Assembly: GCA_964606485.1 (NCBI GenBank)
Contig: CAZSGP010000001.1
Span: 97,085-161,084, forward strand
Origin: an uncultured Planctomycetia bacterium
GTDB lineage: Bacteria > Omnitrophota > Gorgyraeia > 2-02-FULL-51-18
DNA: 64,000 nucleotides
Reading direction: 5' to 3'
In this document: positions 1 to 64,000 of the stretch, one piece after another
Position numbering within the stretch: position 1 is the first letter of the stretch
Layout: the number at the start of each line of letters is the position of its first letter
Position numbers and translations under genes: made by a program
The notes under the pieces: model-generated
Told to the model about the DNA's origin: nothing
The model's input: only the letters and a program-made list of their open reading frames with translations
Databases searched by the model: none

Positions 1-721
1 TTAACTGTGTTAGGTTTAGCGGAAGGTCGTAGGTCTTAAAGTTGAGCTTATAAAATTTCCCCGGGTCTTTTGGATCAGGCTCATCACTCGTTCCGTGAAA
101 CAGCCTTAATTTCACCACCCCTTTTTCAGGAATAGACACGAGCTCTCCTTTTTGAGCAATGATGGTTCGAGTGGGGCGGCCTTCCTGCGGCTGATAAATG
201 CGAATCCCTTTTAATTCATTTTTATTGATCTCATAGATAAAAATGACGAAATTTTTGAATTTTTTAATGAAGGTCCCTTCCTCCAAAATAGCACCCGGAC
301 TGTCGATTCCGATTTGAGACATGATCCGGCGGTATTGGTAATGGCTGATTGATGAGATTCGATCGGACAGGAGGTAAGTTCCCATGGAGATCATGATGAC
401 CACCAGAAAGATGGGGAGAAGCACTTTGAAGAGACTGACACCGCTTGAGCGGATCGCGATCATTTCATGATCCATGGATAGTTTCGTGAATGCCAAAAGA
501 GACGCCAGGAGCACCGACACCGGAATGACAAAGGTCAAAATAAACGGAAACGTAAAAAATAAAAGCTGAAAGATGAGCAGTACATCCACACTTTTATTGA
601 AAATAAGATCCGCCATTTGAATAAAGCCCCGTCCTAAAAGCAGGATAAAAATCAGCGACGACACACACAGGGTAAAGGGGTGAAGAAATTCGATGATGAG
701 ATGGTTTCGTAAAATACGCAT
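1..721 (-). CDS. LptF/LptG (YjgP/YjgQ) family LPS-export permease. Partial: the N-terminal ~240 aa are present and the C-terminus lies beyond the window start.
   Basis: Minus-strand ATG at 721-719, 4 nt after the stop of the upstream comF-like gene. The translation MRILRNHLIIEFLHPFTLCVSSLIFILLLGRGFIQMADLI... has the typical LptF/G N-terminal pattern (R-Y-I/L x x E-F-L ... L-F-L-L). It is followed by TM helices and a periplasmic beta-jellyroll-like segment. Not in the ORF track, because the gene is truncated at the window edge. Confidence 0.65.
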   Translation of the reverse strand, partial: MRILRNHLIIEFLHPFTLCVSSLIFILLLGRGFIQMADLIFNKSVDVLLIFQLLFFTFPFILTFVIPVSVLLASLLAFTKLSMDHEMIAIRSSGVSLFKVLLPIFLVVIMISMGTYLLSDRISSISHYQYRRIMSQIGIDSPGAILEEGTFIKKFKNFVIFIYEINKNELKGIRIYQPQEGRPTRTIIAQKGELVSIPEKGVVKLRLFHGTSDEPDPKDPGKFYKLNFKTYDLPLNLTQL

Positions 722-725
722 CTTG

Positions 726-1409
726 TTAAAGGCTTCTGCAGAGCGCCAATAGTGTCACGGAGCTCGCGCCTGAATTTTTTAAAACTTTCGAACACTCGGA
801 GGCGGTGTGGCCGGTGGTCAGAATGTCGTCTATCAAAAGGAGGTTACGGTCTTTAAAAACCTCTTTGTCGCTCACGCGAAAAACATTTTTTACATTGCTC
901 TTGCGGGAATTTTTATCGAGCAGAAACTGAGGAGACGCTGAATCCTTTCGCTTAAGAAAACGCGACAAATGCGCAACGCCCAGCGAATCTGAAATCGAAC
1001 GCGACAGGAGCTCTGACTGATTAAACCCACGTTCTTTAAAGCGCTTCCATTCGAGGGGAACGCTGCAGATGCTGTCAAAGAAAACAGGTTTTTCAAGAGA
1101 TCTCAAAAAACTGAGCATGAGTTTGGAAAAATAAGAATGAAGATGTTTTTTATTTTCAAATTTGTAATGATGCACGAGTTCCCGCATCGATCCTTCGTAA
1201 GCGGTGCAGCACAGCGCTCGGTTAAATTCCGGACGCTCATCAAAGTCTGAAAGGGCTTTCTCGCGCAAAGGCTCACCGAGCAAGCGGATCGAAACGCCGC
1301 AGTTTTCACAGAGAGCTCCCTGGTAAAGAGGGGAGGCGCTTTTATGGCAAATTTCGCAGCGTTTGGGGAAAATCGCGCCGAGAGTTTTTTCGAGAGTGAC
1401 CGACAGCAT
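726..1409 (-). CDS. ComF/GntX family protein (phosphoribosyltransferase domain)
   Basis: N-terminal CxxC...CxxC zinc finger (CEICHK...CENCG). C-terminal PRTase motif LLLIDDILTTGHTASECSKVL. Confidence 0.75.
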   Translation of the reverse strand: MLSVTLEKTLGAIFPKRCEICHKSASPLYQGALCENCGVSIRLLGEPLREKALSDFDERPEFNRALCCTAYEGSMRELVHHYKFENKKHLHSYFSKLMLSFLRSLEKPVFFDSICSVPLEWKRFKERGFNQSELLSRSISDSLGVAHLSRFLKRKDSASPQFLLDKNSRKSNVKNVFRVSDKEVFKDRNLLLIDDILTTGHTASECSKVLKNSGASSVTLLALCRSL

Positions 1410-1444
1410 ACGCTGAACTATAACATAATTTTTTGAATTTCGGT

Positions 1445-1450
1445 ATAATC
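1445..1450 (+). promoter_or_regulatory. Candidate -10 box (TATAAT), 7 nt before the nth ATG. The mRNA may be leaderless.
   Basis: Exact TATAAT hexamer in the divergent 48-bp comF/nth intergenic region. No SD is visible before ATG 1458. Confidence 0.25.
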
Positions 1451-1457
1451 ATGCCCA

Positions 1458-2138
1458 ATGAAAAAGCCTCGCTCCGCGCCCGCAATTTTGGTTCATTTAC
1501 CAGAGATTTTGTCTCGATTATCGGAGCAGGCGAAGGGCTGGGAAGCGCCCGTCGCCGGTAAGTTTGCCAGTGAAGAAAACCCTGCTTTTAAAATCCTCAT
1601 TTCGACGGTTTTAAGTCTCCGCACGAAGGACACCACCACGGAGCCCGCAAGCCGGAGACTTTTTGCAAGAGCCGCAACCGCTCAAGATTTGCTCGAGGTT
1701 CCGATTCCTGAAATCGAAAAACTCATTTACCCCGTCGGGTTTTATCACACCAAGGCTAAAAATATTCATTCGATTTGCCGGGATTTAATTGAGCGTTTTG
1801 AAGGAAAAGTTCCGGATGAAATTGACGCGCTCTTGACATTGAGAGGCGTTGGACGAAAGACAGCTAACTTAGTGGTGACGGTTGGGTATGGTAAGCCAGG
1901 CATCTGCGTCGACACACATGTGCATCGGATTTCAAACCGCTGGGGGCTTGTGCGCTCCAAATCTCCAGACGAGACCGAAATGAAGCTAAGAAATATTTTG
2001 CCAAAGCGGTACTGGATAGGGTTTAATGATCTTTTGGTATCCTTTGGTCAAAACTTATGCGTGCCGGTTTCGCCTTTTTGTAGCCGTTGTCGCATGAGAG
2101 AGTTTTGTCCGAGAAACGGAGTAAAAACAAGTCGATGA
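1458..2138 (+). CDS. nth: Endonuclease III (DNA glycosylase/AP lyase)
   Basis: HhH-GPD motif LTLRGVGRKTANLVV. Catalytic K/D context. C-terminal 4Fe-4S cluster ligands CVPVSPFCSRCRMREFC. Confidence 0.9.
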   Translation: MKKPRSAPAILVHLPEILSRLSEQAKGWEAPVAGKFASEENPAFKILISTVLSLRTKDTTTEPASRRLFARAATAQDLLEVPIPEIEKLIYPVGFYHTKAKNIHSICRDLIERFEGKVPDEIDALLTLRGVGRKTANLVVTVGYGKPGICVDTHVHRISNRWGLVRSKSPDETEMKLRNILPKRYWIGFNDLLVSFGQNLCVPVSPFCSRCRMREFCPRNGVKTSR

Positions 2139-2476
2139 ATCCAGAAACAAGACCGTGGGGCAGTTATCAAATTCTGCACGCGGAGCCAGGCATGCAGGTT
2201 AAGCGCGTTCAAATTAATCCGGGCGCGCGCCTGAGTTTACAAAAACATTCGAAGCGTTTAGAAAATTGGCTTGTCACGTCTGGGCAGGGCATTGCCACGC
2301 TTGACGAAAAAGAAATTCCGGTTTCTTCGGGAGTTTTTATTCACATCAACATAGGTCAGAAGCACCGCATGGCGTGCACAGGAAGCGCGCCGCTTGTATT
2401 TGTGGAAGTGCAGCTAGGTTCTTATCTCGGGGAGGATGATATCATTCGATTTCAGGACGACTTTGGCCGGGTTTAA
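2135..2476 (+). CDS. Stand-alone cupin, resembling the C-terminal domain of mannose-6-phosphate isomerase type II
   Basis: RPWGSYQIL...VKRVQINPGARLSLQKHSKRLENWLV...G resembles the cupin of ManC/PMI type II. The likely true start is ATG 2135, the TGATG overlap with the nth stop, rather than the 2087 ORF-track start. Confidence 0.55.
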   Translation: MNPETRPWGSYQILHAEPGMQVKRVQINPGARLSLQKHSKRLENWLVTSGQGIATLDEKEIPVSSGVFIHINIGQKHRMACTGSAPLVFVEVQLGSYLGEDDIIRFQDDFGRV

Positions 2477-3083
2477 AAAGCTTCTTATCCTCATCATTGC
2501 GCTAGCCCTTGCTGGTGTGTGTTTTTTTTATCTTAAACAACATTCGCTTGAACCCAAAGCTTCGGGCGTAAAACCAGCTGTTCAGATTTCCAGAGCTGAA
2601 GCTCCACAAGATCGTTCCGGAATTGAAATTCCGGATCTTTATTGGGGGATGAATCGAAAAGAGGTGGAGCGTGTTCTTGGCAAAGCGCTCGCTGAAGCCC
2701 CACAAACACGTAAATTCTACTCGCCGCGCAACCCGATCGCGTCCGCCCAAGCCCAGACGTTTCGCATGGAAGGACAAGCTTTTTTAGGCAAAGAATCCGA
2801 TTACGTTTTTTTATTTTTAGGAGACAAACTAGCCGCGTATTATATTTTCATCAAAGGATTTGAGCCGGATGAGCTCGATGACGCGATGCGGAGTTTTTTG
2901 ATTAAAAAATTCGGAGAAACTTACGTGGTTCCTGCTGATCCCGACCAAGAACTTCTCAAAATGATTTGGCAAAAGAAGACATTGACCGTGAATTACTGGG
3001 TTTTTAAGGAAGAATTGACCATGACCCAGAAAGCTTGCGCGGGTTTTGGTGTGATTAACCACCAGATTGAGGAAAGTCTATAA
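2457..3083 (+). CDS. Hypothetical membrane-anchored protein (signal-anchor helix LLILIIALALAGVCFFYL)
   Basis: ORF 2436-3083. The start is uncertain: ATG 2436 or TTG 2457. One N-terminal TM helix, no recognisable catalytic motif. Confidence 0.4.
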   Translation, partial: TTLAGFKKLLILIIALALAGVCFFYLKQHSLEPKASGVKPAVQISRAEAPQDRSGIEIPDLYWGMNRKEVERVLGKALAEAPQTRKFYSPRNPIASAQAQTFRMEGQAFLGKESDYVFLFLGDKLAAYYIFIKGFEPDELDDAMRSFLIKKFGETYVVPADPDQELLKMIWQKKTLTVNYWVFKEELTMTQKACAGFGVINHQIEESL

Positions 3084-3135
3084 TTTTTGCTTAATTTTTA
3101 TTAATCTTTTTACTGGTTTATGCTATATTAACTAC

Positions 3136-6100
3136 ATGCCTAAGTCCGTGCGCCGTTTTTTAGCTTCATTTCTAGTTATAAGCTTGATCGGAGCTTATGC
3201 AGGCCCTTCCGTTTACCCCGCTTCCCGCGCCAAAGAAAAAGTAAACGCCATTTTCAAGCAAGGAAAAGTTTTCTACGATCAAGGGAAATATAAAGAAGCG
3301 TTAGATGTCTGGAATTCCTTGGATGAGGAGCTTCTATCCCAAGAGCCTTCGGTTCAGAAAGTCATTGAATTTTTAAAAGGCAAAATTCCTTCCGATTACG
3401 AGGAGCAAGAAGCGGCTTCCGCGCCAAGCGCCCCGACAGTTTCAAGCGTGACAGTGCCGGTGGAAACCTCTGCAGAAGCAGCGTCGATAGCTCCCATCAA
3501 AACCCCATCCGCCGTTAGCCAGTCCCTGAACGATAGCACTAAAAATTTACAATCTCAGATCTCGCAAGCCAAGGCTCAAAAAGGGCAAAATGCCAAAAAA
3601 TCGGCTGAGGCCGAAGCGGCTCTTCTTGCCGATTTTCAAAAAGGGAAAGATTTGTTCGATCAGGGAAATGGACGCGAAGCGCTGGCTGTTTGGAGAGGGT
3701 TGTTGCCCAAAGTTGCGAATCCCGGAGAGCTCGAGAAGCAGCTTAAAAAAATTGAAAGCTCACTGAATGATTTAGACGCTGCTCGGGCTGAAGCCGCAAA
3801 ATTTTCTGCCGTCGGCGGGCAGAAATTTCAAGCTCCCGGAGGATTTGTGGCCTTGCTTGAAGGCGTGAGCGAAGATCTCGACAATGTGCAGTCTCAGATA
3901 GCGCAAGCCAAGATTCAGAAAGAACAGGATGCCAAGAAATCTGCCGAAGAAGCCCTTGTTGCCGAATTCCAAAAAGGGAAGGTTTTATTTGATAAGGGTA
4001 ACGCGCGGGACGCGTTAGCGATTTGGAAAGCGTTATTGCCTAAAGTAAAAAATTCCGGAGAGCTCGAAAAACAACTCATCAAAATTGAGAGCTCACTCGA
4101 TGATTTAGACGCCGCTCGCGCTGCTTCCGCAAAATTTTCTGCGGCCGGCGGGCAGAAGTTTCAGGCGCCCGGAGGATTTGTAACCCTACTTCAAGGAGTC
4201 AGCGAATACCTCGACAAAGAAGCCCGCGAAGTGGAATGGACACGTTGGAAATCAGACGAAAAAGTTTTGGATCGACAGAAATGGATTAAAGAAAACTACG
4301 AAAAAGCACATGACCTTTTTTCGAGAGAAAAGTACAAAGAAGCAATCGATATGTACGCGCTGATTCTGCCTTATCTCGAGGACGGCGAAAACATTGAGCC
4401 TTTTCTTCAGAGTGTCCGCATGAGTTATCAAAATTTATTGGACGCGCAAAAGGCAAGCGAGCAGATCGAGCAAAACGCGCCTAAAAAATTCAAAGCTCCC
4501 GTTGAACTGGTAACGTACTTGTCCAAAGCCGAAACAGAATTGCAGTCTCAAGCCAAGATTGCGCTTGAGCAGAAGCAAAAACTGGAAAAAGCGGGACTGG
4601 ATCAGCAGGTTTTGATGAACACGAATTTTGAAAAAGGAAAAGCACTTTACGAAAAGGGCAGGATTAAAGAGGCGGTTGCCGCCTGGAGTTCTGTGACGCC
4701 TTATCTTGAAGAAGGGGCTCGCGTCCAGGGGTATTTGGAATCCATTTCTAAAAATTACGAAGCTGCGCGAATTACCGATGAATTTGTGCAGGGGGCGTCG
4801 TTGAAAATTGGTAAGAAGTTTAAAGCACCGGATGGATTCATTCTAAATTTAAAAGAAGCAAGTGAGGCTCTAGAAAAAGAAGCCCAGCAAGCCGCAATGT
4901 TGAAATGGAAAACGCAGAACGAATTGATGGACCAAGAAAAGTGGTTCAAAGAAACGCTGGCGCAAGCCAAGGCCCATTTCGACGAGGGGAGAGTTGAAAA
5001 GGGCCTTGAGACCTCTCGACAGGTGTTGCCTATGCTCGAAGAGTCCGCCCAAATCCAAGCATTCTTAGATGGGATTGCGCTGAGCGAGCAAAATTTACAA
5101 GACGCCAAAAAAACGAGCGCTCAATTTGCGCAGAGCCGCAATAAAAAGTTCAAAGCCCCCGACGCTTTAATCGCGATGCTTTCCGATGCCGATCAGCGCC
5201 TGCAGTTCCAAGCCAAACAAGCCATGACTCAAAAAGCAGTCGTTGATAAAGCAGCACTCGATCAGCAAGTCTGGGTGAACAGCGCTTTTGAAAAGGGCAA
5301 GGCTTTTTACCAGCAGGGCAAAGTTCGAGAAGCGATCTCAGCATGGACGACGATTACGCCTTATTTGGAAGGTGGAACAGATATTCAAAGTTCTCTCGAT
5401 CTCGTTCAGAAAAATTACGAGTCTGCTCAAGCTTCTGCGCAATTGGCAAAGGATGCCGTTTCGCAAAAGGATCAAAAATACAAATCTCCTGCAGAACTAC
5501 CAGTAATCATGGAGCAGATGAACGCAAAGCTTCAGACGGATTTACTGGAATCCAAAGCGCAGAAGGCGCGCACCGAACAAGCCGTTGCTGAAAGACAGAA
5601 GTGGATTCTTTCAACTTTTCAAAAAGGAAAAGACTTTTTCGCGAGCGGACACACCCAAGATGCGATCACCGAATGGGACCGGCTAACTCCTTATTTGGAA
5701 GAGGCGTCTGAAATCCGCGCGTTAATTGAAAAGGCCAAATTATCTTATCAGTCCTTGGTTCTCGCGCAGTCGGAAACGGCTCGCTTTGCGTCTACAGAGT
5801 ATAAATCGTTAAAGGTTCCATACGCCGCAGATATTCAAGCATCTTTAGCTCAGTCCTTGTCGAGTTTGGAAACGCAAACACAAATAGCTCTTGAACAAAA
5901 ATCCCAGCTTGAAAAAACCATTTCAGATCGAAAGGTCTGGATCGATCAAACCTTCTTAAAAGGCAAAGCGTTATACGAAAAAGGCCAGTTCAAGGAAGCG
6001 GCTCAAACGTGGAGTGCGCTCGTGCCGTATTTGGATTCGTCGGCGCAGATCAGAGTGGCCATCGACGCAGTTTTGAATCATGCCGATCAAGCGGTGGTGG

Positions 6101-9100
6101 TTAAAACCCAGGCAGAAGAGGCTATTTCCAAAAAAGATCAGGCCTTTAAAGCGCCCGATGAACTTGCCAAAATGCTGCTTCTAGCCAAGCAGTCGCTTAA
6201 GACAGAGGCGTTTCAGGCGCAGACTCAAAAAGCACAGCTCGATCAAACTTTGTTTGAGCGTCAACAATGGATTAATCAAAATTTCCAAAAAGGAAAAGAT
6301 TTATACGGAAAGCAAAAATACACCGAAGCATTGAGCGCTTGGAAGGAAATTTTGCCATATCTTGAAAATAAGGATGAGGTGAAGTCCTACATCGAGTCCG
6401 TTGAAGCGTCCATTGAAAACGCCAAAGATGCTAAAAATGCGGCCGATCAAGCCCAGTCGAGAGTTCAGAGCAAGGTGAAAGCGCCTCAAGAGCTGATCAA
6501 ATCCCTTAGCGATTTAAGTCAAAAACATAAGCTGGAAATTCAGGAGTCCCTAAGTGCTCGCTCCAAGTTCGAGCAAGATTCCGAGAATCGTGAAAAATTT
6601 GTAACCGATACCTTCCAAAAAGGAAAAGATCTCTACAATCAGGGCTCTTATTTGGAGGCTATCAGCACATGGAAATCCATTTTGCCGTACTTAGAGGAAA
6701 GCTCTCAAGCTCAAGCTTACTTGCAGAGCGTTCAAGCCAGTTTAGAGAATGCCCAGGAAGCTAAGCGCGCGGCCGACGCGGCAAAAATGGAAATCGACCG
6801 GAAATTTCAGGCGCCTGGGGAACTATTGCTTTACTTGAATCAAGCCGGTCAAAAGCTAAGTGAGGAAGCCAAGCTTTCCAATGGGCTTCGCGTCAAGGCC
6901 GAGCAAAACGTTTCTGACCGCCGCGATTGGCTCGTGTCTACTTTCCAAAAAGGCCGTGCATTGGTCGAGCAGGGTAAGGTTCAGGAAGGGTTGCAAGTTT
7001 TTAACCAGCTAATACCTTATCTTAACGAAGAAAAAGAAGTGGCTCAGGCGATCAAGGCGATTGAGAAAAATTACAACGATGCGAGCGCAGCAAAAGCAGC
7101 ATTGACACAGACCCAAGAAAAATCAAACCAGAAATTTAAGGCACCGGCTGAGTTGACCGCTTTGCTGAGCCAGGCGAATTTACGCTTCCAGACAGAAATT
7201 GCAGATGCCCTAAGCCGTAAAAAACAATCCGAAGATTCACTTTCGCAAAAACAGCTTTGGATTTTGACGGCGTTCCAAAAGGGTAAAGAGCTTTATACCC
7301 AGGGTAAGATTGGAGAGGCTGTCGAATCTTGGGGAGAAATGACGCCGTATTTGGATCCTCAGTCCGATGCCCAAAAATTAATCGATCAATCCAAAGAAAG
7401 TCAGAGAGCGGCGCTCGAAGCGCGTCGCTCGGCTGTCGCCGCGGCCGCCAAAGAATACCAAGGTTTTCAGATTCCAGCGGATTTAGTCACTTACTTGGAT
7501 GATGCCGATCAAAAGCTGAGAAACGAAGCCCAGTCACTGAGCGCTCAAAAATTGAGAGCGGACAAAACATTTTTTGATAAGCAGGCTTGGATCAATGCGA
7601 GTTTCGAGAAGGGACTTGCTTTCTATCAGAATGGAAAAATTCCCGAAGCATTGGACGCCTGGGATAATTTAATCCCATACCTTGAATCGGAGCCTTTACT
7701 TAAAAAAGAATTGGTGAGCCTTCGCTCGGAATATGCGGCCATTCTTCAGATTCAAAAAGAGGTTGAAGCGCAGAAGGGCCAGAAATTGCAGGCCCCGGCG
7801 GAATTAAAAATGGCTCTCGCGGACTTTACTGGCCAACTTAAATTAAAAACGCAAGCCTATCAAAATGACAAGTCGGCCCTTGAGAAATCACTGCTCGATC
7901 GTCAGGCCGCCGTCAATGATAGCCTGCAAAAAGCAAAGCAACTTTTTAAGGATGAAAAACCGGCTGAAGCGGTGGCACTTCTAGAGGATATTGTTCCAAA
8001 CTTCGACGCAGATTCAGGCATTGCGGCTCAGGTCGCCGGACTGCGCGCAAGCCAGAAGAATTTATTAGCCGCGCAAGCGGTGGCGCAGCAAGCCTTGCAA
8101 AAGAAAGATCAAAAATTAAAGGCGCCGGACGGATTTTTGAAAGCCATAGCCGGATTTGATCAGGCTCTTCAAAATAAAACGAAAGAGTCCCTGAGCGTTC
8201 AGGCCCAGCTCCAATCTGATATGGCTGACCGTCAAAAATTAGTCGAGATGACATTTCTCAAAGGCCAAACGGCTTTCAATGAAGGTAAAATTCGTGAAGC
8301 GTTAGAGAGTTGGACCTCGCTCACAGCGTATCTTGAAAAAGACTCCGAAGCTGCGGTGATGATTGACCAGGTACAGACACGCTACAAGAATCTTCTGGAT
8401 GCGCAGTTCCAGGCTCAGGCGGCTGCCGTTAAAAAAGATCAAAAATTCCAACTTTCACCGGCTTGGCTCAAGAGCATTGCTAGCGCTCAGTCGGGTCTTG
8501 AAGCTCAAACCAAAGAGGTGATTGGACAGCGTCTCGCCATGGAAAAATCTGTTTCGAACCGCCATGCGTGGATTCAAACAACCTTTGAATCAGGCAATGC
8601 CAACTACCAAAACGGGGATTACGACAAGGCGCTCGCAGAATGGCAGAAGCTGACGCCGTATGTGGATGAGTCATCCGGGTTTGAGGAGTTGCTCGCCCAA
8701 ACAAAAGCGTCGCTAGCCAATTTTCAGGCTGCTAAAACCCAAACAGCAAACTTTGCTTCCACACAGTACAAGTCTCTTAAAGTGCCTTATGCCGGCGAAA
8801 TGAATGCCACGCTAAGCAAGGTGCTGGCCGATTTAGACCGAGAGACGCAAAGCGCCGTCGGACAAAAGGCGCAAATGGAAAAAACACTTTCAGAACGCAA
8901 AGCCTGGGTCGACCAAAATTTCCAAAAAGGAAAAGAGCTTTTCCAGAAAGGCCAGATCAAAGATGCGGCAGTAACTTGGACAGCACTTATCCCTTATTTG
9001 GAATCGGAACAGCAAATCAAAGCGCTCCTGGATGCCCTACTCAAAAATTATGAATTTGCGACGCAGGCGCAGTCTCAAGCCAAGGAAGTGCTCTCCCGCA

Positions 9101-11445
9101 AGGATCAAAAATTAAAAGCTCCGGAAGAGTTGGCAAAGCTTCTAACCGACGGGCGAGAGCTTTTAAAATCACAAGTATTTGACGCACAGAGCCAAAAGGC
9201 CCAAGCTGAACAAGCCGCCGCGGACCGCAGTGAATGGGTGTCGCTTACTTTCCTGAAGGGCCGCGATTTATACAAGCAGCAAAAAATTCAAGAAGCGCTC
9301 GAAACCTGGAAGCAAATCATCCCTTATCTTGAAAATGCCGATCAATTTCAAGGTTTTATTCAGGCCGCCGAAGATAGTTATCGCGCTGCAGAAGAAGCTA
9401 AGAAGTTAGCGGCGGAGTCCGCTTCTCTCCAGGAGTTGAAGCTGAAGAGCCCTCCCGAATTTGTGGTTTCTTTGACCGAAATCAATAACCAGTTGAAATA
9501 TCAACTGTATGACGCAAAAACACGCAAAGATAAAGCTGATAAGTCCCTGCAGGACCGCCAGAGCTTAGTGAGCGCGACCTTCGAAAAGGGTTCGGTGTTA
9601 TTTGCTCAGGAAAAATATTATGAGGCGCTCATTGTTTGGAGGGAATTGCTCCCTTATCTTGATGAGCAAACCAAGCTTCAACCGCTCTTAGACCAGGCGT
9701 TCAAGAATTATCAGGCACAGGTTGAAGCCGCCAATCAGGCTAAAACGGCGGCTGCCCGCCAAGGGATGAAATTTCAGTCCCCTGAGAATTTGGGGCGTTA
9801 TTTAAGCGATATCAGCGAAAACTACGCGAAGCAAACGCAGAGTTTCTTGAAAGAGCGCGAGCAGATGAGCGCCACCGTAGTGGAGCGGCAATCTTGGGTG
9901 AATGACATTTTCCAAAAAGGTAAGAATTTTTATGATGCCGGCCAATACGATCAGGCGGTCTCCCAGTGGAAGCTCATTGTTCCGCTGGTAAATGAAGGGG
10001 ACCAGGTTGCTAAATATATTGAAGTAGTGGATGCCAATCTTCAAAATCTTAAGAGCGCACAAAATTCTTCTCAGAGTGCGGTGGTCGAACGCGATAAGCG
10101 TTTCGCGGTTCCACAGGGACTACCTGAGTTGCTCGGCCAAGCCGCCAAGCATTTGAAAGATGAGGCATTTGAAGCTGAAAATCAACGCGTTAAGGCGGAC
10201 CAAACCTTGAGCGAGAGACAGCTCTTTGTCAAAACGACTTTTGAAAAAGGAAAAACGCTTTACGGGGAAGCTCATTTTGCGGAAGCCATACAGGAATGGG
10301 AAAAGCTGGGTCCTTACTTGGATGAGCAGACCGGAATTCAAAAATTAATCGGAGAGGCTAAGACCAATTATAAAAATGCGATGGATTCTAAACAATTGGC
10401 GGTGGAAGCTTTTGCGAAGGAATACAAGGGTCTCAAGCTTTCTTATACCGATCAGATGATTAAGCTTTTGGAAGAAGCCAACGCCAAACTTTCATCGGAA
10501 TCTGCCCAAAATAAATTAAAAGTAGATGATTTAGAAAAGACATTGGCCGAGCGGCGCGAGTGGGCAGCGAACACCTTTAATAAGGCGAGCGTCTATTACG
10601 ATCAAGGCCGGTACGACGAGGCGATTGAGCAGTGGGAGCGTCTCTTGCCGTACCTCGAAAGCGATTCTCCGATGAAAAAGCAAATTGAGATGATTCGCAC
10701 AAATTTTAACGCGCTTCAAAATGGTTCAAAGAGCGCTGAAACCTTGAACACCAAAAAAGACAAGTGGACAGAAGTTCCGGAGGAATTTAGCCAGTCGCTT
10801 ACGGAAGTCTCAAAGAAATTTGAAGAGAAGGCGCGAGATGCGCAGTCCGGATCCGCAACGCTTGAAAAAGAAATATCAGATCGAAAAGAGTATTTCCGTT
10901 TTGTGTATCAAAAAGGAAAAGATCTGTTTGACCAAGGTAACGATGAAGAAGCTTTGAAGGCTTGGGAGACGCTGATGCCCTATTTAGCAGAAGCTCCCGG
11001 CATTAAAGCACAAATCGAAACGGCTAAAAATTCCCTGAAGGATCTTAAGGCGGCTCGAAAACTTCAAGAGCAAATTGATGCCAAGAAAAAATCATTGTTG
11101 CCTTTACCGCCCGTAGAAGTTCAAGCTCAAGCCCAGCCTGTTCAAAGTGAGGCTCCTGCTCCAGCAGAAGACCCTGCAGAGCCGGCTAAGCCCGAGGCAG
11201 CTAGTGGCGCCAAAACCGAATTTGTTTCGGGAGAAATTGTGGATGTGGACTCTGAGAAACAATTTATAACCATTAAGCTTTATACCGTCGGTGACAAGAA
11301 AACGCTTGAACTTCATTTTGACCAAAATACTCTTGTTAAGGGCGATGAAAAAGGAAAGTCCATCGGTTCTCTTCAAGCGGGAACCGCGGTTGATCTGCGA
11401 TATGATCCCGACTCCAAACAAGCGGTTACCGTTTACGTCTACTAA
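3136..11445 (+). CDS. Giant secreted alpha-helical tandem-repeat protein. About 24 TPR-like repeats of ~115-140 aa, plus a C-terminal ~90-aa beta-rich domain.
   Basis: Uninterrupted ORF 3067-11445. The preferred start is ATG 3136 (MPKSVRRFLASFLVISLIGAYA, signal peptide). The unit is repeated: FQKGKDLYxxGxYxEAxxxWxxLxPYLExxxxxxxYIxxxxxNYxxAxxAxxxAxxxxxxKFKAPxELxxxL. The C-terminus (…FVSGEIVDVDSEKQFITIKLYTVGDKKTLELHF…VTVYVY) differs from the repeats. Confidence 0.8.
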   Translation: MPKSVRRFLASFLVISLIGAYAGPSVYPASRAKEKVNAIFKQGKVFYDQGKYKEALDVWNSLDEELLSQEPSVQKVIEFLKGKIPSDYEEQEAASAPSAPTVSSVTVPVETSAEAASIAPIKTPSAVSQSLNDSTKNLQSQISQAKAQKGQNAKKSAEAEAALLADFQKGKDLFDQGNGREALAVWRGLLPKVANPGELEKQLKKIESSLNDLDAARAEAAKFSAVGGQKFQAPGGFVALLEGVSEDLDNVQSQIAQAKIQKEQDAKKSAEEALVAEFQKGKVLFDKGNARDALAIWKALLPKVKNSGELEKQLIKIESSLDDLDAARAASAKFSAAGGQKFQAPGGFVTLLQGVSEYLDKEAREVEWTRWKSDEKVLDRQKWIKENYEKAHDLFSREKYKEAIDMYALILPYLEDGENIEPFLQSVRMSYQNLLDAQKASEQIEQNAPKKFKAPVELVTYLSKAETELQSQAKIALEQKQKLEKAGLDQQVLMNTNFEKGKALYEKGRIKEAVAAWSSVTPYLEEGARVQGYLESISKNYEAARITDEFVQGASLKIGKKFKAPDGFILNLKEASEALEKEAQQAAMLKWKTQNELMDQEKWFKETLAQAKAHFDEGRVEKGLETSRQVLPMLEESAQIQAFLDGIALSEQNLQDAKKTSAQFAQSRNKKFKAPDALIAMLSDADQRLQFQAKQAMTQKAVVDKAALDQQVWVNSAFEKGKAFYQQGKVREAISAWTTITPYLEGGTDIQSSLDLVQKNYESAQASAQLAKDAVSQKDQKYKSPAELPVIMEQMNAKLQTDLLESKAQKARTEQAVAERQKWILSTFQKGKDFFASGHTQDAITEWDRLTPYLEEASEIRALIEKAKLSYQSLVLAQSETARFASTEYKSLKVPYAADIQASLAQSLSSLETQTQIALEQKSQLEKTISDRKVWIDQTFLKGKALYEKGQFKEAAQTWSALVPYLDSSAQIRVAIDAVLNHADQAVVVKTQAEEAISKKDQAFKAPDELAKMLLLAKQSLKTEAFQAQTQKAQLDQTLFERQQWINQNFQKGKDLYGKQKYTEALSAWKEILPYLENKDEVKSYIESVEASIENAKDAKNAADQAQSRVQSKVKAPQELIKSLSDLSQKHKLEIQESLSARSKFEQDSENREKFVTDTFQKGKDLYNQGSYLEAISTWKSILPYLEESSQAQAYLQSVQASLENAQEAKRAADAAKMEIDRKFQAPGELLLYLNQAGQKLSEEAKLSNGLRVKAEQNVSDRRDWLVSTFQKGRALVEQGKVQEGLQVFNQLIPYLNEEKEVAQAIKAIEKNYNDASAAKAALTQTQEKSNQKFKAPAELTALLSQANLRFQTEIADALSRKKQSEDSLSQKQLWILTAFQKGKELYTQGKIGEAVESWGEMTPYLDPQSDAQKLIDQSKESQRAALEARRSAVAAAAKEYQGFQIPADLVTYLDDADQKLRNEAQSLSAQKLRADKTFFDKQAWINASFEKGLAFYQNGKIPEALDAWDNLIPYLESEPLLKKELVSLRSEYAAILQIQKEVEAQKGQKLQAPAELKMALADFTGQLKLKTQAYQNDKSALEKSLLDRQAAVNDSLQKAKQLFKDEKPAEAVALLEDIVPNFDADSGIAAQVAGLRASQKNLLAAQAVAQQALQKKDQKLKAPDGFLKAIAGFDQALQNKTKESLSVQAQLQSDMADRQKLVEMTFLKGQTAFNEGKIREALESWTSLTAYLEKDSEAAVMIDQVQTRYKNLLDAQFQAQAAAVKKDQKFQLSPAWLKSIASAQSGLEAQTKEVIGQRLAMEKSVSNRHAWIQTTFESGNANYQNGDYDKALAEWQKLTPYVDESSGFEELLAQTKASLANFQAAKTQTANFASTQYKSLKVPYAGEMNATLSKVLADLDRETQSAVGQKAQMEKTLSERKAWVDQNFQKGKELFQKGQIKDAAVTWTALIPYLESEQQIKALLDALLKNYEFATQAQSQAKEVLSRKDQKLKAPEELAKLLTDGRELLKSQVFDAQSQKAQAEQAAADRSEWVSLTFLKGRDLYKQQKIQEALETWKQIIPYLENADQFQGFIQAAEDSYRAAEEAKKLAAESASLQELKLKSPPEFVVSLTEINNQLKYQLYDAKTRKDKADKSLQDRQSLVSATFEKGSVLFAQEKYYEALIVWRELLPYLDEQTKLQPLLDQAFKNYQAQVEAANQAKTAAARQGMKFQSPENLGRYLSDISENYAKQTQSFLKEREQMSATVVERQSWVNDIFQKGKNFYDAGQYDQAVSQWKLIVPLVNEGDQVAKYIEVVDANLQNLKSAQNSSQSAVVERDKRFAVPQGLPELLGQAAKHLKDEAFEAENQRVKADQTLSERQLFVKTTFEKGKTLYGEAHFAEAIQEWEKLGPYLDEQTGIQKLIGEAKTNYKNAMDSKQLAVEAFAKEYKGLKLSYTDQMIKLLEEANAKLSSESAQNKLKVDDLEKTLAERREWAANTFNKASVYYDQGRYDEAIEQWERLLPYLESDSPMKKQIEMIRTNFNALQNGSKSAETLNTKKDKWTEVPEEFSQSLTEVSKKFEEKARDAQSGSATLEKEISDRKEYFRFVYQKGKDLFDQGNDEEALKAWETLMPYLAEAPGIKAQIETAKNSLKDLKAARKLQEQIDAKKKSLLPLPPVEVQAQAQPVQSEAPAPAEDPAEPAKPEAASGAKTEFVSGEIVDVDSEKQFITIKLYTVGDKKTLELHFDQNTLVKGDEKGKSIGSLQAGTAVDLRYDPDSKQAVTVYVY
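3541..4224 (+). repeat. Recent tandem duplication (2 x ~342 bp, ~80% nt identity) at the start of the repeat array
   Basis: Protein copies LQSQISQAKAQKGQNAKKSAEAEAALLADFQKGKDLFDQGNGREALAVW... and VQSQIAQAKIQKEQDAKKSAEEALVAEFQKGKVLFDKGNARDALAIW... are nearly identical over ~114 aa. Confidence 0.7.
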
Positions 11446-12355
11446 AACGCCTTCCCTGTTTTTATTTGTTCTTCTTTCGGCACTTTGTTTAGCCGCAAGT
11501 CCCGTTGATTATTTGCAACAAGCCAATGAGGCACTCGAGCGAAAGGATCTGTTACGCGCTGATTTTTACATGACGCGTTATTTGGCGAAGGGAGCTGTTA
11601 AGGAAGATGACGCCCGGGAGTTTATCAAAAGAAGGCGCTTGGACCCGGGAACCTTTTTTCCATCGGGCTATGATTCCGAATTTATCCAGTGGTTTACGGA
11701 GAGCACCTATAAGCAATGGGCTGTGGGGGATGATAAAATCAAAGAAAAGGTTCGCTCCTTTGAAATTGCAACGGGTCGCAAAGAGAACTATTTTGTCACC
11801 ATGACCGCAACACCGGCGCTTCAAACCTGGTTTCAAAGCGGACCGCCGCTCAAGACTTTGCTTTTGGCCATGGCGACCCACAAACCGGCCGTGGCGATTT
11901 ACGCCGGTAAGCTTCTTCAAGATAAGCCAGCTATCCTATTTCCGATTGTTAGAATCGATGCAGGGAGGCATTTCGTGCATCATGTATGGACACCTGAGTT
12001 TTTGGACCTGGACGGGGACCGGGTGCCTGAAATCTGGATCAGGTATAATTTAACGGGTGCCGAGGGATTCGAACAGGTGCTTGAGGTGTATAAAATTCAA
12101 GAGGACTCTAATCTAGAGCTTCTAGGGCGTTTTAAGGGTTCTTATGACGGGGTCGCACGACGTCTCGACGGAGGAAGCACGATTGAAACATTGACGGGTG
12201 AGGGCAGTAAGCCTAGCCTGCCTCGTGCGATGTTCGACCAATATGAAGTTCGGCATTATCAATTTCAAAACGGCGAATTTGAAGAGAAAACCATGGGAAC
12301 CGTATCGCATATTTTAAGGAGCAAAGAATGGAAAAAATACTACCTTCCGTCATAG
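11402..12355 (+). CDS. Hypothetical secreted protein
   Basis: ORF 11291-12355 overlaps the giant gene. The likely start is ATG 11402, giving MIPTPNKRLPFTSTKTPSLFLFVLLSALCLAASPV, a signal peptide with a long n-region. No recognisable catalytic motifs. Confidence 0.45.
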   Translation: MIPTPNKRLPFTSTKTPSLFLFVLLSALCLAASPVDYLQQANEALERKDLLRADFYMTRYLAKGAVKEDDAREFIKRRRLDPGTFFPSGYDSEFIQWFTESTYKQWAVGDDKIKEKVRSFEIATGRKENYFVTMTATPALQTWFQSGPPLKTLLLAMATHKPAVAIYAGKLLQDKPAILFPIVRIDAGRHFVHHVWTPEFLDLDGDRVPEIWIRYNLTGAEGFEQVLEVYKIQEDSNLELLGRFKGSYDGVARRLDGGSTIETLTGEGSKPSLPRAMFDQYEVRHYQFQNGEFEEKTMGTVSHILRSKEWKKYYLPS

Positions 12356-12579
12356 CCGGGATGTTGTTGTGCCGTTTGGTTTATGGAGATCCCATGGAAG
12401 ATCCTCAGAAACGTCTTAAAATGATAAAAGATAAGGCTTGGAAAGCGTCTGTTTCAGAGCCCAAAAAAAATTTTAACCTGGACCCTCAATCGCTCGCTAA
12501 AGCCAAAAAGGAAGGCATAGAAATTCCTTACCCGCCCGATCAAGTGAAGCTGGACGCCCAAGAAGCTGAAGATTTTTAA
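12328..12579 (+). CDS. Small hypothetical protein (83 aa) with an N-terminal hydrophobic segment
   Basis: ORF only, translationally coupled to the upstream gene. Lys/Glu-rich C-terminus. Confidence 0.3.
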   Translation: MEKILPSVIAGMLLCRLVYGDPMEDPQKRLKMIKDKAWKASVSEPKKNFNLDPQSLAKAKKEGIEIPYPPDQVKLDAQEAEDF

Positions 12580-12640
12580 GTTCCTACAAAATTCACTAAC
12601 CCTGCTCATCCTGCTTTTTCCAGCCCCCTTTTTTGGAGGC

Positions 12641-14521
12641 GTGGGGAAAGTTCCGGTTTTTATTTTTCAGGTTTTGGTGCTGTTGGCTTTTATGATATTG
12701 GTTGTGCGGGTGTTATACGGCGATGGTTCGAATAGCCCTTTGTTCGGCGCTATCAGGCGAATTTTTGTGCCTTGGATTTTATTTAATACCTTCCTGCTTT
12801 ATGCGGGACTTCAAGCTATTTTAGGCCCCCTGATCTTTCAAGGGCTTCCCGGGTCAATCGCTCCTTTCAGGTCGTTTCATTATGTAATACAACTTTTCTG
12901 TTATGAGGTTTTATTTTTTTTGATTCTCGATTTATTGTCCGATTTGCGCCGTCTCACGTGGATAAGTTTTTTCTTGGGTTTTCAAGTCGTTTTTTTAATT
13001 GCACTTGGATTCTACCAAAGTTTTGCGGAGCTTCAGCCTATCCGGAAGTTTTACAATTTTTTTGAACCCACCAATGTGCAGATTTTATTTTCGTCATTTT
13101 CCAATGCCAATCATTACGGGGCATATATTTTTTTGGCGAGCCTATTATTTCTAGCCTATTTTTTGTGCTACTGGAAAAATTTCAAAGTCCCATTTGAATG
13201 GGATGTTGACGCGGTTTTGGCTCTAATTTTTGGAATTATTTTCATTTTGACGGGGTGGTCTATCCGGGCCGCAGGGGCTCGAGCCGTTTTTATGACTTAT
13301 GTTTTTACGTTAATCGCAGCGCCTTATTTTGTTTTTAAGCACTTTGAGAAAAGGATTTGGTTTCTCATTTCAATCGTAGCCATCTTAGTGCTATCGCTAC
13401 TCTCTCTTAGCATCCGACCAACTTACATTTATGAGAAATGGTCGACTCTAGGGGACGCCGTCATACTGCGTTTTTCGATTTACCGTGAAATGATTGGTAT
13501 TTTTTTAAATTTTCCTCTTTTTGGAGTTGGGTTGGGTACATGTAAATATATTTCGAGTTTGTTTCAGATCGACATGGTTTCTAATTTTACCTGGGCCCAT
13601 CTTTTTAGCCACCATTTGGAGCTTGCATCCGAAACAGGTATTGTTGGTTACGGGTTGTTTATGGGAAGTCTGGGTTGGATTGGCATTCTAAGCTTAAAAA
13701 ATATTCTCACTCGCGTTCATGGGGAGCGCAAAGTTTATGGATTTATCGGTTTTTGGGCTCTAGGTATGATGTTTGCTCTTTCTTTTATTGATGAATATCT
13801 TCTGACGCCTGCAACGGCGATTCTAGTTGTGTTTTTTTTGGCGGTGCTGATCCGATGCGCTTTTGATCTTGAGGTGACCGAATTTGATTGGAAGCCAGCG
13901 CTTCACCCGTTCCTGAGGAATGCCGCTTTTAAGATGCTGATGCTGCTATTTACACTAACCCTAAGCAGTTGGTTTTTGTTGAGTAGTGCGAAAGAGGGTA
14001 TGGCGGGCGTTTTAATGTCACCTACCGAGAGAAATATCGAGATCTTAAAGAAGGGTGTGCATTTTTCCCCTAACAATGCCGAGTATCTACTGCTTTTGGG
14101 GGATGCTTGTTATCGCAAAGACGGCCAAAATTATCTATCAGCGTACGAAAAGGCAGTCCGTAGCGCGCCGACCTGGGCTCGCGCTTGGCTTTTGATGGGC
14201 CGGGCCAAACTATCCTCGGGGATTATAGAAGAGGGTCTAGATAATTTGGAGACAGCCGCCAATTTAATGCCTTATAACCGGGACTCCTATTTGTATTTGA
14301 TTCTCACGTATCTGCGCTTGGAAAATCACGTTCAGTCACATACCCAGAAAAAATATTATCATCAAAAGGCTCTTTCATGGTTGATCGCGTCGAATAGTCT
14401 CGAAAGACCCTTTACGCATAAGGATTGGGGATACGTAACGATGCATGTTTCAACCGGATCGATGCCGGCTGAGGATAAGAGCCGGATCCTGAAGCTGCTG
14501 GACGAAGTGGGCGCGTTATAG
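12641..14521 (+). CDS. Wzy_C-domain polytopic membrane protein (O-antigen ligase/polymerase family) with a C-terminal TPR region
   Basis: More than 10 predicted TM helices. Family motif region NFPLFGVGLGTCKY...WAHLFSHHLELASETGIVGYGLF (H...E...G..G). C-terminal TPR-like repeats (YLLLLGDACYRKDGQNYLSAYEKAV...WLLMGRA). Confidence 0.65.
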   Translation: MGKVPVFIFQVLVLLAFMILVVRVLYGDGSNSPLFGAIRRIFVPWILFNTFLLYAGLQAILGPLIFQGLPGSIAPFRSFHYVIQLFCYEVLFFLILDLLSDLRRLTWISFFLGFQVVFLIALGFYQSFAELQPIRKFYNFFEPTNVQILFSSFSNANHYGAYIFLASLLFLAYFLCYWKNFKVPFEWDVDAVLALIFGIIFILTGWSIRAAGARAVFMTYVFTLIAAPYFVFKHFEKRIWFLISIVAILVLSLLSLSIRPTYIYEKWSTLGDAVILRFSIYREMIGIFLNFPLFGVGLGTCKYISSLFQIDMVSNFTWAHLFSHHLELASETGIVGYGLFMGSLGWIGILSLKNILTRVHGERKVYGFIGFWALGMMFALSFIDEYLLTPATAILVVFFLAVLIRCAFDLEVTEFDWKPALHPFLRNAAFKMLMLLFTLTLSSWFLLSSAKEGMAGVLMSPTERNIEILKKGVHFSPNNAEYLLLLGDACYRKDGQNYLSAYEKAVRSAPTWARAWLLMGRAKLSSGIIEEGLDNLETAANLMPYNRDSYLYLILTYLRLENHVQSHTQKKYYHQKALSWLIASNSLERPFTHKDWGYVTMHVSTGSMPAEDKSRILKLLDEVGAL

Positions 14522-14529
14522 TCATTCGG

Positions 14530-15243
14530 ATGAGACCTTCTAGTGTTTCGGTTGTTTTGCCAACGCTTAATGAATCTGAGGGAATTTTAAAATTAATTGA
14601 GTCTATCAAAACCAATCTTGGAGCATCGCTTCTAGAAATCGTGATTGTGGACGATGATAGTCCTGACCGTACATGGGAAGTGATTGAGCGTTTGGGGGAC
14701 CCCATCTGCAAAGTCATTCGCCGAATCGGGTGTCGCGGTTTAGCTTCGGCTATCGCGCAAGGCGCGGAGAGTTCGCTCGGGGAAGTGATCCTAATTTCGG
14801 ACGCTGATTTTGGAATCTCCCCAAGCGTCATGCCTAGACTTGTTCAAGCATTAGAGCGGTGCGACATTGCGGTGGGTTCACGCTACGTGGAGTCCGGCTC
14901 GGACGAGCGACCTTGGCTAAGAGCGATGTTGAGTCGCGTTTTTAATGCGGTTGCATCTCTGATGTTGGACCGACGATTTCATGACTATACGTCTGGATTT
15001 GTGGCGTTTCGCAGGAGAGTGCTCGAGAAAGCGCCGATTGGCCCTGAGGGTTACGGGGATTATTTTATGGATTGGATCGTGCGCGCCTTAAAAAATGGGT
15101 ACGTCGTTTGCGAGGTTGGGTACGCTTACGGTCTTCGCACGCACGGGGTTTCTAAGACCGATTCGAGCCTCGTGTCGTTTTTAAAAATATGTTTCCAATA
15201 TATTCGCAGGCTATTTAAAATTAAATTTAGCTACTCAACTTAA
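14530..15243 (+). CDS. GT2-family glycosyltransferase (polyprenyl-phosphate/dolichyl-phosphate sugar transferase-like)
   Basis: VSVVLPTLNE...IVIVDDDSPDRT...DADF matches the GT2 DxD architecture. Size ~237 aa. Confidence 0.8.
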   Translation: MRPSSVSVVLPTLNESEGILKLIESIKTNLGASLLEIVIVDDDSPDRTWEVIERLGDPICKVIRRIGCRGLASAIAQGAESSLGEVILISDADFGISPSVMPRLVQALERCDIAVGSRYVESGSDERPWLRAMLSRVFNAVASLMLDRRFHDYTSGFVAFRRRVLEKAPIGPEGYGDYFMDWIVRALKNGYVVCEVGYAYGLRTHGVSKTDSSLVSFLKICFQYIRRLFKIKFSYST

Positions 15244-15254
15244 AGAAGGAAGAA

Positions 15255-16490
15255 TTGCTGTCTATCACCGAAAGAAAAACTTGCAGAGTCTGCGGATTTG
15301 AACCGTTAGACTTTTTATACTCTCTGGGAAATCTGTTTGTTTCTGGATTTGTTTATCCTGGTGAATCGGGTATGCGGGCACCTCTCGATCTTGTGCACTG
15401 CGGGCGCTGCTCTCTCGTCCAGCTAAAACACACCGCCCCTCAGGAACTTTTGTATGCGCGCTTTTATTGGTACCGTTCGGGCGTTACGGAAACCATGCGA
15501 AAAGCTTTGCGGGATATCACGCAAAATATTGAAACTAAAATCCATCTTGAAGCCGGCGATGTTGTTTTGGATATCGGTTCCAACGACGGAACGCTTTTGA
15601 GAACCTATGAAAATAAAAAATTAATCACCGTGGGCGTTGAGCCTGCATCCAATTTGGCTGAGGAGGGGCGAAAGGGCTTAAGCTTTTTTTTGGGAGATTT
15701 TTGGAATATTGAATCCTATTTAAAATCCGTTCCCAAAAAAGCCGCTGTGATTACGGCTATCGGTATGTTTTACGATATGGAAGATCCCAATCAGTTTATT
15801 CGCGATGCCGCCTCAGCGCTGGATGACAACGGACTTTTTGTGGTGCAAATGATGTGTTTGAAAAATATGCTTGATTTAAATGATCTCGGAAATATTTGTC
15901 ATGAGCATCTTGAATTTTATTCCTTGGAGGCCATAAAGTTTTTGTTTGAAAAAAACGGCCTTATTTTTTTAGACATCGAATACAATAACGTAAATGGCGG
16001 GAGTTACCGCATCACCTCAGCGCTCAAGAGTGGTCCAAGGAGACCGACTCCTGTGGAAAGAGAAAGAATTGAGCGATTCCTGAGGGATGAGGCGCCATTA
16101 ACCACTCGACAGGCTCATTTGGATTTTTTCTCGAGAGCGGAAGCAAACAAAGCCAAGTGTGTCGAGTTTATTCGTTCGGAAGTGGCTCGGGGAAAGACAG
16201 TTTGGGTCTATGGAGCCTCAACCAAGGGGAACACCATTTTGCAGTATTACGGGCTTGATCGGAGCTTGATTGCGGGGGCGTCAGAGCGCAGTCCGGAGAA
16301 GTGGGGGAAGGTGACGGTTGGGACCGAGATCCCTATTTTCCCCGAAGAAGAAGCGCGACGGGCAAAACCGGATTATTTTTTGGTTCTTCCTTACGCTTTT
16401 ATAAACGAATTTTATGAACGCGAAAAAAAATGGAGAGAGGGCGGAGGCAGATTCATCGTTCCTTTGCCGGAATTTAGAGTGCTCGAATGA
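15255..16490 (+). CDS. TylCIII/NovU-like sugar C-methyltransferase family protein, copy 1 (N-terminal Zn-ribbon plus SAM MTase)
   Basis: N-terminal CRVCG...CGRC. Class I SAM MTase motif VLDIGSNDGTLL. C-terminal C-methyltransferase-like domain. Paralog of the 56562-57824 gene. Confidence 0.65.
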   Translation: MLSITERKTCRVCGFEPLDFLYSLGNLFVSGFVYPGESGMRAPLDLVHCGRCSLVQLKHTAPQELLYARFYWYRSGVTETMRKALRDITQNIETKIHLEAGDVVLDIGSNDGTLLRTYENKKLITVGVEPASNLAEEGRKGLSFFLGDFWNIESYLKSVPKKAAVITAIGMFYDMEDPNQFIRDAASALDDNGLFVVQMMCLKNMLDLNDLGNICHEHLEFYSLEAIKFLFEKNGLIFLDIEYNNVNGGSYRITSALKSGPRRPTPVERERIERFLRDEAPLTTRQAHLDFFSRAEANKAKCVEFIRSEVARGKTVWVYGASTKGNTILQYYGLDRSLIAGASERSPEKWGKVTVGTEIPIFPEEEARRAKPDYFLVLPYAFINEFYEREKKWREGGGRFIVPLPEFRVLE

Positions 16491-17455
16491 AAAAGAAAGC
16501 ATTGGTTTTAGGGGTGACGGGCCAGGACGGAAGCTATTTGGCGGAGCTTTTGTTGGAAAAAGGGTATGAGGTTCATGGTCTCATTCGCCGCTCAGCCACG
16601 GGCAATACCAAAAATATTGATGCTTTTATAAACCGCATACAGGTCGAGTCGGGCGACTTGGCGGACAGCGGGTCGCTTTACCGCATCATTCAATCGGTGC
16701 GACCCAATGAAATTTACAACGAAGCCGATCAAGATCATGCAGGTTGGAGCTATCACGCGCCGGACTATTCATCCGACATTACCGGAGCGGCCCCAGGCCG
16801 AATTCTTGAAATCATCCGACAGACGGATAAGAATATAAAATTTTTCCAGCCGCTTACCTCTAATATGTTTGGGCAGGCTTCTGGGCCCTCCCAAAACGAA
16901 GAGACCCCGCTTAACCCCCAGAGTCCGTATGCTTGCGCGAAGGTTTACGCGTGGATGTTGTGCCGGTATTATCGTCAGGTCCACGGACTTTATGCGTCGT
17001 GCGCCATTTTTTTTAATCACGAGTCGCCGCGTCGGCACGAAAGCTACGTGACGCGTAAAATTACAAAGACGGCCCTTCGCATTGCGGAGGGATTGGAAAA
17101 GCAGCTCACGCTCGGGGATATCGACATTCCGATTGATTTCGGCTACGCACCGGAATACATGGAGGCGGCGTTTAAGATTTTACAGTTGGATGCGCCAAAT
17201 GATTTTATAATTGGAACCGGAAAGACACATACGGTGCGTGAATTTTTAGAAGAAACCTTTCGTCAGCTTGGGCTCGATTCTAAAAAATACGTCCAGTTTG
17301 ACCCTAAGTTTGTGAGGCCCGGAAAAACCAGCGCGCTCGTAGCTGATATTTCAAAGGCAAAGAAAATATTTGGGTTTGAGCCTAAAACGGATTTTAATGA
17401 AATTGTGCGCTTAATGGTTGAGAGTGAAAAACATCAAATCCCAAAAAAGGCCTAG
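16487..17455 (+). CDS. GDP-mannose 4,6-dehydratase-like SDR (divergent Gmd paralog)
   Basis: [34 protein letters not shown] and NHESPRRHESYVTRKI match Gmd. The region that is [12 protein letters not shown] in canonical Gmd reads NEADQDHAGWSY here. Confidence 0.7.
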   Translation: MKKKALVLGVTGQDGSYLAELLLEKGYEVHGLIRRSATGNTKNIDAFINRIQVESGDLADSGSLYRIIQSVRPNEIYNEADQDHAGWSYHAPDYSSDITGAAPGRILEIIRQTDKNIKFFQPLTSNMFGQASGPSQNEETPLNPQSPYACAKVYAWMLCRYYRQVHGLYASCAIFFNHESPRRHESYVTRKITKTALRIAEGLEKQLTLGDIDIPIDFGYAPEYMEAAFKILQLDAPNDFIIGTGKTHTVREFLEETFRQLGLDSKKYVQFDPKFVRPGKTSALVADISKAKKIFGFEPKTDFNEIVRLMVESEKHQIPKKA

Positions 17456-18191
17456 TCATTGGATTGAAGCGATTGAAGCGGATCAAGCGTATCGCGAGAT
17501 TTCCGTTTCTGATCTGCAACGACTGGTGAGCCAGGCAAAAAAGCGTTACCAGTTTTATCGTACTCTTAAAAGATATGTGCAGGCTGGCGATTGCGCCCTC
17601 GAAGTCGGGTGCGGTTGGGCTATTTCTAGTTTTGCTTTGGCGGAGGACGGGGCTTTGGTGATGGCGATGGATCTTTCTCCGAGACTCATTGAAAATTTGC
17701 GCAAAGTACAGGCCGAGTGGGGAGCGCCATACAGTGAAGTGATGAATTTTGAGTGTGCCGATATTCGCTCGCTTTCCAAGGCGGATAAACGTTTCGATGT
17801 GGTGTTTAGCGACGGGCTTTACGAGCATTTTTTAGATCCAGCAGAGAGAAGCGCAATGCTGAATAATTGCCGCACCCTCCTCAAAAGTCAGGGGAAGCTA
17901 TTAATCGCAGTGCCGAATTTAAAAAATCCATTTTTTGGAGGAGTTGTGAGTTCCAAGATGCCGGATATGGCATGCCTGAGTGTTGAGGATTTAAGGAGTG
18001 AGCTTCGAAGTGCTGGTTTTCAAATTCTCGAGACCGGATACTCTTTTGTAAACCCTGGATTTAGCCAGTGGCTTCAAGGAGCTTGGATGAAGCCTTTTGT
18101 GAAGGGCGCAGATTTTTTATACGAATTTATTCCAATGAATTTAAAGAGGATTGTAGCGGCGCATATTTATTGTGTCGCACAAAAAAAATAA
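17418..18191 (+). CDS. Class I SAM-dependent methyltransferase
   Basis: Motif I LEVGCGWAIS. Post-I acidic residue in MAMDLS. FSDGLYEHF motif. Confidence 0.65.
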   Translation: MRVKNIKSQKRPSHWIEAIEADQAYREISVSDLQRLVSQAKKRYQFYRTLKRYVQAGDCALEVGCGWAISSFALAEDGALVMAMDLSPRLIENLRKVQAEWGAPYSEVMNFECADIRSLSKADKRFDVVFSDGLYEHFLDPAERSAMLNNCRTLLKSQGKLLIAVPNLKNPFFGGVVSSKMPDMACLSVEDLRSELRSAGFQILETGYSFVNPGFSQWLQGAWMKPFVKGADFLYEFIPMNLKRIVAAHIYCVAQKK

Positions 18192-18192
18192 C

Positions 18193-18591
18193 ATGATTCG
18201 TCAAATTACTCACAACAATACCTTGATTGCGATGATTCTGAGTGCGGATCACTCGAAGCCGGGCCTCGAATTTTTTACGACACCCGACTTAAGTCTTCAA
18301 GTGGGCTACATGAAACATCCGGCGGGGCACAAGATTAAGCCGCATATCCATTATCCCGTTCCCCGAACGGTGACTTACACGCTCGAGGCGCTATTTGTAA
18401 AATCGGGGCGCATTCGGGTCGGATTTTATTCGGACGCAAAAGAACAGATTGGTAGTGAAATCCTCGAGAAAGGCGATTTTATCCTTCTCGTATCCGGAGG
18501 GCACTCATTTGAATTTTTGGAAGGCGGGGAGATGATTGAAGTTAAGCAAGGCCCGCACTTTTTACCCGATAAAGACCGTGAAAAATTCTAA
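18193..18591 (+). CDS. Cupin-fold protein, possibly a WxcM/FdtA-like sugar 3,4-ketoisomerase
   Basis: About 130 aa with His-rich beta-barrel motifs (HKIKPHIHYP...G.....E). Sits in a sugar-nucleotide gene context. The likely start is ATG 18193 rather than 18172. Confidence 0.45.
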   Translation: MIRQITHNNTLIAMILSADHSKPGLEFFTTPDLSLQVGYMKHPAGHKIKPHIHYPVPRTVTYTLEALFVKSGRIRVGFYSDAKEQIGSEILEKGDFILLVSGGHSFEFLEGGEMIEVKQGPHFLPDKDREKF

Positions 18592-19759
18592 TAAATTTAT
18601 CCCAGTTTGCCAGCCTCTGTTTTTAGGGGATGAAGTCTCTTATGTCCAAGAGGCCGTCAATTCTACGCACGTCTCCTCAGGACCTTTTGTGGAGGAATTT
18701 GAAAAACGCTTTAGCCGTTATTGCGGAGCACGGCACGGGATTTCAGTCACAAGCGGTACCACGGCACTTCATTTGGCACTTCGGTCTCTGGATATTGGTC
18801 CGGGCGATGAGGTGATTGTTCCGGATTTTGCTATGGGAGCGGTTCTTTTTGCGGTGCTTTACTGCGGCGCGAAGCCCGTGATGGTAGATGTTGAGCGCGA
18901 CACCTGGAATATTAATCCGCAAGCAGTAGCGTCTAAAATTAGCCACAAAACCAAAGCGATCATCGCAGTTCACACCTATGGGCATCCTTGCGATATGGAC
19001 GCCCTTACAAAATTAGCTAAAAAAAATAATTTAAAGGTGGTGGAAGATGCGGCCGAGGCCCATGGTGCCACATACCGCGGGCAGCGGGTCGGATCGCTAG
19101 CAGATGTTGCGACATTTAGTTTTTACGCAAACAAAATAATCACCACCGGCGAAGGGGGAATGGTTTTAACGAACAACGCAGGGATTTCGAGACGTTGCCG
19201 TTTACTTCGAAATCTATGTTTTTCACCAAAAGGACCCCGTCATTTCAATCACGAGGGTTTAGGGTTTAATTACCGATTCACAAACCTGCAGGCTGCACTC
19301 GGGCTTGCGCAATTAAAAGATATTGAAAAACGAGTTCGTTTGAAGCGTGCGGTTGCTGAGCGTTATTTGGATGAGCTTGGACAGATTTCTTCTATTCTCT
19401 GTCCGACCGAAAAAGATTACGCTAAAAACGTTTTCTGGATGTTTGGAATTGTTTTAAAAAGCGCGGGTTCCAATAAGATTCGAGATAAAATTTGCCGGAA
19501 TCTTTTAAGTCTGGGCATCGAAACTCGCCCGTTTTTTTACCCGCTAAGACTTCAAAAGGCGCTTCCTGAAAAATACCGTCCCGCGCGGTCTCAAAAATTT
19601 CCGGCCTCGGATTTTCTATCGCAAAATGGATTTTATTTGCCTTCGAGCCCGGGGCTCTCGAGGGTTGAGCAGCACAGGGTCTGCGAGGGTCTTAAACGGG
19701 TGCTAAAGGATTTCAATTTGAATCCGGCGAATACCAGAATTGCTCGAATTGTAAATTGA
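18578..19759 (+). CDS. DegT/DnrJ/EryC1/StrS-family PLP-dependent sugar aminotransferase, copy 1 (perosamine-synthase-like in this context)
   Basis: IPVCQPLFLGDE...SGPFVEEFEKRFS...VTSGTTALHLAL...FSFYANKIITTGEGG (PLP-lysine region). ORF-track start is 18536. GTG 18578 gives a canonical N-terminus. Confidence 0.85.
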   Translation: MKNSNKFIPVCQPLFLGDEVSYVQEAVNSTHVSSGPFVEEFEKRFSRYCGARHGISVTSGTTALHLALRSLDIGPGDEVIVPDFAMGAVLFAVLYCGAKPVMVDVERDTWNINPQAVASKISHKTKAIIAVHTYGHPCDMDALTKLAKKNNLKVVEDAAEAHGATYRGQRVGSLADVATFSFYANKIITTGEGGMVLTNNAGISRRCRLLRNLCFSPKGPRHFNHEGLGFNYRFTNLQAALGLAQLKDIEKRVRLKRAVAERYLDELGQISSILCPTEKDYAKNVFWMFGIVLKSAGSNKIRDKICRNLLSLGIETRPFFYPLRLQKALPEKYRPARSQKFPASDFLSQNGFYLPSSPGLSRVEQHRVCEGLKRVLKDFNLNPANTRIARIVN

Positions 19760-19786
19760 CAAAAAAAAGAGCGTTTGTTAGCGTGA

Positions 19787-20086
19787 TTGAAGATGACCCA
19801 GTATCAGCTTGAGCCAAGTTCGGTGGTCCGCGCTTCTAAAGATCAAGTTTCTTGTGATTTGGAGGGGCAAAAGGCAATTTTAGATGCCAAGAGAGGCATG
19901 TATTATGGTCTTGAGGATTCCGTTGGATGCAGAGTGTGGGATTTAATCAAGACTCCTCGGCGCATCGAAGCATTGGTCCAAATTCTGTCAGAGGAGTGGG
20001 ATGTGGCTCCAAGCCGATGCGAGCAGGATCTCCTCCTTTTCTTAAGTGAGCTCTTAAAAAACGGTCTTATTGAGATACAGCCTTGA
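19787..20086 (+). CDS. PqqD-family protein (RiPP recognition element; lasso B1-like)
   Basis: 99 aa. YYGLEDSVGCRVWDLI...EALVQILSEEWDV...EQDLLLFLSELLKNGLI matches the PqqD/RRE pattern (Y.LN..G..IW.L......L...L...Y.V......D...F...L...GLI). Confidence 0.7.
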   Translation: MKMTQYQLEPSSVVRASKDQVSCDLEGQKAILDAKRGMYYGLEDSVGCRVWDLIKTPRRIEALVQILSEEWDVAPSRCEQDLLLFLSELLKNGLIEIQP

Positions 20087-22215
20087 ATCGGATAGCCAAA
20101 TTTTTTAGCCTGCCACGAGTTCGCAAAACCCTGTTTCTGAAAGCCATTTTTTTTCTATGCCTATTTAGATTGGCTCTATGGATTTTTCCTTATTCAGCCT
20201 TACAGCGCTTTTTAAAAAAAATGAAGTGCTCGAAAGAGCGCGACCGCAGTCTCGGTGAAATGCCGGTAGAAATGGTGGGATGGGCCATTGAGACGGCTAG
20301 TCGTCAAATCCCGCTTGTCGACACCTGTCTTCCTAAAGCCATGACGGCTGTTTATTTGCTAAGACGTGCCGGTAACCCCGCTGTTTTTTGTGTCGGCGTT
20401 TCCAAAGCCGCGCCGGACCGGTTTTCCGCGCATGCCTGGGTTGAAATGGATGGACGCATCGTGATTGGAAGTTCTGCGGCAGAAAAAAACTATGTTCCGC
20501 TGTTGGACATTCAGTGCCCCACGAGAGCCGTGTCTTTGGTTTTAATTTTTCTAGGAATGCAACTTTTGTCCAGCGTGGCATACGCAGTAGACTTCCCTGG
20601 TCCTCCCTCAGGAAGCGGCGCTGAGGTGGTCAGCGAAAAATTTAAAAATGAATCCGAAGAAAAATTAAAAAAGGAGCGCTGGACTCCAAAGATGAGCTTG
20701 GAAGAAGATGAGCCCGAAGAGACCGCGTCTTCGGACCAAACGGAGTTTTACATCCGCAAAATTCACCTGGAAGGCAACACGCTTATTCCTGAAAAGGATA
20801 TCCAGGGAATTTTAAGTGCTTTTGAGGAAAGAAATCAGACTATGGCTGGCTTAAATGCCGTCTGCAAAGCGCTCGAGTTGGAATTTCAAAATCGAGGATA
20901 TTTCGTGGTGGTGTACCTGCCGCCGCAGCGAATTGAAAATCAGGAAGCGATTTTGAAGATTGCCGCGTCCAAGATGGGAGAGCTACATTTGGAGGGCGCG
21001 CACTATTTTAGCCAGAAGCGCACGCTTTCCTATTGGAAAATTCCAAAGGGAGAGGTTTTGGTGTTGGATGATATTCGGACAAACGTACTACGCATGAACG
21101 AAAATCCGGACCGAAATGTGAAATTGTCTCTGAAGGCCGGGGCTGAACCCAGCACGACGGATGTTTATTTGCAGCAAACCGACGAGTACCCATTTCATAG
21201 CTCGGTTTCGCTGGATAATCAGGGCGCTAAGTTAACCGGCAAAGACCGTCCAGGGCTTAGCTTTCGGCACAATAACTTTTATGGATACGACGATGTTTTG
21301 TATGTGGGGACATCGCTAGCGACCGAGATGATGATGTTGTACGTCAACCATCAACTGCCTTTGCCCCAGTGGGGGGTGAGACTAGTGACTTACTTTAGCA
21401 GGTCTCGTGTCACACCCAAAAAAGAGTTTGAGACATTTCATTTGACCGGAGATTCAACTGACTTTGGACTGCAGATTCGGCGGTGGCTATTTGTCAATGA
21501 CCGCGCTTCACTCGAGGCGTACGCCGGTTTTAGTGTGAACGAAAAACGCACTCGCGCATTGGCGCAAGTGGTGACGCGTGACAAGCTTCGATCGCCGTCG
21601 GTGGGATTGGATTTTCAATCTGCCGATGAGGCTGGTTTTTGGAATCTGGGCGGCAGCGTGTCGACCGGATTGGCCAACAATGACGATTCGGTAGCATTGA
21701 CGAGCCGGCAAGCCGGGAGTTCATTTTCAAAAATCAGCGGACTTATTAGACGCGTTCAGCGGCTAGCAACGATGGTTACGGGCGTTCTTAGTTTGCGCGG
21801 ACAGTGGTCACCTGACAGCCTTACTCCGCAACAGCAGATTTTTATGGGGGGCGCTGATAGTGTTCGCGGTTATCCTGAAAGTGATTATGGCGGCGACTAT
21901 GGCTGCATCGGAAATGCAGAAATCCGAACCAAACCCTTTTTTATACCGGAATCGATACGGCTCATGAATTTTAAAGAGTCGCTTAAACAGCAAACGGATC
22001 TCATTTTTTTCTATGATTATGGATATGGTCATTTGGTGGATCCTTCCGACAGAGAACATCGATCCCGAAATTTAAGCAGTGTGGGTTTTGGCTTTAATTT
22101 CAATTTTCGAGACAATTTAAAAGCAATTATTAGCTATGGTTATGCCATTGGCGACCAACCCCTGACCGAATCCGGCAAGTCCCAAGTGCACTTTAAAGTC
22201 GAGAGCACATTTTAA
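20083..22215 (+). CDS. A lasso-peptide B2-like (McjB/transglutaminase-like cysteine protease) domain (aa 1-147), in frame and without a stop, followed by a complete ShlB/FhaC/HecB-type TpsB transporter (aa ~150-710) that has its own signal peptide
   Basis: N-terminal domain carries the B2 motifs DTCLPKAMTAVYLLRRAGNPA...FSAHAWVEMDGRIV (putative Cys82/His117/Asp triad). The internal signal peptide VSLVLIFLGMQLLSSVAYA|VDFP can start at GTG 20530 or ATG 20557. After it come the POTRA segment FYIRKIHLEGNTLIPEKDIQGIL and a beta-barrel ending in an aromatic-rich strand (HFKVESTF). Confidence 0.75.
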   Translation: MNRIAKFFSLPRVRKTLFLKAIFFLCLFRLALWIFPYSALQRFLKKMKCSKERDRSLGEMPVEMVGWAIETASRQIPLVDTCLPKAMTAVYLLRRAGNPAVFCVGVSKAAPDRFSAHAWVEMDGRIVIGSSAAEKNYVPLLDIQCPTRAVSLVLIFLGMQLLSSVAYAVDFPGPPSGSGAEVVSEKFKNESEEKLKKERWTPKMSLEEDEPEETASSDQTEFYIRKIHLEGNTLIPEKDIQGILSAFEERNQTMAGLNAVCKALELEFQNRGYFVVVYLPPQRIENQEAILKIAASKMGELHLEGAHYFSQKRTLSYWKIPKGEVLVLDDIRTNVLRMNENPDRNVKLSLKAGAEPSTTDVYLQQTDEYPFHSSVSLDNQGAKLTGKDRPGLSFRHNNFYGYDDVLYVGTSLATEMMMLYVNHQLPLPQWGVRLVTYFSRSRVTPKKEFETFHLTGDSTDFGLQIRRWLFVNDRASLEAYAGFSVNEKRTRALAQVVTRDKLRSPSVGLDFQSADEAGFWNLGGSVSTGLANNDDSVALTSRQAGSSFSKISGLIRRVQRLATMVTGVLSLRGQWSPDSLTPQQQIFMGGADSVRGYPESDYGGDYGCIGNAEIRTKPFFIPESIRLMNFKESLKQQTDLIFFYDYGYGHLVDPSDREHRSRNLSSVGFGFNFNFRDNLKAIISYGYAIGDQPLTESGKSQVHFKVESTF

Positions 22216-22272
22216 TTTATTGTAAGTCATTATAATTAAATAAGTTATAGATCAATAATTATTTGCTATTTA

Positions 22273-22300
22273 TTGTCAATAATGTTAATATTTATATAGT
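22273..22300 (+). promoter_or_regulatory. Candidate sigma70 promoter for tpsA (TTGTCA-16-TATAGT) inside a 117-bp, ~20% GC intergenic region
   Basis: Hexamers read directly. AGGAG at 22310-22314. Confidence 0.35.
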
Positions 22301-22332
22301 CTTAAGTATAGGAGTATATAAATAAACAGAAT

Positions 22333-25300
22333 ATGATTAATTTGTGGCGAAACTTACAATGTCATAAGCGGCGCAGCGCTCGAATCGCGGCGATGGGGAT
22401 GATGCTGATTTTTCTAGGATCTCCATGCGGACTCGTGTGGGCCTTGCCACAAGGGCAAGATGTCATTAACGGTGATGTCTCTTTCACAAATCCTGATGCC
22501 AATACACTGAATATAAATATCAACAGCGATCAATCTATCATTCAATACAACTCGTTCAATATCGCGGCCGGCGAAACGGTTAACTTCTTTATGCCATCAA
22601 CGGACGCTTTTTCTTTGAACCGCGTGGTCGCCGGCGGGGACTCACAGATTTTTGGAAATCTTTTCGCAAACGGAAATTTAATTTTGTTAAATCAAAATGG
22701 AATTAATTTTGGGGCCGCCGCACAAGTTAACGTTGGAAGTTTGATGGCTTCCACGCAAAATCTTTCGAACGTTGATTTTTTAAACAGACAGTATATTTTT
22801 GCGGGAACTGACAACAATCCAAATTCGTTTATTTCAAACGAAGGCAATATCACCACTTCAAACGGCGGCTTTGTTGTTTTAGCCGCCGACGCCATTAGAA
22901 ACACAGGAACGATCGAAGCGCCGCTAGGCACCGTTATCTTAGCCGGCGGAAAGAATGTCACAGTCAACCTGACAAACGATGGTTTGGTTAACGTGGCGAT
23001 CGACGAAGCCGTCGCTCAAAATGTTTTGGACAGTGACGGCAACCCCATCACGGACCAACTCAAGAATTCAGGGACATTGCGAGGCGCCACGGTTAAGTTG
23101 GACGCCAAGTCTGCCGCTAACATCTACCAAAGTGCTATTAACCAGGATGGCATTATTAGGGCCGATCAAGTCTCTGTTGGTCAGGATGGAATCGTCGAGA
23201 TTACCGCCAGTGGCTTGGTCAAGCTTGGGGGATCTATTGCGGCCGACCAGACAAGCGTTCAATCTGACACTAATATAACGGTAGATACGGCGCTCATCAC
23301 AAGCGGGAACACCATTTTAGCCGCAAAGAACAATATTGATGTTAATGCGAATGTAACGACAGATTCCGGAAGCCTCTCCTTCTTGGCAGATTCTGATTTG
23401 AATGGTCAGGGCGCATTCACGCAGGCTATCGGGACAACGATTAGAACAACCACATTTGGAGATATCACCATTCAAGGTTCTGGTGAGAGTGTTTTAGGAA
23501 ACATTGTTTCGGCGGGAAACATCACGCTTCAGGACGGGGGAGCTTCTGCACATTTCACCCAACTGTCTGGCTCTGTTCTGCAAAGTGGCGGATCCTTCAC
23601 GATTGATAATGGAGTTAGCTATTCCGCATCTAACGCGGTGTTAAGCATTTCAAAAGATTGGTTGAATTATGGATCGTTTGACGCTGGTTTGTCGTTAGTC
23701 AAATTAGTCGGTAGTTTGGATGCAAGCGTTATGGCAAACAATGTATTCAATGATCTCGAAATTATTGAACCGAGCAAAAATGTAGAATTTGAGGCGGGTA
23801 AAACTCAAGAAATTACGGGAACCTTAACCGTTAGTGGTCAAAATGGGAAGATGGTAAATATTCAGTCAACTAACAACGAAATCCCAGCCATCCTATCTAT
23901 TTTGGGAAATTATCGCATTGAATATGCGCAAGTCAAAAATATCACAAGCGTCAATATCCATGGACCCCCGACTGCGGGGCTTCATTTGCAAAACTTAGGC
24001 GGAAACACCGGGTGGGATTTTTCTAGTGGTGTGGTTTTTATTGGCAGTGTATCCTCAGATTGGTCGGATGCTCTCAATTGGGATGGAGGATTTGTCCCTG
24101 GAGCCTTCGATCTCGTTCGTTTTAATGCTTCCTCTGGCAGTGCTTCCTTATATATAGACACGGCAATTGCTGGTCTCTTCCTTGAGTCTGACTATACCGG
24201 AACTTTGAGCCTCGGATCGTCTACCTTAACCATTTCAGGAGATTTTTCTGTTAGAGGTGGAAATTTCCAGGCCGGAACTTCAACTGTCGTTTTTAATGAC
24301 GCCAGCCAAATTTCTCATATTCTGGGTAACAATACGTTTTACAACTTTATGTCCGTCACACCAAGTAAAGTGATTCAATTTGAAGCTGGCAAAACTCAAA
24401 CAATTTTGGGGAATTGGAAACTTGAAGGAGCGTTCGCTCAGCACGTACGTCTAGTCTCCACGGAATCGGGAAATCAATGGTTAGTGGACCCAAGAGGTAG
24501 TTATGATATCAGCTATTCCTGGGTAGAGGATTCGCATAGCTTAAGACCTGGGGATATTATCATGACAGAATCATCCAATCGTGGAAATAGTATCGGCTGG
24601 GATCCGGTCGCAACCTGGACGGGTGCTAGCAGTGCCAATTGGAATGACGCCGGAAACTGGAGCGGGTTGGGTGGAGTGACTCCGGGTATGGGCGACGATC
24701 TGTTATTTCCGGATGGAGCGGCGAATCTTTCAAATACCAATGATTTTGCGGCGGACACTCTTTTTAACTCACTGACCATTTCCGGAAGCGGCTACACGCT
24801 AGCTGGCAATTCGATCATTATTGGTGCGGGTGCGGCTGGCATCACGGATAGCAGTGCAGCGGGATCCAATACGATCAGTCTTCCTATAAAGTTCTTGGCA
24901 ACGCGCACGATCACGGTAACCGATTCTGCCACGACGCTTACGATTAGCGGCATCATTAGCGATGCGGGCGGCCTCACAAAAGAAGGCGCCGGAAAACTGA
25001 TTCTTTCGGGAGCCAACACTTACTCAGGGACAACCAAAGTCAATTATGGTGTTCTAAATATTCAAAATGCCAATGCTTTGGGAACCATCGCCGGCGGAAC
25101 TGAAGTGGTTGAGGGGGCGGGACTTCAGATACAAGGAAATATTGCGGTCGGCGCTGAAGCGCTGCTTTTAAGAGGAAACGGTTTTAGTTCTGCGGGTGCT
25201 TTGAGAAATATCAGCGGTGATAATAGTTACGGCGGCGCCATTACACTGGTTGCAGGAGGTGCTGAGATTTCATCGGATGCTGGCACGCTGACCCTAAACG

Positions 25301-28300
25301 GCGGTATCAGCGGTGCATTTCCTCTCATCGTAGACGGAGCTGGAAATGTAACTTTTGCTTCAACCCCCATCGCGACGGCAGCGGGAACGCTTACCAAAAA
25401 TGGAGCGGGTACGCTGACCTTTAATTTTACAAATACGTTCACAGGCCTTACAACGCTGAATGCCGGAACGCTTCTTTACGGAACGCACAATGCGCTTTCA
25501 ACAGGGGCCGTTACAGTTCTTGGAGGCACGTTTGATGTTGCGACATTTTCAGACAGCATCGGAACGTTGACACTCAATGGCGGAGTTGTTACCGGTTCAA
25601 CAGGCGTGTTGAGCAGTACAGCGACCTACGATGTTCGCAGTGGAACGATTAGCGCGGTACTCGGCGGTGCGGTGGGACTGACTAAAACGACGAGCGGCAC
25701 CGTCGTTCTTTCAGGGGCCAATATTTATACGGGCACAACAACGGTGAGCGCGGGTATTTTATCGGTTCAAAATAATTTAGCTCTGGGAGATATTGATGGC
25801 GCAACGACGGTGACTTCGGGAGCCACTTTGCAGATTGATGGAAATGGTCTATCGATTGCCGAAGCCATTAGCACCTTAAACGGCGTGGGTGTTGTAAGTG
25901 GTACGTCGGGTGTGGGCGCCCTAAGAAATCTTGCTAATAATAATACTTGGACCGGCGCTATTGCGCTTGGCGCGGCCTCAACTATTTACTGCGATGCAGG
26001 AACGCTCACGATTAGCACAACTGGTATTACCGGGAATACTTTTGGTTTAACCGTAGACGGCCCTGGAAATGTGACACTTAGCACCGCTCCGCTCAACACC
26101 ACAACCGGAACCTTGACTAAAAATGGTGCGGGCACCTTGACCATGCAATCATTTAATACCTACACGGGCGTCACCACAATTAATGCAGGAACGCTGGTGT
26201 TAAGCGGCAATGGAGCTTCGACTTTATCTACGTTCACCATTAACTCTGGAGCTGCGCTGACACTTGATAATAGCGGTACGACCGGAGTGGACCGCATGGG
26301 TGATACTTTGGCTGTCACGATGAACGGTGGTGATTTGAATATCATCGGTCACGGCAGTACGTACACGAATATGATCTTGGGCGCTCTGACGTTGAGCTCG
26401 GGAGAAAATACAATCACCATCACTCCAGGTGCCGCTGGGACCGGTGTAACCTTTGCAAGTTTTAGCCGCAGTGCAGGTGCCACGGCTCTTTTTAGAGGAA
26501 CGAGTTTTGGTTCTGCGCCTGGCGCCGGTGTTTCTAGCCTTTTCTTTGTGACCGAATCGGGTCTGTTGACCGGCGGCGAAGGTTCGGCCAACAGCACAAC
26601 GATCAGCATCATCGCCGGAGCGTTTGGGGACAACTCTTTATCCGGAACAGGTACGGATATGGTCACGTACAATGAAGGAAATTCCAACGGACTCAGGCTT
26701 TTAAATGGAGCGGGTTTTAGCGGGGAGTATTTGTCAAACTCCTTTACAACGACAAATGCCAATGTGAAGCTGACGGCTGCGACCAATGCCGCAACCGGAA
26801 CCATCAATTCGCTGATCATCGATTCCGGAGGCTCAATTGCGGACGCAGGAACCGCCGAGACCATTACGTTTACGACGGGAAATATTTTAAGTTTATCAGG
26901 CAATTCAGGAATTAGCGGCGCCAACACCACATTAGCATTTGGCACGGTCCAAGCATCAACACGAGTGGTAGGGGATCTGGCGATTTCAGCCGCAATCACC
27001 GGAACCGGCGGACTTGCCACTGGCGGAGCGGGCACGTTGACGTTTAGCACCGCACAAGCCTACACCGGACTCACCTCGATCAATGACACAACTTTTCTTT
27101 ATGTGATAGACAATGCTATTAGCACCGGTGCGTTGACGATCAATAACGGAATACTTAATTTATCAACCTTCTCCGATAGCGTGGCCGCGGTGATATTGAC
27201 CAGCGGTTCGATCAGCGGCTCTGGGACTTTAACCAGCACCGCAAGTTTCACCGTTTCAAGCGGGACTGTTACCGCTACTTTGAACGGCGGGGTGGCGCTA
27301 ACAAAAACGACAGTCGGAACTGTGACGCTGTCCGGAAATAATTCCTATACCGGCTTGACGACGATCAGCGCTGGCGTGCTCAAATTGGGTGCGACCGGTA
27401 GCGGTGCGAATACGCCGCTTGGGACGACCGGCGCGGGAACATCCGTGACGAGTGGCGCCGCGCTTGATTTGAATGGCTTTACACTTGCAACTGCAGAAGG
27501 ATTGACGATTAACGGAACGGGTATTGCGCTGGGCGGCGCTTTAATGAATAGCTCAGCAACTCCTGTCAGTTATAGCGGCAACATTATTCTGGGGGCCGCC
27601 TCACGCATTAATGCAAATTCGGGGACTTTAACGCTGAATGGCGGTATTTCAGGGGCGTTTGGCCTGACGGTTGGAGGAGCCGGCAATAGCACAATTTCAG
27701 GCGTAATCTCAACTGTCACTTCACTCACAAAAGATGGAACAGGCACGCTCACTCTCTCGGGTGACAACACGATGGCAGGGACTACTACCGTCAGCGTGGG
27801 AACTCTTAAACTGGGCGCAAATGGCGGCGGCACCAATACTCCACTGGGCACGACGGCGGCTGGCACGTCTGTGACGAGTGGCGCTGTGCTAGATCTCAAT
27901 GGATTTTCTTTGGGAACAACAGAAGGATTAACGATTAACGGTACCGGCATTAATGGCGGCGGCGCGCTGATCAATAGCGCAGTCGGCACTCCGACCTATC
28001 AAGGAGCTATTGCTCTCGGAAGTGCGAGCACGATTACCTCAAATAACGGAGCCATCACTTTATCGGGCGCATTTTCTGGCGCATTCGCGCTGACACTCGA
28101 TGGCACTTCCAGCGGCACCATTAGCGGCGTTGTGGGAACCGGAGCGGGAACAATCACAAAAGTTGGCACTGGCACATGGACACTTTCAAATGCGGGAAGC
28201 ACTTACACGGGCCTCACCACGATTAGTGCTGGCACTCTTAAGCTAGGAGCCAACGGTGGCGCCACCAATACCCCACTGGGCACAACAGGTGGAGCAACCG

Positions 28301-31300
28301 TAGTCAACAGTGGAGCGGTGCTTGATTTAAATGGGTTCGCGCTCGGAACTGCTGAAGGCCTAACTTTAAATGGGATGGGTATTGCCAACGGCGGCGCTCT
28401 CATCACCAATGCCGCGTCCACATTTCTGGGAGCTATTACACTTGCAAGTGACACGCGCATTGCAAACTCCGGCGCTGGAACTGCGCTCACATTGAACGGC
28501 GGCGTTACGACAGCTGGCTTTTTGTTAACGGTCGGCGGCGCGGGTAATACTACCTTTTCGACTGCCGCTGTTGCGGGAGCGGGTGGAATTATCAAAGAGG
28601 GTGCGGGAACACTCACTATGAACGTATCTTCAAGTTATACGGGTGCGACACTGGTGAAGGCCGGAACATTTACTTATGGTGCGTCCGGTCTTTTGGCAGT
28701 GACCGCGTTAACGGTGACCGGAGGGACGTTTGATATCAATACAATTTCCGACGCCATTGGAACGGTAACCCTGCTTGGTGGAAGCATCACCGGAACAACC
28801 GGCGTTTTAACGTCTACCGGATACACGGTTGAAAACGGAACGATTGATGCGATTCTTGCAGGTGCCGTAACCTTGGTTAAAAATACAACTGGAACGGTGA
28901 CGATGACGAAAGCCAACACCTACAGCGGCGCTTCCACGATCAATGCTGGTACGCTGACATTGAGCGGATCGGGAACGGCAGTGAGTTCCGCGTTTACCAT
29001 AAACTCAGGCGCAACACTGACGCTTGATAATAGCGGAACCAATGTCGCAAGCCGCTTGGGCGACGCGGTCGCACTGACCATGAATGGTGGAAATTTTTAT
29101 TTTATCGGGAATGGCGCCGCGGCCGCATCTGAAACAGCGGGCGCGCTGACGTTGTCATCCGGGTACAACATCGTAACCGTTACGGTGGGCGCCGGCGGAT
29201 CTACGATTATGACCTTTGCCAGTGCGTCGAGAACGGCGGGCGCTACTGTTTTATTTCGTGGAAATAGTCTTGGAAATGCGCCTGCCGCAAATGTTGCCAA
29301 TATTCGTTTCACCAATGCCACCGGATTGGGGTTAACGGGAGCCAACACCACCGCGACCGATAAACCCATTGTTCCTTATGCGTTCGGCGAGCCTTCCGGA
29401 GGCGGGACGGGAACGAGTTTTGTCACGCACAATGTTGATCTTGTTGGAAACGCCGCAAACACAAACGGTATTCGTCCGCTCGATCTCGCCACCGAGTACG
29501 TCGCCGATTCTTTTGCAGCAGGTTCTGCTAATAAAAACGTCATCATCCAAAACGCAACCAATGCTGCCGCCCAGACGATTAATTCACTGCTTCTTTATAA
29601 CGCCAGTGTTTCCTACGCCAGTGATGTAACGATCACCGTGACATCGGGTGCCGTGGCTCGTGTGCTCGCAGGAGATATTGAAGCAACCTCTGCAAGCGCC
29701 ACCCGCATATTGGCGTTCGCAGGTGTTGAAGCGAAAATTTTCGCCATCGATTCGTTTTATATTGCTCCAAATATTACCGGAACTGCGGGGCTCAGCACGG
29801 GCGGCACGGGTACGCTGACATTTCCCGGCGCGGGCACGTTTGGTGTTGTCAAAGCTTACACGGGAACCACGACGATTAATTCCGGCACGCTGACCTATGG
29901 ACTGAGTGATGCCTTGTCTAGCGGAGCGGTGACGGTTGTCGGCGGAACTTATAATCTTGCGGGATTTTCAGATAGTATCGGTGCGCTCACAATGAATGGG
30001 GGGACGGTTACAACCGGAGCTGGTACGCTGACGCTCGGCGGTACTGTGACGACGCTCGCCTCAATTAGAGAGTCGACGATTAGCGGGAATCTTGGACTTG
30101 GCGCTAATAGAATTTTTGACGTGGCCGATGGTCTTGTTGTAAATGATCTGGTTGTGTCGGCCGTGATTAGCGGGGGCTTTACCGTTACAAAAAGCACCGG
30201 AACCGGCACACTCGTTTTTTCAGGTGACAATACCTACACGGGCGTAACCACTATTTCAAGCGGAATTTTTAAATTAGGTGCGAGCGGCGGCGGAGTGAAC
30301 ACGCCTCTTGGCACAACCGCCGCAGGAACGGTGATCTCTAACGGTGCGGCATTTGATTTAAATGGATTTACACTTGGGACTGCTGAAGGGTTAACCATCA
30401 ATGGAACCGGCGTTTCCTCGTCCGGCGCTTTGTTTAATAGTTCGGGAACCGCCGTAACCTATAGCGGATTACTCGTGATCGGCGCAACCGCGCCAACGAT
30501 TACGGCAAATAATGGGAATATCAATATATCCAATGTCGGAACTATTACCGGTGCTGCGGTGGTGCTGACATTGAGCGGCTCCGGCAATGGGTCGGTTACG
30601 AGCATCATTGGAACACCTACAAGCGGTTTAACAAAAACGGGTGCTGGCACTTGGACACTTTCCGGTGATAGCACTTATGCCACCGCAACCACCATCAGTG
30701 CAGGTGTTATAAAACTGGGCGCTGCCGGCGGCGGCACCAACACACCGCTCGGAACAACCGCGGCGGGAACGGTGGTCTCAAGCGGCGCGGCGCTCGACTT
30801 GAACGGTTTTACTTTGGGCACAGCCGAAGGTTTAACCATTAGCGGCGCGGGCATTGTGAGTGGTGGAAGCGTGGGCGCTTTGATTAACAGTTCAGGTAGT
30901 TCCGTGACATACAGCGGACAACTGTTATTAGGGGCCAGTTCCACAATCACCGCAAATAATGGAGATATTAATTTAAGCGCCGTCGGAACCATCACGGGCG
31001 CAGGTTTTGCGCTGACTTTGAATGGATCTGGAAATGGTTCACTAGCCAGTGTTGTTGGAACGGTAGGGGGTACAGTCGTTAAAAATGGCCAAGGCACCTG
31101 GACATTGTCCGGCTCCAGCACCTACACCGGAGCGACTACCGTGAATGCCGGAACTCTCAAGCTCGGAGCCACCGGTGGCGGTACGAACACGCCGCTTGGC
31201 ACGACTGGCACAGGAACCACGGTTAATGCCGGCGCCGTACTTGATTTAAATGGTTTTACATTGGGAACCACTGAGGGCTTGACGCTGAACGGAAGCGGTA

Positions 31301-34300
31301 TCAATAACGGCGGCGCTCTCGTAAATAATTCAGGCTCTGCTACCGGTTACAGTGGTGCCATCGTCATGGGTTCGGCCACGCGCATCACCAATTCGGGTGC
31401 CGGACTTTTGACGCTGAGTGGTGCTACTACAGGCGCTTTTAATCTTTCGGTAGGTGGCGCCGGCGATACCACGATCTCCGCAAATATTACGACGGCTGGA
31501 ATCACACTCACCAAAGATGGGGCGGGGACACTCACTTTAAGCGCTGCGAACGGCTTCACGGGACTCACTCGCGTTGACGCGGGCACTTTAAAATATGGCA
31601 TTGCCAACGCGTTAAACACGGGTGCTGTAACTATTGCTGGCGGTACATTGGACATCAGCGGATTTTCTGATACCAATCTTGGCGCGCTGACATTGATTAG
31701 CGGCTCGGTTATCAATAGCGGCGGCGCGGCAACCATTACTTCAACAGCAACATACACACTTGAAAGCGGTACGGTTAGTGCTGTTCTAGCCGGTGTCGGA
31801 ATTGCCTTAAATAAAAATACGGCCGGTACGGTGACGATTAATGCGAGCCAAACCTATACCGGAACAACAACCATTAATGCCGGTATTTTAACTTATGGAG
31901 CGAGCGGACTTTTAGCGGCAACTGCGATAAACGTATCGGGCGGTACCTACGACATCAATTCTATTTCCGACACCGTCGGCGCCGTAACGCTTACGAGCGG
32001 ATATATTACGGGCACCACCGGTGTTCTAACCGGCACGTCGTATGCCGTGCAGAGCGGCACGATATCCGCCATTCTCGGCGGTGCAGTGGCTTTAACCAAA
32101 ACGACTTCCGGCACAGTGATTTTGTCCGGCCTAAATACGTATACCGGTGTTACGACGATTACTGCCGGAACTTTAAGCGTTTCTGTTTTAGCGAACGGCG
32201 GCGCATCTAGCGGCATTGGTGCCGCTGCAGCCCTTTCCACTAATCTTGTGTTTAATGGCGGCACTTTGCAATACACGGGTACTGGGCACAGCACCGACAG
32301 ACTTTTTACCATCAACACAACAATTACGGCGATTATTGACGCGTCAGGTTCCGGAACCGCTTCGTTCACTGGCGCATCGATTACGTATCAAACTAACAAC
32401 ACGATCCATGGACTCACTCTTACCGGAAGAGGCAATGGCAGTTTTACTCCCGTGATCGCCAATATGGGAACAGGTGTTACCTCCGTTACTAAAAATGGAA
32501 CAGGCACTTGGACTCTGAATGGCACAAGCACTTACACGGGAACCACGACGGTGAATGCGGGCACTTTTGCCTATGGAGCCAGTAATATACTGGCCGTAAC
32601 GGCCTTAACCGTTTCCGGAGGAACCTTTAGCATGGCCGGCTTCTCGGATACGATCGGAGCGGTCAATCTTACGAGTGGGAGCATTACCAGCACCACCGGT
32701 GTTTTGACAGGAACTTCGTATGCCGTGCAAAGAGGGACGATCAGCGCCATTCTTGCCGGTGCGGTCACGATGACGAAAACGACTGCGGGTACCGTGGTGT
32801 TATCCGGCGTAAATACATACTCGGGCGTCACCACCATCACGGCCGGTGTATTGAGTGTCGGCACAATTGGCAATGGTGGTGTCTCAGGCAATCTCGGAGC
32901 AGCTGCCGTGGCGGTGGGCAATATCGTGCTAAACAGCACCGGCGTTTTGCAGTATACCGGATCGACTGCTTCAACAAACCGCGGCTTTACATTAACGGCG
33001 GCTGCTACTTCTTTTATTGATATCACGCAAAGCGGAACCATTCTGACGGTTTCGGGAGGCAGTGCCGCCAATACCGGAGGGCTCACAAAGATTGGCGCCG
33101 GCACCTTAACATTTTCTGCGGCCGTTTCATACACCGGAACCACAACCATCACTGCCGGTACGCTCGCTTACGGCGCCGCCAATATTTTAAGCACCGGTGC
33201 TGTCACCGTTGATGGCGCTACTGCTGTTCTAGCCATGGGCAACAATCAATCGGATACCGTTGGCACTGTTACGGTTTCGAGCGGCGGCAGCATCACCGGA
33301 AGCGGAACTTCCGCACTCACGACCACTGGAACCTTTGAAATGCAAAGCGGCTCAGTGAGCGCAATCCTTGCCGGAGCCGTCGCTTTAAATAAAACGACTT
33401 CCGGAACCGTGACGCTTTCCGGTGTCAACACTTACACGGGTGTTACCACGATTAGCGCTGGAACATTGAGTGTCGGAACGATTGGAAACGGTGGCGTCGC
33501 TGGAAATCTCGGAGCTGCCGCCGTGGCAGTAGGAAATATCGTCATCGGCGGCACGGGAGTGTTGCAGTACACCGGCGGCACAGCTTCCACGAACCGCGGC
33601 TTCACCATCACCGCCGGTCAAACGGGCACGATTGATGTGAGCAATGGCGCAGCAACACTCACCATTTCAGGCGGAACCGCAACGAACTCGGGCGCCCTTA
33701 CAAAAATTGGAGCTGGCACTCTAACCTTTACGACGACTGCCGCGACTTACACTGGCACCACCACGATCAATGCGGGAACTTTGTCCTACGGCATGGCCAA
33801 TATGCTGAGCAGTGGAGCAGTCACCGTTGACGGAGCGACTGCGGTTCTGGCTCTGGGCCTTAATCAATCCGACACGGTCGGAACGGTTACAGTGGCGAAT
33901 GGTGGAAGCATCACCGGAACTGGAACCTCCTCACTGACTTCCACAGGCACCTTTGAAATGCAAAGCGGTTCGGTGAGTGCGATTTTGGCGGGGGCGACAA
34001 TTGTAATGAATAAAACCACCGCCGGGACGGTGACGCTTTCAGGAGTAAATACATTTACTGGTCTGACTACAATCAGCGCCGGAACATTAACCTATGGAGT
34101 CAATGATGCGTTGTCGAACGGCGGCGTGACCGTCTCTGGCGGAACGCTTAGTCTTTTAACTTTTAATGAAACGAATATTGGCGCGGTGACGCTGACAAGT
34201 GGATCCATCACGAGCACAACCGGTGTTTTGACGGGTACGTCTTACGCCGTGCAAAGTGGTTCGATCAGCGCAATTCTTGCCGGAGCCGTCGCTTTAAATA

Positions 34301-37300
34301 AAACGACTTCCGGAACCGTGACGCTTTCCGGTGTCAACACTTACACGGGTGTTACCACGATTAGCGCTGGAACATTGAGTGTCGGAACGATTGGAAACGG
34401 TGGCGTCGCTGGAAATCTCGGAGCTGCCGCCGTGGCAGTAGGAAATATCGTCATCGGCGGCACGGGAGTGTTGCAGTACACCGGCGGCACAGCTTCCACG
34501 AACCGCGGCTTCACCATCACCGCCGGTCAAACGGGCACGATTGATGTGAGCAATGGCGCAGCAACACTCACCATTTCAGGCGGAACCGCAACGAACTCGG
34601 GCGCCCTTACAAAAATTGGAGCTGGCACTCTAACCTTTACGACGACTGCCGCGACTTACACTGGCACCACCACGATCAATGCGGGAACTTTGTCCTACGG
34701 CATGGCCAATATGCTGAGCAGTGGAGCAGTCACCGTTGACGGAGCGACTGCGGTTCTGGCTCTGGGCCTTAATCAATCCGACACGGTCGGAACGGTTACA
34801 GTGGCGAATGGTGGAAGCATCACCGGAACTGGAACCTCCTCACTGACTTCCACAGGCACCTTTGAAATGCAAAGCGGTTCAGTCACGGCTATTTTGGCGG
34901 GGGCGGTGGCGCTGAACAAAACAACATCAGGCACAGTGACATTGACCGGAGTTAACACTTACTCTGGCATTACCACGATTACATCTGGCACGCTCAGCGT
35001 CGCGGCTGATTCCGGTCTCGGCACTGCTCCCGGTTCTCCCACAGCCGGACATCTCGCCTTTAATGGCGGCGCACTTCAAACGACAGCCGGTTTCACGCTT
35101 AATTCTAATCGTGGTGTGGCTCTTACGGGAGACGGCACTTTCTTGGTGGATCCTGCAACCACTCTTGTTTACAACGGAATTATTACGGGCACAGGAGCTC
35201 TCAGTAAAACAGGCACAGGCACACTGACACTGGGCGGCAGTGTGACGAGCGGCGGATTGACGGTGACTGCGGGAACGTTTGGTGCTTCCGGAGTTTCGTT
35301 GCTTGATGTGAACGGCAACGTCTTGATTAACGGCGGTACACTCACACCGCCCGCACTTAACTTTACAGTTTCAGGGGATTGGACAGTAAGCTCAGGCACT
35401 TTTAACGCGGGTTCAGGACGCGTGGTATTTGATGGATCAGGAACTCAACAAGTCAGTGTCGGCGGGCAAAGTTTTTATGAATTCACACACACGGGAAGCG
35501 GAACGGTTCAGCTGGTGACGAGTGCCTTCAGCGCAAACGCGTTTACGAATTCCAACGGAACCTTTAGTTTGAATGGTCAAAATTTCACGGTCTCAAGCTC
35601 TTCTTTTACGAACACCGCCAATATGGAACTTCAAGGCAATGAAACCGTTTCGATTAATTCTCCCTACGTCGTGGCCGGAACCTGGACTTACCGCGGCCGC
35701 AATATCGCTGAGACCTTGACGATTAAAGATTTCGGTGCGATTGATTATTACAATTTAACGATCAATGACACGAACGGCACCAAAGCAACGTTTAGCATTG
35801 CCGATTCTTTGGTGGTGAGCGGCACACTGACGCTTTCGGGCGGAAATCTCACGCAAGCGTCCGGATCAGGGAACACCATTACGGCGGCTATTTATGCTCA
35901 ATCGGGCGGCAGTACGTTTACGGGCGGTAACGCCGATATGACGATCAATGGAGATCTGGGTCTTTCGGGCGCTGATACTATTTTTACAACCTCCAGCGCG
36001 ACAACTCAGGTGATTACGCTGACGGTGAATTCGAGCGGCTCTGGCGAGCTCTTAATGGCTTCAGGAGCCACTCTTCGCGTGACGGGTTCCGGAACACCGG
36101 TGACCGGAACCGGAACGATCGATACGACCACCAACGGGAATAACACTTTTGAGTTTACAGGTGCGGCAGATATTTCAACAGCGAGCCCCTTTTACAATCT
36201 TTCTCTGATCGCCGTTCCATTTAGTCAGGGCGGAATCCTCACTTTAAATTATGATGAAAGCGCCATCACATCCGTTGTGATCGATACGACCAACGGCTTC
36301 GGATACTTTGGTACGGGTACAAGCCCCGGCATCATTATCAAAGTTCGTCTCGCCGATAACAGCCGCGTGGGCGCTTTAACACTCGCTTCAGGTGAAAATA
36401 ATTTAACCACCGCGGTGATGGACGGCCAATACGCCTATTTCGGAACCTATACCACTTCCGCAAAAGTGGTGAAAGTGGATCTGTCCACTTTCACGCGCGT
36501 GAGTGCTGTTTCGTTGAGTGCGGGTCAAGACTATCTCTATGCTTCCGTGGTCGACACCACCAATCATTTTGCTTATTTCGGAACTTACACCGCACCCGGC
36601 AAGATCATTAAGATCAACACCGCCTCCGGCAGTTTTGCTTATGTCGGAGAGTTGGACATGGGCTCGGTCGGAGCCAACGAAAGTTATTTTTATAACAATG
36701 CCGCGGTGCTCGACACCGAAAACAACTTTGCGTACTTTGGCACCTATACCGAGAATGGCGCAAGCGGCGCTTACGTTGTTAAAATCAACACCGCTCCGGC
36801 CGGTTTTGCTTATGTCGGCAATATTGCGCTTGCGAATGGAGAAGACAATATTGCCTCTGCGGTGATCGATCTTTCGGGGGCCACCAATTACGCTTATTTT
36901 GGAACCGACACCGCTCCTGGACAAATCGTAAAAGTGAATTTGAATACCTTTACGCGAGTCGGCGCCGCAACGGGCATTGTGGCCGGCGAAGACAATTTCA
37001 CATCCGCTGTGATCGACACCGCCAATCAATTTGCTTATTTTGGAACCGACACCGCTCCCGGAAAAATCGTGAAAATTGATCTCGCTACTTTTGCGAAGAC
37101 GTCTACCATCACTCTAAATTCGGGCGAAGATTATCTTTATTCTGCGGCGATTGACACCTCAAACAATTTCGCTTATTTCGGCAATGCCAATAACCCCGGC
37201 TACATCATCAAGGTGAATACCTCGACCGGCTCGTTTGCACGCGTTTCATCTTTGCAGACCAATGTCGCCGAAAACTGGATCAATTCCGCGGTCATCGATA

Positions 37301-38724
37301 CCTCCGCCGGATTCGCTTATTTTGGAACCTACAACGCACCGGGCGTCATTGTCAAAGTGAGACTTTCGGATAATTCCCGCGTGGGCGTGCTCACTCTGAG
37401 CGCCGGGGAAGATTATTTGAGCTCTGCGGTGATCGACACGACGAGTGCCACGCACTACGCCTATTTTGGAACCAATTCTAATCCGGGCACCATTGTTAAA
37501 ATCAATCTTTCCAGTTTTACGAGAGTGGGAGCGGCGACGGGGCTTGCCGCGACGGATGATTATTTTACCTCTGCTGTGATTTACACCAACACCTACGCGT
37601 ATTTTGGAACCAACACCGCGAGCGGTGCTTACATTGTTAAGATTGATCTGTCGAGCTTTTCCAAATCCGGAAGCAGTCTTCAGCTCAATAACGGAGAAGA
37701 TTATTTAACGTCGGCTGTTATCGACGGAACCGGTACTTTCGCGTATTTCGGAACCAACACTTCAACGGGCCATATTGTAAAGGTGAGTCTAGCTGGGTTA
37801 ACGCGGGTGGGTGAGATTTCGGGTTTGGCAACCGACGATCAGTTTTTCACCTCGGCCGTGATTGATAACACCAACAACTTTGCGTATTTTGGAACCAATG
37901 ATGCTAACGGTGCGACCGGAGCCTACATTGTTAAAATTAACACCAATACGTTCCAGAAAGTCGGCAGCAGCTTAGGCTTGAATGACGGCGAAGACTACCT
38001 GACCTCTGCGGTGATTGATGTGACCAATGGCTACGCTTATTTTGGAACGTATACGGATCCTGGAATTGTGGTGAAGATCAGGCTTTCAGATTTTACCCGC
38101 AACGCAGCCGTCACGTTGACCGCGGGCAACTCAAACTTGGCGGCCGCGGTGATTGACGTCACGAATAGCGCCGCTTACTTTGGAACCGACACGACGATTC
38201 CGGCCCGCGTGATCAAGATAAATTTAGGCGGCCAGATCCGGATTATCAGTCTACTCACGGTGACAAACAACCTTACAATCGGCGATCTTAGCACGCCGAC
38301 GCTCGTTGCCGCGCTGGCCAACATCTTAGTGGGTGGTAATTGGACGAATTACGGCACGTTTAGTGCGGGAACTTATACGGTAACGCTGAACGGCGGCGAT
38401 GGAGTCAACCAACATATTTATGGAAGCACAACTTTCTACAATTTGACCAAGGATATGTCCAGTGGAACGCAGGATGGCACGCTGACTTTTGAGTCTGGCG
38501 CCGGCAACCAAACCAATATTACGAATACGCTACTGCTCAAGGGCAACGCCAAGTATAACTTAAAACTTCGTTCCTCGAGCGCCGCGCAGTTTTATTTAAA
38601 CCCCACCAACACTGCGACCTTGAGCGACTTGAATATTCAAAACTCCAACAACGCTGGCGCATCTCTTACGGCCAATAGCTCGGTCAACAGCGGCGGCAAT
38701 TCCGGATGGACGGTTAATCCCTAG
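22333..38724 (+). CDS. Giant TpsA exoprotein (filamentous-hemagglutinin-like, 5463 aa)
   Basis: N-terminal TPS secretion domain (NGDVSFTNPDANTLNININSDQSIIQYNSFNIAAGETVNF...LNRVVAGGDSQIFGNLFANGNLILLNQNGINFGAAAQVNVGSLMASTQN). Then ~3500 aa of Gly/Thr-rich PATR-like beta-strand repeats (G.LTLSG.NTYTG.TT(I/V).AGTL). Then 18 C-terminal ~45-aa repeats (SAVID...FAYFGT.T.PG.IVKI.L..F.RVG). Confidence 0.9.
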   Translation: MINLWRNLQCHKRRSARIAAMGMMLIFLGSPCGLVWALPQGQDVINGDVSFTNPDANTLNININSDQSIIQYNSFNIAAGETVNFFMPSTDAFSLNRVVAGGDSQIFGNLFANGNLILLNQNGINFGAAAQVNVGSLMASTQNLSNVDFLNRQYIFAGTDNNPNSFISNEGNITTSNGGFVVLAADAIRNTGTIEAPLGTVILAGGKNVTVNLTNDGLVNVAIDEAVAQNVLDSDGNPITDQLKNSGTLRGATVKLDAKSAANIYQSAINQDGIIRADQVSVGQDGIVEITASGLVKLGGSIAADQTSVQSDTNITVDTALITSGNTILAAKNNIDVNANVTTDSGSLSFLADSDLNGQGAFTQAIGTTIRTTTFGDITIQGSGESVLGNIVSAGNITLQDGGASAHFTQLSGSVLQSGGSFTIDNGVSYSASNAVLSISKDWLNYGSFDAGLSLVKLVGSLDASVMANNVFNDLEIIEPSKNVEFEAGKTQEITGTLTVSGQNGKMVNIQSTNNEIPAILSILGNYRIEYAQVKNITSVNIHGPPTAGLHLQNLGGNTGWDFSSGVVFIGSVSSDWSDALNWDGGFVPGAFDLVRFNASSGSASLYIDTAIAGLFLESDYTGTLSLGSSTLTISGDFSVRGGNFQAGTSTVVFNDASQISHILGNNTFYNFMSVTPSKVIQFEAGKTQTILGNWKLEGAFAQHVRLVSTESGNQWLVDPRGSYDISYSWVEDSHSLRPGDIIMTESSNRGNSIGWDPVATWTGASSANWNDAGNWSGLGGVTPGMGDDLLFPDGAANLSNTNDFAADTLFNSLTISGSGYTLAGNSIIIGAGAAGITDSSAAGSNTISLPIKFLATRTITVTDSATTLTISGIISDAGGLTKEGAGKLILSGANTYSGTTKVNYGVLNIQNANALGTIAGGTEVVEGAGLQIQGNIAVGAEALLLRGNGFSSAGALRNISGDNSYGGAITLVAGGAEISSDAGTLTLNGGISGAFPLIVDGAGNVTFASTPIATAAGTLTKNGAGTLTFNFTNTFTGLTTLNAGTLLYGTHNALSTGAVTVLGGTFDVATFSDSIGTLTLNGGVVTGSTGVLSSTATYDVRSGTISAVLGGAVGLTKTTSGTVVLSGANIYTGTTTVSAGILSVQNNLALGDIDGATTVTSGATLQIDGNGLSIAEAISTLNGVGVVSGTSGVGALRNLANNNTWTGAIALGAASTIYCDAGTLTISTTGITGNTFGLTVDGPGNVTLSTAPLNTTTGTLTKNGAGTLTMQSFNTYTGVTTINAGTLVLSGNGASTLSTFTINSGAALTLDNSGTTGVDRMGDTLAVTMNGGDLNIIGHGSTYTNMILGALTLSSGENTITITPGAAGTGVTFASFSRSAGATALFRGTSFGSAPGAGVSSLFFVTESGLLTGGEGSANSTTISIIAGAFGDNSLSGTGTDMVTYNEGNSNGLRLLNGAGFSGEYLSNSFTTTNANVKLTAATNAATGTINSLIIDSGGSIADAGTAETITFTTGNILSLSGNSGISGANTTLAFGTVQASTRVVGDLAISAAITGTGGLATGGAGTLTFSTAQAYTGLTSINDTTFLYVIDNAISTGALTINNGILNLSTFSDSVAAVILTSGSISGSGTLTSTASFTVSSGTVTATLNGGVALTKTTVGTVTLSGNNSYTGLTTISAGVLKLGATGSGANTPLGTTGAGTSVTSGAALDLNGFTLATAEGLTINGTGIALGGALMNSSATPVSYSGNIILGAASRINANSGTLTLNGGISGAFGLTVGGAGNSTISGVISTVTSLTKDGTGTLTLSGDNTMAGTTTVSVGTLKLGANGGGTNTPLGTTAAGTSVTSGAVLDLNGFSLGTTEGLTINGTGINGGGALINSAVGTPTYQGAIALGSASTITSNNGAITLSGAFSGAFALTLDGTSSGTISGVVGTGAGTITKVGTGTWTLSNAGSTYTGLTTISAGTLKLGANGGATNTPLGTTGGATVVNSGAVLDLNGFALGTAEGLTLNGMGIANGGALITNAASTFLGAITLASDTRIANSGAGTALTLNGGVTTAGFLLTVGGAGNTTFSTAAVAGAGGIIKEGAGTLTMNVSSSYTGATLVKAGTFTYGASGLLAVTALTVTGGTFDINTISDAIGTVTLLGGSITGTTGVLTSTGYTVENGTIDAILAGAVTLVKNTTGTVTMTKANTYSGASTINAGTLTLSGSGTAVSSAFTINSGATLTLDNSGTNVASRLGDAVALTMNGGNFYFIGNGAAAASETAGALTLSSGYNIVTVTVGAGGSTIMTFASASRTAGATVLFRGNSLGNAPAANVANIRFTNATGLGLTGANTTATDKPIVPYAFGEPSGGGTGTSFVTHNVDLVGNAANTNGIRPLDLATEYVADSFAAGSANKNVIIQNATNAAAQTINSLLLYNASVSYASDVTITVTSGAVARVLAGDIEATSASATRILAFAGVEAKIFAIDSFYIAPNITGTAGLSTGGTGTLTFPGAGTFGVVKAYTGTTTINSGTLTYGLSDALSSGAVTVVGGTYNLAGFSDSIGALTMNGGTVTTGAGTLTLGGTVTTLASIRESTISGNLGLGANRIFDVADGLVVNDLVVSAVISGGFTVTKSTGTGTLVFSGDNTYTGVTTISSGIFKLGASGGGVNTPLGTTAAGTVISNGAAFDLNGFTLGTAEGLTINGTGVSSSGALFNSSGTAVTYSGLLVIGATAPTITANNGNINISNVGTITGAAVVLTLSGSGNGSVTSIIGTPTSGLTKTGAGTWTLSGDSTYATATTISAGVIKLGAAGGGTNTPLGTTAAGTVVSSGAALDLNGFTLGTAEGLTISGAGIVSGGSVGALINSSGSSVTYSGQLLLGASSTITANNGDINLSAVGTITGAGFALTLNGSGNGSLASVVGTVGGTVVKNGQGTWTLSGSSTYTGATTVNAGTLKLGATGGGTNTPLGTTGTGTTVNAGAVLDLNGFTLGTTEGLTLNGSGINNGGALVNNSGSATGYSGAIVMGSATRITNSGAGLLTLSGATTGAFNLSVGGAGDTTISANITTAGITLTKDGAGTLTLSAANGFTGLTRVDAGTLKYGIANALNTGAVTIAGGTLDISGFSDTNLGALTLISGSVINSGGAATITSTATYTLESGTVSAVLAGVGIALNKNTAGTVTINASQTYTGTTTINAGILTYGASGLLAATAINVSGGTYDINSISDTVGAVTLTSGYITGTTGVLTGTSYAVQSGTISAILGGAVALTKTTSGTVILSGLNTYTGVTTITAGTLSVSVLANGGASSGIGAAAALSTNLVFNGGTLQYTGTGHSTDRLFTINTTITAIIDASGSGTASFTGASITYQTNNTIHGLTLTGRGNGSFTPVIANMGTGVTSVTKNGTGTWTLNGTSTYTGTTTVNAGTFAYGASNILAVTALTVSGGTFSMAGFSDTIGAVNLTSGSITSTTGVLTGTSYAVQRGTISAILAGAVTMTKTTAGTVVLSGVNTYSGVTTITAGVLSVGTIGNGGVSGNLGAAAVAVGNIVLNSTGVLQYTGSTASTNRGFTLTAAATSFIDITQSGTILTVSGGSAANTGGLTKIGAGTLTFSAAVSYTGTTTITAGTLAYGAANILSTGAVTVDGATAVLAMGNNQSDTVGTVTVSSGGSITGSGTSALTTTGTFEMQSGSVSAILAGAVALNKTTSGTVTLSGVNTYTGVTTISAGTLSVGTIGNGGVAGNLGAAAVAVGNIVIGGTGVLQYTGGTASTNRGFTITAGQTGTIDVSNGAATLTISGGTATNSGALTKIGAGTLTFTTTAATYTGTTTINAGTLSYGMANMLSSGAVTVDGATAVLALGLNQSDTVGTVTVANGGSITGTGTSSLTSTGTFEMQSGSVSAILAGATIVMNKTTAGTVTLSGVNTFTGLTTISAGTLTYGVNDALSNGGVTVSGGTLSLLTFNETNIGAVTLTSGSITSTTGVLTGTSYAVQSGSISAILAGAVALNKTTSGTVTLSGVNTYTGVTTISAGTLSVGTIGNGGVAGNLGAAAVAVGNIVIGGTGVLQYTGGTASTNRGFTITAGQTGTIDVSNGAATLTISGGTATNSGALTKIGAGTLTFTTTAATYTGTTTINAGTLSYGMANMLSSGAVTVDGATAVLALGLNQSDTVGTVTVANGGSITGTGTSSLTSTGTFEMQSGSVTAILAGAVALNKTTSGTVTLTGVNTYSGITTITSGTLSVAADSGLGTAPGSPTAGHLAFNGGALQTTAGFTLNSNRGVALTGDGTFLVDPATTLVYNGIITGTGALSKTGTGTLTLGGSVTSGGLTVTAGTFGASGVSLLDVNGNVLINGGTLTPPALNFTVSGDWTVSSGTFNAGSGRVVFDGSGTQQVSVGGQSFYEFTHTGSGTVQLVTSAFSANAFTNSNGTFSLNGQNFTVSSSSFTNTANMELQGNETVSINSPYVVAGTWTYRGRNIAETLTIKDFGAIDYYNLTINDTNGTKATFSIADSLVVSGTLTLSGGNLTQASGSGNTITAAIYAQSGGSTFTGGNADMTINGDLGLSGADTIFTTSSATTQVITLTVNSSGSGELLMASGATLRVTGSGTPVTGTGTIDTTTNGNNTFEFTGAADISTASPFYNLSLIAVPFSQGGILTLNYDESAITSVVIDTTNGFGYFGTGTSPGIIIKVRLADNSRVGALTLASGENNLTTAVMDGQYAYFGTYTTSAKVVKVDLSTFTRVSAVSLSAGQDYLYASVVDTTNHFAYFGTYTAPGKIIKINTASGSFAYVGELDMGSVGANESYFYNNAAVLDTENNFAYFGTYTENGASGAYVVKINTAPAGFAYVGNIALANGEDNIASAVIDLSGATNYAYFGTDTAPGQIVKVNLNTFTRVGAATGIVAGEDNFTSAVIDTANQFAYFGTDTAPGKIVKIDLATFAKTSTITLNSGEDYLYSAAIDTSNNFAYFGNANNPGYIIKVNTSTGSFARVSSLQTNVAENWINSAVIDTSAGFAYFGTYNAPGVIVKVRLSDNSRVGVLTLSAGEDYLSSAVIDTTSATHYAYFGTNSNPGTIVKINLSSFTRVGAATGLAATDDYFTSAVIYTNTYAYFGTNTASGAYIVKIDLSSFSKSGSSLQLNNGEDYLTSAVIDGTGTFAYFGTNTSTGHIVKVSLAGLTRVGEISGLATDDQFFTSAVIDNTNNFAYFGTNDANGATGAYIVKINTNTFQKVGSSLGLNDGEDYLTSAVIDVTNGYAYFGTYTDPGIVVKIRLSDFTRNAAVTLTAGNSNLAAAVIDVTNSAAYFGTDTTIPARVIKINLGGQIRIISLLTVTNNLTIGDLSTPTLVAALANILVGGNWTNYGTFSAGTYTVTLNGGDGVNQHIYGSTTFYNLTKDMSSGTQDGTLTFESGAGNQTNITNTLLLKGNAKYNLKLRSSSAAQFYLNPTNTATLSDLNIQNSNNAGASLTANSSVNSGGNSGWTVNP
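22450..23250 (+). other. TPS (haemagglutination-activity) domain of TpsA
   Basis: Motifs listed in the parent CDS. Approximate boundaries. Confidence 0.75.
33368..33971 (+). repeat. Copy 1 of a perfect ~604-bp direct repeat within tpsA (period 909 bp)
   Basis: Minus-strand artefact ORFs 33385-33621 and 34294-34530 translate identically. The nucleotide strings cttgccggagccgtcgctttaaataaaacg ... gaaatgcaaagcggttc are identical at 33368-33971 and 34277-34880. Confidence 0.8.
34277..34880 (+). repeat. Copy 2 of the perfect ~604-bp direct repeat within tpsA
   Basis: See copy 1. Flanks diverge (…SVSAILAGATIVMNK… vs …SVTAILAGAVALNK…). Confidence 0.8.
36200..38235 (+). repeat. 18 tandem ~45-aa repeats at the TpsA C-terminus (in-frame coding repeat)
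   Basis: Consensus L..GED(Y/N)L.SAVID..N.FAYFGT.T.PG.IVK(I/V).L..F.RVG, counted from the translation. May form a beta-propeller or beta-solenoid. Confidence 0.7.
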
Positions 38725-38732
38725 CTTACCGC

Positions 38733-39734
38733 TTACTTGGAATACTGCGAATCAACCTCGTCATAAACTGATTTAGAGATATTTCGGATGGCAGTGGACA
38801 GTCGGCCGTACTCGCTACCCTTGGTCATTACGGCCAGAATGTAGGGGTTATTTGGGTAATAAACAATCGCGATTTCATGCAGTTGTTTTTCATCGATATC
38901 CGGAAAGAAACGCTCACCAAATTTATGGGCCACTACGATATTTGTTGGGAGTCCTGCAACGATACCACTTTTATAATTCGACTCCGTTAGATAGGTCAGG
39001 GCCCTTTGCGATAGCTCTTCATTGATGTAAGAGGCGTTATAAAGGGTTCTTAAAAAACCTGCGACAATCCTAAGAGACACAAACTGGCTATTGGCCGTGT
39101 AACGGTCCGCATCTATTCCAAAATCGTCAAAAGTTTTGCGTATCGTGCCGCGCGGGAGGCTGTTCAAAAGGATTTTATTCGCGGTGTTGTCGGATTCGGC
39201 GATCATAAAATGTATCAATTCATCCACAGAATAGCTCTGTCCGATCTTAGCCGAGCTCTCCTGGGGTACTCCGGCGCCTATTCCGCCGAGATCCACCGCC
39301 TCATACTTGATTTTCTTGTTTAGAATATCCGGGTTTTGTTCAGCCATTTTGTAATAGCATAGCATTACCGGAACCTTGAGAATGCTCGCCGGACAGAACT
39401 CCTCCTTTTCATTTATTCCGATGGTGATTCCGTCGCCCAGGCTTCGGAAATAAACAGCCGCTTCCCGGATATTGCCGCTGGCTTTCTCGCGTTCAATGGT
39501 CTCTTCAATTTGCGACTTAAAAGGCCTTAGTTCTTTGAATTTCATAATCCCTAAAAGGGGATTAGTGAGGCGTTTGGTTTCGGCGGCAAGAGAATTTTTG
39601 TCCGTAAGGCAGAAGCCGACCCATAAAAAAAATAGTAAAATGCCGCTTGTAAGGGCACAGAAAAACCACGTGGGTTTAAATTTTTTTTCGCGGTTCATTT
39701 GGTAACGCAGTATATCACACCGCGCCCTAAACAT
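38733..39734 (-). CDS. Membrane-anchored class A beta-lactamase-related serine hydrolase
   Basis: SxxK (S117-I-L-K120), SDN (S181-D-N) and K-S/F-G (K255-S-G / HKFGE) motifs at class-A-like spacing. N-terminal TM helix. Convergent with tpsA, with only 8 bp between the stops. Confidence 0.65.
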   Translation of the reverse strand: MFRARCDILRYQMNREKKFKPTWFFCALTSGILLFFLWVGFCLTDKNSLAAETKRLTNPLLGIMKFKELRPFKSQIEETIEREKASGNIREAAVYFRSLGDGITIGINEKEEFCPASILKVPVMLCYYKMAEQNPDILNKKIKYEAVDLGGIGAGVPQESSAKIGQSYSVDELIHFMIAESDNTANKILLNSLPRGTIRKTFDDFGIDADRYTANSQFVSLRIVAGFLRTLYNASYINEELSQRALTYLTESNYKSGIVAGLPTNIVVAHKFGERFFPDIDEKQLHEIAIVYYPNNPYILAVMTKGSEYGRLSTAIRNISKSVYDEVDSQYSK

Positions 39735-39803
39735 TCAAAGAAGGCGTCATGTCAGTTTTAGAAAAGTTGACTTGTTGAGAGTCTGCACGGTAGATTACAT
39801 TCC

Positions 39804-40748
39804 ATGACTACAGATGCCATACACCTCACCCGTACCGGAGTTCAGATCGCCGATCGCGCGCGCGTGATTAAGCGCCTTAAAGAAAAATTCGATCGCTCTC
39901 ATTGTCTCTTGCTCAAGAATTTTTTAGACCCGTCACTTTTAAAGCAGATCGCTCTAGAAATTAAAACAGGCGTCTTTTATGAGCGAGTTCACAAGGGGAT
40001 ATCGCTTGAGTCTTGCTTGCGTCCGAGTGCAGTGACTCATATTTTAGATTTTGCAATCAATGACTCAGCTTTATTTCAAGTTATCCGCGAAATATCGGGC
40101 TGCGCCCCGGTCGGATGCTTTAACGGCCGCGTCTATCGAATGCGCCCCGGCAAGGGACATTATGATTCATGGCACAGCGATATTAACGAGAAACAACAGC
40201 GCATGGTGGGGATGAGCATTAATTTAAGCCCAAAGCCCTACCAAGGCGGTGTGCTTCAGATCCGAGACGATCGAAGCAAAAAAATTTTAAAAGAACTTCA
40301 TAACACGGGTTTTGGAGACGCCATTTTATTCCGGCTAAAACCCTATCTTGAGCATCAGGTGACGAATGTCGACGGGCCTTTCGATAAAACCGCTTACGCA
40401 GGCTGGTTTCAACAGTTTCCGAAAAATAAGCTGATCTCTAAAAAAGGAAATGCTCGTCCCGTGACGCGCGGCGACAAAAGCTTGCGCATCAATAGAACCT
40501 TCAGGGTATCTAAAAAAGTGATGACTCGTCAGCAAGGAACCGCGTTTTTAATCTGCCAGCCATCGCGCGATGTTTGCTATGGCCTGGATGGCGTGGGCCG
40601 GTCCATCTGGGATCACCTGCAGCAATCCAGCACGGTATCGTCTCTTACCGCAAAATTGTCTTCACAGTACAACGCCCCGCCGGAAACTCTTAAAAAAGAT
40701 GCCGAGCGCATGATCCGAGTGCTGTTCGCTCAAGGTTTTATAGAGTGA
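39804..40748 (+). CDS. 2OG-Fe(II) oxygenase-like domain fused to a C-terminal PqqD-like RiPP recognition element
   Basis: HxD...H facial-triad candidates (W-H-S-D ... L-E-H-Q). The C-terminal 70 aa, CYGLDGVGRSIWDHLQQSSTVSSLTAKLSSQYNAPPETLKKDAERMIRVLFAQGFIE, match the PqqD pattern. Confidence 0.6.
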   Translation: MTTDAIHLTRTGVQIADRARVIKRLKEKFDRSHCLLLKNFLDPSLLKQIALEIKTGVFYERVHKGISLESCLRPSAVTHILDFAINDSALFQVIREISGCAPVGCFNGRVYRMRPGKGHYDSWHSDINEKQQRMVGMSINLSPKPYQGGVLQIRDDRSKKILKELHNTGFGDAILFRLKPYLEHQVTNVDGPFDKTAYAGWFQQFPKNKLISKKGNARPVTRGDKSLRINRTFRVSKKVMTRQQGTAFLICQPSRDVCYGLDGVGRSIWDHLQQSSTVSSLTAKLSSQYNAPPETLKKDAERMIRVLFAQGFIE

Positions 40749-41413
40749 ATCTCCTCGTTGAAATAGCGGATATTTGCGCTTGGTACGCGCACCGCTGTGC
40801 AAACTCCGTCGTTCTATGCCTCAAAGAAATTTTTCGTTCGATCGAGGATTATCTCCAGGACAGGAAACTTGGGATTCGGACCTGTTATGTTCATTCGGAT
40901 TTGGTGGAACGATCACTTTATCAAGATGAGATTCTCTACAAACCGACCAGTTTTCACCGCATCCGGAAAATGATGGAGCATTTAAAACTGGGTTCTCAAG
41001 ATGTATTTGTGGATATTGGCTGCGGCAAGGGGCGAGTGGTTTGTATGGCGGCGCGAGAACCCATCAAGAAAGTAGTTGGGCTTGAGCTAAAAAAAGTGTT
41101 GGCCGATACAGCGGAACAAAATTTGAGTACTTTAAAGGAAAAAAAATCTGAAGGCCTGATTCTTCGGGGAGATGTTCTGGCGCAGGATCTGTCCGAAGGA
41201 ACTGTGTTCTTTATGTACGATCCCTTTTTCTTTAAAACATTTAGCCAGGTTATTGAAAATATTCATCAAAGCGTGATCCGCTTTCCTCGTTGCGTGCGAA
41301 TTGTTTATTTTGACCAGCGCTATGGCGACTACTTGGATTCTCTGGACTGGCTAAAATCCGAAGGGGAAATCGGACACACCCGGATTTTTGTGTGGACCTA
41401 TAAACCGTCTTGA
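40745..41413 (+). CDS. Small class I SAM-dependent methyltransferase
   Basis: Motif I VFVDIGCGKGRVV. Acidic post-I residue in VVGLELKK. Translationally coupled to the oxygenase-RRE gene (4-nt overlap). Confidence 0.6.
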   Translation: MNLLVEIADICAWYAHRCANSVVLCLKEIFRSIEDYLQDRKLGIRTCYVHSDLVERSLYQDEILYKPTSFHRIRKMMEHLKLGSQDVFVDIGCGKGRVVCMAAREPIKKVVGLELKKVLADTAEQNLSTLKEKKSEGLILRGDVLAQDLSEGTVFFMYDPFFFKTFSQVIENIHQSVIRFPRCVRIVYFDQRYGDYLDSLDWLKSEGEIGHTRIFVWTYKPS

Positions 41414-43293
41414 GCGCCATCGCTGGAATCTACCGTTTTGACGGCTCTAAGTTAGAAAACGCTGTTCTATCGCGGATGATCGCGCCGCTTGTTCCACACG
41501 GTCCGGATTACACAGGGGTTTGGGCGCAAGATTCCATGGGCTTAGGACAATGCTCGTTATGGAATACTCCCGAATCACCTTTCGAAAAATATCCTCTTTT
41601 ATCAGCCGATGGACAACTAGTCTTAGTGGCGGATGCTCGTCTCGATAACCGCGCGGAGCTCTTGCGCGATTTGTCTTTGAGTCACACGGGAACGATTGGC
41701 GACGGCGAGCTGATTCTTCTGGCTTATCAAAAATGGGGAGAGAATTGTCCCGAAAAACTTCTCGGAGACTTCGCTTTCGCAATTTGGGACGCAAGGCGCC
41801 GTGCGCTGTTTTGCGCCCGAGATCACTTTGGAGTAAAGCCGTTTTACTATTTTGAGTCGCGTGGGTTTTTTGCTTTTTCGTCTGAGATCAAAGCCATTTT
41901 AACGCTTCCCGAAATCCCCCGGAAATTAAACGACCGGATGATGGCTCATCATTTGTTGTGGCTTGAAGAAAACCAAGAGATTACTTTTTATGAAGGAATT
42001 TATAAGCTTAGTCCGGCAACGACGCTCACCGTTTATCCCGGAAAAATCCAGAAGAGAAAATATTGGTCGCTTGACGCGCGCCGCAAAACGCGTCTTCAGT
42101 CTGATCAGGACTATTCCGAGGCGTTCAGGGAGATTTTTATTGAGTCGGTGCGGTGTAGGCTCAGAAGTTACGGAAAAGCGGGCTCGCTTTTAAGCGGAGG
42201 GCTCGACTCTTCGGCGGTGACGTCCGTGGCTCGGTTGCTGCTCGAGAAAGAAGGGAAGGCGCTCGATACTTTCTCCGCTATTTTTGAGAATGCGCCGTCG
42301 TCAGATGAGAGAGTTTATATTCGGCAACTCACCACTCTTCCTAGTGTGCGTTCGCATGAAATTCCGTTAGACGGAAGCGCGCCTTTTTTTGAAATCAAAG
42401 AAAATTTTAAGCATTTAGACGAAGTTCATAACTATGATCTCACCATGGGTTGGGGAGGAATTTACCCTGAGGCTCAAAAGTTGGGTGTTCGCGTTCTCTT
42501 GGACGGTGATGGGGGAGATGAAGTGGTGTTTCGCGGCTATCTGCGTCTTGCGGAACTCTTAAAGGAATTTCGATGGGTTGAGTATTGGAAAACATTGAAC
42601 GGTTTATCTAAAAACATCGGCCGCTCGCGGCGCGATCTTTTCATCAGTCAGTCTGTTCGACCGCTTGTGGCGCCGAGCTTTCTTTACGCATGGCGACATT
42701 TGCGTTGGGGACACCGCGCACTTTGGTTTGAGCGTGATTTATTGAATCCGGTCTTTGCAAAGAAAGTTGGCTTGGAAGAAATGGAGTCCCAACAAATCCG
42801 CGAAGAGACAAGTCCTTCACGCTCGGTTAGCGAGGATCATTTTAAGGCCCTCACATCGGGCTCGGTGTCCTACGCTTTTGGGATTATGGCGCCTGCGGCT
42901 GCGGCGTTTGGCATTGAACACCGCTACCCATTTCACGACGTGAGACTGGCGGAATTTTGCTTGTCACTGCCCTCAGACCAAAAGCTCTACCGAGGCTGGA
43001 CGAGAGTCGTGATGCGCCGCGCTCTCGAGGGAATACTGCCGGACGCGCTTCGGTGGCGCGGCGGAAAAACCTACGCGACCGATGATTTTGTCTACCGACT
43101 CCATCGCTTCGAAAAGGAAGCTTTAGACCGGATTTTTTTGAAGAATCCTTCGCGGATTGAGCCTTACTTTAATTTGGGGATGATCAGAAAAAAATACGAA
43201 TCGTTTCTCGCCAAGCCCGAATATAAAACCGCTGTAGTGCTCTGGCAGGCGGCTATGCTATCATTATGGCTTGAAGATACCCAATTTTCTTGA
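41410..43293 (+). CDS. Asparagine-synthetase-B-like amidotransferase homolog lacking the N-terminal catalytic Cys (lasso-peptide cyclase / C-protein candidate)
   Basis: TTG start is forced by an in-frame stop at 41401-41403. The N-terminus is M-S-A-I-A-G-IY, not the M-C-G-I-x-G of AsnB. PP-loop ATP pyrophosphatase motif LLSGGLDSSAV is present. 627 aa. Confidence 0.8.
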   Translation: MSAIAGIYRFDGSKLENAVLSRMIAPLVPHGPDYTGVWAQDSMGLGQCSLWNTPESPFEKYPLLSADGQLVLVADARLDNRAELLRDLSLSHTGTIGDGELILLAYQKWGENCPEKLLGDFAFAIWDARRRALFCARDHFGVKPFYYFESRGFFAFSSEIKAILTLPEIPRKLNDRMMAHHLLWLEENQEITFYEGIYKLSPATTLTVYPGKIQKRKYWSLDARRKTRLQSDQDYSEAFREIFIESVRCRLRSYGKAGSLLSGGLDSSAVTSVARLLLEKEGKALDTFSAIFENAPSSDERVYIRQLTTLPSVRSHEIPLDGSAPFFEIKENFKHLDEVHNYDLTMGWGGIYPEAQKLGVRVLLDGDGGDEVVFRGYLRLAELLKEFRWVEYWKTLNGLSKNIGRSRRDLFISQSVRPLVAPSFLYAWRHLRWGHRALWFERDLLNPVFAKKVGLEEMESQQIREETSPSRSVSEDHFKALTSGSVSYAFGIMAPAAAAFGIEHRYPFHDVRLAEFCLSLPSDQKLYRGWTRVVMRRALEGILPDALRWRGGKTYATDDFVYRLHRFEKEALDRIFLKNPSRIEPYFNLGMIRKKYESFLAKPEYKTAVVLWQAAMLSLWLEDTQFS

Positions 43294-43301
43294 GACGAAA
43301 T

Positions 43302-43307
43302 AGGAGG
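43302..43307 (+). promoter_or_regulatory. Perfect Shine-Dalgarno AGGAGG, 7 nt upstream of the small-ORF ATG
   Basis: Read directly: ...gaaatAGGAGGaaatcaaATG. Confidence 0.6.
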
Positions 43308-43314
43308 AAATCAA

Positions 43315-43476
43315 ATGTCGGAAAGTCAGTCTAAAAAAAATCAGTCCCACTCAAAAAAACAGTCAAAAAAGAGTTATCAATCCCCAAAAGTTACCGTTTA
43401 CGGCAGCGTCTCAAAACTCACCGGAGCCAAGGCCGTTGGCAAAAAGCGTGACGGTTCGGGAACCAAAAAAACCTGA
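43315..43476 (+). CDS. 53-aa Lys-rich small ORF. Candidate RiPP (lasso-like) precursor peptide.
   Basis: MSESQSKKNQSHSKKQSKKSYQSPKVTVYGSVSKLTGAKAVGKKRDGSGTKKT. Below the 60-aa ORF-track cutoff. Strong RBS. Sits immediately after the AsnB-like gene and before the HPr-kinase-like gene. A possible leader/core split places Thr at -2 (…KLTG|AKAVGKKRD9|GSGTKKT). Confidence 0.45.
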   Translation: MSESQSKKNQSHSKKQSKKSYQSPKVTVYGSVSKLTGAKAVGKKRDGSGTKKT

Positions 43477-43502
43477 GATCGTTTAACTACACAGCTTATG
43501 GG

Positions 43503-44315
43503 TTGTCTGTAAGCTCTAGTATTTCTCTTCCCGAACTCACCTCCTCCAAAGCAGTTGCCCGTCCGCATATTGTGATTCGCGAGGGACGGGTGCGGTTTCC
43601 GCATTTTTATTGGAAAAATGAATGTTCGATTCATGTGTCCGGCGGTCGGAAAATTGTGGTAGACCCTGATCCGTCCGCTGACCCGCGAGCCGTTCGTTTA
43701 AGTATCTTAGGGCCGGCATTTTCAAAGATTCTCGAGCAAAGAAATGACCTGGTTCTTCATGCGAGTGCCGTCGGGTTTAAAGGGGGCGCCATTGTGTTTG
43801 TGGGCGCTTCAGGTTCGGGCAAATCCTCGCTTGCTGCGGCCTTTTGTTCTAAAGGACATTCTTTCATTACAGATAATTTGCTCGTCATTCGCTTTATCAA
43901 GAATCGAGCGGTTGTTTTCCCGGGTTTTCCTCAAATTAAGTTATTTCCGGACTCTGCCAAAGCGTTGAAATTTAATCCGGATCATCTTCCGGCAATTGAA
44001 GCCGGCGCCCGCAAGCGGTGGGTGAGTCAAGAGGCACAGTTTTCCGTTAAACCTGCCTTGCTCAAACGGATTTATTTTTTATCGAAAGGCAAAACAGTTG
44101 CTGTTCAAAATGCATTGAGCCGGGAAAAAATCATTCAACTGATCAGTCACTCTATTGGTGTAGAAAGCAAATCAGCACAAGAGACCTTATCTCAAAACTT
44201 CAAAAGCTGCATGCGGCTAGCTAGAGATATTCCGATGCGCTTGGTTACTCGTAGCCAAGATTTAAAATCGCTACCTCAGCTCGTCACTTTGATTCAAAGA
44301 GACTTAGTGAAATGA
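43503..44315 (+). CDS. HPr kinase/phosphorylase C-terminal-domain-like P-loop kinase (peptide kinase candidate)
   Basis: Walker A VFVGASGSGKSSLAAAF. Size and architecture match stand-alone HprK-like kinases found in RiPP clusters. TTG start as in the ORF track; the true start is uncertain. Confidence 0.6.
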   Translation: MSVSSSISLPELTSSKAVARPHIVIREGRVRFPHFYWKNECSIHVSGGRKIVVDPDPSADPRAVRLSILGPAFSKILEQRNDLVLHASAVGFKGGAIVFVGASGSGKSSLAAAFCSKGHSFITDNLLVIRFIKNRAVVFPGFPQIKLFPDSAKALKFNPDHLPAIEAGARKRWVSQEAQFSVKPALLKRIYFLSKGKTVAVQNALSREKIIQLISHSIGVESKSAQETLSQNFKSCMRLARDIPMRLVTRSQDLKSLPQLVTLIQRDLVK

Positions 44316-45262
44316 CGAAAGAATTAATGGACGAAAAGAAAGCGCTGGTTTTTGAGGCGCTTCTTTGGAAAAGCGAACTCAATAAAGTTTTACAGGTTCT
44401 GCAAAATGAAAAAGTGGACTGCATTTTAATGAAGGGCATGCCGCTTTCGTATCAAATTTATTCTCAGCCCATTGATCGGCCGTTTTCGGATATTGATGTT
44501 TTAATTCAAAAAAAAGATTTCGAAGTTGTCCGCGCGGCCATGCTCAATCTGGGGTATTATTTGGACAACGCGGTTGAGGGGGACTACGTGTCGCATCAAC
44601 GCACGTTCACCCAAATAAGCCCCGCCGGTTTTGAATTTCTTTTCGACTTTCACTGGAAAATCAGCAACTCTGCGCTATTTTCTGAAGTCTTGTTGTGGGA
44701 TGAGCTCTGGCCGAAAGTCGTGCCGATTGAGACGCTCGGTAAAAACGCCAAGGCTTTGTGTTTGGAGCATGCGTTGATCCTAGCTTGCATTCACCGGGCG
44801 GCCCATCATCCCGGCGAAGACCGGCCCATTTGGATCGAAGACATTCACCGTTTGTTGAGTCAGATGGACAGTCACCAGCTTCATTTTTTTTGCGAGACCG
44901 TTTCTCGAAAGAAAATTGCCGCTATTTGCTGGGACGGTGTTCAAAAGTCATTAGACCGTTATAAAACTAAAATTCCAGATAAGATCACAGAGAGCCTCAA
45001 GCTTCATGTCAGCTACGAAAAATCCGCGACCGCGTATCTCAAGTCAAACGCAAAGCTTTTAAGAAATGTCAGCAGTAATTTAAAAACCCTGCCCACTTTT
45101 AGACAGAAGACAGGGTACTTGAGAGAGCTTTTTTTCCCCTCCAAAGCTTATATGATGGCAAAGTACCACTCACAGCAGATCTGGTTACTGCCTTTCCTCT
45201 ATATAAGACGGGCCGCTAAGGGTGTTTTTAAAGCTTTTACGTTGCGTAATGTTAAGAATTGA
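44312..45262 (+). CDS. Uncharacterised nucleotidyltransferase-family protein (RiPP-cluster-associated type)
   Basis: MKGMPLSYQIY...RPFSDIDVLI fits a pol-beta-like nucleotidyltransferase GS...D.D signature. Overlaps the kinase gene by 4 nt. Confidence 0.45.
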   Translation: MTKELMDEKKALVFEALLWKSELNKVLQVLQNEKVDCILMKGMPLSYQIYSQPIDRPFSDIDVLIQKKDFEVVRAAMLNLGYYLDNAVEGDYVSHQRTFTQISPAGFEFLFDFHWKISNSALFSEVLLWDELWPKVVPIETLGKNAKALCLEHALILACIHRAAHHPGEDRPIWIEDIHRLLSQMDSHQLHFFCETVSRKKIAAICWDGVQKSLDRYKTKIPDKITESLKLHVSYEKSATAYLKSNAKLLRNVSSNLKTLPTFRQKTGYLRELFFPSKAYMMAKYHSQQIWLLPFLYIRRAAKGVFKAFTLRNVKN

Positions 45263-45278
45263 TATATATTTAGAAGTA

Positions 45279-46697
45279 ATGATAAAGCTAAAATTACGCC
45301 CTGTTGCTACATTTGGATCGCTGCTATTCGCATTTGTTGTTCAATGCGTACCCGCTTTTGCCTTCACATCTATCGATTCTTTCTCGGGAGTGGACCAGAG
45401 TTTTACGGATGGTTTTTCCTTCCGGAGCACCGCTGAAAAGGGGCATGATAATTTTGCGTTTCGTGAAGAGCGGGAGAGAAGCCAAAAAGAAGAAAAAAGC
45501 GCCAAGGACTACAAAGATTCCGAAAGAGAATGGCGTTTTCACAAGCTTTTTCAAACAGGCGTGTTATTTGATTCCAATCCTGAAAGCTCACAGCATGATC
45601 CTGACGGAGATTTAGTGTATGGATACAATTCTTCTCTAGGAATGAGCCGAAGATCGGAGAATGTTTTCTTTTCACTTTTTACAAATAACAGCTATTCCGA
45701 TTATGTGGAAAATCAAAAAAACAGCCGTTATTCTAATTCCGAAAATATGCAGTACAATCTTAATTTTAAGCGGCTTAAAATTAATATATCCGATTCGTTC
45801 AAGCCCGATACAGCCCTCGCTGTCGGAGAGCGCACCGAACTTCTTCCGGGCGGTGAAGCCTCCAGTGCCAGCGATCTTTCTAAACGCAAAGTTTACACAT
45901 ACAGCAACAGCTTAAACATCGATTCTTCTTATACGCTTTCCCCTAAAACCTCGTTGACCTATAATCACATCTACTCCTACTACTATTTCCCGGTTGCCGG
46001 TAATTCCGAAACAACCAATTCTTTTAGCTCAAAAACGAATACATTCAGACCGGGAGTTACTTATAAGATTCGCCCTAAAGTGAATGTTTTTGCAAATTAC
46101 GCTTTGGAAATGATTGATTATTTTGAGGCTAAAGGAGACACGCTCCATCCCCAAACCCACACTTTTTCCACGGGCTTGGATTGGAAAATGAACCCTAAGA
46201 CGGGGCTAGGATTTTCGGTTTCCTATCTTTTGCGCGATTATCTTACGGATCATATTAAAAATATAGACGGGCTCGTGCTGACTTGGAGCGTTTCCCGTCA
46301 GATCACTCAAAAGATTTTTGCCACAGCGTCTTTTTCCAAGGATGTTCAACAAAGCCTAGACCAGAGCATGAACTCGAGCCTTCAGGAAGATAAGTATTTT
46401 TACGGGTTAAATTTGACATGGAAAATAACTCAGAAGATGTTTTTGAGCGGTCAAGTCAGCGCCCAGCTCAATTCCAGAGAGGGATTTGTAACGCTTCGAG
46501 ATGTCGACAACGAAACGCTTACCTTTACGCGTCCGATGGAAGACCAAAGCTACCGCTGGGGCCTAGGCTTCAACTGGAATCTTAAAAAGGATTTGATCAT
46601 CACGCTGCTATATGAATTTTTGAACCATAATTCTAGCTTCAAAAATTTTGAATACGAAGATCATCGCGCTCTGGCCGCCGTTAACTTTAAGTTTTAG
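45279..46697 (+). CDS. Putative outer-membrane beta-barrel protein at the head of the polysaccharide export genes
   Basis: Signal peptide MIKLKLRPVATFGSLLFAFVVQCVPAFAF. Alternating amphipathic beta-strand pattern. C-terminal ...AVNFKF with a terminal Phe. Confidence 0.5.
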   Translation: MIKLKLRPVATFGSLLFAFVVQCVPAFAFTSIDSFSGVDQSFTDGFSFRSTAEKGHDNFAFREERERSQKEEKSAKDYKDSEREWRFHKLFQTGVLFDSNPESSQHDPDGDLVYGYNSSLGMSRRSENVFFSLFTNNSYSDYVENQKNSRYSNSENMQYNLNFKRLKINISDSFKPDTALAVGERTELLPGGEASSASDLSKRKVYTYSNSLNIDSSYTLSPKTSLTYNHIYSYYYFPVAGNSETTNSFSSKTNTFRPGVTYKIRPKVNVFANYALEMIDYFEAKGDTLHPQTHTFSTGLDWKMNPKTGLGFSVSYLLRDYLTDHIKNIDGLVLTWSVSRQITQKIFATASFSKDVQQSLDQSMNSSLQEDKYFYGLNLTWKITQKMFLSGQVSAQLNSREGFVTLRDVDNETLTFTRPMEDQSYRWGLGFNWNLKKDLIITLLYEFLNHNSSFKNFEYEDHRALAAVNFKF

Positions 46698-46698
46698 C

Positions 46699-48126
46699 AT
46701 GCCCAAATCCGCCCGGTATTTTCTTGCCCTTGTCTATTTTCTCTTAAGTTTTATAAGCGCCAATCAGGTTTTTAGCGCCGACACGCCGCTTGTCCGGGCG
46801 GGACAGACGCTGGACATCCAAGTAGAGGGGGAGAAAGATTTAACCGGATTATTTGTCATTAGCCCGGAAGGTGAAATTCAATACCCCTTTCTCGGCACGG
46901 TTTATGTTGATGGGCTTCACGAAGGTGAAATCCAAAACTTCATTTACGAACTGCTTTCAAAGGATTACCTGGTGAATCCGAAAGTCCGGGTTAAAATTGC
47001 TTTGGGTGCTGTAAAATCGGACTCGTCTTCCAACATGGACCCCAAAATTAAAAAAAAGGACACGCTTGAGATTAGCGTTGAAAACGAGAAGGAGCTTTCA
47101 AAAAAATACCAGGTTGATAAAGACGGCGCCATCACCTTGCCCTTAATCGGCGCGCTGAAGGTGGAAGGTTTAACGGCGTTCGAGCTTGAGTCGCTGCTCG
47201 TCGAAAATTTTGGAAAGGATTACCTGGTAAACCCTAAGATCACCGTTAAATTAACCCCTGCTATCAAGCCCGCGCCCGCAAAGAAAGACGCGCCGGAAAA
47301 AAAAGCGGGTAAATCTCAGGCTTCCGCTGCGGCAACGGAGTTGCAGAATGCAGATCGGGAGTTGGATTTTAAATTTAATCTCATTCGAGCCGGCGACAAG
47401 CTCAAAATCGATATCTACCAAGATAAGGAGATGTCGGGAGTCTACACGGTTAGTTCAAACGGCAAGATCGACCTCCCAATTTTGGGAGAGATTTACGTTG
47501 AAGGACTGCTGATGGATGAATTAGAATCATTCCTTAAAGAAGCGTTAAAAGATTATCTGATTGATCCCAAAATCGACATTTCCTTCGCTGAAAGCTTGAC
47601 GAAGTCGGTGTCCATTTTGGGGCCTGTGGGAAGGCCTGGGAATTATAATTTAAGGCCCGATATGACACTGATTCGGCTTATCTCAGAGGTGGGTGGTTTT
47701 TCCATCGACCCGAATAGTGTTAGCATGCGCTTAACGCGCACAACGAGAGACGGAAAAGATAAATTGATGCAAATTGATTTTCAGGCCATTATGAGCGGTA
47801 AACAGAAAGATATACTGCTCGAACCCAACGATGTTATTTATGTTTCTGAGGCTCGTGCGGCGCAGAGCGCTATTTCCATTTTAGGCCAGGTTATGAAGCC
47901 GGGAAATTATCCTTACAGCGCTGATGTGTCTTTGATTCGGCTCGTTTCTCAAACAGGCGGTTTTACCCCGGTGGCAGCGGCCAGTCGCGTGCGCATTGTC
48001 CGTATGAGTAAGACCGGTCAGCGAGAGACGCTAACCGTGAACGCTAACGCTGTTCTCGACGGAAGAGCCGAAGATTTTAAGTTGGAAGCGGGAGATATTA
48101 TTGTTGTTCCAGAGTCTTTTTTTTAG
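46699..48126 (+). CDS. wza: Wza-like outer-membrane polysaccharide export (OPX) protein with repeated Poly_export/SLBB modules
   Basis: Signal peptide MPKSARYFLALVYFLLSFISA. Four repeats of the ...GD.L.I.V.......V..DG.I..P..G.V.V.GLT..E... pattern. Confidence 0.75.
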   Translation: MPKSARYFLALVYFLLSFISANQVFSADTPLVRAGQTLDIQVEGEKDLTGLFVISPEGEIQYPFLGTVYVDGLHEGEIQNFIYELLSKDYLVNPKVRVKIALGAVKSDSSSNMDPKIKKKDTLEISVENEKELSKKYQVDKDGAITLPLIGALKVEGLTAFELESLLVENFGKDYLVNPKITVKLTPAIKPAPAKKDAPEKKAGKSQASAAATELQNADRELDFKFNLIRAGDKLKIDIYQDKEMSGVYTVSSNGKIDLPILGEIYVEGLLMDELESFLKEALKDYLIDPKIDISFAESLTKSVSILGPVGRPGNYNLRPDMTLIRLISEVGGFSIDPNSVSMRLTRTTRDGKDKLMQIDFQAIMSGKQKDILLEPNDVIYVSEARAAQSAISILGQVMKPGNYPYSADVSLIRLVSQTGGFTPVAAASRVRIVRMSKTGQRETLTVNANAVLDGRAEDFKLEAGDIIVVPESFF

Positions 48127-48129
48127 TTT

Positions 48130-49920
48130 ATGATTGAATCTGCTGAACCAAAAGCCCCTTACGTTATTCCGTCCGTTAACCAGGACCGGGATTTCAGTGA
48201 CCTGCACGAGTATCTTCAAATCCTAATCGATTACCGCTGGTTGATTACGGCGGTAACGCTTGCAGTGTTCATTATTTCGACGGTTTACTGGTCTCTGCAG
48301 CCGAATTACTATTCGGCGCAAGTGAAGATCTTGGTCGAAAGAGTCGGGGATCAGCCCCGCGCTAAACACGAACTGATGGTTCCCACCGAAGACTCCGGTG
48401 AAGAGTCTTATTACGGCACACAAATTGAAATCTTGTATGGCCGAAAGATTGCTTCGATTGTGAACGCGGAGCTTGGACAGCTTGGCTCAACTTACTCGAT
48501 TAACGTGGAACAAATTCGCGGAAGCCGTATTTTGAGATTAACGGTGACCAGCGGAGACCCGCAGGTTTCCTCCAAGGTGGCCAATAAATATGCCGAGGTC
48601 TATGTTCGGGAAAGCACTAAAGAAGGGCTTTATTTTACGCAGCAAATTTTAAAATACCTGCCGGAGGATAGCGAGCTTGCGAAGTCACAGGATAATTCGA
48701 ACCAGGCTCAGGGCGGGTTTGATAAAGCTCAGTATGCAGAGTCTTTGACGGACGTGGCCGACGACTCGGCCATTCAAAAATTAAAGTCAGAAAAACTGGA
48801 TTTGGAGTCAAAGCTCTCTGAGTTGTCGACTCGTTACAAACCGAGTCACCCCGCGTTGATCGAACTAAAAGAGAAGCTCGAAAAAATCAATGAGCAGCTT
48901 AATTCCAGAATGAAAAAAATTCTCACAAATGTCCGGGCTAATTTGTCGGGAGAGGTCAGTGTGACGAATGTGAGAATTCTAGAAGAAGCGCAAACGCCGG
49001 GCCGTCCCTCCGGCCCTGACAGGCCCTTTAAGATATTTTTATTCACCATGGCCGGCTTTTTGGTTGTTTCCGCAGCGGCTGTGCTGTATGAACTTTTATT
49101 TCAGCGGATTCGCACCGTTAAAGATGTCCACGGGGATATCGGAATAACCTTTTTGGGGTATGTCCCTCTTTTTTATAACTCTTCGCATAAGCAAAAATTG
49201 TTTATGCCTCATCAGTCCTTAGGCGAAATTTCGCTTTTGGATTTGGTTAAACGAAACAGTGTGGTGGCGGATTCGATCGTCAGCGTCCGGACTCACATTC
49301 TTTTCACCGTTCCTTATGAGCAGTCGAAGCGCATTATGATTACGAGTGCGATCCCCGGTGAAGGCAAGACGACGGTCGCGACGCTGCTCTCATTGTCGCT
49401 CACGGCCCTTGGCAGAAAAATCATCATGATTGACGGGGATATGAGGCGCCCAACTTCGCACACTTATTTAAATATTCGAAACGACAAAGGTCTGTCAGAT
49501 TATTTGACTGGAAAAGCAACGAAGGAAGAAGTTATAAAAAACATCGAGGGATCGGAACTTAAAGTGATTACCGCCGGCGGCCGCGTTTCTAACCCGCCGG
49601 AGTTGTTGGCGTCGGAACGATTTCGTGATCTGCTGGAAGAGCTTGGCCAGGAATTTGACCGTATTGTGATTGACGTTCCGCCCGTTCTGTATATTCCGGA
49701 CGCTCTCATTGTGGCAAAATACGTTCACACCGGCGTCTTGATATGCGGAGCCGGAATGGTTCAGAAAAAAATCGTAAAAACCGTTAAGGAGAAGTTTGAT
49801 TCAATCGGTCATTCGCTGATCGGCATCGTGATTAATCGCGCCGATTACGAAGGCCAGAAGTACCGTTATCATTACTATCACTCTTACAAGGACTACTACG
49901 TTAAAAAGAAGGCTCAATGA
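48130..49920 (+). CDS. wzc: Wzc-like polysaccharide co-polymerase (PCP-2a) with a C-terminal BY-kinase domain and Tyr-rich tail
   Basis: N-terminal TM plus periplasmic coiled-coil (Wzz-like) region. Second TM. Walker [18 protein letters not shown]. Walker A' [10 protein letters not shown]-terminal [13 protein letters not shown]. Confidence 0.85.
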
Positions 49921-50897
49921 AAAAAGCACTCGTAACTGGAATTACTGGACAAGACGGCTCGTATTTGGCAGAGTTTTTGATTTCAAAAGGCTATGAAGTT
50001 TATGGGATGGTGCGCCGCTCAAGCTCCATCAACACCGGACGAATTGATCATCTTTATGAAGAAATTCAAAACCCCAAACGCCGCCTCAAGCTGATCTATG
50101 GGGATTTGAACGATGCTAGTTCCATCAACCGGATTTTAAGAACGGTAAAGCCGGATGAAATTTATAATTTGGCCGCCCAAAGCCATGTAAAGGTGAGTTT
50201 TGAAATTCCGGAATACACTTCCGAAGTGACGGCCTTAGGAGCTCTGCGTATTTTAGAGGGCATTATTGATTCGGGGATTAAAACAAAGTTCTATCAGGCG
50301 TCCTCAAGCGAGCTCTATGGACGCAGCCATGAAGTTCCGCAGAATGAATTGACCGCGTTTCGTCCGGTGAGCCCGTATGCGGTGTCCAAGCTATTTGCCT
50401 ATTGGACCACGGTGAATTACCGAGAAAGTTACGGGCTTTACGCTTGCAATGGAATCCTTTTTAATCACGAATCCCCGCGACGCGGTGAGACATTTGTCAC
50501 GCGTAAGATTACGCGAGCAGTAGCGCGCATTCAAAAAGGGCTTCAAGATGTTCTTTATTTGGGGAACTTAGATGCCAAGCGTGATTGGGGCTACGCCAAG
50601 GATTATGTGGAAGCCATGTGGCTGATGCTTCAGCAAAAACAGGCGGATGATTTTGTGATTGCAACCGGAGAAACGCACACGGTAAGAGAGTTTGTGCACG
50701 AAGCTTTTAAATGCGTGGGGCTCGACTGGAAAAAATACGTTAAAATTGACAAGCGTTATTTCCGCCCTTTGGAAGTTGATATTTTGCACGGCGATTACAG
50801 CAAAGCTAAAAAAAAGCTGGGCTGGAAACCCCGCACTTCCTTCAAAGAACTAGTAAAACTCATGGTTCAGGCTGACATTGAGCTTCTGGAAAAATAA
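49917..50897 (+). CDS. gmd: GDP-mannose 4,6-dehydratase (canonical copy)
   Basis: [86 protein letters not shown]. Confidence 0.9.
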
Positions 50898-51849
50898 AAA
50901 AGTTCTCGTTACTGGCGGAGCCGGATTTATTGGCTCTTACTTGACTGAGCTTTTGGTTGAAAATGGGGCCAAAGTTACCGTCGCTGATTCCCTCGAGCGC
51001 GGGGGAAAAGTCCGCATTGAACCCCTGCTTAAAAAAATAAAATTAAGCGTCACAGATTTAACCGAACCTAAAAACTGTCTTAAGGCCTGCAAAAATCAGG
51101 ACATTGTTCTCAATCTCGCCGCAAAAGTCACAGGCATTGAATACAACCGCTTCAATATGGCGGACATGTTTGAAACGAATATGAAGCTTCAGATGAACCC
51201 ACTTCATGCCGCGGCCGAGTGTGGCGTAAAACGCTTTCTTCAGGTCAGCACCGCGTGTATTTATCCGCATGATGCGATTGTGCCAACGCCGGAGTCTGAG
51301 GGAGAGCGCGGAAGCCCAGAGCCCACGAATGAGGGGTATGGTTACGCAAAGTTAATGGGGGAGAAGCTAGCAAAATATTATTCCAAGGAGAGAAAAATCA
51401 AGGTTCTGATCGCGCGCCCCTTTAATGCCTACGGGCCTCGTGACCACTATGACGAAAAAACATCGCACGTGATCCCGGCCATATTAAAACGCGTGCTGGA
51501 TAAAGATAATCCGGTGGTCATTTGGGGAACCGGCAATCAATCACGCGCATTTGTTCATGCTCGAGACATCGCGAGGGGCATGATGCTGGTTGCCGAAAAG
51601 GCGCCTGTTGCAACACCGATTAACATTGGGCACGATCAGGAAGTGACGATCAAAGAGTTATTTGCCGTCATTTGCAAAATCACGGGTCGAAACCCTAAGG
51701 TTCGTTTTGACACCTCAAAGCCTGACGGCTATGCGCGCCGTTCATCCGATATCTCCAGGCTTCGTCAAATCACCGGATTTGTCCCTTCGGTTTCACTCGA
51801 GCAAGGTATTCTTGAAATGGTTCAAGATTTTACCCAAAGAAAGTCATAA
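50878..51849 (+). CDS. NAD(P)-dependent epimerase/dehydratase (extended SDR). Candidate GDP-4-keto-6-deoxyhexose reductase/epimerase.
   Basis: Rossmann [14 protein letters not shown]. Catalytic YxxxK ([11 protein letters not shown]). Follows gmd with a 20-nt overlap. Confidence 0.7.
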
Positions 51850-51871
51850 CTTATTTATAATAAATAAGTTA
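51847..51871. repeat. Perfect 12/12-nt AT-rich palindrome (taacttatttat-a-ataaataagtta), overlapping the stop codon of the preceding gene
   Basis: Read directly. Could be a weak hairpin or an operator. No T-tract follows. Confidence 0.5.
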
Positions 51872-51955
51872 CAAGAATCATAACCCTCTTTTTAATTCTC
51901 CTCCAAAGCTCCCAATCTGTTAAAAATAGTTAAACAATACTAATTTTATATAATG

Positions 51956-51984
51956 TTGAAATGCTAGCGCTCGTGAGGTATACT
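51956..51984 (+). promoter_or_regulatory. Sigma70-type promoter TTGAAA-17-TATACT upstream of the upxY-like gene
   Basis: Hexamers and 17-nt spacer read directly. Lies in a 184-bp, ~25% GC intergenic region. The predicted leader to ATG 52034 is ~45 nt, with no obvious SD. Confidence 0.5.
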
Positions 51985-52033
51985 ACTTACTGGTGATAAT
52001 TTTTGATTACTATTAATAATAATTAATTATCTT

Positions 52034-52549
52034 ATGATGCTAAGCCCACTTCTCACAACTACAGCCTGGTTAGCGCTTTACACTAAAAGTCGCCACGAGA
52101 AATTTATTCAAGCGGCCCTTCAAAAAAAAGGGATTGCGAGCTACCTGCCCGTTCGAAAAATTCAGAGACGCTGGTCCGATCGCACCGTGACGCTGGAAGA
52201 GCCGGTATTTTCCAGTTATCTCTTTGTGCAGATCGATGAATTGAATCGTTCGAAAGTTTTGTCAACGAAGGGCGCGGTTAAATTTGTCAGTGCGGGTTCG
52301 GAGCCTGTGATTGTGCCGGATGAGGTGATTCACTCGCTGCGCACGGTATTTGCGCACGAGATGGAGGCTAACCCTTTTCCGTATCTGAGAGAAGGCCAAA
52401 AAGTTTGTGTAAAAGGCGGCGTATTTAAAGGGGTGGAAGGATTTATCACCCGAAAAGATGACAAGCGGTGCCGTCTTGTGATTTCGATCGACGCTATTCG
52501 GAGTTCGATTTCGGTGGAAGTCGACTCTTGCTTGGTCGATAAAATTTAA
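52034..52549 (+). CDS. UpxY/LoaP/RfaH-like NusG-paralog transcription antiterminator
   Basis: N-terminal NGN-like W-L-A-L-Y-T-K-S-R-H-E-K (compare UpxY WYVLYT.SR.E.K). C-terminal KOW motif GQKVCVKGGVFKGVEGFI. Sits at the head of a polysaccharide operon. Confidence 0.7.
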   Translation: MMLSPLLTTTAWLALYTKSRHEKFIQAALQKKGIASYLPVRKIQRRWSDRTVTLEEPVFSSYLFVQIDELNRSKVLSTKGAVKFVSAGSEPVIVPDEVIHSLRTVFAHEMEANPFPYLREGQKVCVKGGVFKGVEGFITRKDDKRCRLVISIDAIRSSISVEVDSCLVDKI

Positions 52550-52619
52550 GCCACACCCTCGTAGGCCCCATTTTTTAAGTCCTGGGACTGAGAGGGCGGA
52601 GCTGTAGACATAGGGGTTC

Positions 52620-53486
52620 ATGATTCGGATGAAAGAAAAGAAATCTTACGAAATCATCATAGCGCCCAGCCGGGGCTGGGATGCGATCGATTGGCTCTCT
52701 CTCTGGCACTATCGTGATTTATTGTATTTTTTGGTGCGCCGCGAATTCATCTCAAAATACAAACAAACGATATTAGGGCCATTGTGGTTCATACTCCAAC
52801 CGCTTCTGACCACCGGTGTTTTTACCGTTATCTTCGGAAAGCTTGCGAGAATTCCCACAGACACCATTCCTCCGATTTTGTTTTATATGTGCGGACTCTT
52901 GGCTTGGAGCTACTTTGCGCAGTGTCTAAACGGCGTATCAGTTTCGTTGTCGGGTAATACTTATATTCTAGATAAGGTTTATTTCCCAAGACTTATCATC
53001 CCTCTTTCAATTATCTGCTCGAATTTCTTTGCCTTTTGTTTGCAATTGGCCGTTTTCTTAATTTTCTATACCCACTTTAAATTTTTTACGCCGGCGGGTG
53101 CTTTGATGGATGTGCGAATGTTTATTCTTTGGCTCCCGCTGCTATTTCTCCAAACCGCGGCGGTTGCGCTTGGTGTGGGGCTTTGGATTGCGGCATTTAC
53201 AGTGAAGTACCGTGACTTTAGGCATCTCATGGATTTTCTAACGCTGCTTTGGATGTACGCAACGCCGATTGTTTACCCGATTTCTATGATTCCGGGCCGC
53301 TGGAAAATTCTAATTGCTTTAAACCCGATGACGGGAATTGTGGAGAGTTATCGGTATGCATTTTTTGGCGTAGGCACCGTAGACCCAGAGTATCTCCTGA
53401 TTTCGGGGGCGGTCACCTTGGTTGTTTTGATGTCCGGAGTTCTTTTTTTTAGCAAAATTGAAAAGACATGCGTGGATGTTCTCTAG
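52620..53486 (+). CDS. wzm: ABC-2-type polysaccharide/O-antigen export permease
   Basis: WHYRDLLYFLVRREFISKYKQTILGPLWFILQPLL is the canonical Wzm/KpsM N-terminal signature. Six predicted TM helices. Confidence 0.8.
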   Translation: MIRMKEKKSYEIIIAPSRGWDAIDWLSLWHYRDLLYFLVRREFISKYKQTILGPLWFILQPLLTTGVFTVIFGKLARIPTDTIPPILFYMCGLLAWSYFAQCLNGVSVSLSGNTYILDKVYFPRLIIPLSIICSNFFAFCLQLAVFLIFYTHFKFFTPAGALMDVRMFILWLPLLFLQTAAVALGVGLWIAAFTVKYRDFRHLMDFLTLLWMYATPIVYPISMIPGRWKILIALNPMTGIVESYRYAFFGVGTVDPEYLLISGAVTLVVLMSGVLFFSKIEKTCVDVL

Positions 53487-53490
53487 ATAA

Positions 53491-54585
53491 ATGAAAAAAG
53501 ATTTCCTATCGGAACTGGTTGTCGGTATTGCCAGAGGTGAATTTAATTTTTATAGAGATAATACTGATTATCTAAGGTTTCCCACGAAGCCTCTGTCTCA
53601 GCTAAGAAGCTGGATTGTGGATAATATTTTATCTGCTTCAAATAAACTCGGCTGGCACCGCTTCCCAGGAAAAATTGAAGATGGTGAGCTGGAATATACG
53701 ATGACTCATAGGGCTCAGTTTCAAGGGTTCTATGATTTATTGGAAGATGAGGATTCCAAGCAGCTACTCATCGAATTGATAAAATTTAGGATTTTAGGTC
53801 CAAGGCATATCCAATTGCCAAGGAACAATGCGGACTATTGGAAAAAAGTTCGTTCGATCTCCCAGTATTTCAAAAAGACAAGCTCGTTTAAAGGATTGGG
53901 GGAATATGCGATTCAAATTAAAAATACTAGCTTGTATTTGCATTGCGGCCCTTTGAACATTCTAAATACATTTCTCTTAGGGCAATACGCCTGCCGTAAA
54001 GGCGGGAAATTCATTGGGGCTGAGAGTGGAGATGTCGTGATCGACGCGGGGGCTTGTTACGGGGACACCACTTTGGATTTTGCGGATAGGGTGGGCGCTA
54101 GTGGAAAGGTCTATAGCTTCGAATTTGACCCCCAGAATCTTAAAGTGTTGGAAAAAAACTTAGGGCTCAATGGGAGTCTGAGCTCCCGAATAATCAACAC
54201 ACCAAAAGCCTTATGGTCTGAATCGTACCAGAAATTGCCCTATACCTCCGCTGGCCCGGGAAGCTCGCTCTTTTCTAGGGCAGAGGCCAGTGCGTTTGCG
54301 GAGACGATTTCAATCGATGATTTTGTGGAGCAGCAAAAAATTTCGAAAATTGATTTGATTAAAATGGATATCGAAGGCTCAGAGAAAAATGCATTGATGG
54401 GTGCGGTGAAGACGATTAGAGCTTTTAGGCCCAAACTAGCCATCTCTATTTATCACTTGAAAGACGATTTTATCCGCATCCCGCAATTTTTGAATGATCT
54501 CAAGTTGGGCTACACATTTTTTATGGATCATTTTACGATTCACAATGAAGAAACTGTTTTATTTGCGACGGCGGCACATGAGTAA
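53491..54585 (+). CDS. FkbM-family methyltransferase
   Basis: VIDAGACYGDTTL (SAM-binding). FkbM hallmark KMDIEGSEKNAL. Confidence 0.75.
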   Translation: MKKDFLSELVVGIARGEFNFYRDNTDYLRFPTKPLSQLRSWIVDNILSASNKLGWHRFPGKIEDGELEYTMTHRAQFQGFYDLLEDEDSKQLLIELIKFRILGPRHIQLPRNNADYWKKVRSISQYFKKTSSFKGLGEYAIQIKNTSLYLHCGPLNILNTFLLGQYACRKGGKFIGAESGDVVIDAGACYGDTTLDFADRVGASGKVYSFEFDPQNLKVLEKNLGLNGSLSSRIINTPKALWSESYQKLPYTSAGPGSSLFSRAEASAFAETISIDDFVEQQKISKIDLIKMDIEGSEKNALMGAVKTIRAFRPKLAISIYHLKDDFIRIPQFLNDLKLGYTFFMDHFTIHNEETVLFATAAHE

Positions 54586-55819
54586 GCCTATTATTGAAGT
54601 TGAGAATCTCTCAAAACTTTATCATCTAGGCGAACTTGGCTCTAATTCTTTGCGCGAGGCCGCGGAGCGCTTATGGAAACAGACTTCAAGCGCCGTCAAG
54701 CCGAATAATACATTCTGGGCTCTAAAGGATGTGTCTTTTACGGTGAACCCTGGTGAGATTGTCGGGGTTATTGGAGCGAATGGGGCTGGGAAGTCGACAC
54801 TCCTGAAAGTGCTGTCTAGAATTACGGAGCCCACGGCCGGAAAGGCTGTACTTCGCGGGCGAGTAGCCTCCCTTTTAGAAGTGGGGACCGGATTTCATCC
54901 GGAGCTGACGGGTCGCGATAATATTTATCTAAACGGTTCAATTCTGGGAATGAGGAAAAAAGAAATAGATAAAAAGTTTGATGAGATCGTGGCTTTCGCG
55001 GAACTTGAGAAATTTTTGGATACGCCGGTGAAGCATTACTCGAGCGGCATGTACGTGAGACTCGGATTTGCGGTTGCCGCGCATTTAGAGCCTGAGATTT
55101 TACTGGTTGACGAAGTGTTGGCAGTAGGAGACCTCGCTTTTCAAAAAAAATGCCTTGGAAAAATTAACGACGTCGCCAAGCTCGGCCGCACCATTCTTTT
55201 TGTGAGTCATAATGTTTCCGCGATTCTTTCAATTTGCGGCCGTTGTTTGATGCTTGGGAACGGAAAAATTATTCAACAAGGCTCTCCTTCCGATGTGATC
55301 TTAAGCTACTCGAAACCAGAGGAAAGCCATTTAGCCTTGATGACGTATGCGGATGCGAACGCGCCGGGTGATGAAACCGCACGGCTCATTTCCGCGAGCG
55401 TCGGAGAGCCGGGCTTAGCGCCGGCCGCAGAGCTTGATATTAACAGGGCCTGTACTGTAAAAATGCGTTTTAAAATCAACAGCGCGCAAGAAACATCGGT
55501 TGTTCCGAGCTATCACTTTTACACGGCGGATGGCGCGTGTGCGTTTGTGGCAACGATGCCTCAGGAACTTAAATTGTCGTCCGGAATTTATGAAGCCCAG
55601 TGTTTGATCCCCGCTAATTTTCTAAACGACAAAATGTATTCGATTGGATTTGCGCTGACTAGCGTTGGCCCTCACATGAGAGTTAATTTTTTTGAGAGTC
55701 ATGTGCTTTCTTTGATTGTCCGTGACCCCATCGAAGGAACGGTTGGTCGGCATGGCTATACGGGTCCTTTGGGCGGGGTGGTGCGGCCGCAATTTGAATG
55801 GAAGGCGGGATCGGCGTGA
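54578..55819 (+). CDS. wzt: Polysaccharide ABC transporter ATP-binding protein with a C-terminal ~170-aa substrate-binding-type extension
   Basis: Likely start is ATG 54578 (MSKPIIEVENLSKLY), an 8-nt overlap with the upstream stop. Walker A GANGAGKST. Signature YSSGMYVRLGFA. Walker B ILLVDEVLAVGD. H-loop SHN. Residues ~270-441 form an extra beta-rich domain, as in O-antigen Wzt. Confidence 0.85.
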   Translation: MSKPIIEVENLSKLYHLGELGSNSLREAAERLWKQTSSAVKPNNTFWALKDVSFTVNPGEIVGVIGANGAGKSTLLKVLSRITEPTAGKAVLRGRVASLLEVGTGFHPELTGRDNIYLNGSILGMRKKEIDKKFDEIVAFAELEKFLDTPVKHYSSGMYVRLGFAVAAHLEPEILLVDEVLAVGDLAFQKKCLGKINDVAKLGRTILFVSHNVSAILSICGRCLMLGNGKIIQQGSPSDVILSYSKPEESHLALMTYADANAPGDETARLISASVGEPGLAPAAELDINRACTVKMRFKINSAQETSVVPSYHFYTADGACAFVATMPQELKLSSGIYEAQCLIPANFLNDKMYSIGFALTSVGPHMRVNFFESHVLSLIVRDPIEGTVGRHGYTGPLGGVVRPQFEWKAGSA

Positions 55820-56562
55820 TCAAAAAAATGCTTTATGGGATTGGAATGTTGCCGTCACAGTACACCTGGCCAAACCCATTTAAAATTTTGGAATACAACG
55901 AGCTTTTAAAAGATTGCGATTTCAAAAAAACGGATCGAGTATTAGATTTCGGATGCGGCGGAGGGCGGCAGTCCGTATTGCTGGCTAAAAAAGTCGGAAA
56001 AGTGGTGGGTGTGGATATTGATGGTTTGGAAATCGAACGCGCGAAAGCCTATGCTCAATACACTCAGACTCAAAATGTCGAATTTATCCATGCGGCTGTC
56101 GAAAAAGTATGTTTTCCATCGGAATCGTTCGATGTGGTGGTGAGTTTTTGCGTGATGGAGCACGTGCCCAATTACAGGGCTGTGTGTGATGAATTTTACC
56201 GGCTGCTTAAGCCCGGAGGAAAGATGCTTTTGTCGGTCGATGCGCTCGAGACGGTGACGGACCCGGAAATTCTAAATCTTCACACCAAAGAAGGCGGTGT
56301 AGTTCAGTATTTTCGGTCAGGCCCTTTACAAGAGCTGATTCGGACAGTAGGAATGGAACAGATTCAAATTCGACCGATATTTAGAAGTGATTACGCGAGA
56401 GTTCGGTTTGAGTCGGGCATTCGAAACCGCTGGGCGGGTTACCGCGTTCTAAAAAAATTTTTGGAATATGGAAGGCTGTTATGGGAAGAAGCTCTATCTA
56501 AAAATTCCGCCAAAGGCATATTCTTATGTCTTTCGGCGACAAAACCGAAGCGGAGCTTGTAA
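55798..56562 (+). CDS. Class I SAM-dependent methyltransferase
   Basis: VLDFGCGGGRQS. VVGVDIDG. MLLSVDA (Methyltransf_11-like). Confidence 0.65.
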   Translation: MEGGIGVIKKMLYGIGMLPSQYTWPNPFKILEYNELLKDCDFKKTDRVLDFGCGGGRQSVLLAKKVGKVVGVDIDGLEIERAKAYAQYTQTQNVEFIHAAVEKVCFPSESFDVVVSFCVMEHVPNYRAVCDEFYRLLKPGGKMLLSVDALETVTDPEILNLHTKEGGVVQYFRSGPLQELIRTVGMEQIQIRPIFRSDYARVRFESGIRNRWAGYRVLKKFLEYGRLLWEEALSKNSAKGIFLCLSATKPKRSL

Positions 56563-57824
56563 TGCATTTAACCTACCGAAAAAGTTGCAGAATTTGTGGA
56601 TCTACTGCTTTAGCGAAAGTGATTGAGCTGGGAGCTCAGCATCTTCAGGGCTCGTTTGTGAAGCCCGGAGAAAAGAAGCCTTCGATGAGAAAAATTCCGC
56701 TAACTCTCGTTCGTTGTAATCCGATGGAAGATGAGAATGCCTGCGGTCTGCTTCAGATGCTGCACACCGTGCCTCCGGAGGTGCTTTATTCTCATTATTG
56801 GTACCGTTCCGGGACGAATCGAACCATGCGCGATCATTTAAAAGGCATTGCGGAAGAAGTGAGTGCGCTGGTTCATAAAAAGAAGGCTCTAGTGCTCGAT
56901 ATCGGTTGTAACGATGGAACGCTTTTAGGTTATTACCCCGAGGGATACCAACGGTTTGGGATAGACCCGTCCGACATTGTTCAAAATGTGCCAAAGGGCG
57001 TTGAAGTGATCCATGATCTTTTTCCGTCGCATGTACTTTCAGAGCGATTGGGAAAAACCCGATTGGATGCGATCACCTCGATTGCCATGTTTTATGATCT
57101 CGAAGATCCTCTCGAGTTTGTGCGCAACATCAAGCAGTCGCTCGCGCCGGACGGATTGTGGGTGTTTGAGATGTCGTACATGCCGCTGATGCTCAAGATG
57201 AATTCCTACGACACCATTTGCCACGAACATTTGGAGTATTACAGTTTGGCAGTGATCGAATACATGCTTAAAAAAACCGGAATGAAAATATTTCGAGCAT
57301 CGCTCAATGATATTAACGGGGGAAGCATTCGGTGTTACGCCACGCATGCTGAAAACTCTCGTTTTACTCAATACGCCTATTTGGAAGAGCTCCGGGCGCT
57401 GCGGCAGGAAGAATTTGATATGGAGCTCGACACCGATAAACCCTACCGACATTTTCAAGCGCGGATCAATGCGCACAAGCGGCAATTGTTGGAGCTCGTC
57501 CGCTCGCTCAAAAAAAAGGGAAAACGCATTCACGTTTACGGAGCTTCCACCAAAGGAAACACCATTCTCCAGTTTTGCGGAATGGATAAAAAATTAATCG
57601 ATTGCGCCGCAGACCGAAACCCCGACAAACACGGGGCGTTTACGCTGGGCACCAACATTCCGATTGTCAGTGAAGAAAAATCAAGGGCCATGAAACCGGA
57701 TTATTATTTGGTGCTGCCTTGGCATTTTCGCGAAGAGTTTTTAGAAAGAGAAAAGGCGGTTCTTGCGAAAGGCGTTGGGATGATTTTCCCGTTGCCAAGT
57801 GTGGAGATTGTTAAGAAATCTTGA
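56562..57824 (+). CDS. TylCIII/NovU-like sugar C-methyltransferase family protein, copy 2
   Basis: Start ATG 56562 (TAATG overlap) aligns with the N-terminus of copy 1 (MHLTYRKSCRICG... vs MLSITERKTCRVCG...). VLDIGCNDGTLL. Confidence 0.65.
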   Translation: MHLTYRKSCRICGSTALAKVIELGAQHLQGSFVKPGEKKPSMRKIPLTLVRCNPMEDENACGLLQMLHTVPPEVLYSHYWYRSGTNRTMRDHLKGIAEEVSALVHKKKALVLDIGCNDGTLLGYYPEGYQRFGIDPSDIVQNVPKGVEVIHDLFPSHVLSERLGKTRLDAITSIAMFYDLEDPLEFVRNIKQSLAPDGLWVFEMSYMPLMLKMNSYDTICHEHLEYYSLAVIEYMLKKTGMKIFRASLNDINGGSIRCYATHAENSRFTQYAYLEELRALRQEEFDMELDTDKPYRHFQARINAHKRQLLELVRSLKKKGKRIHVYGASTKGNTILQFCGMDKKLIDCAADRNPDKHGAFTLGTNIPIVSEEKSRAMKPDYYLVLPWHFREEFLEREKAVLAKGVGMIFPLPSVEIVKKS

Positions 57825-57825
57825 T

Positions 57826-59136
57826 ATGAAAAAAGCGAGCTCAAACAATCGTTCTTTAATCCCGCGGAATGTTTTGGTGTTTCCGGGGGGCACGGAAATA
57901 GGCATGGAAATTCAAAGGTCTTTAGCGCCATGCAAAGAAGTGAACTTATTTTCCGCCTCCCAGGAAGTGTCTAATCATGCGCCTTATGTATTTAAAAACC
58001 ATTCAATCGTACTTCCGGTGACTCATAAAGGATGGGTTGAGAGCCTCAGAAAAGTCGTACGAAAGTATGATATTCATGCTATTTTTCCCGCCCATGATGA
58101 CGTGATCCTCCCGCTGCTGGATCATGCGTCAAAACTGCACACAAAAATTGTGACGTCTCCCAAGAAAACGTGTGTGGTGACCCGATCGAAAACGAAAACA
58201 TACTCATTGTTATCAGCGGTTGTTCCGTGCCCAAAAATATTTCATTGCGCAGAAGAGATTCGTTCTTACCCGGTGTTTATAAAGCCCGATAAGGGGCAGG
58301 GATCCTTCATGGCTTTGAAGATTGACGATTGCGAAAGCTTGAAATTTTTCCTAAAAAAAAGAAACGATTTTCTTATTTCGGAATATCTTCCTGGGAAGGA
58401 ATACACGGTAGACTGTTTTACCGACCGGAGAAAAGGGCTGCTTTTTTGTAGCGCAAGGGAAAGAGTCCGGGTAAAAGATGGAATTTCAATGCACACTTCG
58501 TTGGTTAAAAGCAAAGAATTTGAAAAATTTGCCAAGCGTATTTCTAACAAACTGCCTTTTTATGGAGCATGGTTTTTTCAGCTCAAGCGAGATAGCAAGG
58601 GTAGCTTAAAATTGCTCGAAATCGCTCCCCGGATAGCGGGCAATATGGGCTTGAGTCGGTCGAGGGGAGTTAATCTACCACTGCTTAGTTTTTTTGAGCA
58701 GGAGGGGAGAGCCATCGAAATTATGGCAAGCGACGGTCCGGTCGAGGTGGACCGGTGTTTAACGGAGCGTTACTTGCCGAATCTTGATTTCAAAACAGCC
58801 TATATTGACCTGGATGACACGCTTGTCCACAAAGGAAAAGTGAATATAGAGCTGATCCAATTTTTATTTCAATGCGTTAATAATAAGATCCGCTTGGTGT
58901 TATTAACAAAACATAAAGGGGATATTGATACGACTTTAAAAAAATTTAAAATTTCAGGTTTGTTTGACTCGGTCATTCTTTTAAAACCGGGAGAAAATAA
59001 ATCGGAGTATATCACTGATAAAAAATCTATATTTATTGATGATAGTTTTTCTGAGAGGCGACAGGTCGGTCGGGCATTGGGTATAAAAACATTTGATGGG
59101 TCGATGATCGGATCTTTGATTGATAACAGGAGCTAG
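57826..59136 (+). CDS. ATP-grasp domain protein fused to a C-terminal HAD-like hydrolase domain
   Basis: Start ATG 57826 (MKKASSNNRS). ATP-grasp-like central region (YPVFIKPDKGQGS...ISEYLPGKEYTVDCF...LEIAPR). C-terminal HAD motif I YIDLDDTLV and motif III/IV FIDDS. Confidence 0.6.
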   Translation: MKKASSNNRSLIPRNVLVFPGGTEIGMEIQRSLAPCKEVNLFSASQEVSNHAPYVFKNHSIVLPVTHKGWVESLRKVVRKYDIHAIFPAHDDVILPLLDHASKLHTKIVTSPKKTCVVTRSKTKTYSLLSAVVPCPKIFHCAEEIRSYPVFIKPDKGQGSFMALKIDDCESLKFFLKKRNDFLISEYLPGKEYTVDCFTDRRKGLLFCSARERVRVKDGISMHTSLVKSKEFEKFAKRISNKLPFYGAWFFQLKRDSKGSLKLLEIAPRIAGNMGLSRSRGVNLPLLSFFEQEGRAIEIMASDGPVEVDRCLTERYLPNLDFKTAYIDLDDTLVHKGKVNIELIQFLFQCVNNKIRLVLLTKHKGDIDTTLKKFKISGLFDSVILLKPGENKSEYITDKKSIFIDDSFSERRQVGRALGIKTFDGSMIGSLIDNRS

Positions 59137-59137
59137 A

Positions 59138-59677
59138 ATGAAAAGGCAGATTCCCAGTAGTATGGACAACGATCATTATCAGCTGATCCGAAAAAACATT
59201 AGGCGCTTTATGAAGCACGTTTCAAAAAAGTATAGCCGCTCCAAAGGCCTTCTTCTGGATGTGGCTCCCCAGATTCACGAAGGGGCTAAGCCCTTTTTTA
59301 AAGAGGGTATCAAAATTGAAACTTTGGATATTGACCCGAAGGGCGGTTGCACTTATACGGCGGATATTTGTAAAAAAAATCCCAGTATTTCCGGTAATAG
59401 GTACGATTTTATCGTTTGCACGGAAGTCATAGAGCACGTGGTAGCGCCGTGGGAGGCGATTTCTGAGATTCGCCGGCTCTTGAAACCAAAAGGGCTCTTG
59501 TTTCTCTCCACTCCATTCAACTTTAGAATTCACGGCCCTTTGCCTGACTGCTGGAGGTTTTCAGAGCACGGTCTAAGGGAGCTTCTGAAAAGCTTTAAAA
59601 TTTTGGAGCTAAAGGCGCTCCAAACGCCGGGCCGTCCTTTGATGCCCATTCATTACACCGTCGTAGCCAAAAAATGA
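59138..59677 (+). CDS. Class I SAM-dependent methyltransferase (small)
   Basis: Start ATG 59138. LLDVAP. FIVCTEVIEHV. LKPKGLLFLS. Confidence 0.6.
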   Translation: MKRQIPSSMDNDHYQLIRKNIRRFMKHVSKKYSRSKGLLLDVAPQIHEGAKPFFKEGIKIETLDIDPKGGCTYTADICKKNPSISGNRYDFIVCTEVIEHVVAPWEAISEIRRLLKPKGLLFLSTPFNFRIHGPLPDCWRFSEHGLRELLKSFKILELKALQTPGRPLMPIHYTVVAKK

Positions 59678-60891
59678 TGAAAAAAGATCCCATTAGTAAC
59701 CTCGCATTTTTTTCCAACCGGCCGATGTTTAAAAAGAGTCTTCATGTGGGGTATCCCAATATTGGAGATGAGAAGCTATTTCTTAACTATACGAAGAAAA
59801 TTCTCAAAACTCGCTGGCTCACCAACAATGGGCCTTATGTGCGCGAGTTTGAGTCAAAAATTGCCCGTTTTGTAGGTGTCAAACATTGCATAGCCATGTG
59901 CAACGCGACAGTGGCTTTGGAGATTGCCATTCGGGCGTTGGATCTTTCAGGGGAAGTGATTGTGCCCTCGTTTACTTTTGTGGCGACGGCTCACGCGCTT
60001 CAATGGGAAGAGATTCGACCCGTTTTCTGTGATATTGACCCAAAGACATACACGTTGGATCCTGAAAAAGTTGAAAGTCTGATTACGCCGCACACCACCG
60101 GAATTATCGGCGTCCATCTCTGGAGCCGCCCTTGCGACGTCGATGCGTTGTCGAAAATCGCCCGCAAAAGGAATCTCAAGCTTTTATTTGATGCTGCCCA
60201 CAGCTTCGCCTGCTCCTATAAAGGTCAGAAAATCGGAAGTTTTGGAGATGCTGAAGTTTTTAGTTTTCATGCCACGAAGTTTTTTAATACCTTTGAAGGG
60301 GGCGCGATTGTTACCAACAATGACGCGTTAGCCGAAAAGCTGCGTTTAATGAAAAATTTTGGCTTCGCGGGTTATGACCGTGTTGTTTATTTGGGAACCA
60401 ACGGAAAGATGAGTGAGATCAGCGCCGCAATGGGCTTAACCGGTTTAAAGAGTCTAAAAAAATTTATTAGCGCAAATAAGAAAAATTATGAGAGGTACAA
60501 AAAGTATTTGTCTGGTATTCCGGGTATTCGTCTCATTTTTTATGATCCTAAGCAGGATTGCAATTATCAGTACGTCGTCATTTTTGTGGATGAGGAACAA
60601 ACGGGAATTTCGAGGGACGAACTATTGAAACTATTGATGGCGGAAAATGTGATTGCCCGCCGGTATTTTTATCCGGGATGCCATCGAATGGAGCCTTACC
60701 AATCTTTTTACCCGGGCCTTTCATTTAATCTTCCGGTTACCGAAAAAGTGTGCGAGCAAGTCTTGGTTCTGCCCGCCGGTTCAGCGATGGGCTCAGAAGA
60801 AATTCAAAAAATATGCAATTTAGTTCGGTTTTGTGTCGCAAACGGCAGGGAATTGAGCCGTCGGTTAAAAACCAAAAGTTTGAATGGATAA
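59674..60891 (+). CDS. DegT/DnrJ/EryC1/StrS-family PLP-dependent sugar aminotransferase, copy 2
   Basis: GPYVREFESKIARFVG. CNATVALEIAIRAL. FSFHATKFFNTFEGG. Confidence 0.85.
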   Translation: MMKKDPISNLAFFSNRPMFKKSLHVGYPNIGDEKLFLNYTKKILKTRWLTNNGPYVREFESKIARFVGVKHCIAMCNATVALEIAIRALDLSGEVIVPSFTFVATAHALQWEEIRPVFCDIDPKTYTLDPEKVESLITPHTTGIIGVHLWSRPCDVDALSKIARKRNLKLLFDAAHSFACSYKGQKIGSFGDAEVFSFHATKFFNTFEGGAIVTNNDALAEKLRLMKNFGFAGYDRVVYLGTNGKMSEISAAMGLTGLKSLKKFISANKKNYERYKKYLSGIPGIRLIFYDPKQDCNYQYVVIFVDEEQTGISRDELLKLLMAENVIARRYFYPGCHRMEPYQSFYPGLSFNLPVTEKVCEQVLVLPAGSAMGSEEIQKICNLVRFCVANGRELSRRLKTKSLNG

Positions 60892-61921
60892 ATCCGCGCC
60901 ACTCGTTTCGATCATCACTTCTTGTTATAACCATGAGAAGTATCTGGATGATTTTTTCAAAGGTTTATTAAGCCAGACGTATTCAAATCTTCAAATTATT
61001 TTTATTGATGATGGGTCGACGGATCGCTCCTGGGACAAAGCCATGGAATATGAGCCAAAACTTAAAAAGGCGTTCCCCTCCGTCATCTTAGAAAGGCATT
61101 CAAACCAAGGGGTTCACAAAGAACTGGCGATTGCTCAGTCTAAAGTTACCGGAGAATACATCTGTATTTTAGAATCGGATGACTATTATCGCCCGGAAAA
61201 AATAGAAAAAAATATCAATTTTCTTTTAGATAATCCCGACTGTGGATTTGTTCATAGCGATGCGGATTTTATTGAAAACGGCCAAATCGAGCCTTCGCAT
61301 TGGAAAGGGAAGCTTGGGGCGGAACCCATGCCCCAAGGCGATGTTTTTTTGGAACTGCTTCGCCGAGACAATTTCGTGCTGACCTGCTCCATGTGCTGCC
61401 GGACTGAGATTTTTAACCGCTTCATTGATTACGAAGATTACTACAGACGCGGATACCGGAGAATTACCGACTATGCCATGTTTTTGGATCTAGCGCGCCA
61501 CACCCGATTTGGGTATCTCCCCGAGTCTTTGGTTTTTTACCGTGTGGTGAAAAATTCTTTGTCACATCCGGAGAATCCGGACGAACTTTTGAAGTGCTAC
61601 CGCGAATTTTACCGCATGAAGCTCGATTATGTGAAAGCTAGCCCTTTGTCGAATGAGTCGGTGAGACTGGTGGAGTATCCGCTCAAAATCAAAGAGTTTG
61701 AATGGGGTTACCGCTTTGGAAATGCCGGCGTGTGCGAGCCTGCACTCCGGTGGCTTGCGCAATATGAGCCTGCTTGTTTTAACAAATTGGCGTATTCCAT
61801 TCGCGCGTGGTCGACGCGCCGACGTTGGCTGTGGAAATGGATCTATGCGCTCGACAAACTTGAAATTTTTTATCATTTGAGCAGATTCGTTCCCTTTAGA
61901 GCGGCGAGAAATAATGCTTAA
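60884..61921 (+). CDS. GT2-family glycosyltransferase
   Basis: LVSIITSCYNHEKYL...IIFIDDGSTDRS...ESDD. Confidence 0.8.
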   Translation: MDKSAPLVSIITSCYNHEKYLDDFFKGLLSQTYSNLQIIFIDDGSTDRSWDKAMEYEPKLKKAFPSVILERHSNQGVHKELAIAQSKVTGEYICILESDDYYRPEKIEKNINFLLDNPDCGFVHSDADFIENGQIEPSHWKGKLGAEPMPQGDVFLELLRRDNFVLTCSMCCRTEIFNRFIDYEDYYRRGYRRITDYAMFLDLARHTRFGYLPESLVFYRVVKNSLSHPENPDELLKCYREFYRMKLDYVKASPLSNESVRLVEYPLKIKEFEWGYRFGNAGVCEPALRWLAQYEPACFNKLAYSIRAWSTRRRWLWKWIYALDKLEIFYHLSRFVPFRAARNNA

Positions 61922-63011
61922 GAAAAAAACAGTCGCCTTTATTATTGGCCGGCCTTATCTAGGGGCATTTTCCTGTTATGTGGAGCCTATCCGCAGGCTT
62001 GCTCAAAAAGGGTGGGGCGTCGATGTTTACACGACGGTCTCCGACACGGATCCAAAAGTATCTTTTAATGAAAAAAATGTGCGTATTTTTGAAATCCGCA
62101 GTGGACGATGGGGGTGGATAGCGCTGCTATGGCAGCTCTTTAAAAATTTCTCGAGCACTTTTTTAGTATTTGCAATTCCTCAGAAGGATTTATTTTTGGC
62201 GTATCAACTTAAGCGGTTCTTGAATATTCCATATATATGCATCAGCGACGAGCTTTACTCGCTTAGCGATACTTTGCTTAATATGCGCAATTGGAAATTG
62301 CGCGAAAAAAAAGCGCATCAACACGCGACAGCGACAATCGCTTTATCCAAGGACCGCGCAGAATTTATTCGGCAAGAAAACAAGCTGGGAGAGAGCCACC
62401 GGTTTTTTGTGATTCCAAACAGTGCCTCTGGCCCCTGCCAAAGCGTCAAAGCCAATTTTTACGAGAAACGATTTCCGGTTGAAAATAAAACGATTTTACT
62501 TCATCTAGGGTCTTTGGCATCGCTTCACAGCCAGGAGTTGATTCGGGAAGCAGAGGCCTGGCCGGATCGCTATGCGCTTATCTTTCAGGGGCGCTCCGCG
62601 CACATGCTGGAAGGACAAAGTCAAAAAAAGAGAATTTTTTTTAACCGCGAGGTGCTGCCCGAAGAGGCAGTTTCGGAGGCGGTGCGCTCCGCGCATATTG
62701 GGATTGGTATTTATCATCAAGGTTGGGCGTACGGCCACGTGGGTTTTGCGTCGGGCAAGCTTGGGGTTTATTTGAAAAACGGGCTACCAGTCATCTTCTT
62801 AAAGCAGGCTAGCTTTAATTTTATAGAAGAAAACGGATTGGGAATTTGTGTGGAGCGTATCACCGACATCCCGGCTGCGGCAGACCGGATTATGGAGCGG
62901 TACGAGTTTTATCGGGCAAACGTTAAAAAGTTTTATGACGAAAATCTTGTTTATGAGAAAAATGCAGAACCTCTAATGCAGTTTGTTGAGAGTTTGGCGG
63001 GCCCAGCGTGA
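61914..63011 (+). CDS. Putative GT-B-fold glycosyltransferase (GT4/GT1-like). Assignment tentative.
   Basis: No strong motif. Size, context and a C-terminal G-rich / E...E region suggest GT-B. Confidence 0.4.
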   Translation: MLKKKTVAFIIGRPYLGAFSCYVEPIRRLAQKGWGVDVYTTVSDTDPKVSFNEKNVRIFEIRSGRWGWIALLWQLFKNFSSTFLVFAIPQKDLFLAYQLKRFLNIPYICISDELYSLSDTLLNMRNWKLREKKAHQHATATIALSKDRAEFIRQENKLGESHRFFVIPNSASGPCQSVKANFYEKRFPVENKTILLHLGSLASLHSQELIREAEAWPDRYALIFQGRSAHMLEGQSQKKRIFFNREVLPEEAVSEAVRSAHIGIGIYHQGWAYGHVGFASGKLGVYLKNGLPVIFLKQASFNFIEENGLGICVERITDIPAAADRIMERYEFYRANVKKFYDENLVYEKNAEPLMQFVESLAGPA

Positions 63012-63955
63012 GCACTCCGGCAAAGGTGAGTGTTGTCATCACTTGTTATAACCAGGAGGCGTTTATACGCGAGACACTCTCTAGCGTCCAGCAGCAGGAT
63101 TACCACGCCTTGCAAATCGTTGTGGTGGATGATGCTTCCACCGACGCCTCTGCCCAAGTGATTCGTGAGGTTGCTCAATCAGATAGCCGGATTATTTTTG
63201 TACCGCTCGAAAAAAATCAAAAAGTGGCCGGCGCCCGGAACGCAGGGGTCGCCCGCGCTAGCGGTGAGTTGATTGCGCTGCTCGATGGTGACGACTTGAT
63301 GCACCCGCACAAAATTTCAAGACAAGTCGATTACTTAAGCCGACATCCCGAAGTTTCCGTTTGCACGCATGATATGGAAATTTTTGAATCGTCGAGCGGA
63401 AAAAAATTATCGCTTCTGAGCGATCGATACGACGCCGTCGAAGGGGGAATGAAGGCTATGCTGTCCGCTAGTTGGCTGATGGGCCGGCAAATGAAATCAG
63501 TTCCGTCCTCGCATATGTACCGGCAAGCGTATTTGCGCTCGCATCGCTTCGATACCCGCTTTCAAATTTTAGATGATTGGATGCATTCAATTGACTGCTT
63601 GGCAACCCAGCCGGGACTTTGGGGTAGTGTGCCCGAAGTGCTGGGCAAACGCCGGGTGCATAGCGCTCAAATTTCTAATAACCCGCTGTCATATGAAGAG
63701 ATGATGATGGTGCTAACGATCGCTCAGGTCCGCTACCCACGCTTCGCGGCCCTTATAAAAAATAAGCGGAACCACATCCTGTTTGAGCATTTGCTGAAGG
63801 ATTGGTACCCCGAGGACAAACGAAAAGACATGGCTCAATGCTTTCGGCAGGAAGCCGGTTTCTGGAAATGGTTGCATCTTTGGGCGCTGCGCGGTTACCT
63901 GAGAAGCGGTTTCCTTTTTGATTTATCACGGCCCCTGAGAAGGATTCTGAGATAA
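63008..63955 (+). CDS. GT2-family glycosyltransferase
   Basis: VSVVITCYNQEAFI...IVVVDDASTD...LDGDD. Confidence 0.8.
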   Translation: MSTPAKVSVVITCYNQEAFIRETLSSVQQQDYHALQIVVVDDASTDASAQVIREVAQSDSRIIFVPLEKNQKVAGARNAGVARASGELIALLDGDDLMHPHKISRQVDYLSRHPEVSVCTHDMEIFESSSGKKLSLLSDRYDAVEGGMKAMLSASWLMGRQMKSVPSSHMYRQAYLRSHRFDTRFQILDDWMHSIDCLATQPGLWGSVPEVLGKRRVHSAQISNNPLSYEEMMMVLTIAQVRYPRFAALIKNKRNHILFEHLLKDWYPEDKRKDMAQCFRQEAGFWKWLHLWALRGYLRSGFLFDLSRPLRRILR

Positions 63956-63960
63956 AGATC

Positions 63961-64000
63961 ATGAAGTCTTGTCTCATGATTTTAAACTATAACGGCCAAG
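63961..64000 (+). CDS. 5' end of a further CDS (possibly another GT2), truncated by the window end
   Basis: ATG 63961, MKSCLMILNYNGQ...; only 13 codons visible. Confidence 0.25.
   Translation, partial: MKSCLMILNYNGQ

Follow-up and report, generated by a model that had tools for sequence, protein, structure and literature searches.

Whether a compact block of genes in an uncultured MAG encodes a genuine lasso-peptide pathway, and how that block relates to B1/B2-like sequences some 20 kb upstream, was examined in a window of 64,000 nucleotides (the whole stretch of DNA analysed). Six co-directional, tightly packed ORFs were found exactly where a sequence-only reading had placed them (Table 1), with 4-nt overlaps at three junctions and gaps of 21 and 26 nt on either side of the small ORF. 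All ORFs of the cluster were intact and free of frameshifts.

Table 1. Features of the probable lasso-peptide locus and of the genes lying within it (window positions)
Feature	Position	Strand	Basis
B1, stand-alone PqqD-like RiPP recognition element (RRE)	19787..20086	+	Pfam PqqD 50.2 bits, cutoff 23.4
B2 domain, lasso leader peptidase, transglutaminase-like Cys protease, residues 1-146 of 710-aa fusion	20083..20520	+	
Internal signal-peptide-like segment TRAVSLVLIFLGMQLLSSVAYA, then VD	20521..20586	+	Aligns with stand-alone TpsB signal peptides
TpsB, ShlB/FhaC-type two-partner-secretion (TPS) outer-membrane transporter, POTRA + beta-barrel	20587..22215	+	C-terminal part of fusion ORF
TpsA, 5463-aa secreted exoprotein (giant adhesin) between B2 and remaining lasso genes	22333..38724	+	PF05860
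Class A beta-lactamase-family gene	38733..39734	-	PF13354 134 bits
Fe(II)/2OG oxygenase, prolyl-hydroxylase-like fold, fused to second RRE	39804..40748	+	Pfam matches
SAM methyltransferase, DOT1/aKMT-like, putative tailoring enzyme	40745..41413	+	PF08123 DOT1 39.3 bits
C, lasso macrolactam (isopeptide) cyclase	41410..43293	+	NF033535 667.9 bits
A, leader part, 37 aa, MSESQSKKNQSHSKKQSKKSYQSPKVTVYGSVSKLTG	43315..43425	+	Family leader motif, RBS
A, predicted core AKAVGKKRDGSGTKKT plus stop	43426..43476	+	Predicted A1-D9 isopeptide ring
K, HprK-like P-loop protein, lasso precursor kinase family	43503..44315	+	Kinase motif at BsfK spacing
N, NTP_transf_5 nucleotidyltransferase-fold protein (PsmN/BsfN/LppN-like)	44312..45262	+	PF14907

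The cyclase gene had been read as an AsnB homolog turned lasso cyclase from its Ser in place of Cys2 and its PP-loop, and both features were seen (N-terminus MSAIAGI; SGGLDSS, of which SGGLDS is invariant across alignment A2). The protein scored above the cutoff (525) of the NCBIfam model NF033535, 'lasso peptide isopeptide bond-forming cyclase', and matched Asn_synthase (168 bits) and GATase_7 (100 bits) in Pfam. More than 4500 homologs were found, and many of the NCBI entries carry the name lasso cyclase. In the profile searches it grouped with lasso cyclases, not with glutamine-hydrolysing AsnB or exopolysaccharide (EPS) amidotransferases.

The 53-aa ORF between C and K (43315-43476) has the perfect AGGAGG RBS ascribed to it, 7 nt 5' of the ATG. 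Its leader contains the motif YxxPx[LV]xxxGxxxx[LI]Tx (here YxxPxV…G…LTG), and a search for homologs of the small ORF found the same motif in about 60 precursors adjoining related cyclases, with related kinases beside such homologs as well at many other loci; the score against NF033521 lasso_leader_L3 was 18.5 bits (cutoff 19). Cleavage is predicted from the Thr at position -2, and Asp9 would close a ring with A1, although an 8-residue ring with cleavage one residue further on may be formed instead. The core has Ala at position 3, is devoid of Pro and ends basic-basic-Thr. In the four precursors of the subclade (window, L018, L019 and L102) D9-G10 and a C-terminal [KR][KR][ST] are conserved, so that the last position is S or T throughout, and these core features are kept over four lineages at 39-53% identity. 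The mature product is likely to be a small, strongly cationic, tailored lasso peptide.

A cross-reference to B1/B2 genes at 19787-20530 needs correction. B1 is a separate gene, 31-55% identical to B1 genes adjoining B2 and C in related loci (NF033536 lasso_PqqD_Bac, 71.4 bits, just below the cutoff of 80), and its stop overlaps the B2 start (TTGA); the cluster has two RREs, this one and that fused to the oxygenase. B2 does not end near 20530, as no in-frame stop was found between B2 and TpsB and the reading frame runs on to 22215; this fusion ORF (20083-22215) contains the sole B2 in the window. The B2 domain (NF033537 lasso_biosyn_B2, 86.4 bits, cutoff 33; PF13471, 81.7 bits) has retained all positions with a conservation of 80% or more among 145 stand-alone B2 proteins, including the invariant C82, H117 and W119, and the stand-alone proteins terminate at about residue 148, which corresponds to the fusion junction. 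The segment that follows, the second hydrophobic peak of the fusion protein, corresponds, in alignment A1, to the signal peptides at the N-termini of stand-alone TpsB homologs, with predicted cleavage after AYA. The TpsB part (PF03865 ShlB, 99.3 bits, cutoff 22.7; POTRA_2, 41.6 bits) is 41-45% identical to stand-alone TpsBs P0003-P0007. With the stop codon of B2 lost, translation continues in frame from B2 into the signal peptide of TpsB. To our knowledge, there is no precedent for a cytoplasmic enzyme N-terminal to the Sec signal peptide of an outer-membrane barrel. The B2::TpsB protein may act as a polyprotein, in which the internal signal peptide would send the chain to Sec while B2 remains cytoplasmic, and signal peptidase would then free TpsB for the outer membrane and leave B2 tethered to the inner membrane. 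Alternatively, TpsB might be made from an internal start, or the full-length protein might be misfolded or inactive. A second fusion (P0002, Omnitrophica MAG, 44% identical) likewise combines PF13471, POTRA_2 and ShlB with PqqD upstream and TpsA downstream, and has a Met at the start of its signal peptide.

The separation of B1/B2 from C had been noticed but under-read, since B2 is fused to TpsB, a 16.4-kb TpsA gene intervenes, and the layout is conserved elsewhere. The TpsB/TpsA pair lies exactly between B2 and C, and TpsA has a TPS secretion domain at aa 38-276 (86.8 bits, cutoff 33.5) and at least 23 PATR repeats. In L001/L104 a TpsA ortholog follows B2::TpsB; in L019/L020 one immediately precedes C-A-K, with a C-terminus 48% identical to that of the window. 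The TpsAs of L104 and L019, 59.7% identical over 1400 aa, link these two half-loci. The order B1–B2::TpsB–TpsA–C–A–K recurs in at least two further lineages (42-60% identity); it was found in none of 80 other related loci, and 149 of the 150 top-ranking B2 relatives lack it too. Among 80 metagenomic relatives, with order counts limited to informative loci (54 for B2-C, 43 for K/N), the end of B2 lay no more than 250 nt from C in 31 of the 54, a K homolog lay downstream of C in 32 of 43, and N was present in 17 of 43. The cluster is one variant in a widespread, mostly uncultured family with the usual order B1-B2-C-A-K-N, and what is unusual is its physical layout, with a TPS pair nested in lasso genes and a protease fused to a secretion channel. 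The beta-lactamase gene, a homolog of which was found in none of the related loci, probably interrupts the cluster without being part of the system; because this minus-strand gene separates TpsA from the tailoring/C-A-K-N half, the two cannot share one transcript here.

Both domains claimed for the first gene of the block were above cutoff, namely 2OG-FeII_Oxy_3 (aa 111-203, 36.8 bits, cutoff 27) and PqqD (aa 255-313, 45.5 bits, cutoff 23.4). No variation was seen at H124, D126 or H184 among 51 homologs, and the best Foldseek matches of the AlphaFold2 model (pLDDT 91.4) were Tpa1, OGFOD1, PHD2 and P4H. A fusion of the same kind lies directly 5' of the cyclase in L018, L033 and L102, and L103 has a separate PqqD and two stand-alone oxygenases. 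The predicted SAM methyltransferase was confirmed as a class-I type with DOT1 as top Pfam match; its best solved relatives were aKMT (5fa8, E 2.6e-10; 5jwj, 4e-9) and DOT1L (3e-5), a likeness to Lys methyltransferases that is confined to the Rossmann core, and the score against NF041081, archaeal protein-lysine N-methyltransferase, was 34.3 bits, far under cutoff. A related methyltransferase is present in L036, yet the L036 core has no Lys.

The HPr-kinase-like assignment of K stood as regards the motif H86-G101-G104-G106-K107-S108-D124, whose spacing equals that of the validated BsfK motif (PMC10368454), but was weak by PF07475, which gave 25.8 bits (cutoff 33.3). Catalytic motifs in the cluster are intact except at K residue 125, which is Asn here and the last catalytic Asp in 42 of 46 relatives. 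Three lineages with K proteins of only 34-39% identity to that of the window conserve Asn125, which argues for continued selection; in BsfK, D187A reduced activity (PMC10368454). The nucleotidyltransferase claim agreed with PF14907 (111 bits, cutoff 31.2) and with conservation of K41, G42, D60 and D62 in 12 homologs. Lasso clusters with K and N are experimentally known (PMC9266682, PMC6993621, PMC10368454). The proposed paeninodin type applies to the gene content and not further: because of the YxxP leader, the C-terminal Thr, the missing ABC exporter and Asn125, C-terminal phosphorylation by K is a suggestion and not secure. Thr is accepted by BsfK and is not accepted by LppK (PMC13381572).

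On the model of lasso systems already characterised, a pathway can be proposed in which an RRE, B1 or the one fused to the oxygenase, would bind the precursor at its YQSP leader motif. The linear precursor might then be hydroxylated by the prolyl-hydroxylase-like oxygenase, methylated by the DOT1/aKMT-like enzyme, possibly on Lys, and phosphorylated by K, if active, most likely on the conserved C-terminal Thr16, and the phosphate would be elaborated by N; the residues modified are predictions. B2 would cleave after Thr-Gly, and C would join Ala1 to Asp9.

The locus is considered likely to be a genuine lasso-peptide gene cluster with four tailoring enzymes, and other explanations were weighed against this. 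One takes the AsnB-like, HprK-like, PqqD and nucleotidyltransferase proteins for an exopolysaccharide/PEP-CTERM amidotransferase system with an 'HprK-related kinase'. Although nearby genes match PEP-CTERM/EPS export models (TIGR03027, 190.8 bits; EpsL, weakly) and K matches TIGR04352 and TIGR04355 weakly, this reading fails the HMM tests, with 197 bits for C against the EPS amidotransferase model TIGR03108 (cutoff 817) and 33 for K against TIGR04352 (cutoff 200), compared with 668 against 525 for the lasso cyclase model; with a B2 peptidase, a lasso leader motif, Thr at -2 and Asp9 also present, it is hardly credible. A decaying remnant, in which the lasso operon was broken by the TPS insertion, neither the fused B2 nor the kinase K works and no mature lasso peptide is made, would explain the split by 19 kb and a minus-strand gene, the Asp-to-Asn change at a catalytic position of K, the absence of an exporter and an L019 cyclase short of about 65 N-terminal residues. 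It is nevertheless very improbable, given that the ORFs are intact, that nothing has been lost from the HxD…H of the oxygenase, the DxD of the NTase, the PP-loop of the cyclase or the conserved residues of B2, and that the precursor core and Asn125 itself are conserved across lineages.

An intact pathway could also be functionally coupled to two-partner secretion, its peptide not being a free antimicrobial. The fusion and the conserved nesting would then reflect a peptide working with the TpsA/TpsB machinery or with the surrounding polysaccharide envelope, for example one matured at the membrane beside the secretion apparatus and ending on the cell surface, or one linked to a glycan through K/N phosphate chemistry. 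The in-frame B2-TpsB fusion is kept in two lineages just 44% identical, the B1-B2::TpsB-TpsA-C-A-K synteny occurs in at least three, a gap of 10 nt separates TpsA from C in L019, and no dedicated McjD-type ABC exporter was found within the 64-kb window. The cluster is embedded in a polysaccharide (O-antigen/EPS) locus, EPS genes also adjoin the relatives L102 and L103, and in Bacilli paeninodin and LPP clusters share their genomic neighbourhood with capsule loci and are induced along with an EPS gene (PMC13381572). On the other side, the 80 other related lasso loci have no TPS genes, the nearest homologs of TpsB and TpsA are found in the absence of lasso genes as well, and one ancestral insertion deleting the B2 stop would freeze the linkage with no need for coupling. 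TpsB channels carry unfolded TpsA by way of its TPS domain, which the precursor lacks. A functional link to TpsA is a tentative suggestion, and coupling is thought rather unlikely.

Among known systems, the Bsf cluster of Bradymonas sediminis FA350 (bsfA, B1, B2, C, D, K, N) shares with the window a Gram-negative host, split B1/B2, an AsnB-type cyclase, an NTP-transferase, and an HprK-like kinase whose H…GxxGxGKS…D motif is spaced identically; the Bsf RRE helps a tailoring enzyme as well as B2. Bsf differs in Ile at -2, Ser3 phosphorylation and an ABC exporter (PMC10368454), whereas the window has Thr at -2, Ala3, a conserved C-terminal Thr, Asn at the last catalytic Asp and no exporter, and in addition the oxygenase-RRE, the methyltransferase and the TPS insertion. 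Paeninodin (Paenibacillus dendritiformis) and pseudomycoidin (Bacillus pseudomycoides) also combine kinase and nucleotidyltransferase; while the precursor is linear, its hydroxyl residue at the C-terminus is (poly)phosphorylated and then elaborated, with PsmN adding hexose (PMC9266682, PMC6993621), and their clusters often sit within polysaccharide loci (PMC13381572). These Bacillota systems have a WxxP leader, a strict C-terminal Ser and an ABC exporter and are without oxygenase or methyltransferase; the window has a YxxP leader and a C-terminal Thr.

In canucin A biosynthesis (Streptomyces canus), the Fe/2OG enzyme CanE acts as a hydroxylase on the linear lasso precursor, with strong stimulation from the RRE CanB1, and the recurrence of the oxygenase-RRE upstream of C in L018, L033 and L102 matches this published dependence (PMC9266682). 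CanE is a separate protein borrowing the B1 of its pathway, whereas the window oxygenase has its own fused RRE beside the stand-alone B1, and a prolyl-hydroxylase-like fold with a core devoid of Pro. The linear polyphosphorylated peptides (LPP) of Bacillota resemble the window in RRE, HprK-like kinase, NTP-transferase, YxxP leader and capsule-locus setting, but have no cyclase and use a membrane-associated, SipW-like signal peptidase as leader peptidase (PMC13381572); the window has a cyclase and a B2 Cys protease, whose membrane association would come from the fused signal peptide. The TPS pair itself resembles FhaB/FhaC and ShlA/ShlB in its POTRA and ShlB barrel, its gene order tpsB-tpsA and a TpsA that carries its TPS domain at the N-terminus, ahead of a long, repetitive passenger, and departs from them in that the TpsB signal peptide is internal, after a 146-aa cytoplasmic-type cysteine protease domain, and lasso genes lie on both sides of the pair.

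Six co-directional ORFs at 39804-45262, read from the sequence as a lasso-peptide-like RiPP cluster, were confirmed at their exact coordinates. Three junctions overlapped by 4 nt, and gaps of 21 and 26 nt flanked the small ORF. Domain searches bore out the identities proposed in that sequence-only reading: an oxygenase fused in one ORF to a PqqD-like RRE, a SAM methyltransferase, a cyclase (C) with Ser in place of Cys2 (N-terminus MSAIAGI) that keeps the SGGLDSS PP-loop, a small ORF behind an AGGAGG ribosome-binding site, an HprK-like P-loop kinase (K) and a nucleotidyltransferase (N). The product of C scored 667.9 bits on the lasso cyclase model NCBIfam NF033535 (curated cutoff, 525), 282.6 bits on the generic AsnB model and 197 bits on the PEP-CTERM amidotransferase model (cutoff, 817). 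A homolog search at E ≤ 1e-40 returned more than 4500 sequences, the named ones being lasso cyclases, and the closest relative in the genome collection scan was 39% identical. An EPS amidotransferase/HprK-related-kinase identity was tried and rejected on HMM scores. Searches for promoter and terminator sites at 38500-45500 returned no more than in shuffled sequence, and no Rfam family was found in the window.

Features of the window, with positions in nucleotides unless residues are stated
Feature	Position	Strand	Characteristics
Second giant ORF	3067-11445		2792 aa; upstream of polysaccharide genes; degenerate TPR-like matches only
Sugar-modification paralogs	15255-19759 and 49917-60891		flank the lasso/TPS block
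B1	19787-20086		stand-alone RRE
B2::TpsB fusion	20083-22215		710 aa; three parts in a single frame, no intervening stop
Fusion part 1			complete B2 domain; NF033537, 86.4 bits (cutoff, 33)
Fusion part 2	residues 147-168		hydrophobic segment TRAVSLVLIFLGMQLLSSVAYA, then VD
Fusion part 3			POTRA_2 (PF08479, 41.6 bits) and ShlB/FhaC-type TpsB (PF03865, 99.3 bits)
TpsA	22333-38724	+	5463 aa; TPS domain PF05860, 86.8 bits; at least 23 PATR repeats
Direct repeat in TpsA	33341-33640 and 34250-34549		98% identical; 909-nt spacing
Class-A beta-lactamase-family gene	38733-39734	-	N-terminal hydrophobic segment; between TpsA and tailoring genes
Oxygenase-RRE	39804-40748	+	2OG-FeII_Oxy_3 domain, then C-terminal PqqD domain
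Methyltransferase	40745-41413	+	class-I SAM methyltransferase
C (cyclase)	41410-43293	+	GATase_7 and Asn_synthase domains
A (precursor)	43315-43476	+	53 aa; AGGAGG 7 nt 5′ of ATG
K	43503-44315	+	HprK-like; weak HMM match
N	44312-45262	+	NTP_transf_5 (PF14907, 111 bits)
NusG paralog	52034-52549		
ATP-grasp gene	57799-59136		

The small ORF scored 25.2 and 18.5 on NCBIfam lasso-precursor models with cutoffs of 33 and 19, respectively. In a motif search of all retrieved loci, the leader motif Y-x-x-P-x-[LV]-x-x-x-G-x-x-x-x-[LI]-T-x recurred in about 60 small ORFs located beside related cyclases, followed by a short core with Asp or Glu at position 8-9. The window precursor reads YQSPKV…LTG/AKAVGKKRD (slash, boundary of leader and core), with Thr at -2 and Asp at core position 9; the end of its leader and its predicted core are …YQSPKVTVYGSVSKLTG/AKAVGKKRDGSGTKKT. 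Among the nearest relatives, the cores are AKASGSHVDSSRKKS (locus L102), AKASGADSDGVSNKKT (L019) and MAKRRRVSDGGTRRT (L018). All four precursors share D9-G10 and a C-terminal basic-basic-Ser/Thr, the last residue being Thr in three, including the window, and Ser in one. Given the cyclase HMM scores and the cyclase-adjacent ORFs sharing the leader motif, both computational checks named with the sequence-only reading, namely the HMM placement of the 41410 gene and the occurrence of small-ORF homologs beside similar enzymes, came out in its favor. The cluster is a lasso system, with a product predicted from its genes, and all parts required for a lasso peptide are present and intact-looking. Tandem precursors were observed in some related clusters, five in L049 (11924-12990) and two each in L025, L058 and L082.

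The separation of B1 and the leader peptidase B2 from C had also been pointed out, and it stood: the sole B1 and the sole B2 of the window both lie 19 kb upstream of the cluster. The description of B2 as a gene of its own did not stand, as B2 exists solely as the N-terminal domain of a fusion with TpsB, a ShlB/FhaC-type outer-membrane transporter. On PF05402 (cutoff, 23.4), B1 scored 50.2 bits and the oxygenase-fused RRE 45.5 bits; on the lasso-specific NF033536, B1 reached 71.4 bits, just under the cutoff of 80. Of the positions with at least 80% conservation among 145 B2 proteins that stand alone, the B2 domain of the fusion has kept all, including the invariant Cys82, His117 and Trp119. Stand-alone B2 proteins (median length, 148) stop where TRAVSLVLIFLGMQLLSSVAYA begins, and TRAVSLVLIFLGMQLLSSVAYA itself matches, in alignment, the signal peptides at the N-termini of stand-alone TpsB homologs. 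In the fusion this signal-peptide-like segment is internal, preceded by the 146-aa B2 domain, unlike the cleavable N-terminal signal peptide with which TpsB is made in two-partner secretion systems. In the public gene call, the protein (P0001, 664 aa) begins only at residue 47 (20221), which cuts into the B2 domain; automated miners could miss B2 here. The alignment with stand-alone B2 proteins from residue 1 and the TTGA overlap with the B1 stop show that the true start is the TTG at 20083.

Immediately downstream lies the gene for the 5463-aa exoprotein, identified as the cognate TpsA from its two-partner secretion (TPS) domain and PATR repeats. TpsA and TpsB (POTRA, ShlB/Omp85 barrel) are thus encoded adjacently, as in two-partner secretion. 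More diverged copies were seen near the direct repeat in TpsA, and recent tandem duplication of PATR-repeat blocks is probably why related contigs break inside this gene. No counterpart of the beta-lactamase-family gene was found in any related locus.

A metagenome scan with the cyclase alignment yielded 80 loci, onto which the window proteins were mapped. In 31 of the 54 informative loci, no more than 250 nt separated the end of B2 from C, with B1 just upstream of B2 in 24 of these 31. K was found downstream of C, at a distance of up to 2.5 kb, in 32 of 43 informative loci; N was present in 17. The usual family order is therefore B1-B2-C-A-K-N. Neither TpsA nor TpsB was found in the 80 loci, and the oxygenase-RRE lay between B2 and C in one (L033). 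The same parts occur in MAGs of cyanobacteria and archaea. Related cyclases (34-37% identity) occur in Methanobacteriaceae and Nitrososphaerales MAGs (L009, L010, L012 and L013), so that the family reaches into archaea. The Methanobacteriaceae loci L010 and L012 also hold K, B1, B2 and lasso-type precursors, with N in L010 only; L009 and L013 hold the cyclase and K only, plus a precursor in L013.

The nearest fusion homolog (P0002), at 44% identity, has the same three-domain architecture; OGW91906.1, from an Omnitrophica MAG, is a member of its 90% cluster. The P0002 gene is flanked by a PqqD gene on the upstream side and by a TpsA homolog on the downstream side, and its genomic neighborhood differs from that of the window. 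The contigs of the P0002/Omnitrophica lineage (L001, L002, L021, L104 and L105) all end within the repetitive TpsA gene. The other half of the arrangement was found in L019 and L020, where a TpsA C-terminus 48% identical to that of the window is followed 10 nt on by a 52%-identical cyclase, then a precursor and K. The two half-loci are tied together by TpsA homology alone, the TpsA of L104, from the GCA_001804145.1 lineage, being 59.7% identical to that of L019, from SRR20074301, over 1400 aa. The B2::TpsB/TpsA arrangement is neither a one-off nor an assembly artefact. The B2::TpsB fusion itself is rare: among the best 150 B2 relatives in 1.84 billion representatives, the only TpsB-fused one was the window's own protein, and two others (388 and 582 aa) exceed the stand-alone B2 length. 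No lasso genes were found near the closest stand-alone TpsBs. Two further candidates were rejected: a TpsA::cyclase fusion in L019, where a stop separates the two and the cyclase (5008-6687) is merely shorter, missing about 65 N-terminal residues of the degenerate GATase-like domain, and a second precursor in L001, where the 58-aa ORF upstream of B1 encodes a hydrophobic membrane peptide.

The HxD…H triad of the oxygenase shows no variation among 51 homologs. The confident AlphaFold2 model of the oxygenase-RRE (pLDDT, 91.4) has as its closest solved folds the prolyl-hydroxylase-like protein hydroxylases Tpa1, OGFOD1, PHD2 and P4H. The window core holds no Pro. The fusion occurs in about eight database clusters and lies directly upstream of the cyclase in L018, L033 and L102. 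What looks like the unfused form of the arrangement was seen in the Vicinamibacterales locus L103 (GCA_036381155.1, 7061-8642): behind a separate PqqD gene come two stand-alone oxygenase paralogs in tandem, and nearby lie a divergent lasso cluster, an NTP_transf_5 gene, an ABC exporter, Wzy_C and glycosyltransferases. The best solved relatives of the methyltransferase were archaeal protein-lysine N-methyltransferases (E, 2.6e-10) and DOT1L, and its AlphaFold2 model, made without an alignment, had a pLDDT of 36.6. As the 16-residue core holds five Lys residues, N-methylation of core Lys is attractive, yet it is weakly suggested, since the similarity is confined to the Rossmann core. Solved-structure searches with K, N and the oxygenase gave marginal matches only.

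The validated lasso-kinase motif of BsfK, H148-G163-G166-G168-K169-S170-D186-D187 (PMC10368454), is matched in K with identical spacing by H86-G101-G104-G106-K107-S108-D124-N125, except that the last Asp is Asn. Phosphorylation by K is therefore plausible but uncertain. At residue 125 (43875-43877), Asp stands in 42 of the 46 family members. The window, L102 and L018 have Asn instead, and these are the very three relatives that carry the oxygenase-RRE; L019, which has no oxygenase, keeps Asp-Asp. The kinase and oxygenase functions may thus co-vary. In the wider K-containing family, precursors end in very different residues (A, L, P, S, V, G and others), which makes it unlikely that the family kinase targets a universal C-terminal Ser of the paeninodin kind. 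N keeps the KG…DxD residues of NTases.

Taken as a whole, the window is a polysaccharide locus of the cell envelope, and its genes include Wzy_C, glycosyltransferases, sugar C-methyltransferases, GDP-mannose dehydratases, DegT aminotransferases, a Wza-like exporter, Wzz/BY-kinase, ABC-2 Wzm/Wzt and a NusG paralog, which may be an operon-specific antiterminator. The paralogs flanking the lasso/TPS block form pairs (two C-methyltransferases, two GDP-mannose-dehydratase-like genes and two DegT aminotransferases). No McjD-type exporter was found in the 64 kb. Locus L102 adjoins a BY-kinase, and L103 adjoins Wzy_C and glycosyltransferases.

In the proposed pathway, the linear precursor would be tailored under RRE guidance by the oxygenase, the methyltransferase and possibly K and then N; B1/B2 would cleave after Thr-Gly, and the cyclase would join Ala1 to Asp9. 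The fusion would act as a polyprotein whose internal signal peptide engages Sec, leaving B2 on the cytoplasmic side; signal peptidase would free TpsB for the outer membrane, and B2 would remain membrane-tethered. TpsB may instead be made by independent internal initiation, for which TTG codon 141, GTG codon 150 and ATG codon 159 are the candidate starts; P0002 has a Met where its signal peptide begins.

A non-lasso EPS system, which would suit the surrounding polysaccharide genes, is ruled against by the HMM scores and is considered extremely improbable. A frozen accident with a decaying pathway is considered very improbable; the intact-looking parts and the conserved B2 residues speak for a working pathway. 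That the lasso and TPS systems are truly coupled in function is suggested by the fusion and the recurring synteny, and the absence of TPS genes from the 80 metagenomic loci weighs on the other side; we hold it to be rather unlikely, and are equally doubtful that the fusion and the nesting of the giant adhesin TpsA in the lasso cluster reflect a real functional partnership. If coupling were true, a cationic, phosphate-/glycan-decorated lasso peptide would be matured at the inner membrane and deployed with adhesin and polysaccharide, its role would be envelope- or contact-associated rather than that of a free antibiotic, and a single B2–signal peptide–TpsB polyprotein would yield an inner-membrane enzyme and an outer-membrane channel. 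Under the polyprotein model, the signal peptide belonging to an outer-membrane protein would serve to anchor a cytoplasmic enzyme.

Lasso clusters with a kinase and a nucleotidyltransferase are known while their biological role is not, and published work notes only their tendency to lie in capsule loci. Here the envelope-polysaccharide link recurs in another phylum, in a diderm lineage that is distant and uncultured; the fusion homolog nearest to that of the window comes from an Omnitrophica MAG. Through the fusion and the conserved synteny, the leader peptidase is tied to TPS, which is the first hint found that lasso maturation and an outer-membrane secretion apparatus may be connected. Mining tools that require B2 beside C, or that trust the shortened gene-call start, would mis-score such clusters. 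For enzymology, the points of interest are an oxygenase with its own RRE, a DOT1/aKMT-like methyltransferase gene adjoining a Lys-rich core, and a natural Asp-to-Asn kinase variant co-occurring with the oxygenase.

Tailored lasso clusters that hold K and N are a known kind. In the searchable literature, a B2::TpsB fusion with a nested TPS pair, an oxygenase with a private fused RRE and a DOT1-like methyltransferase were not found, nor was anything relevant on lasso peptides with two-partner secretion, hemagglutinin, Omnitrophota or lysine methyltransferase. Paeninodin-like and LPP clusters of Bacilli are reported to be embedded in capsule loci, with no known role there (PMC13381572, 2026). The proposed assignment to the paeninodin type held for the NTP_transf_5 gene, which the window shares, and failed on three points: the strictly conserved C-terminal Ser is Thr in the window precursor, the leader WxxP bound by a Trp-preferring RRE (PMC13381572) is YQSP, and the complete His/Lys/Asp/Asp kinase motif is not present in K. 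In the Bsf type, Ser/Thr at core position 3 is the phosphosite and Ile stands at -2 (PMC10368454), whereas the window has Ala and Thr at these positions. PsmN, which adds hexose to the phospho-Ser of pseudomycoidin (PMC9266682), is a homolog of N, and the need of the lasso hydroxylase CanE for the RRE CanB1 (PMC9266682) agrees with an oxygenase that carries its own fused RRE.
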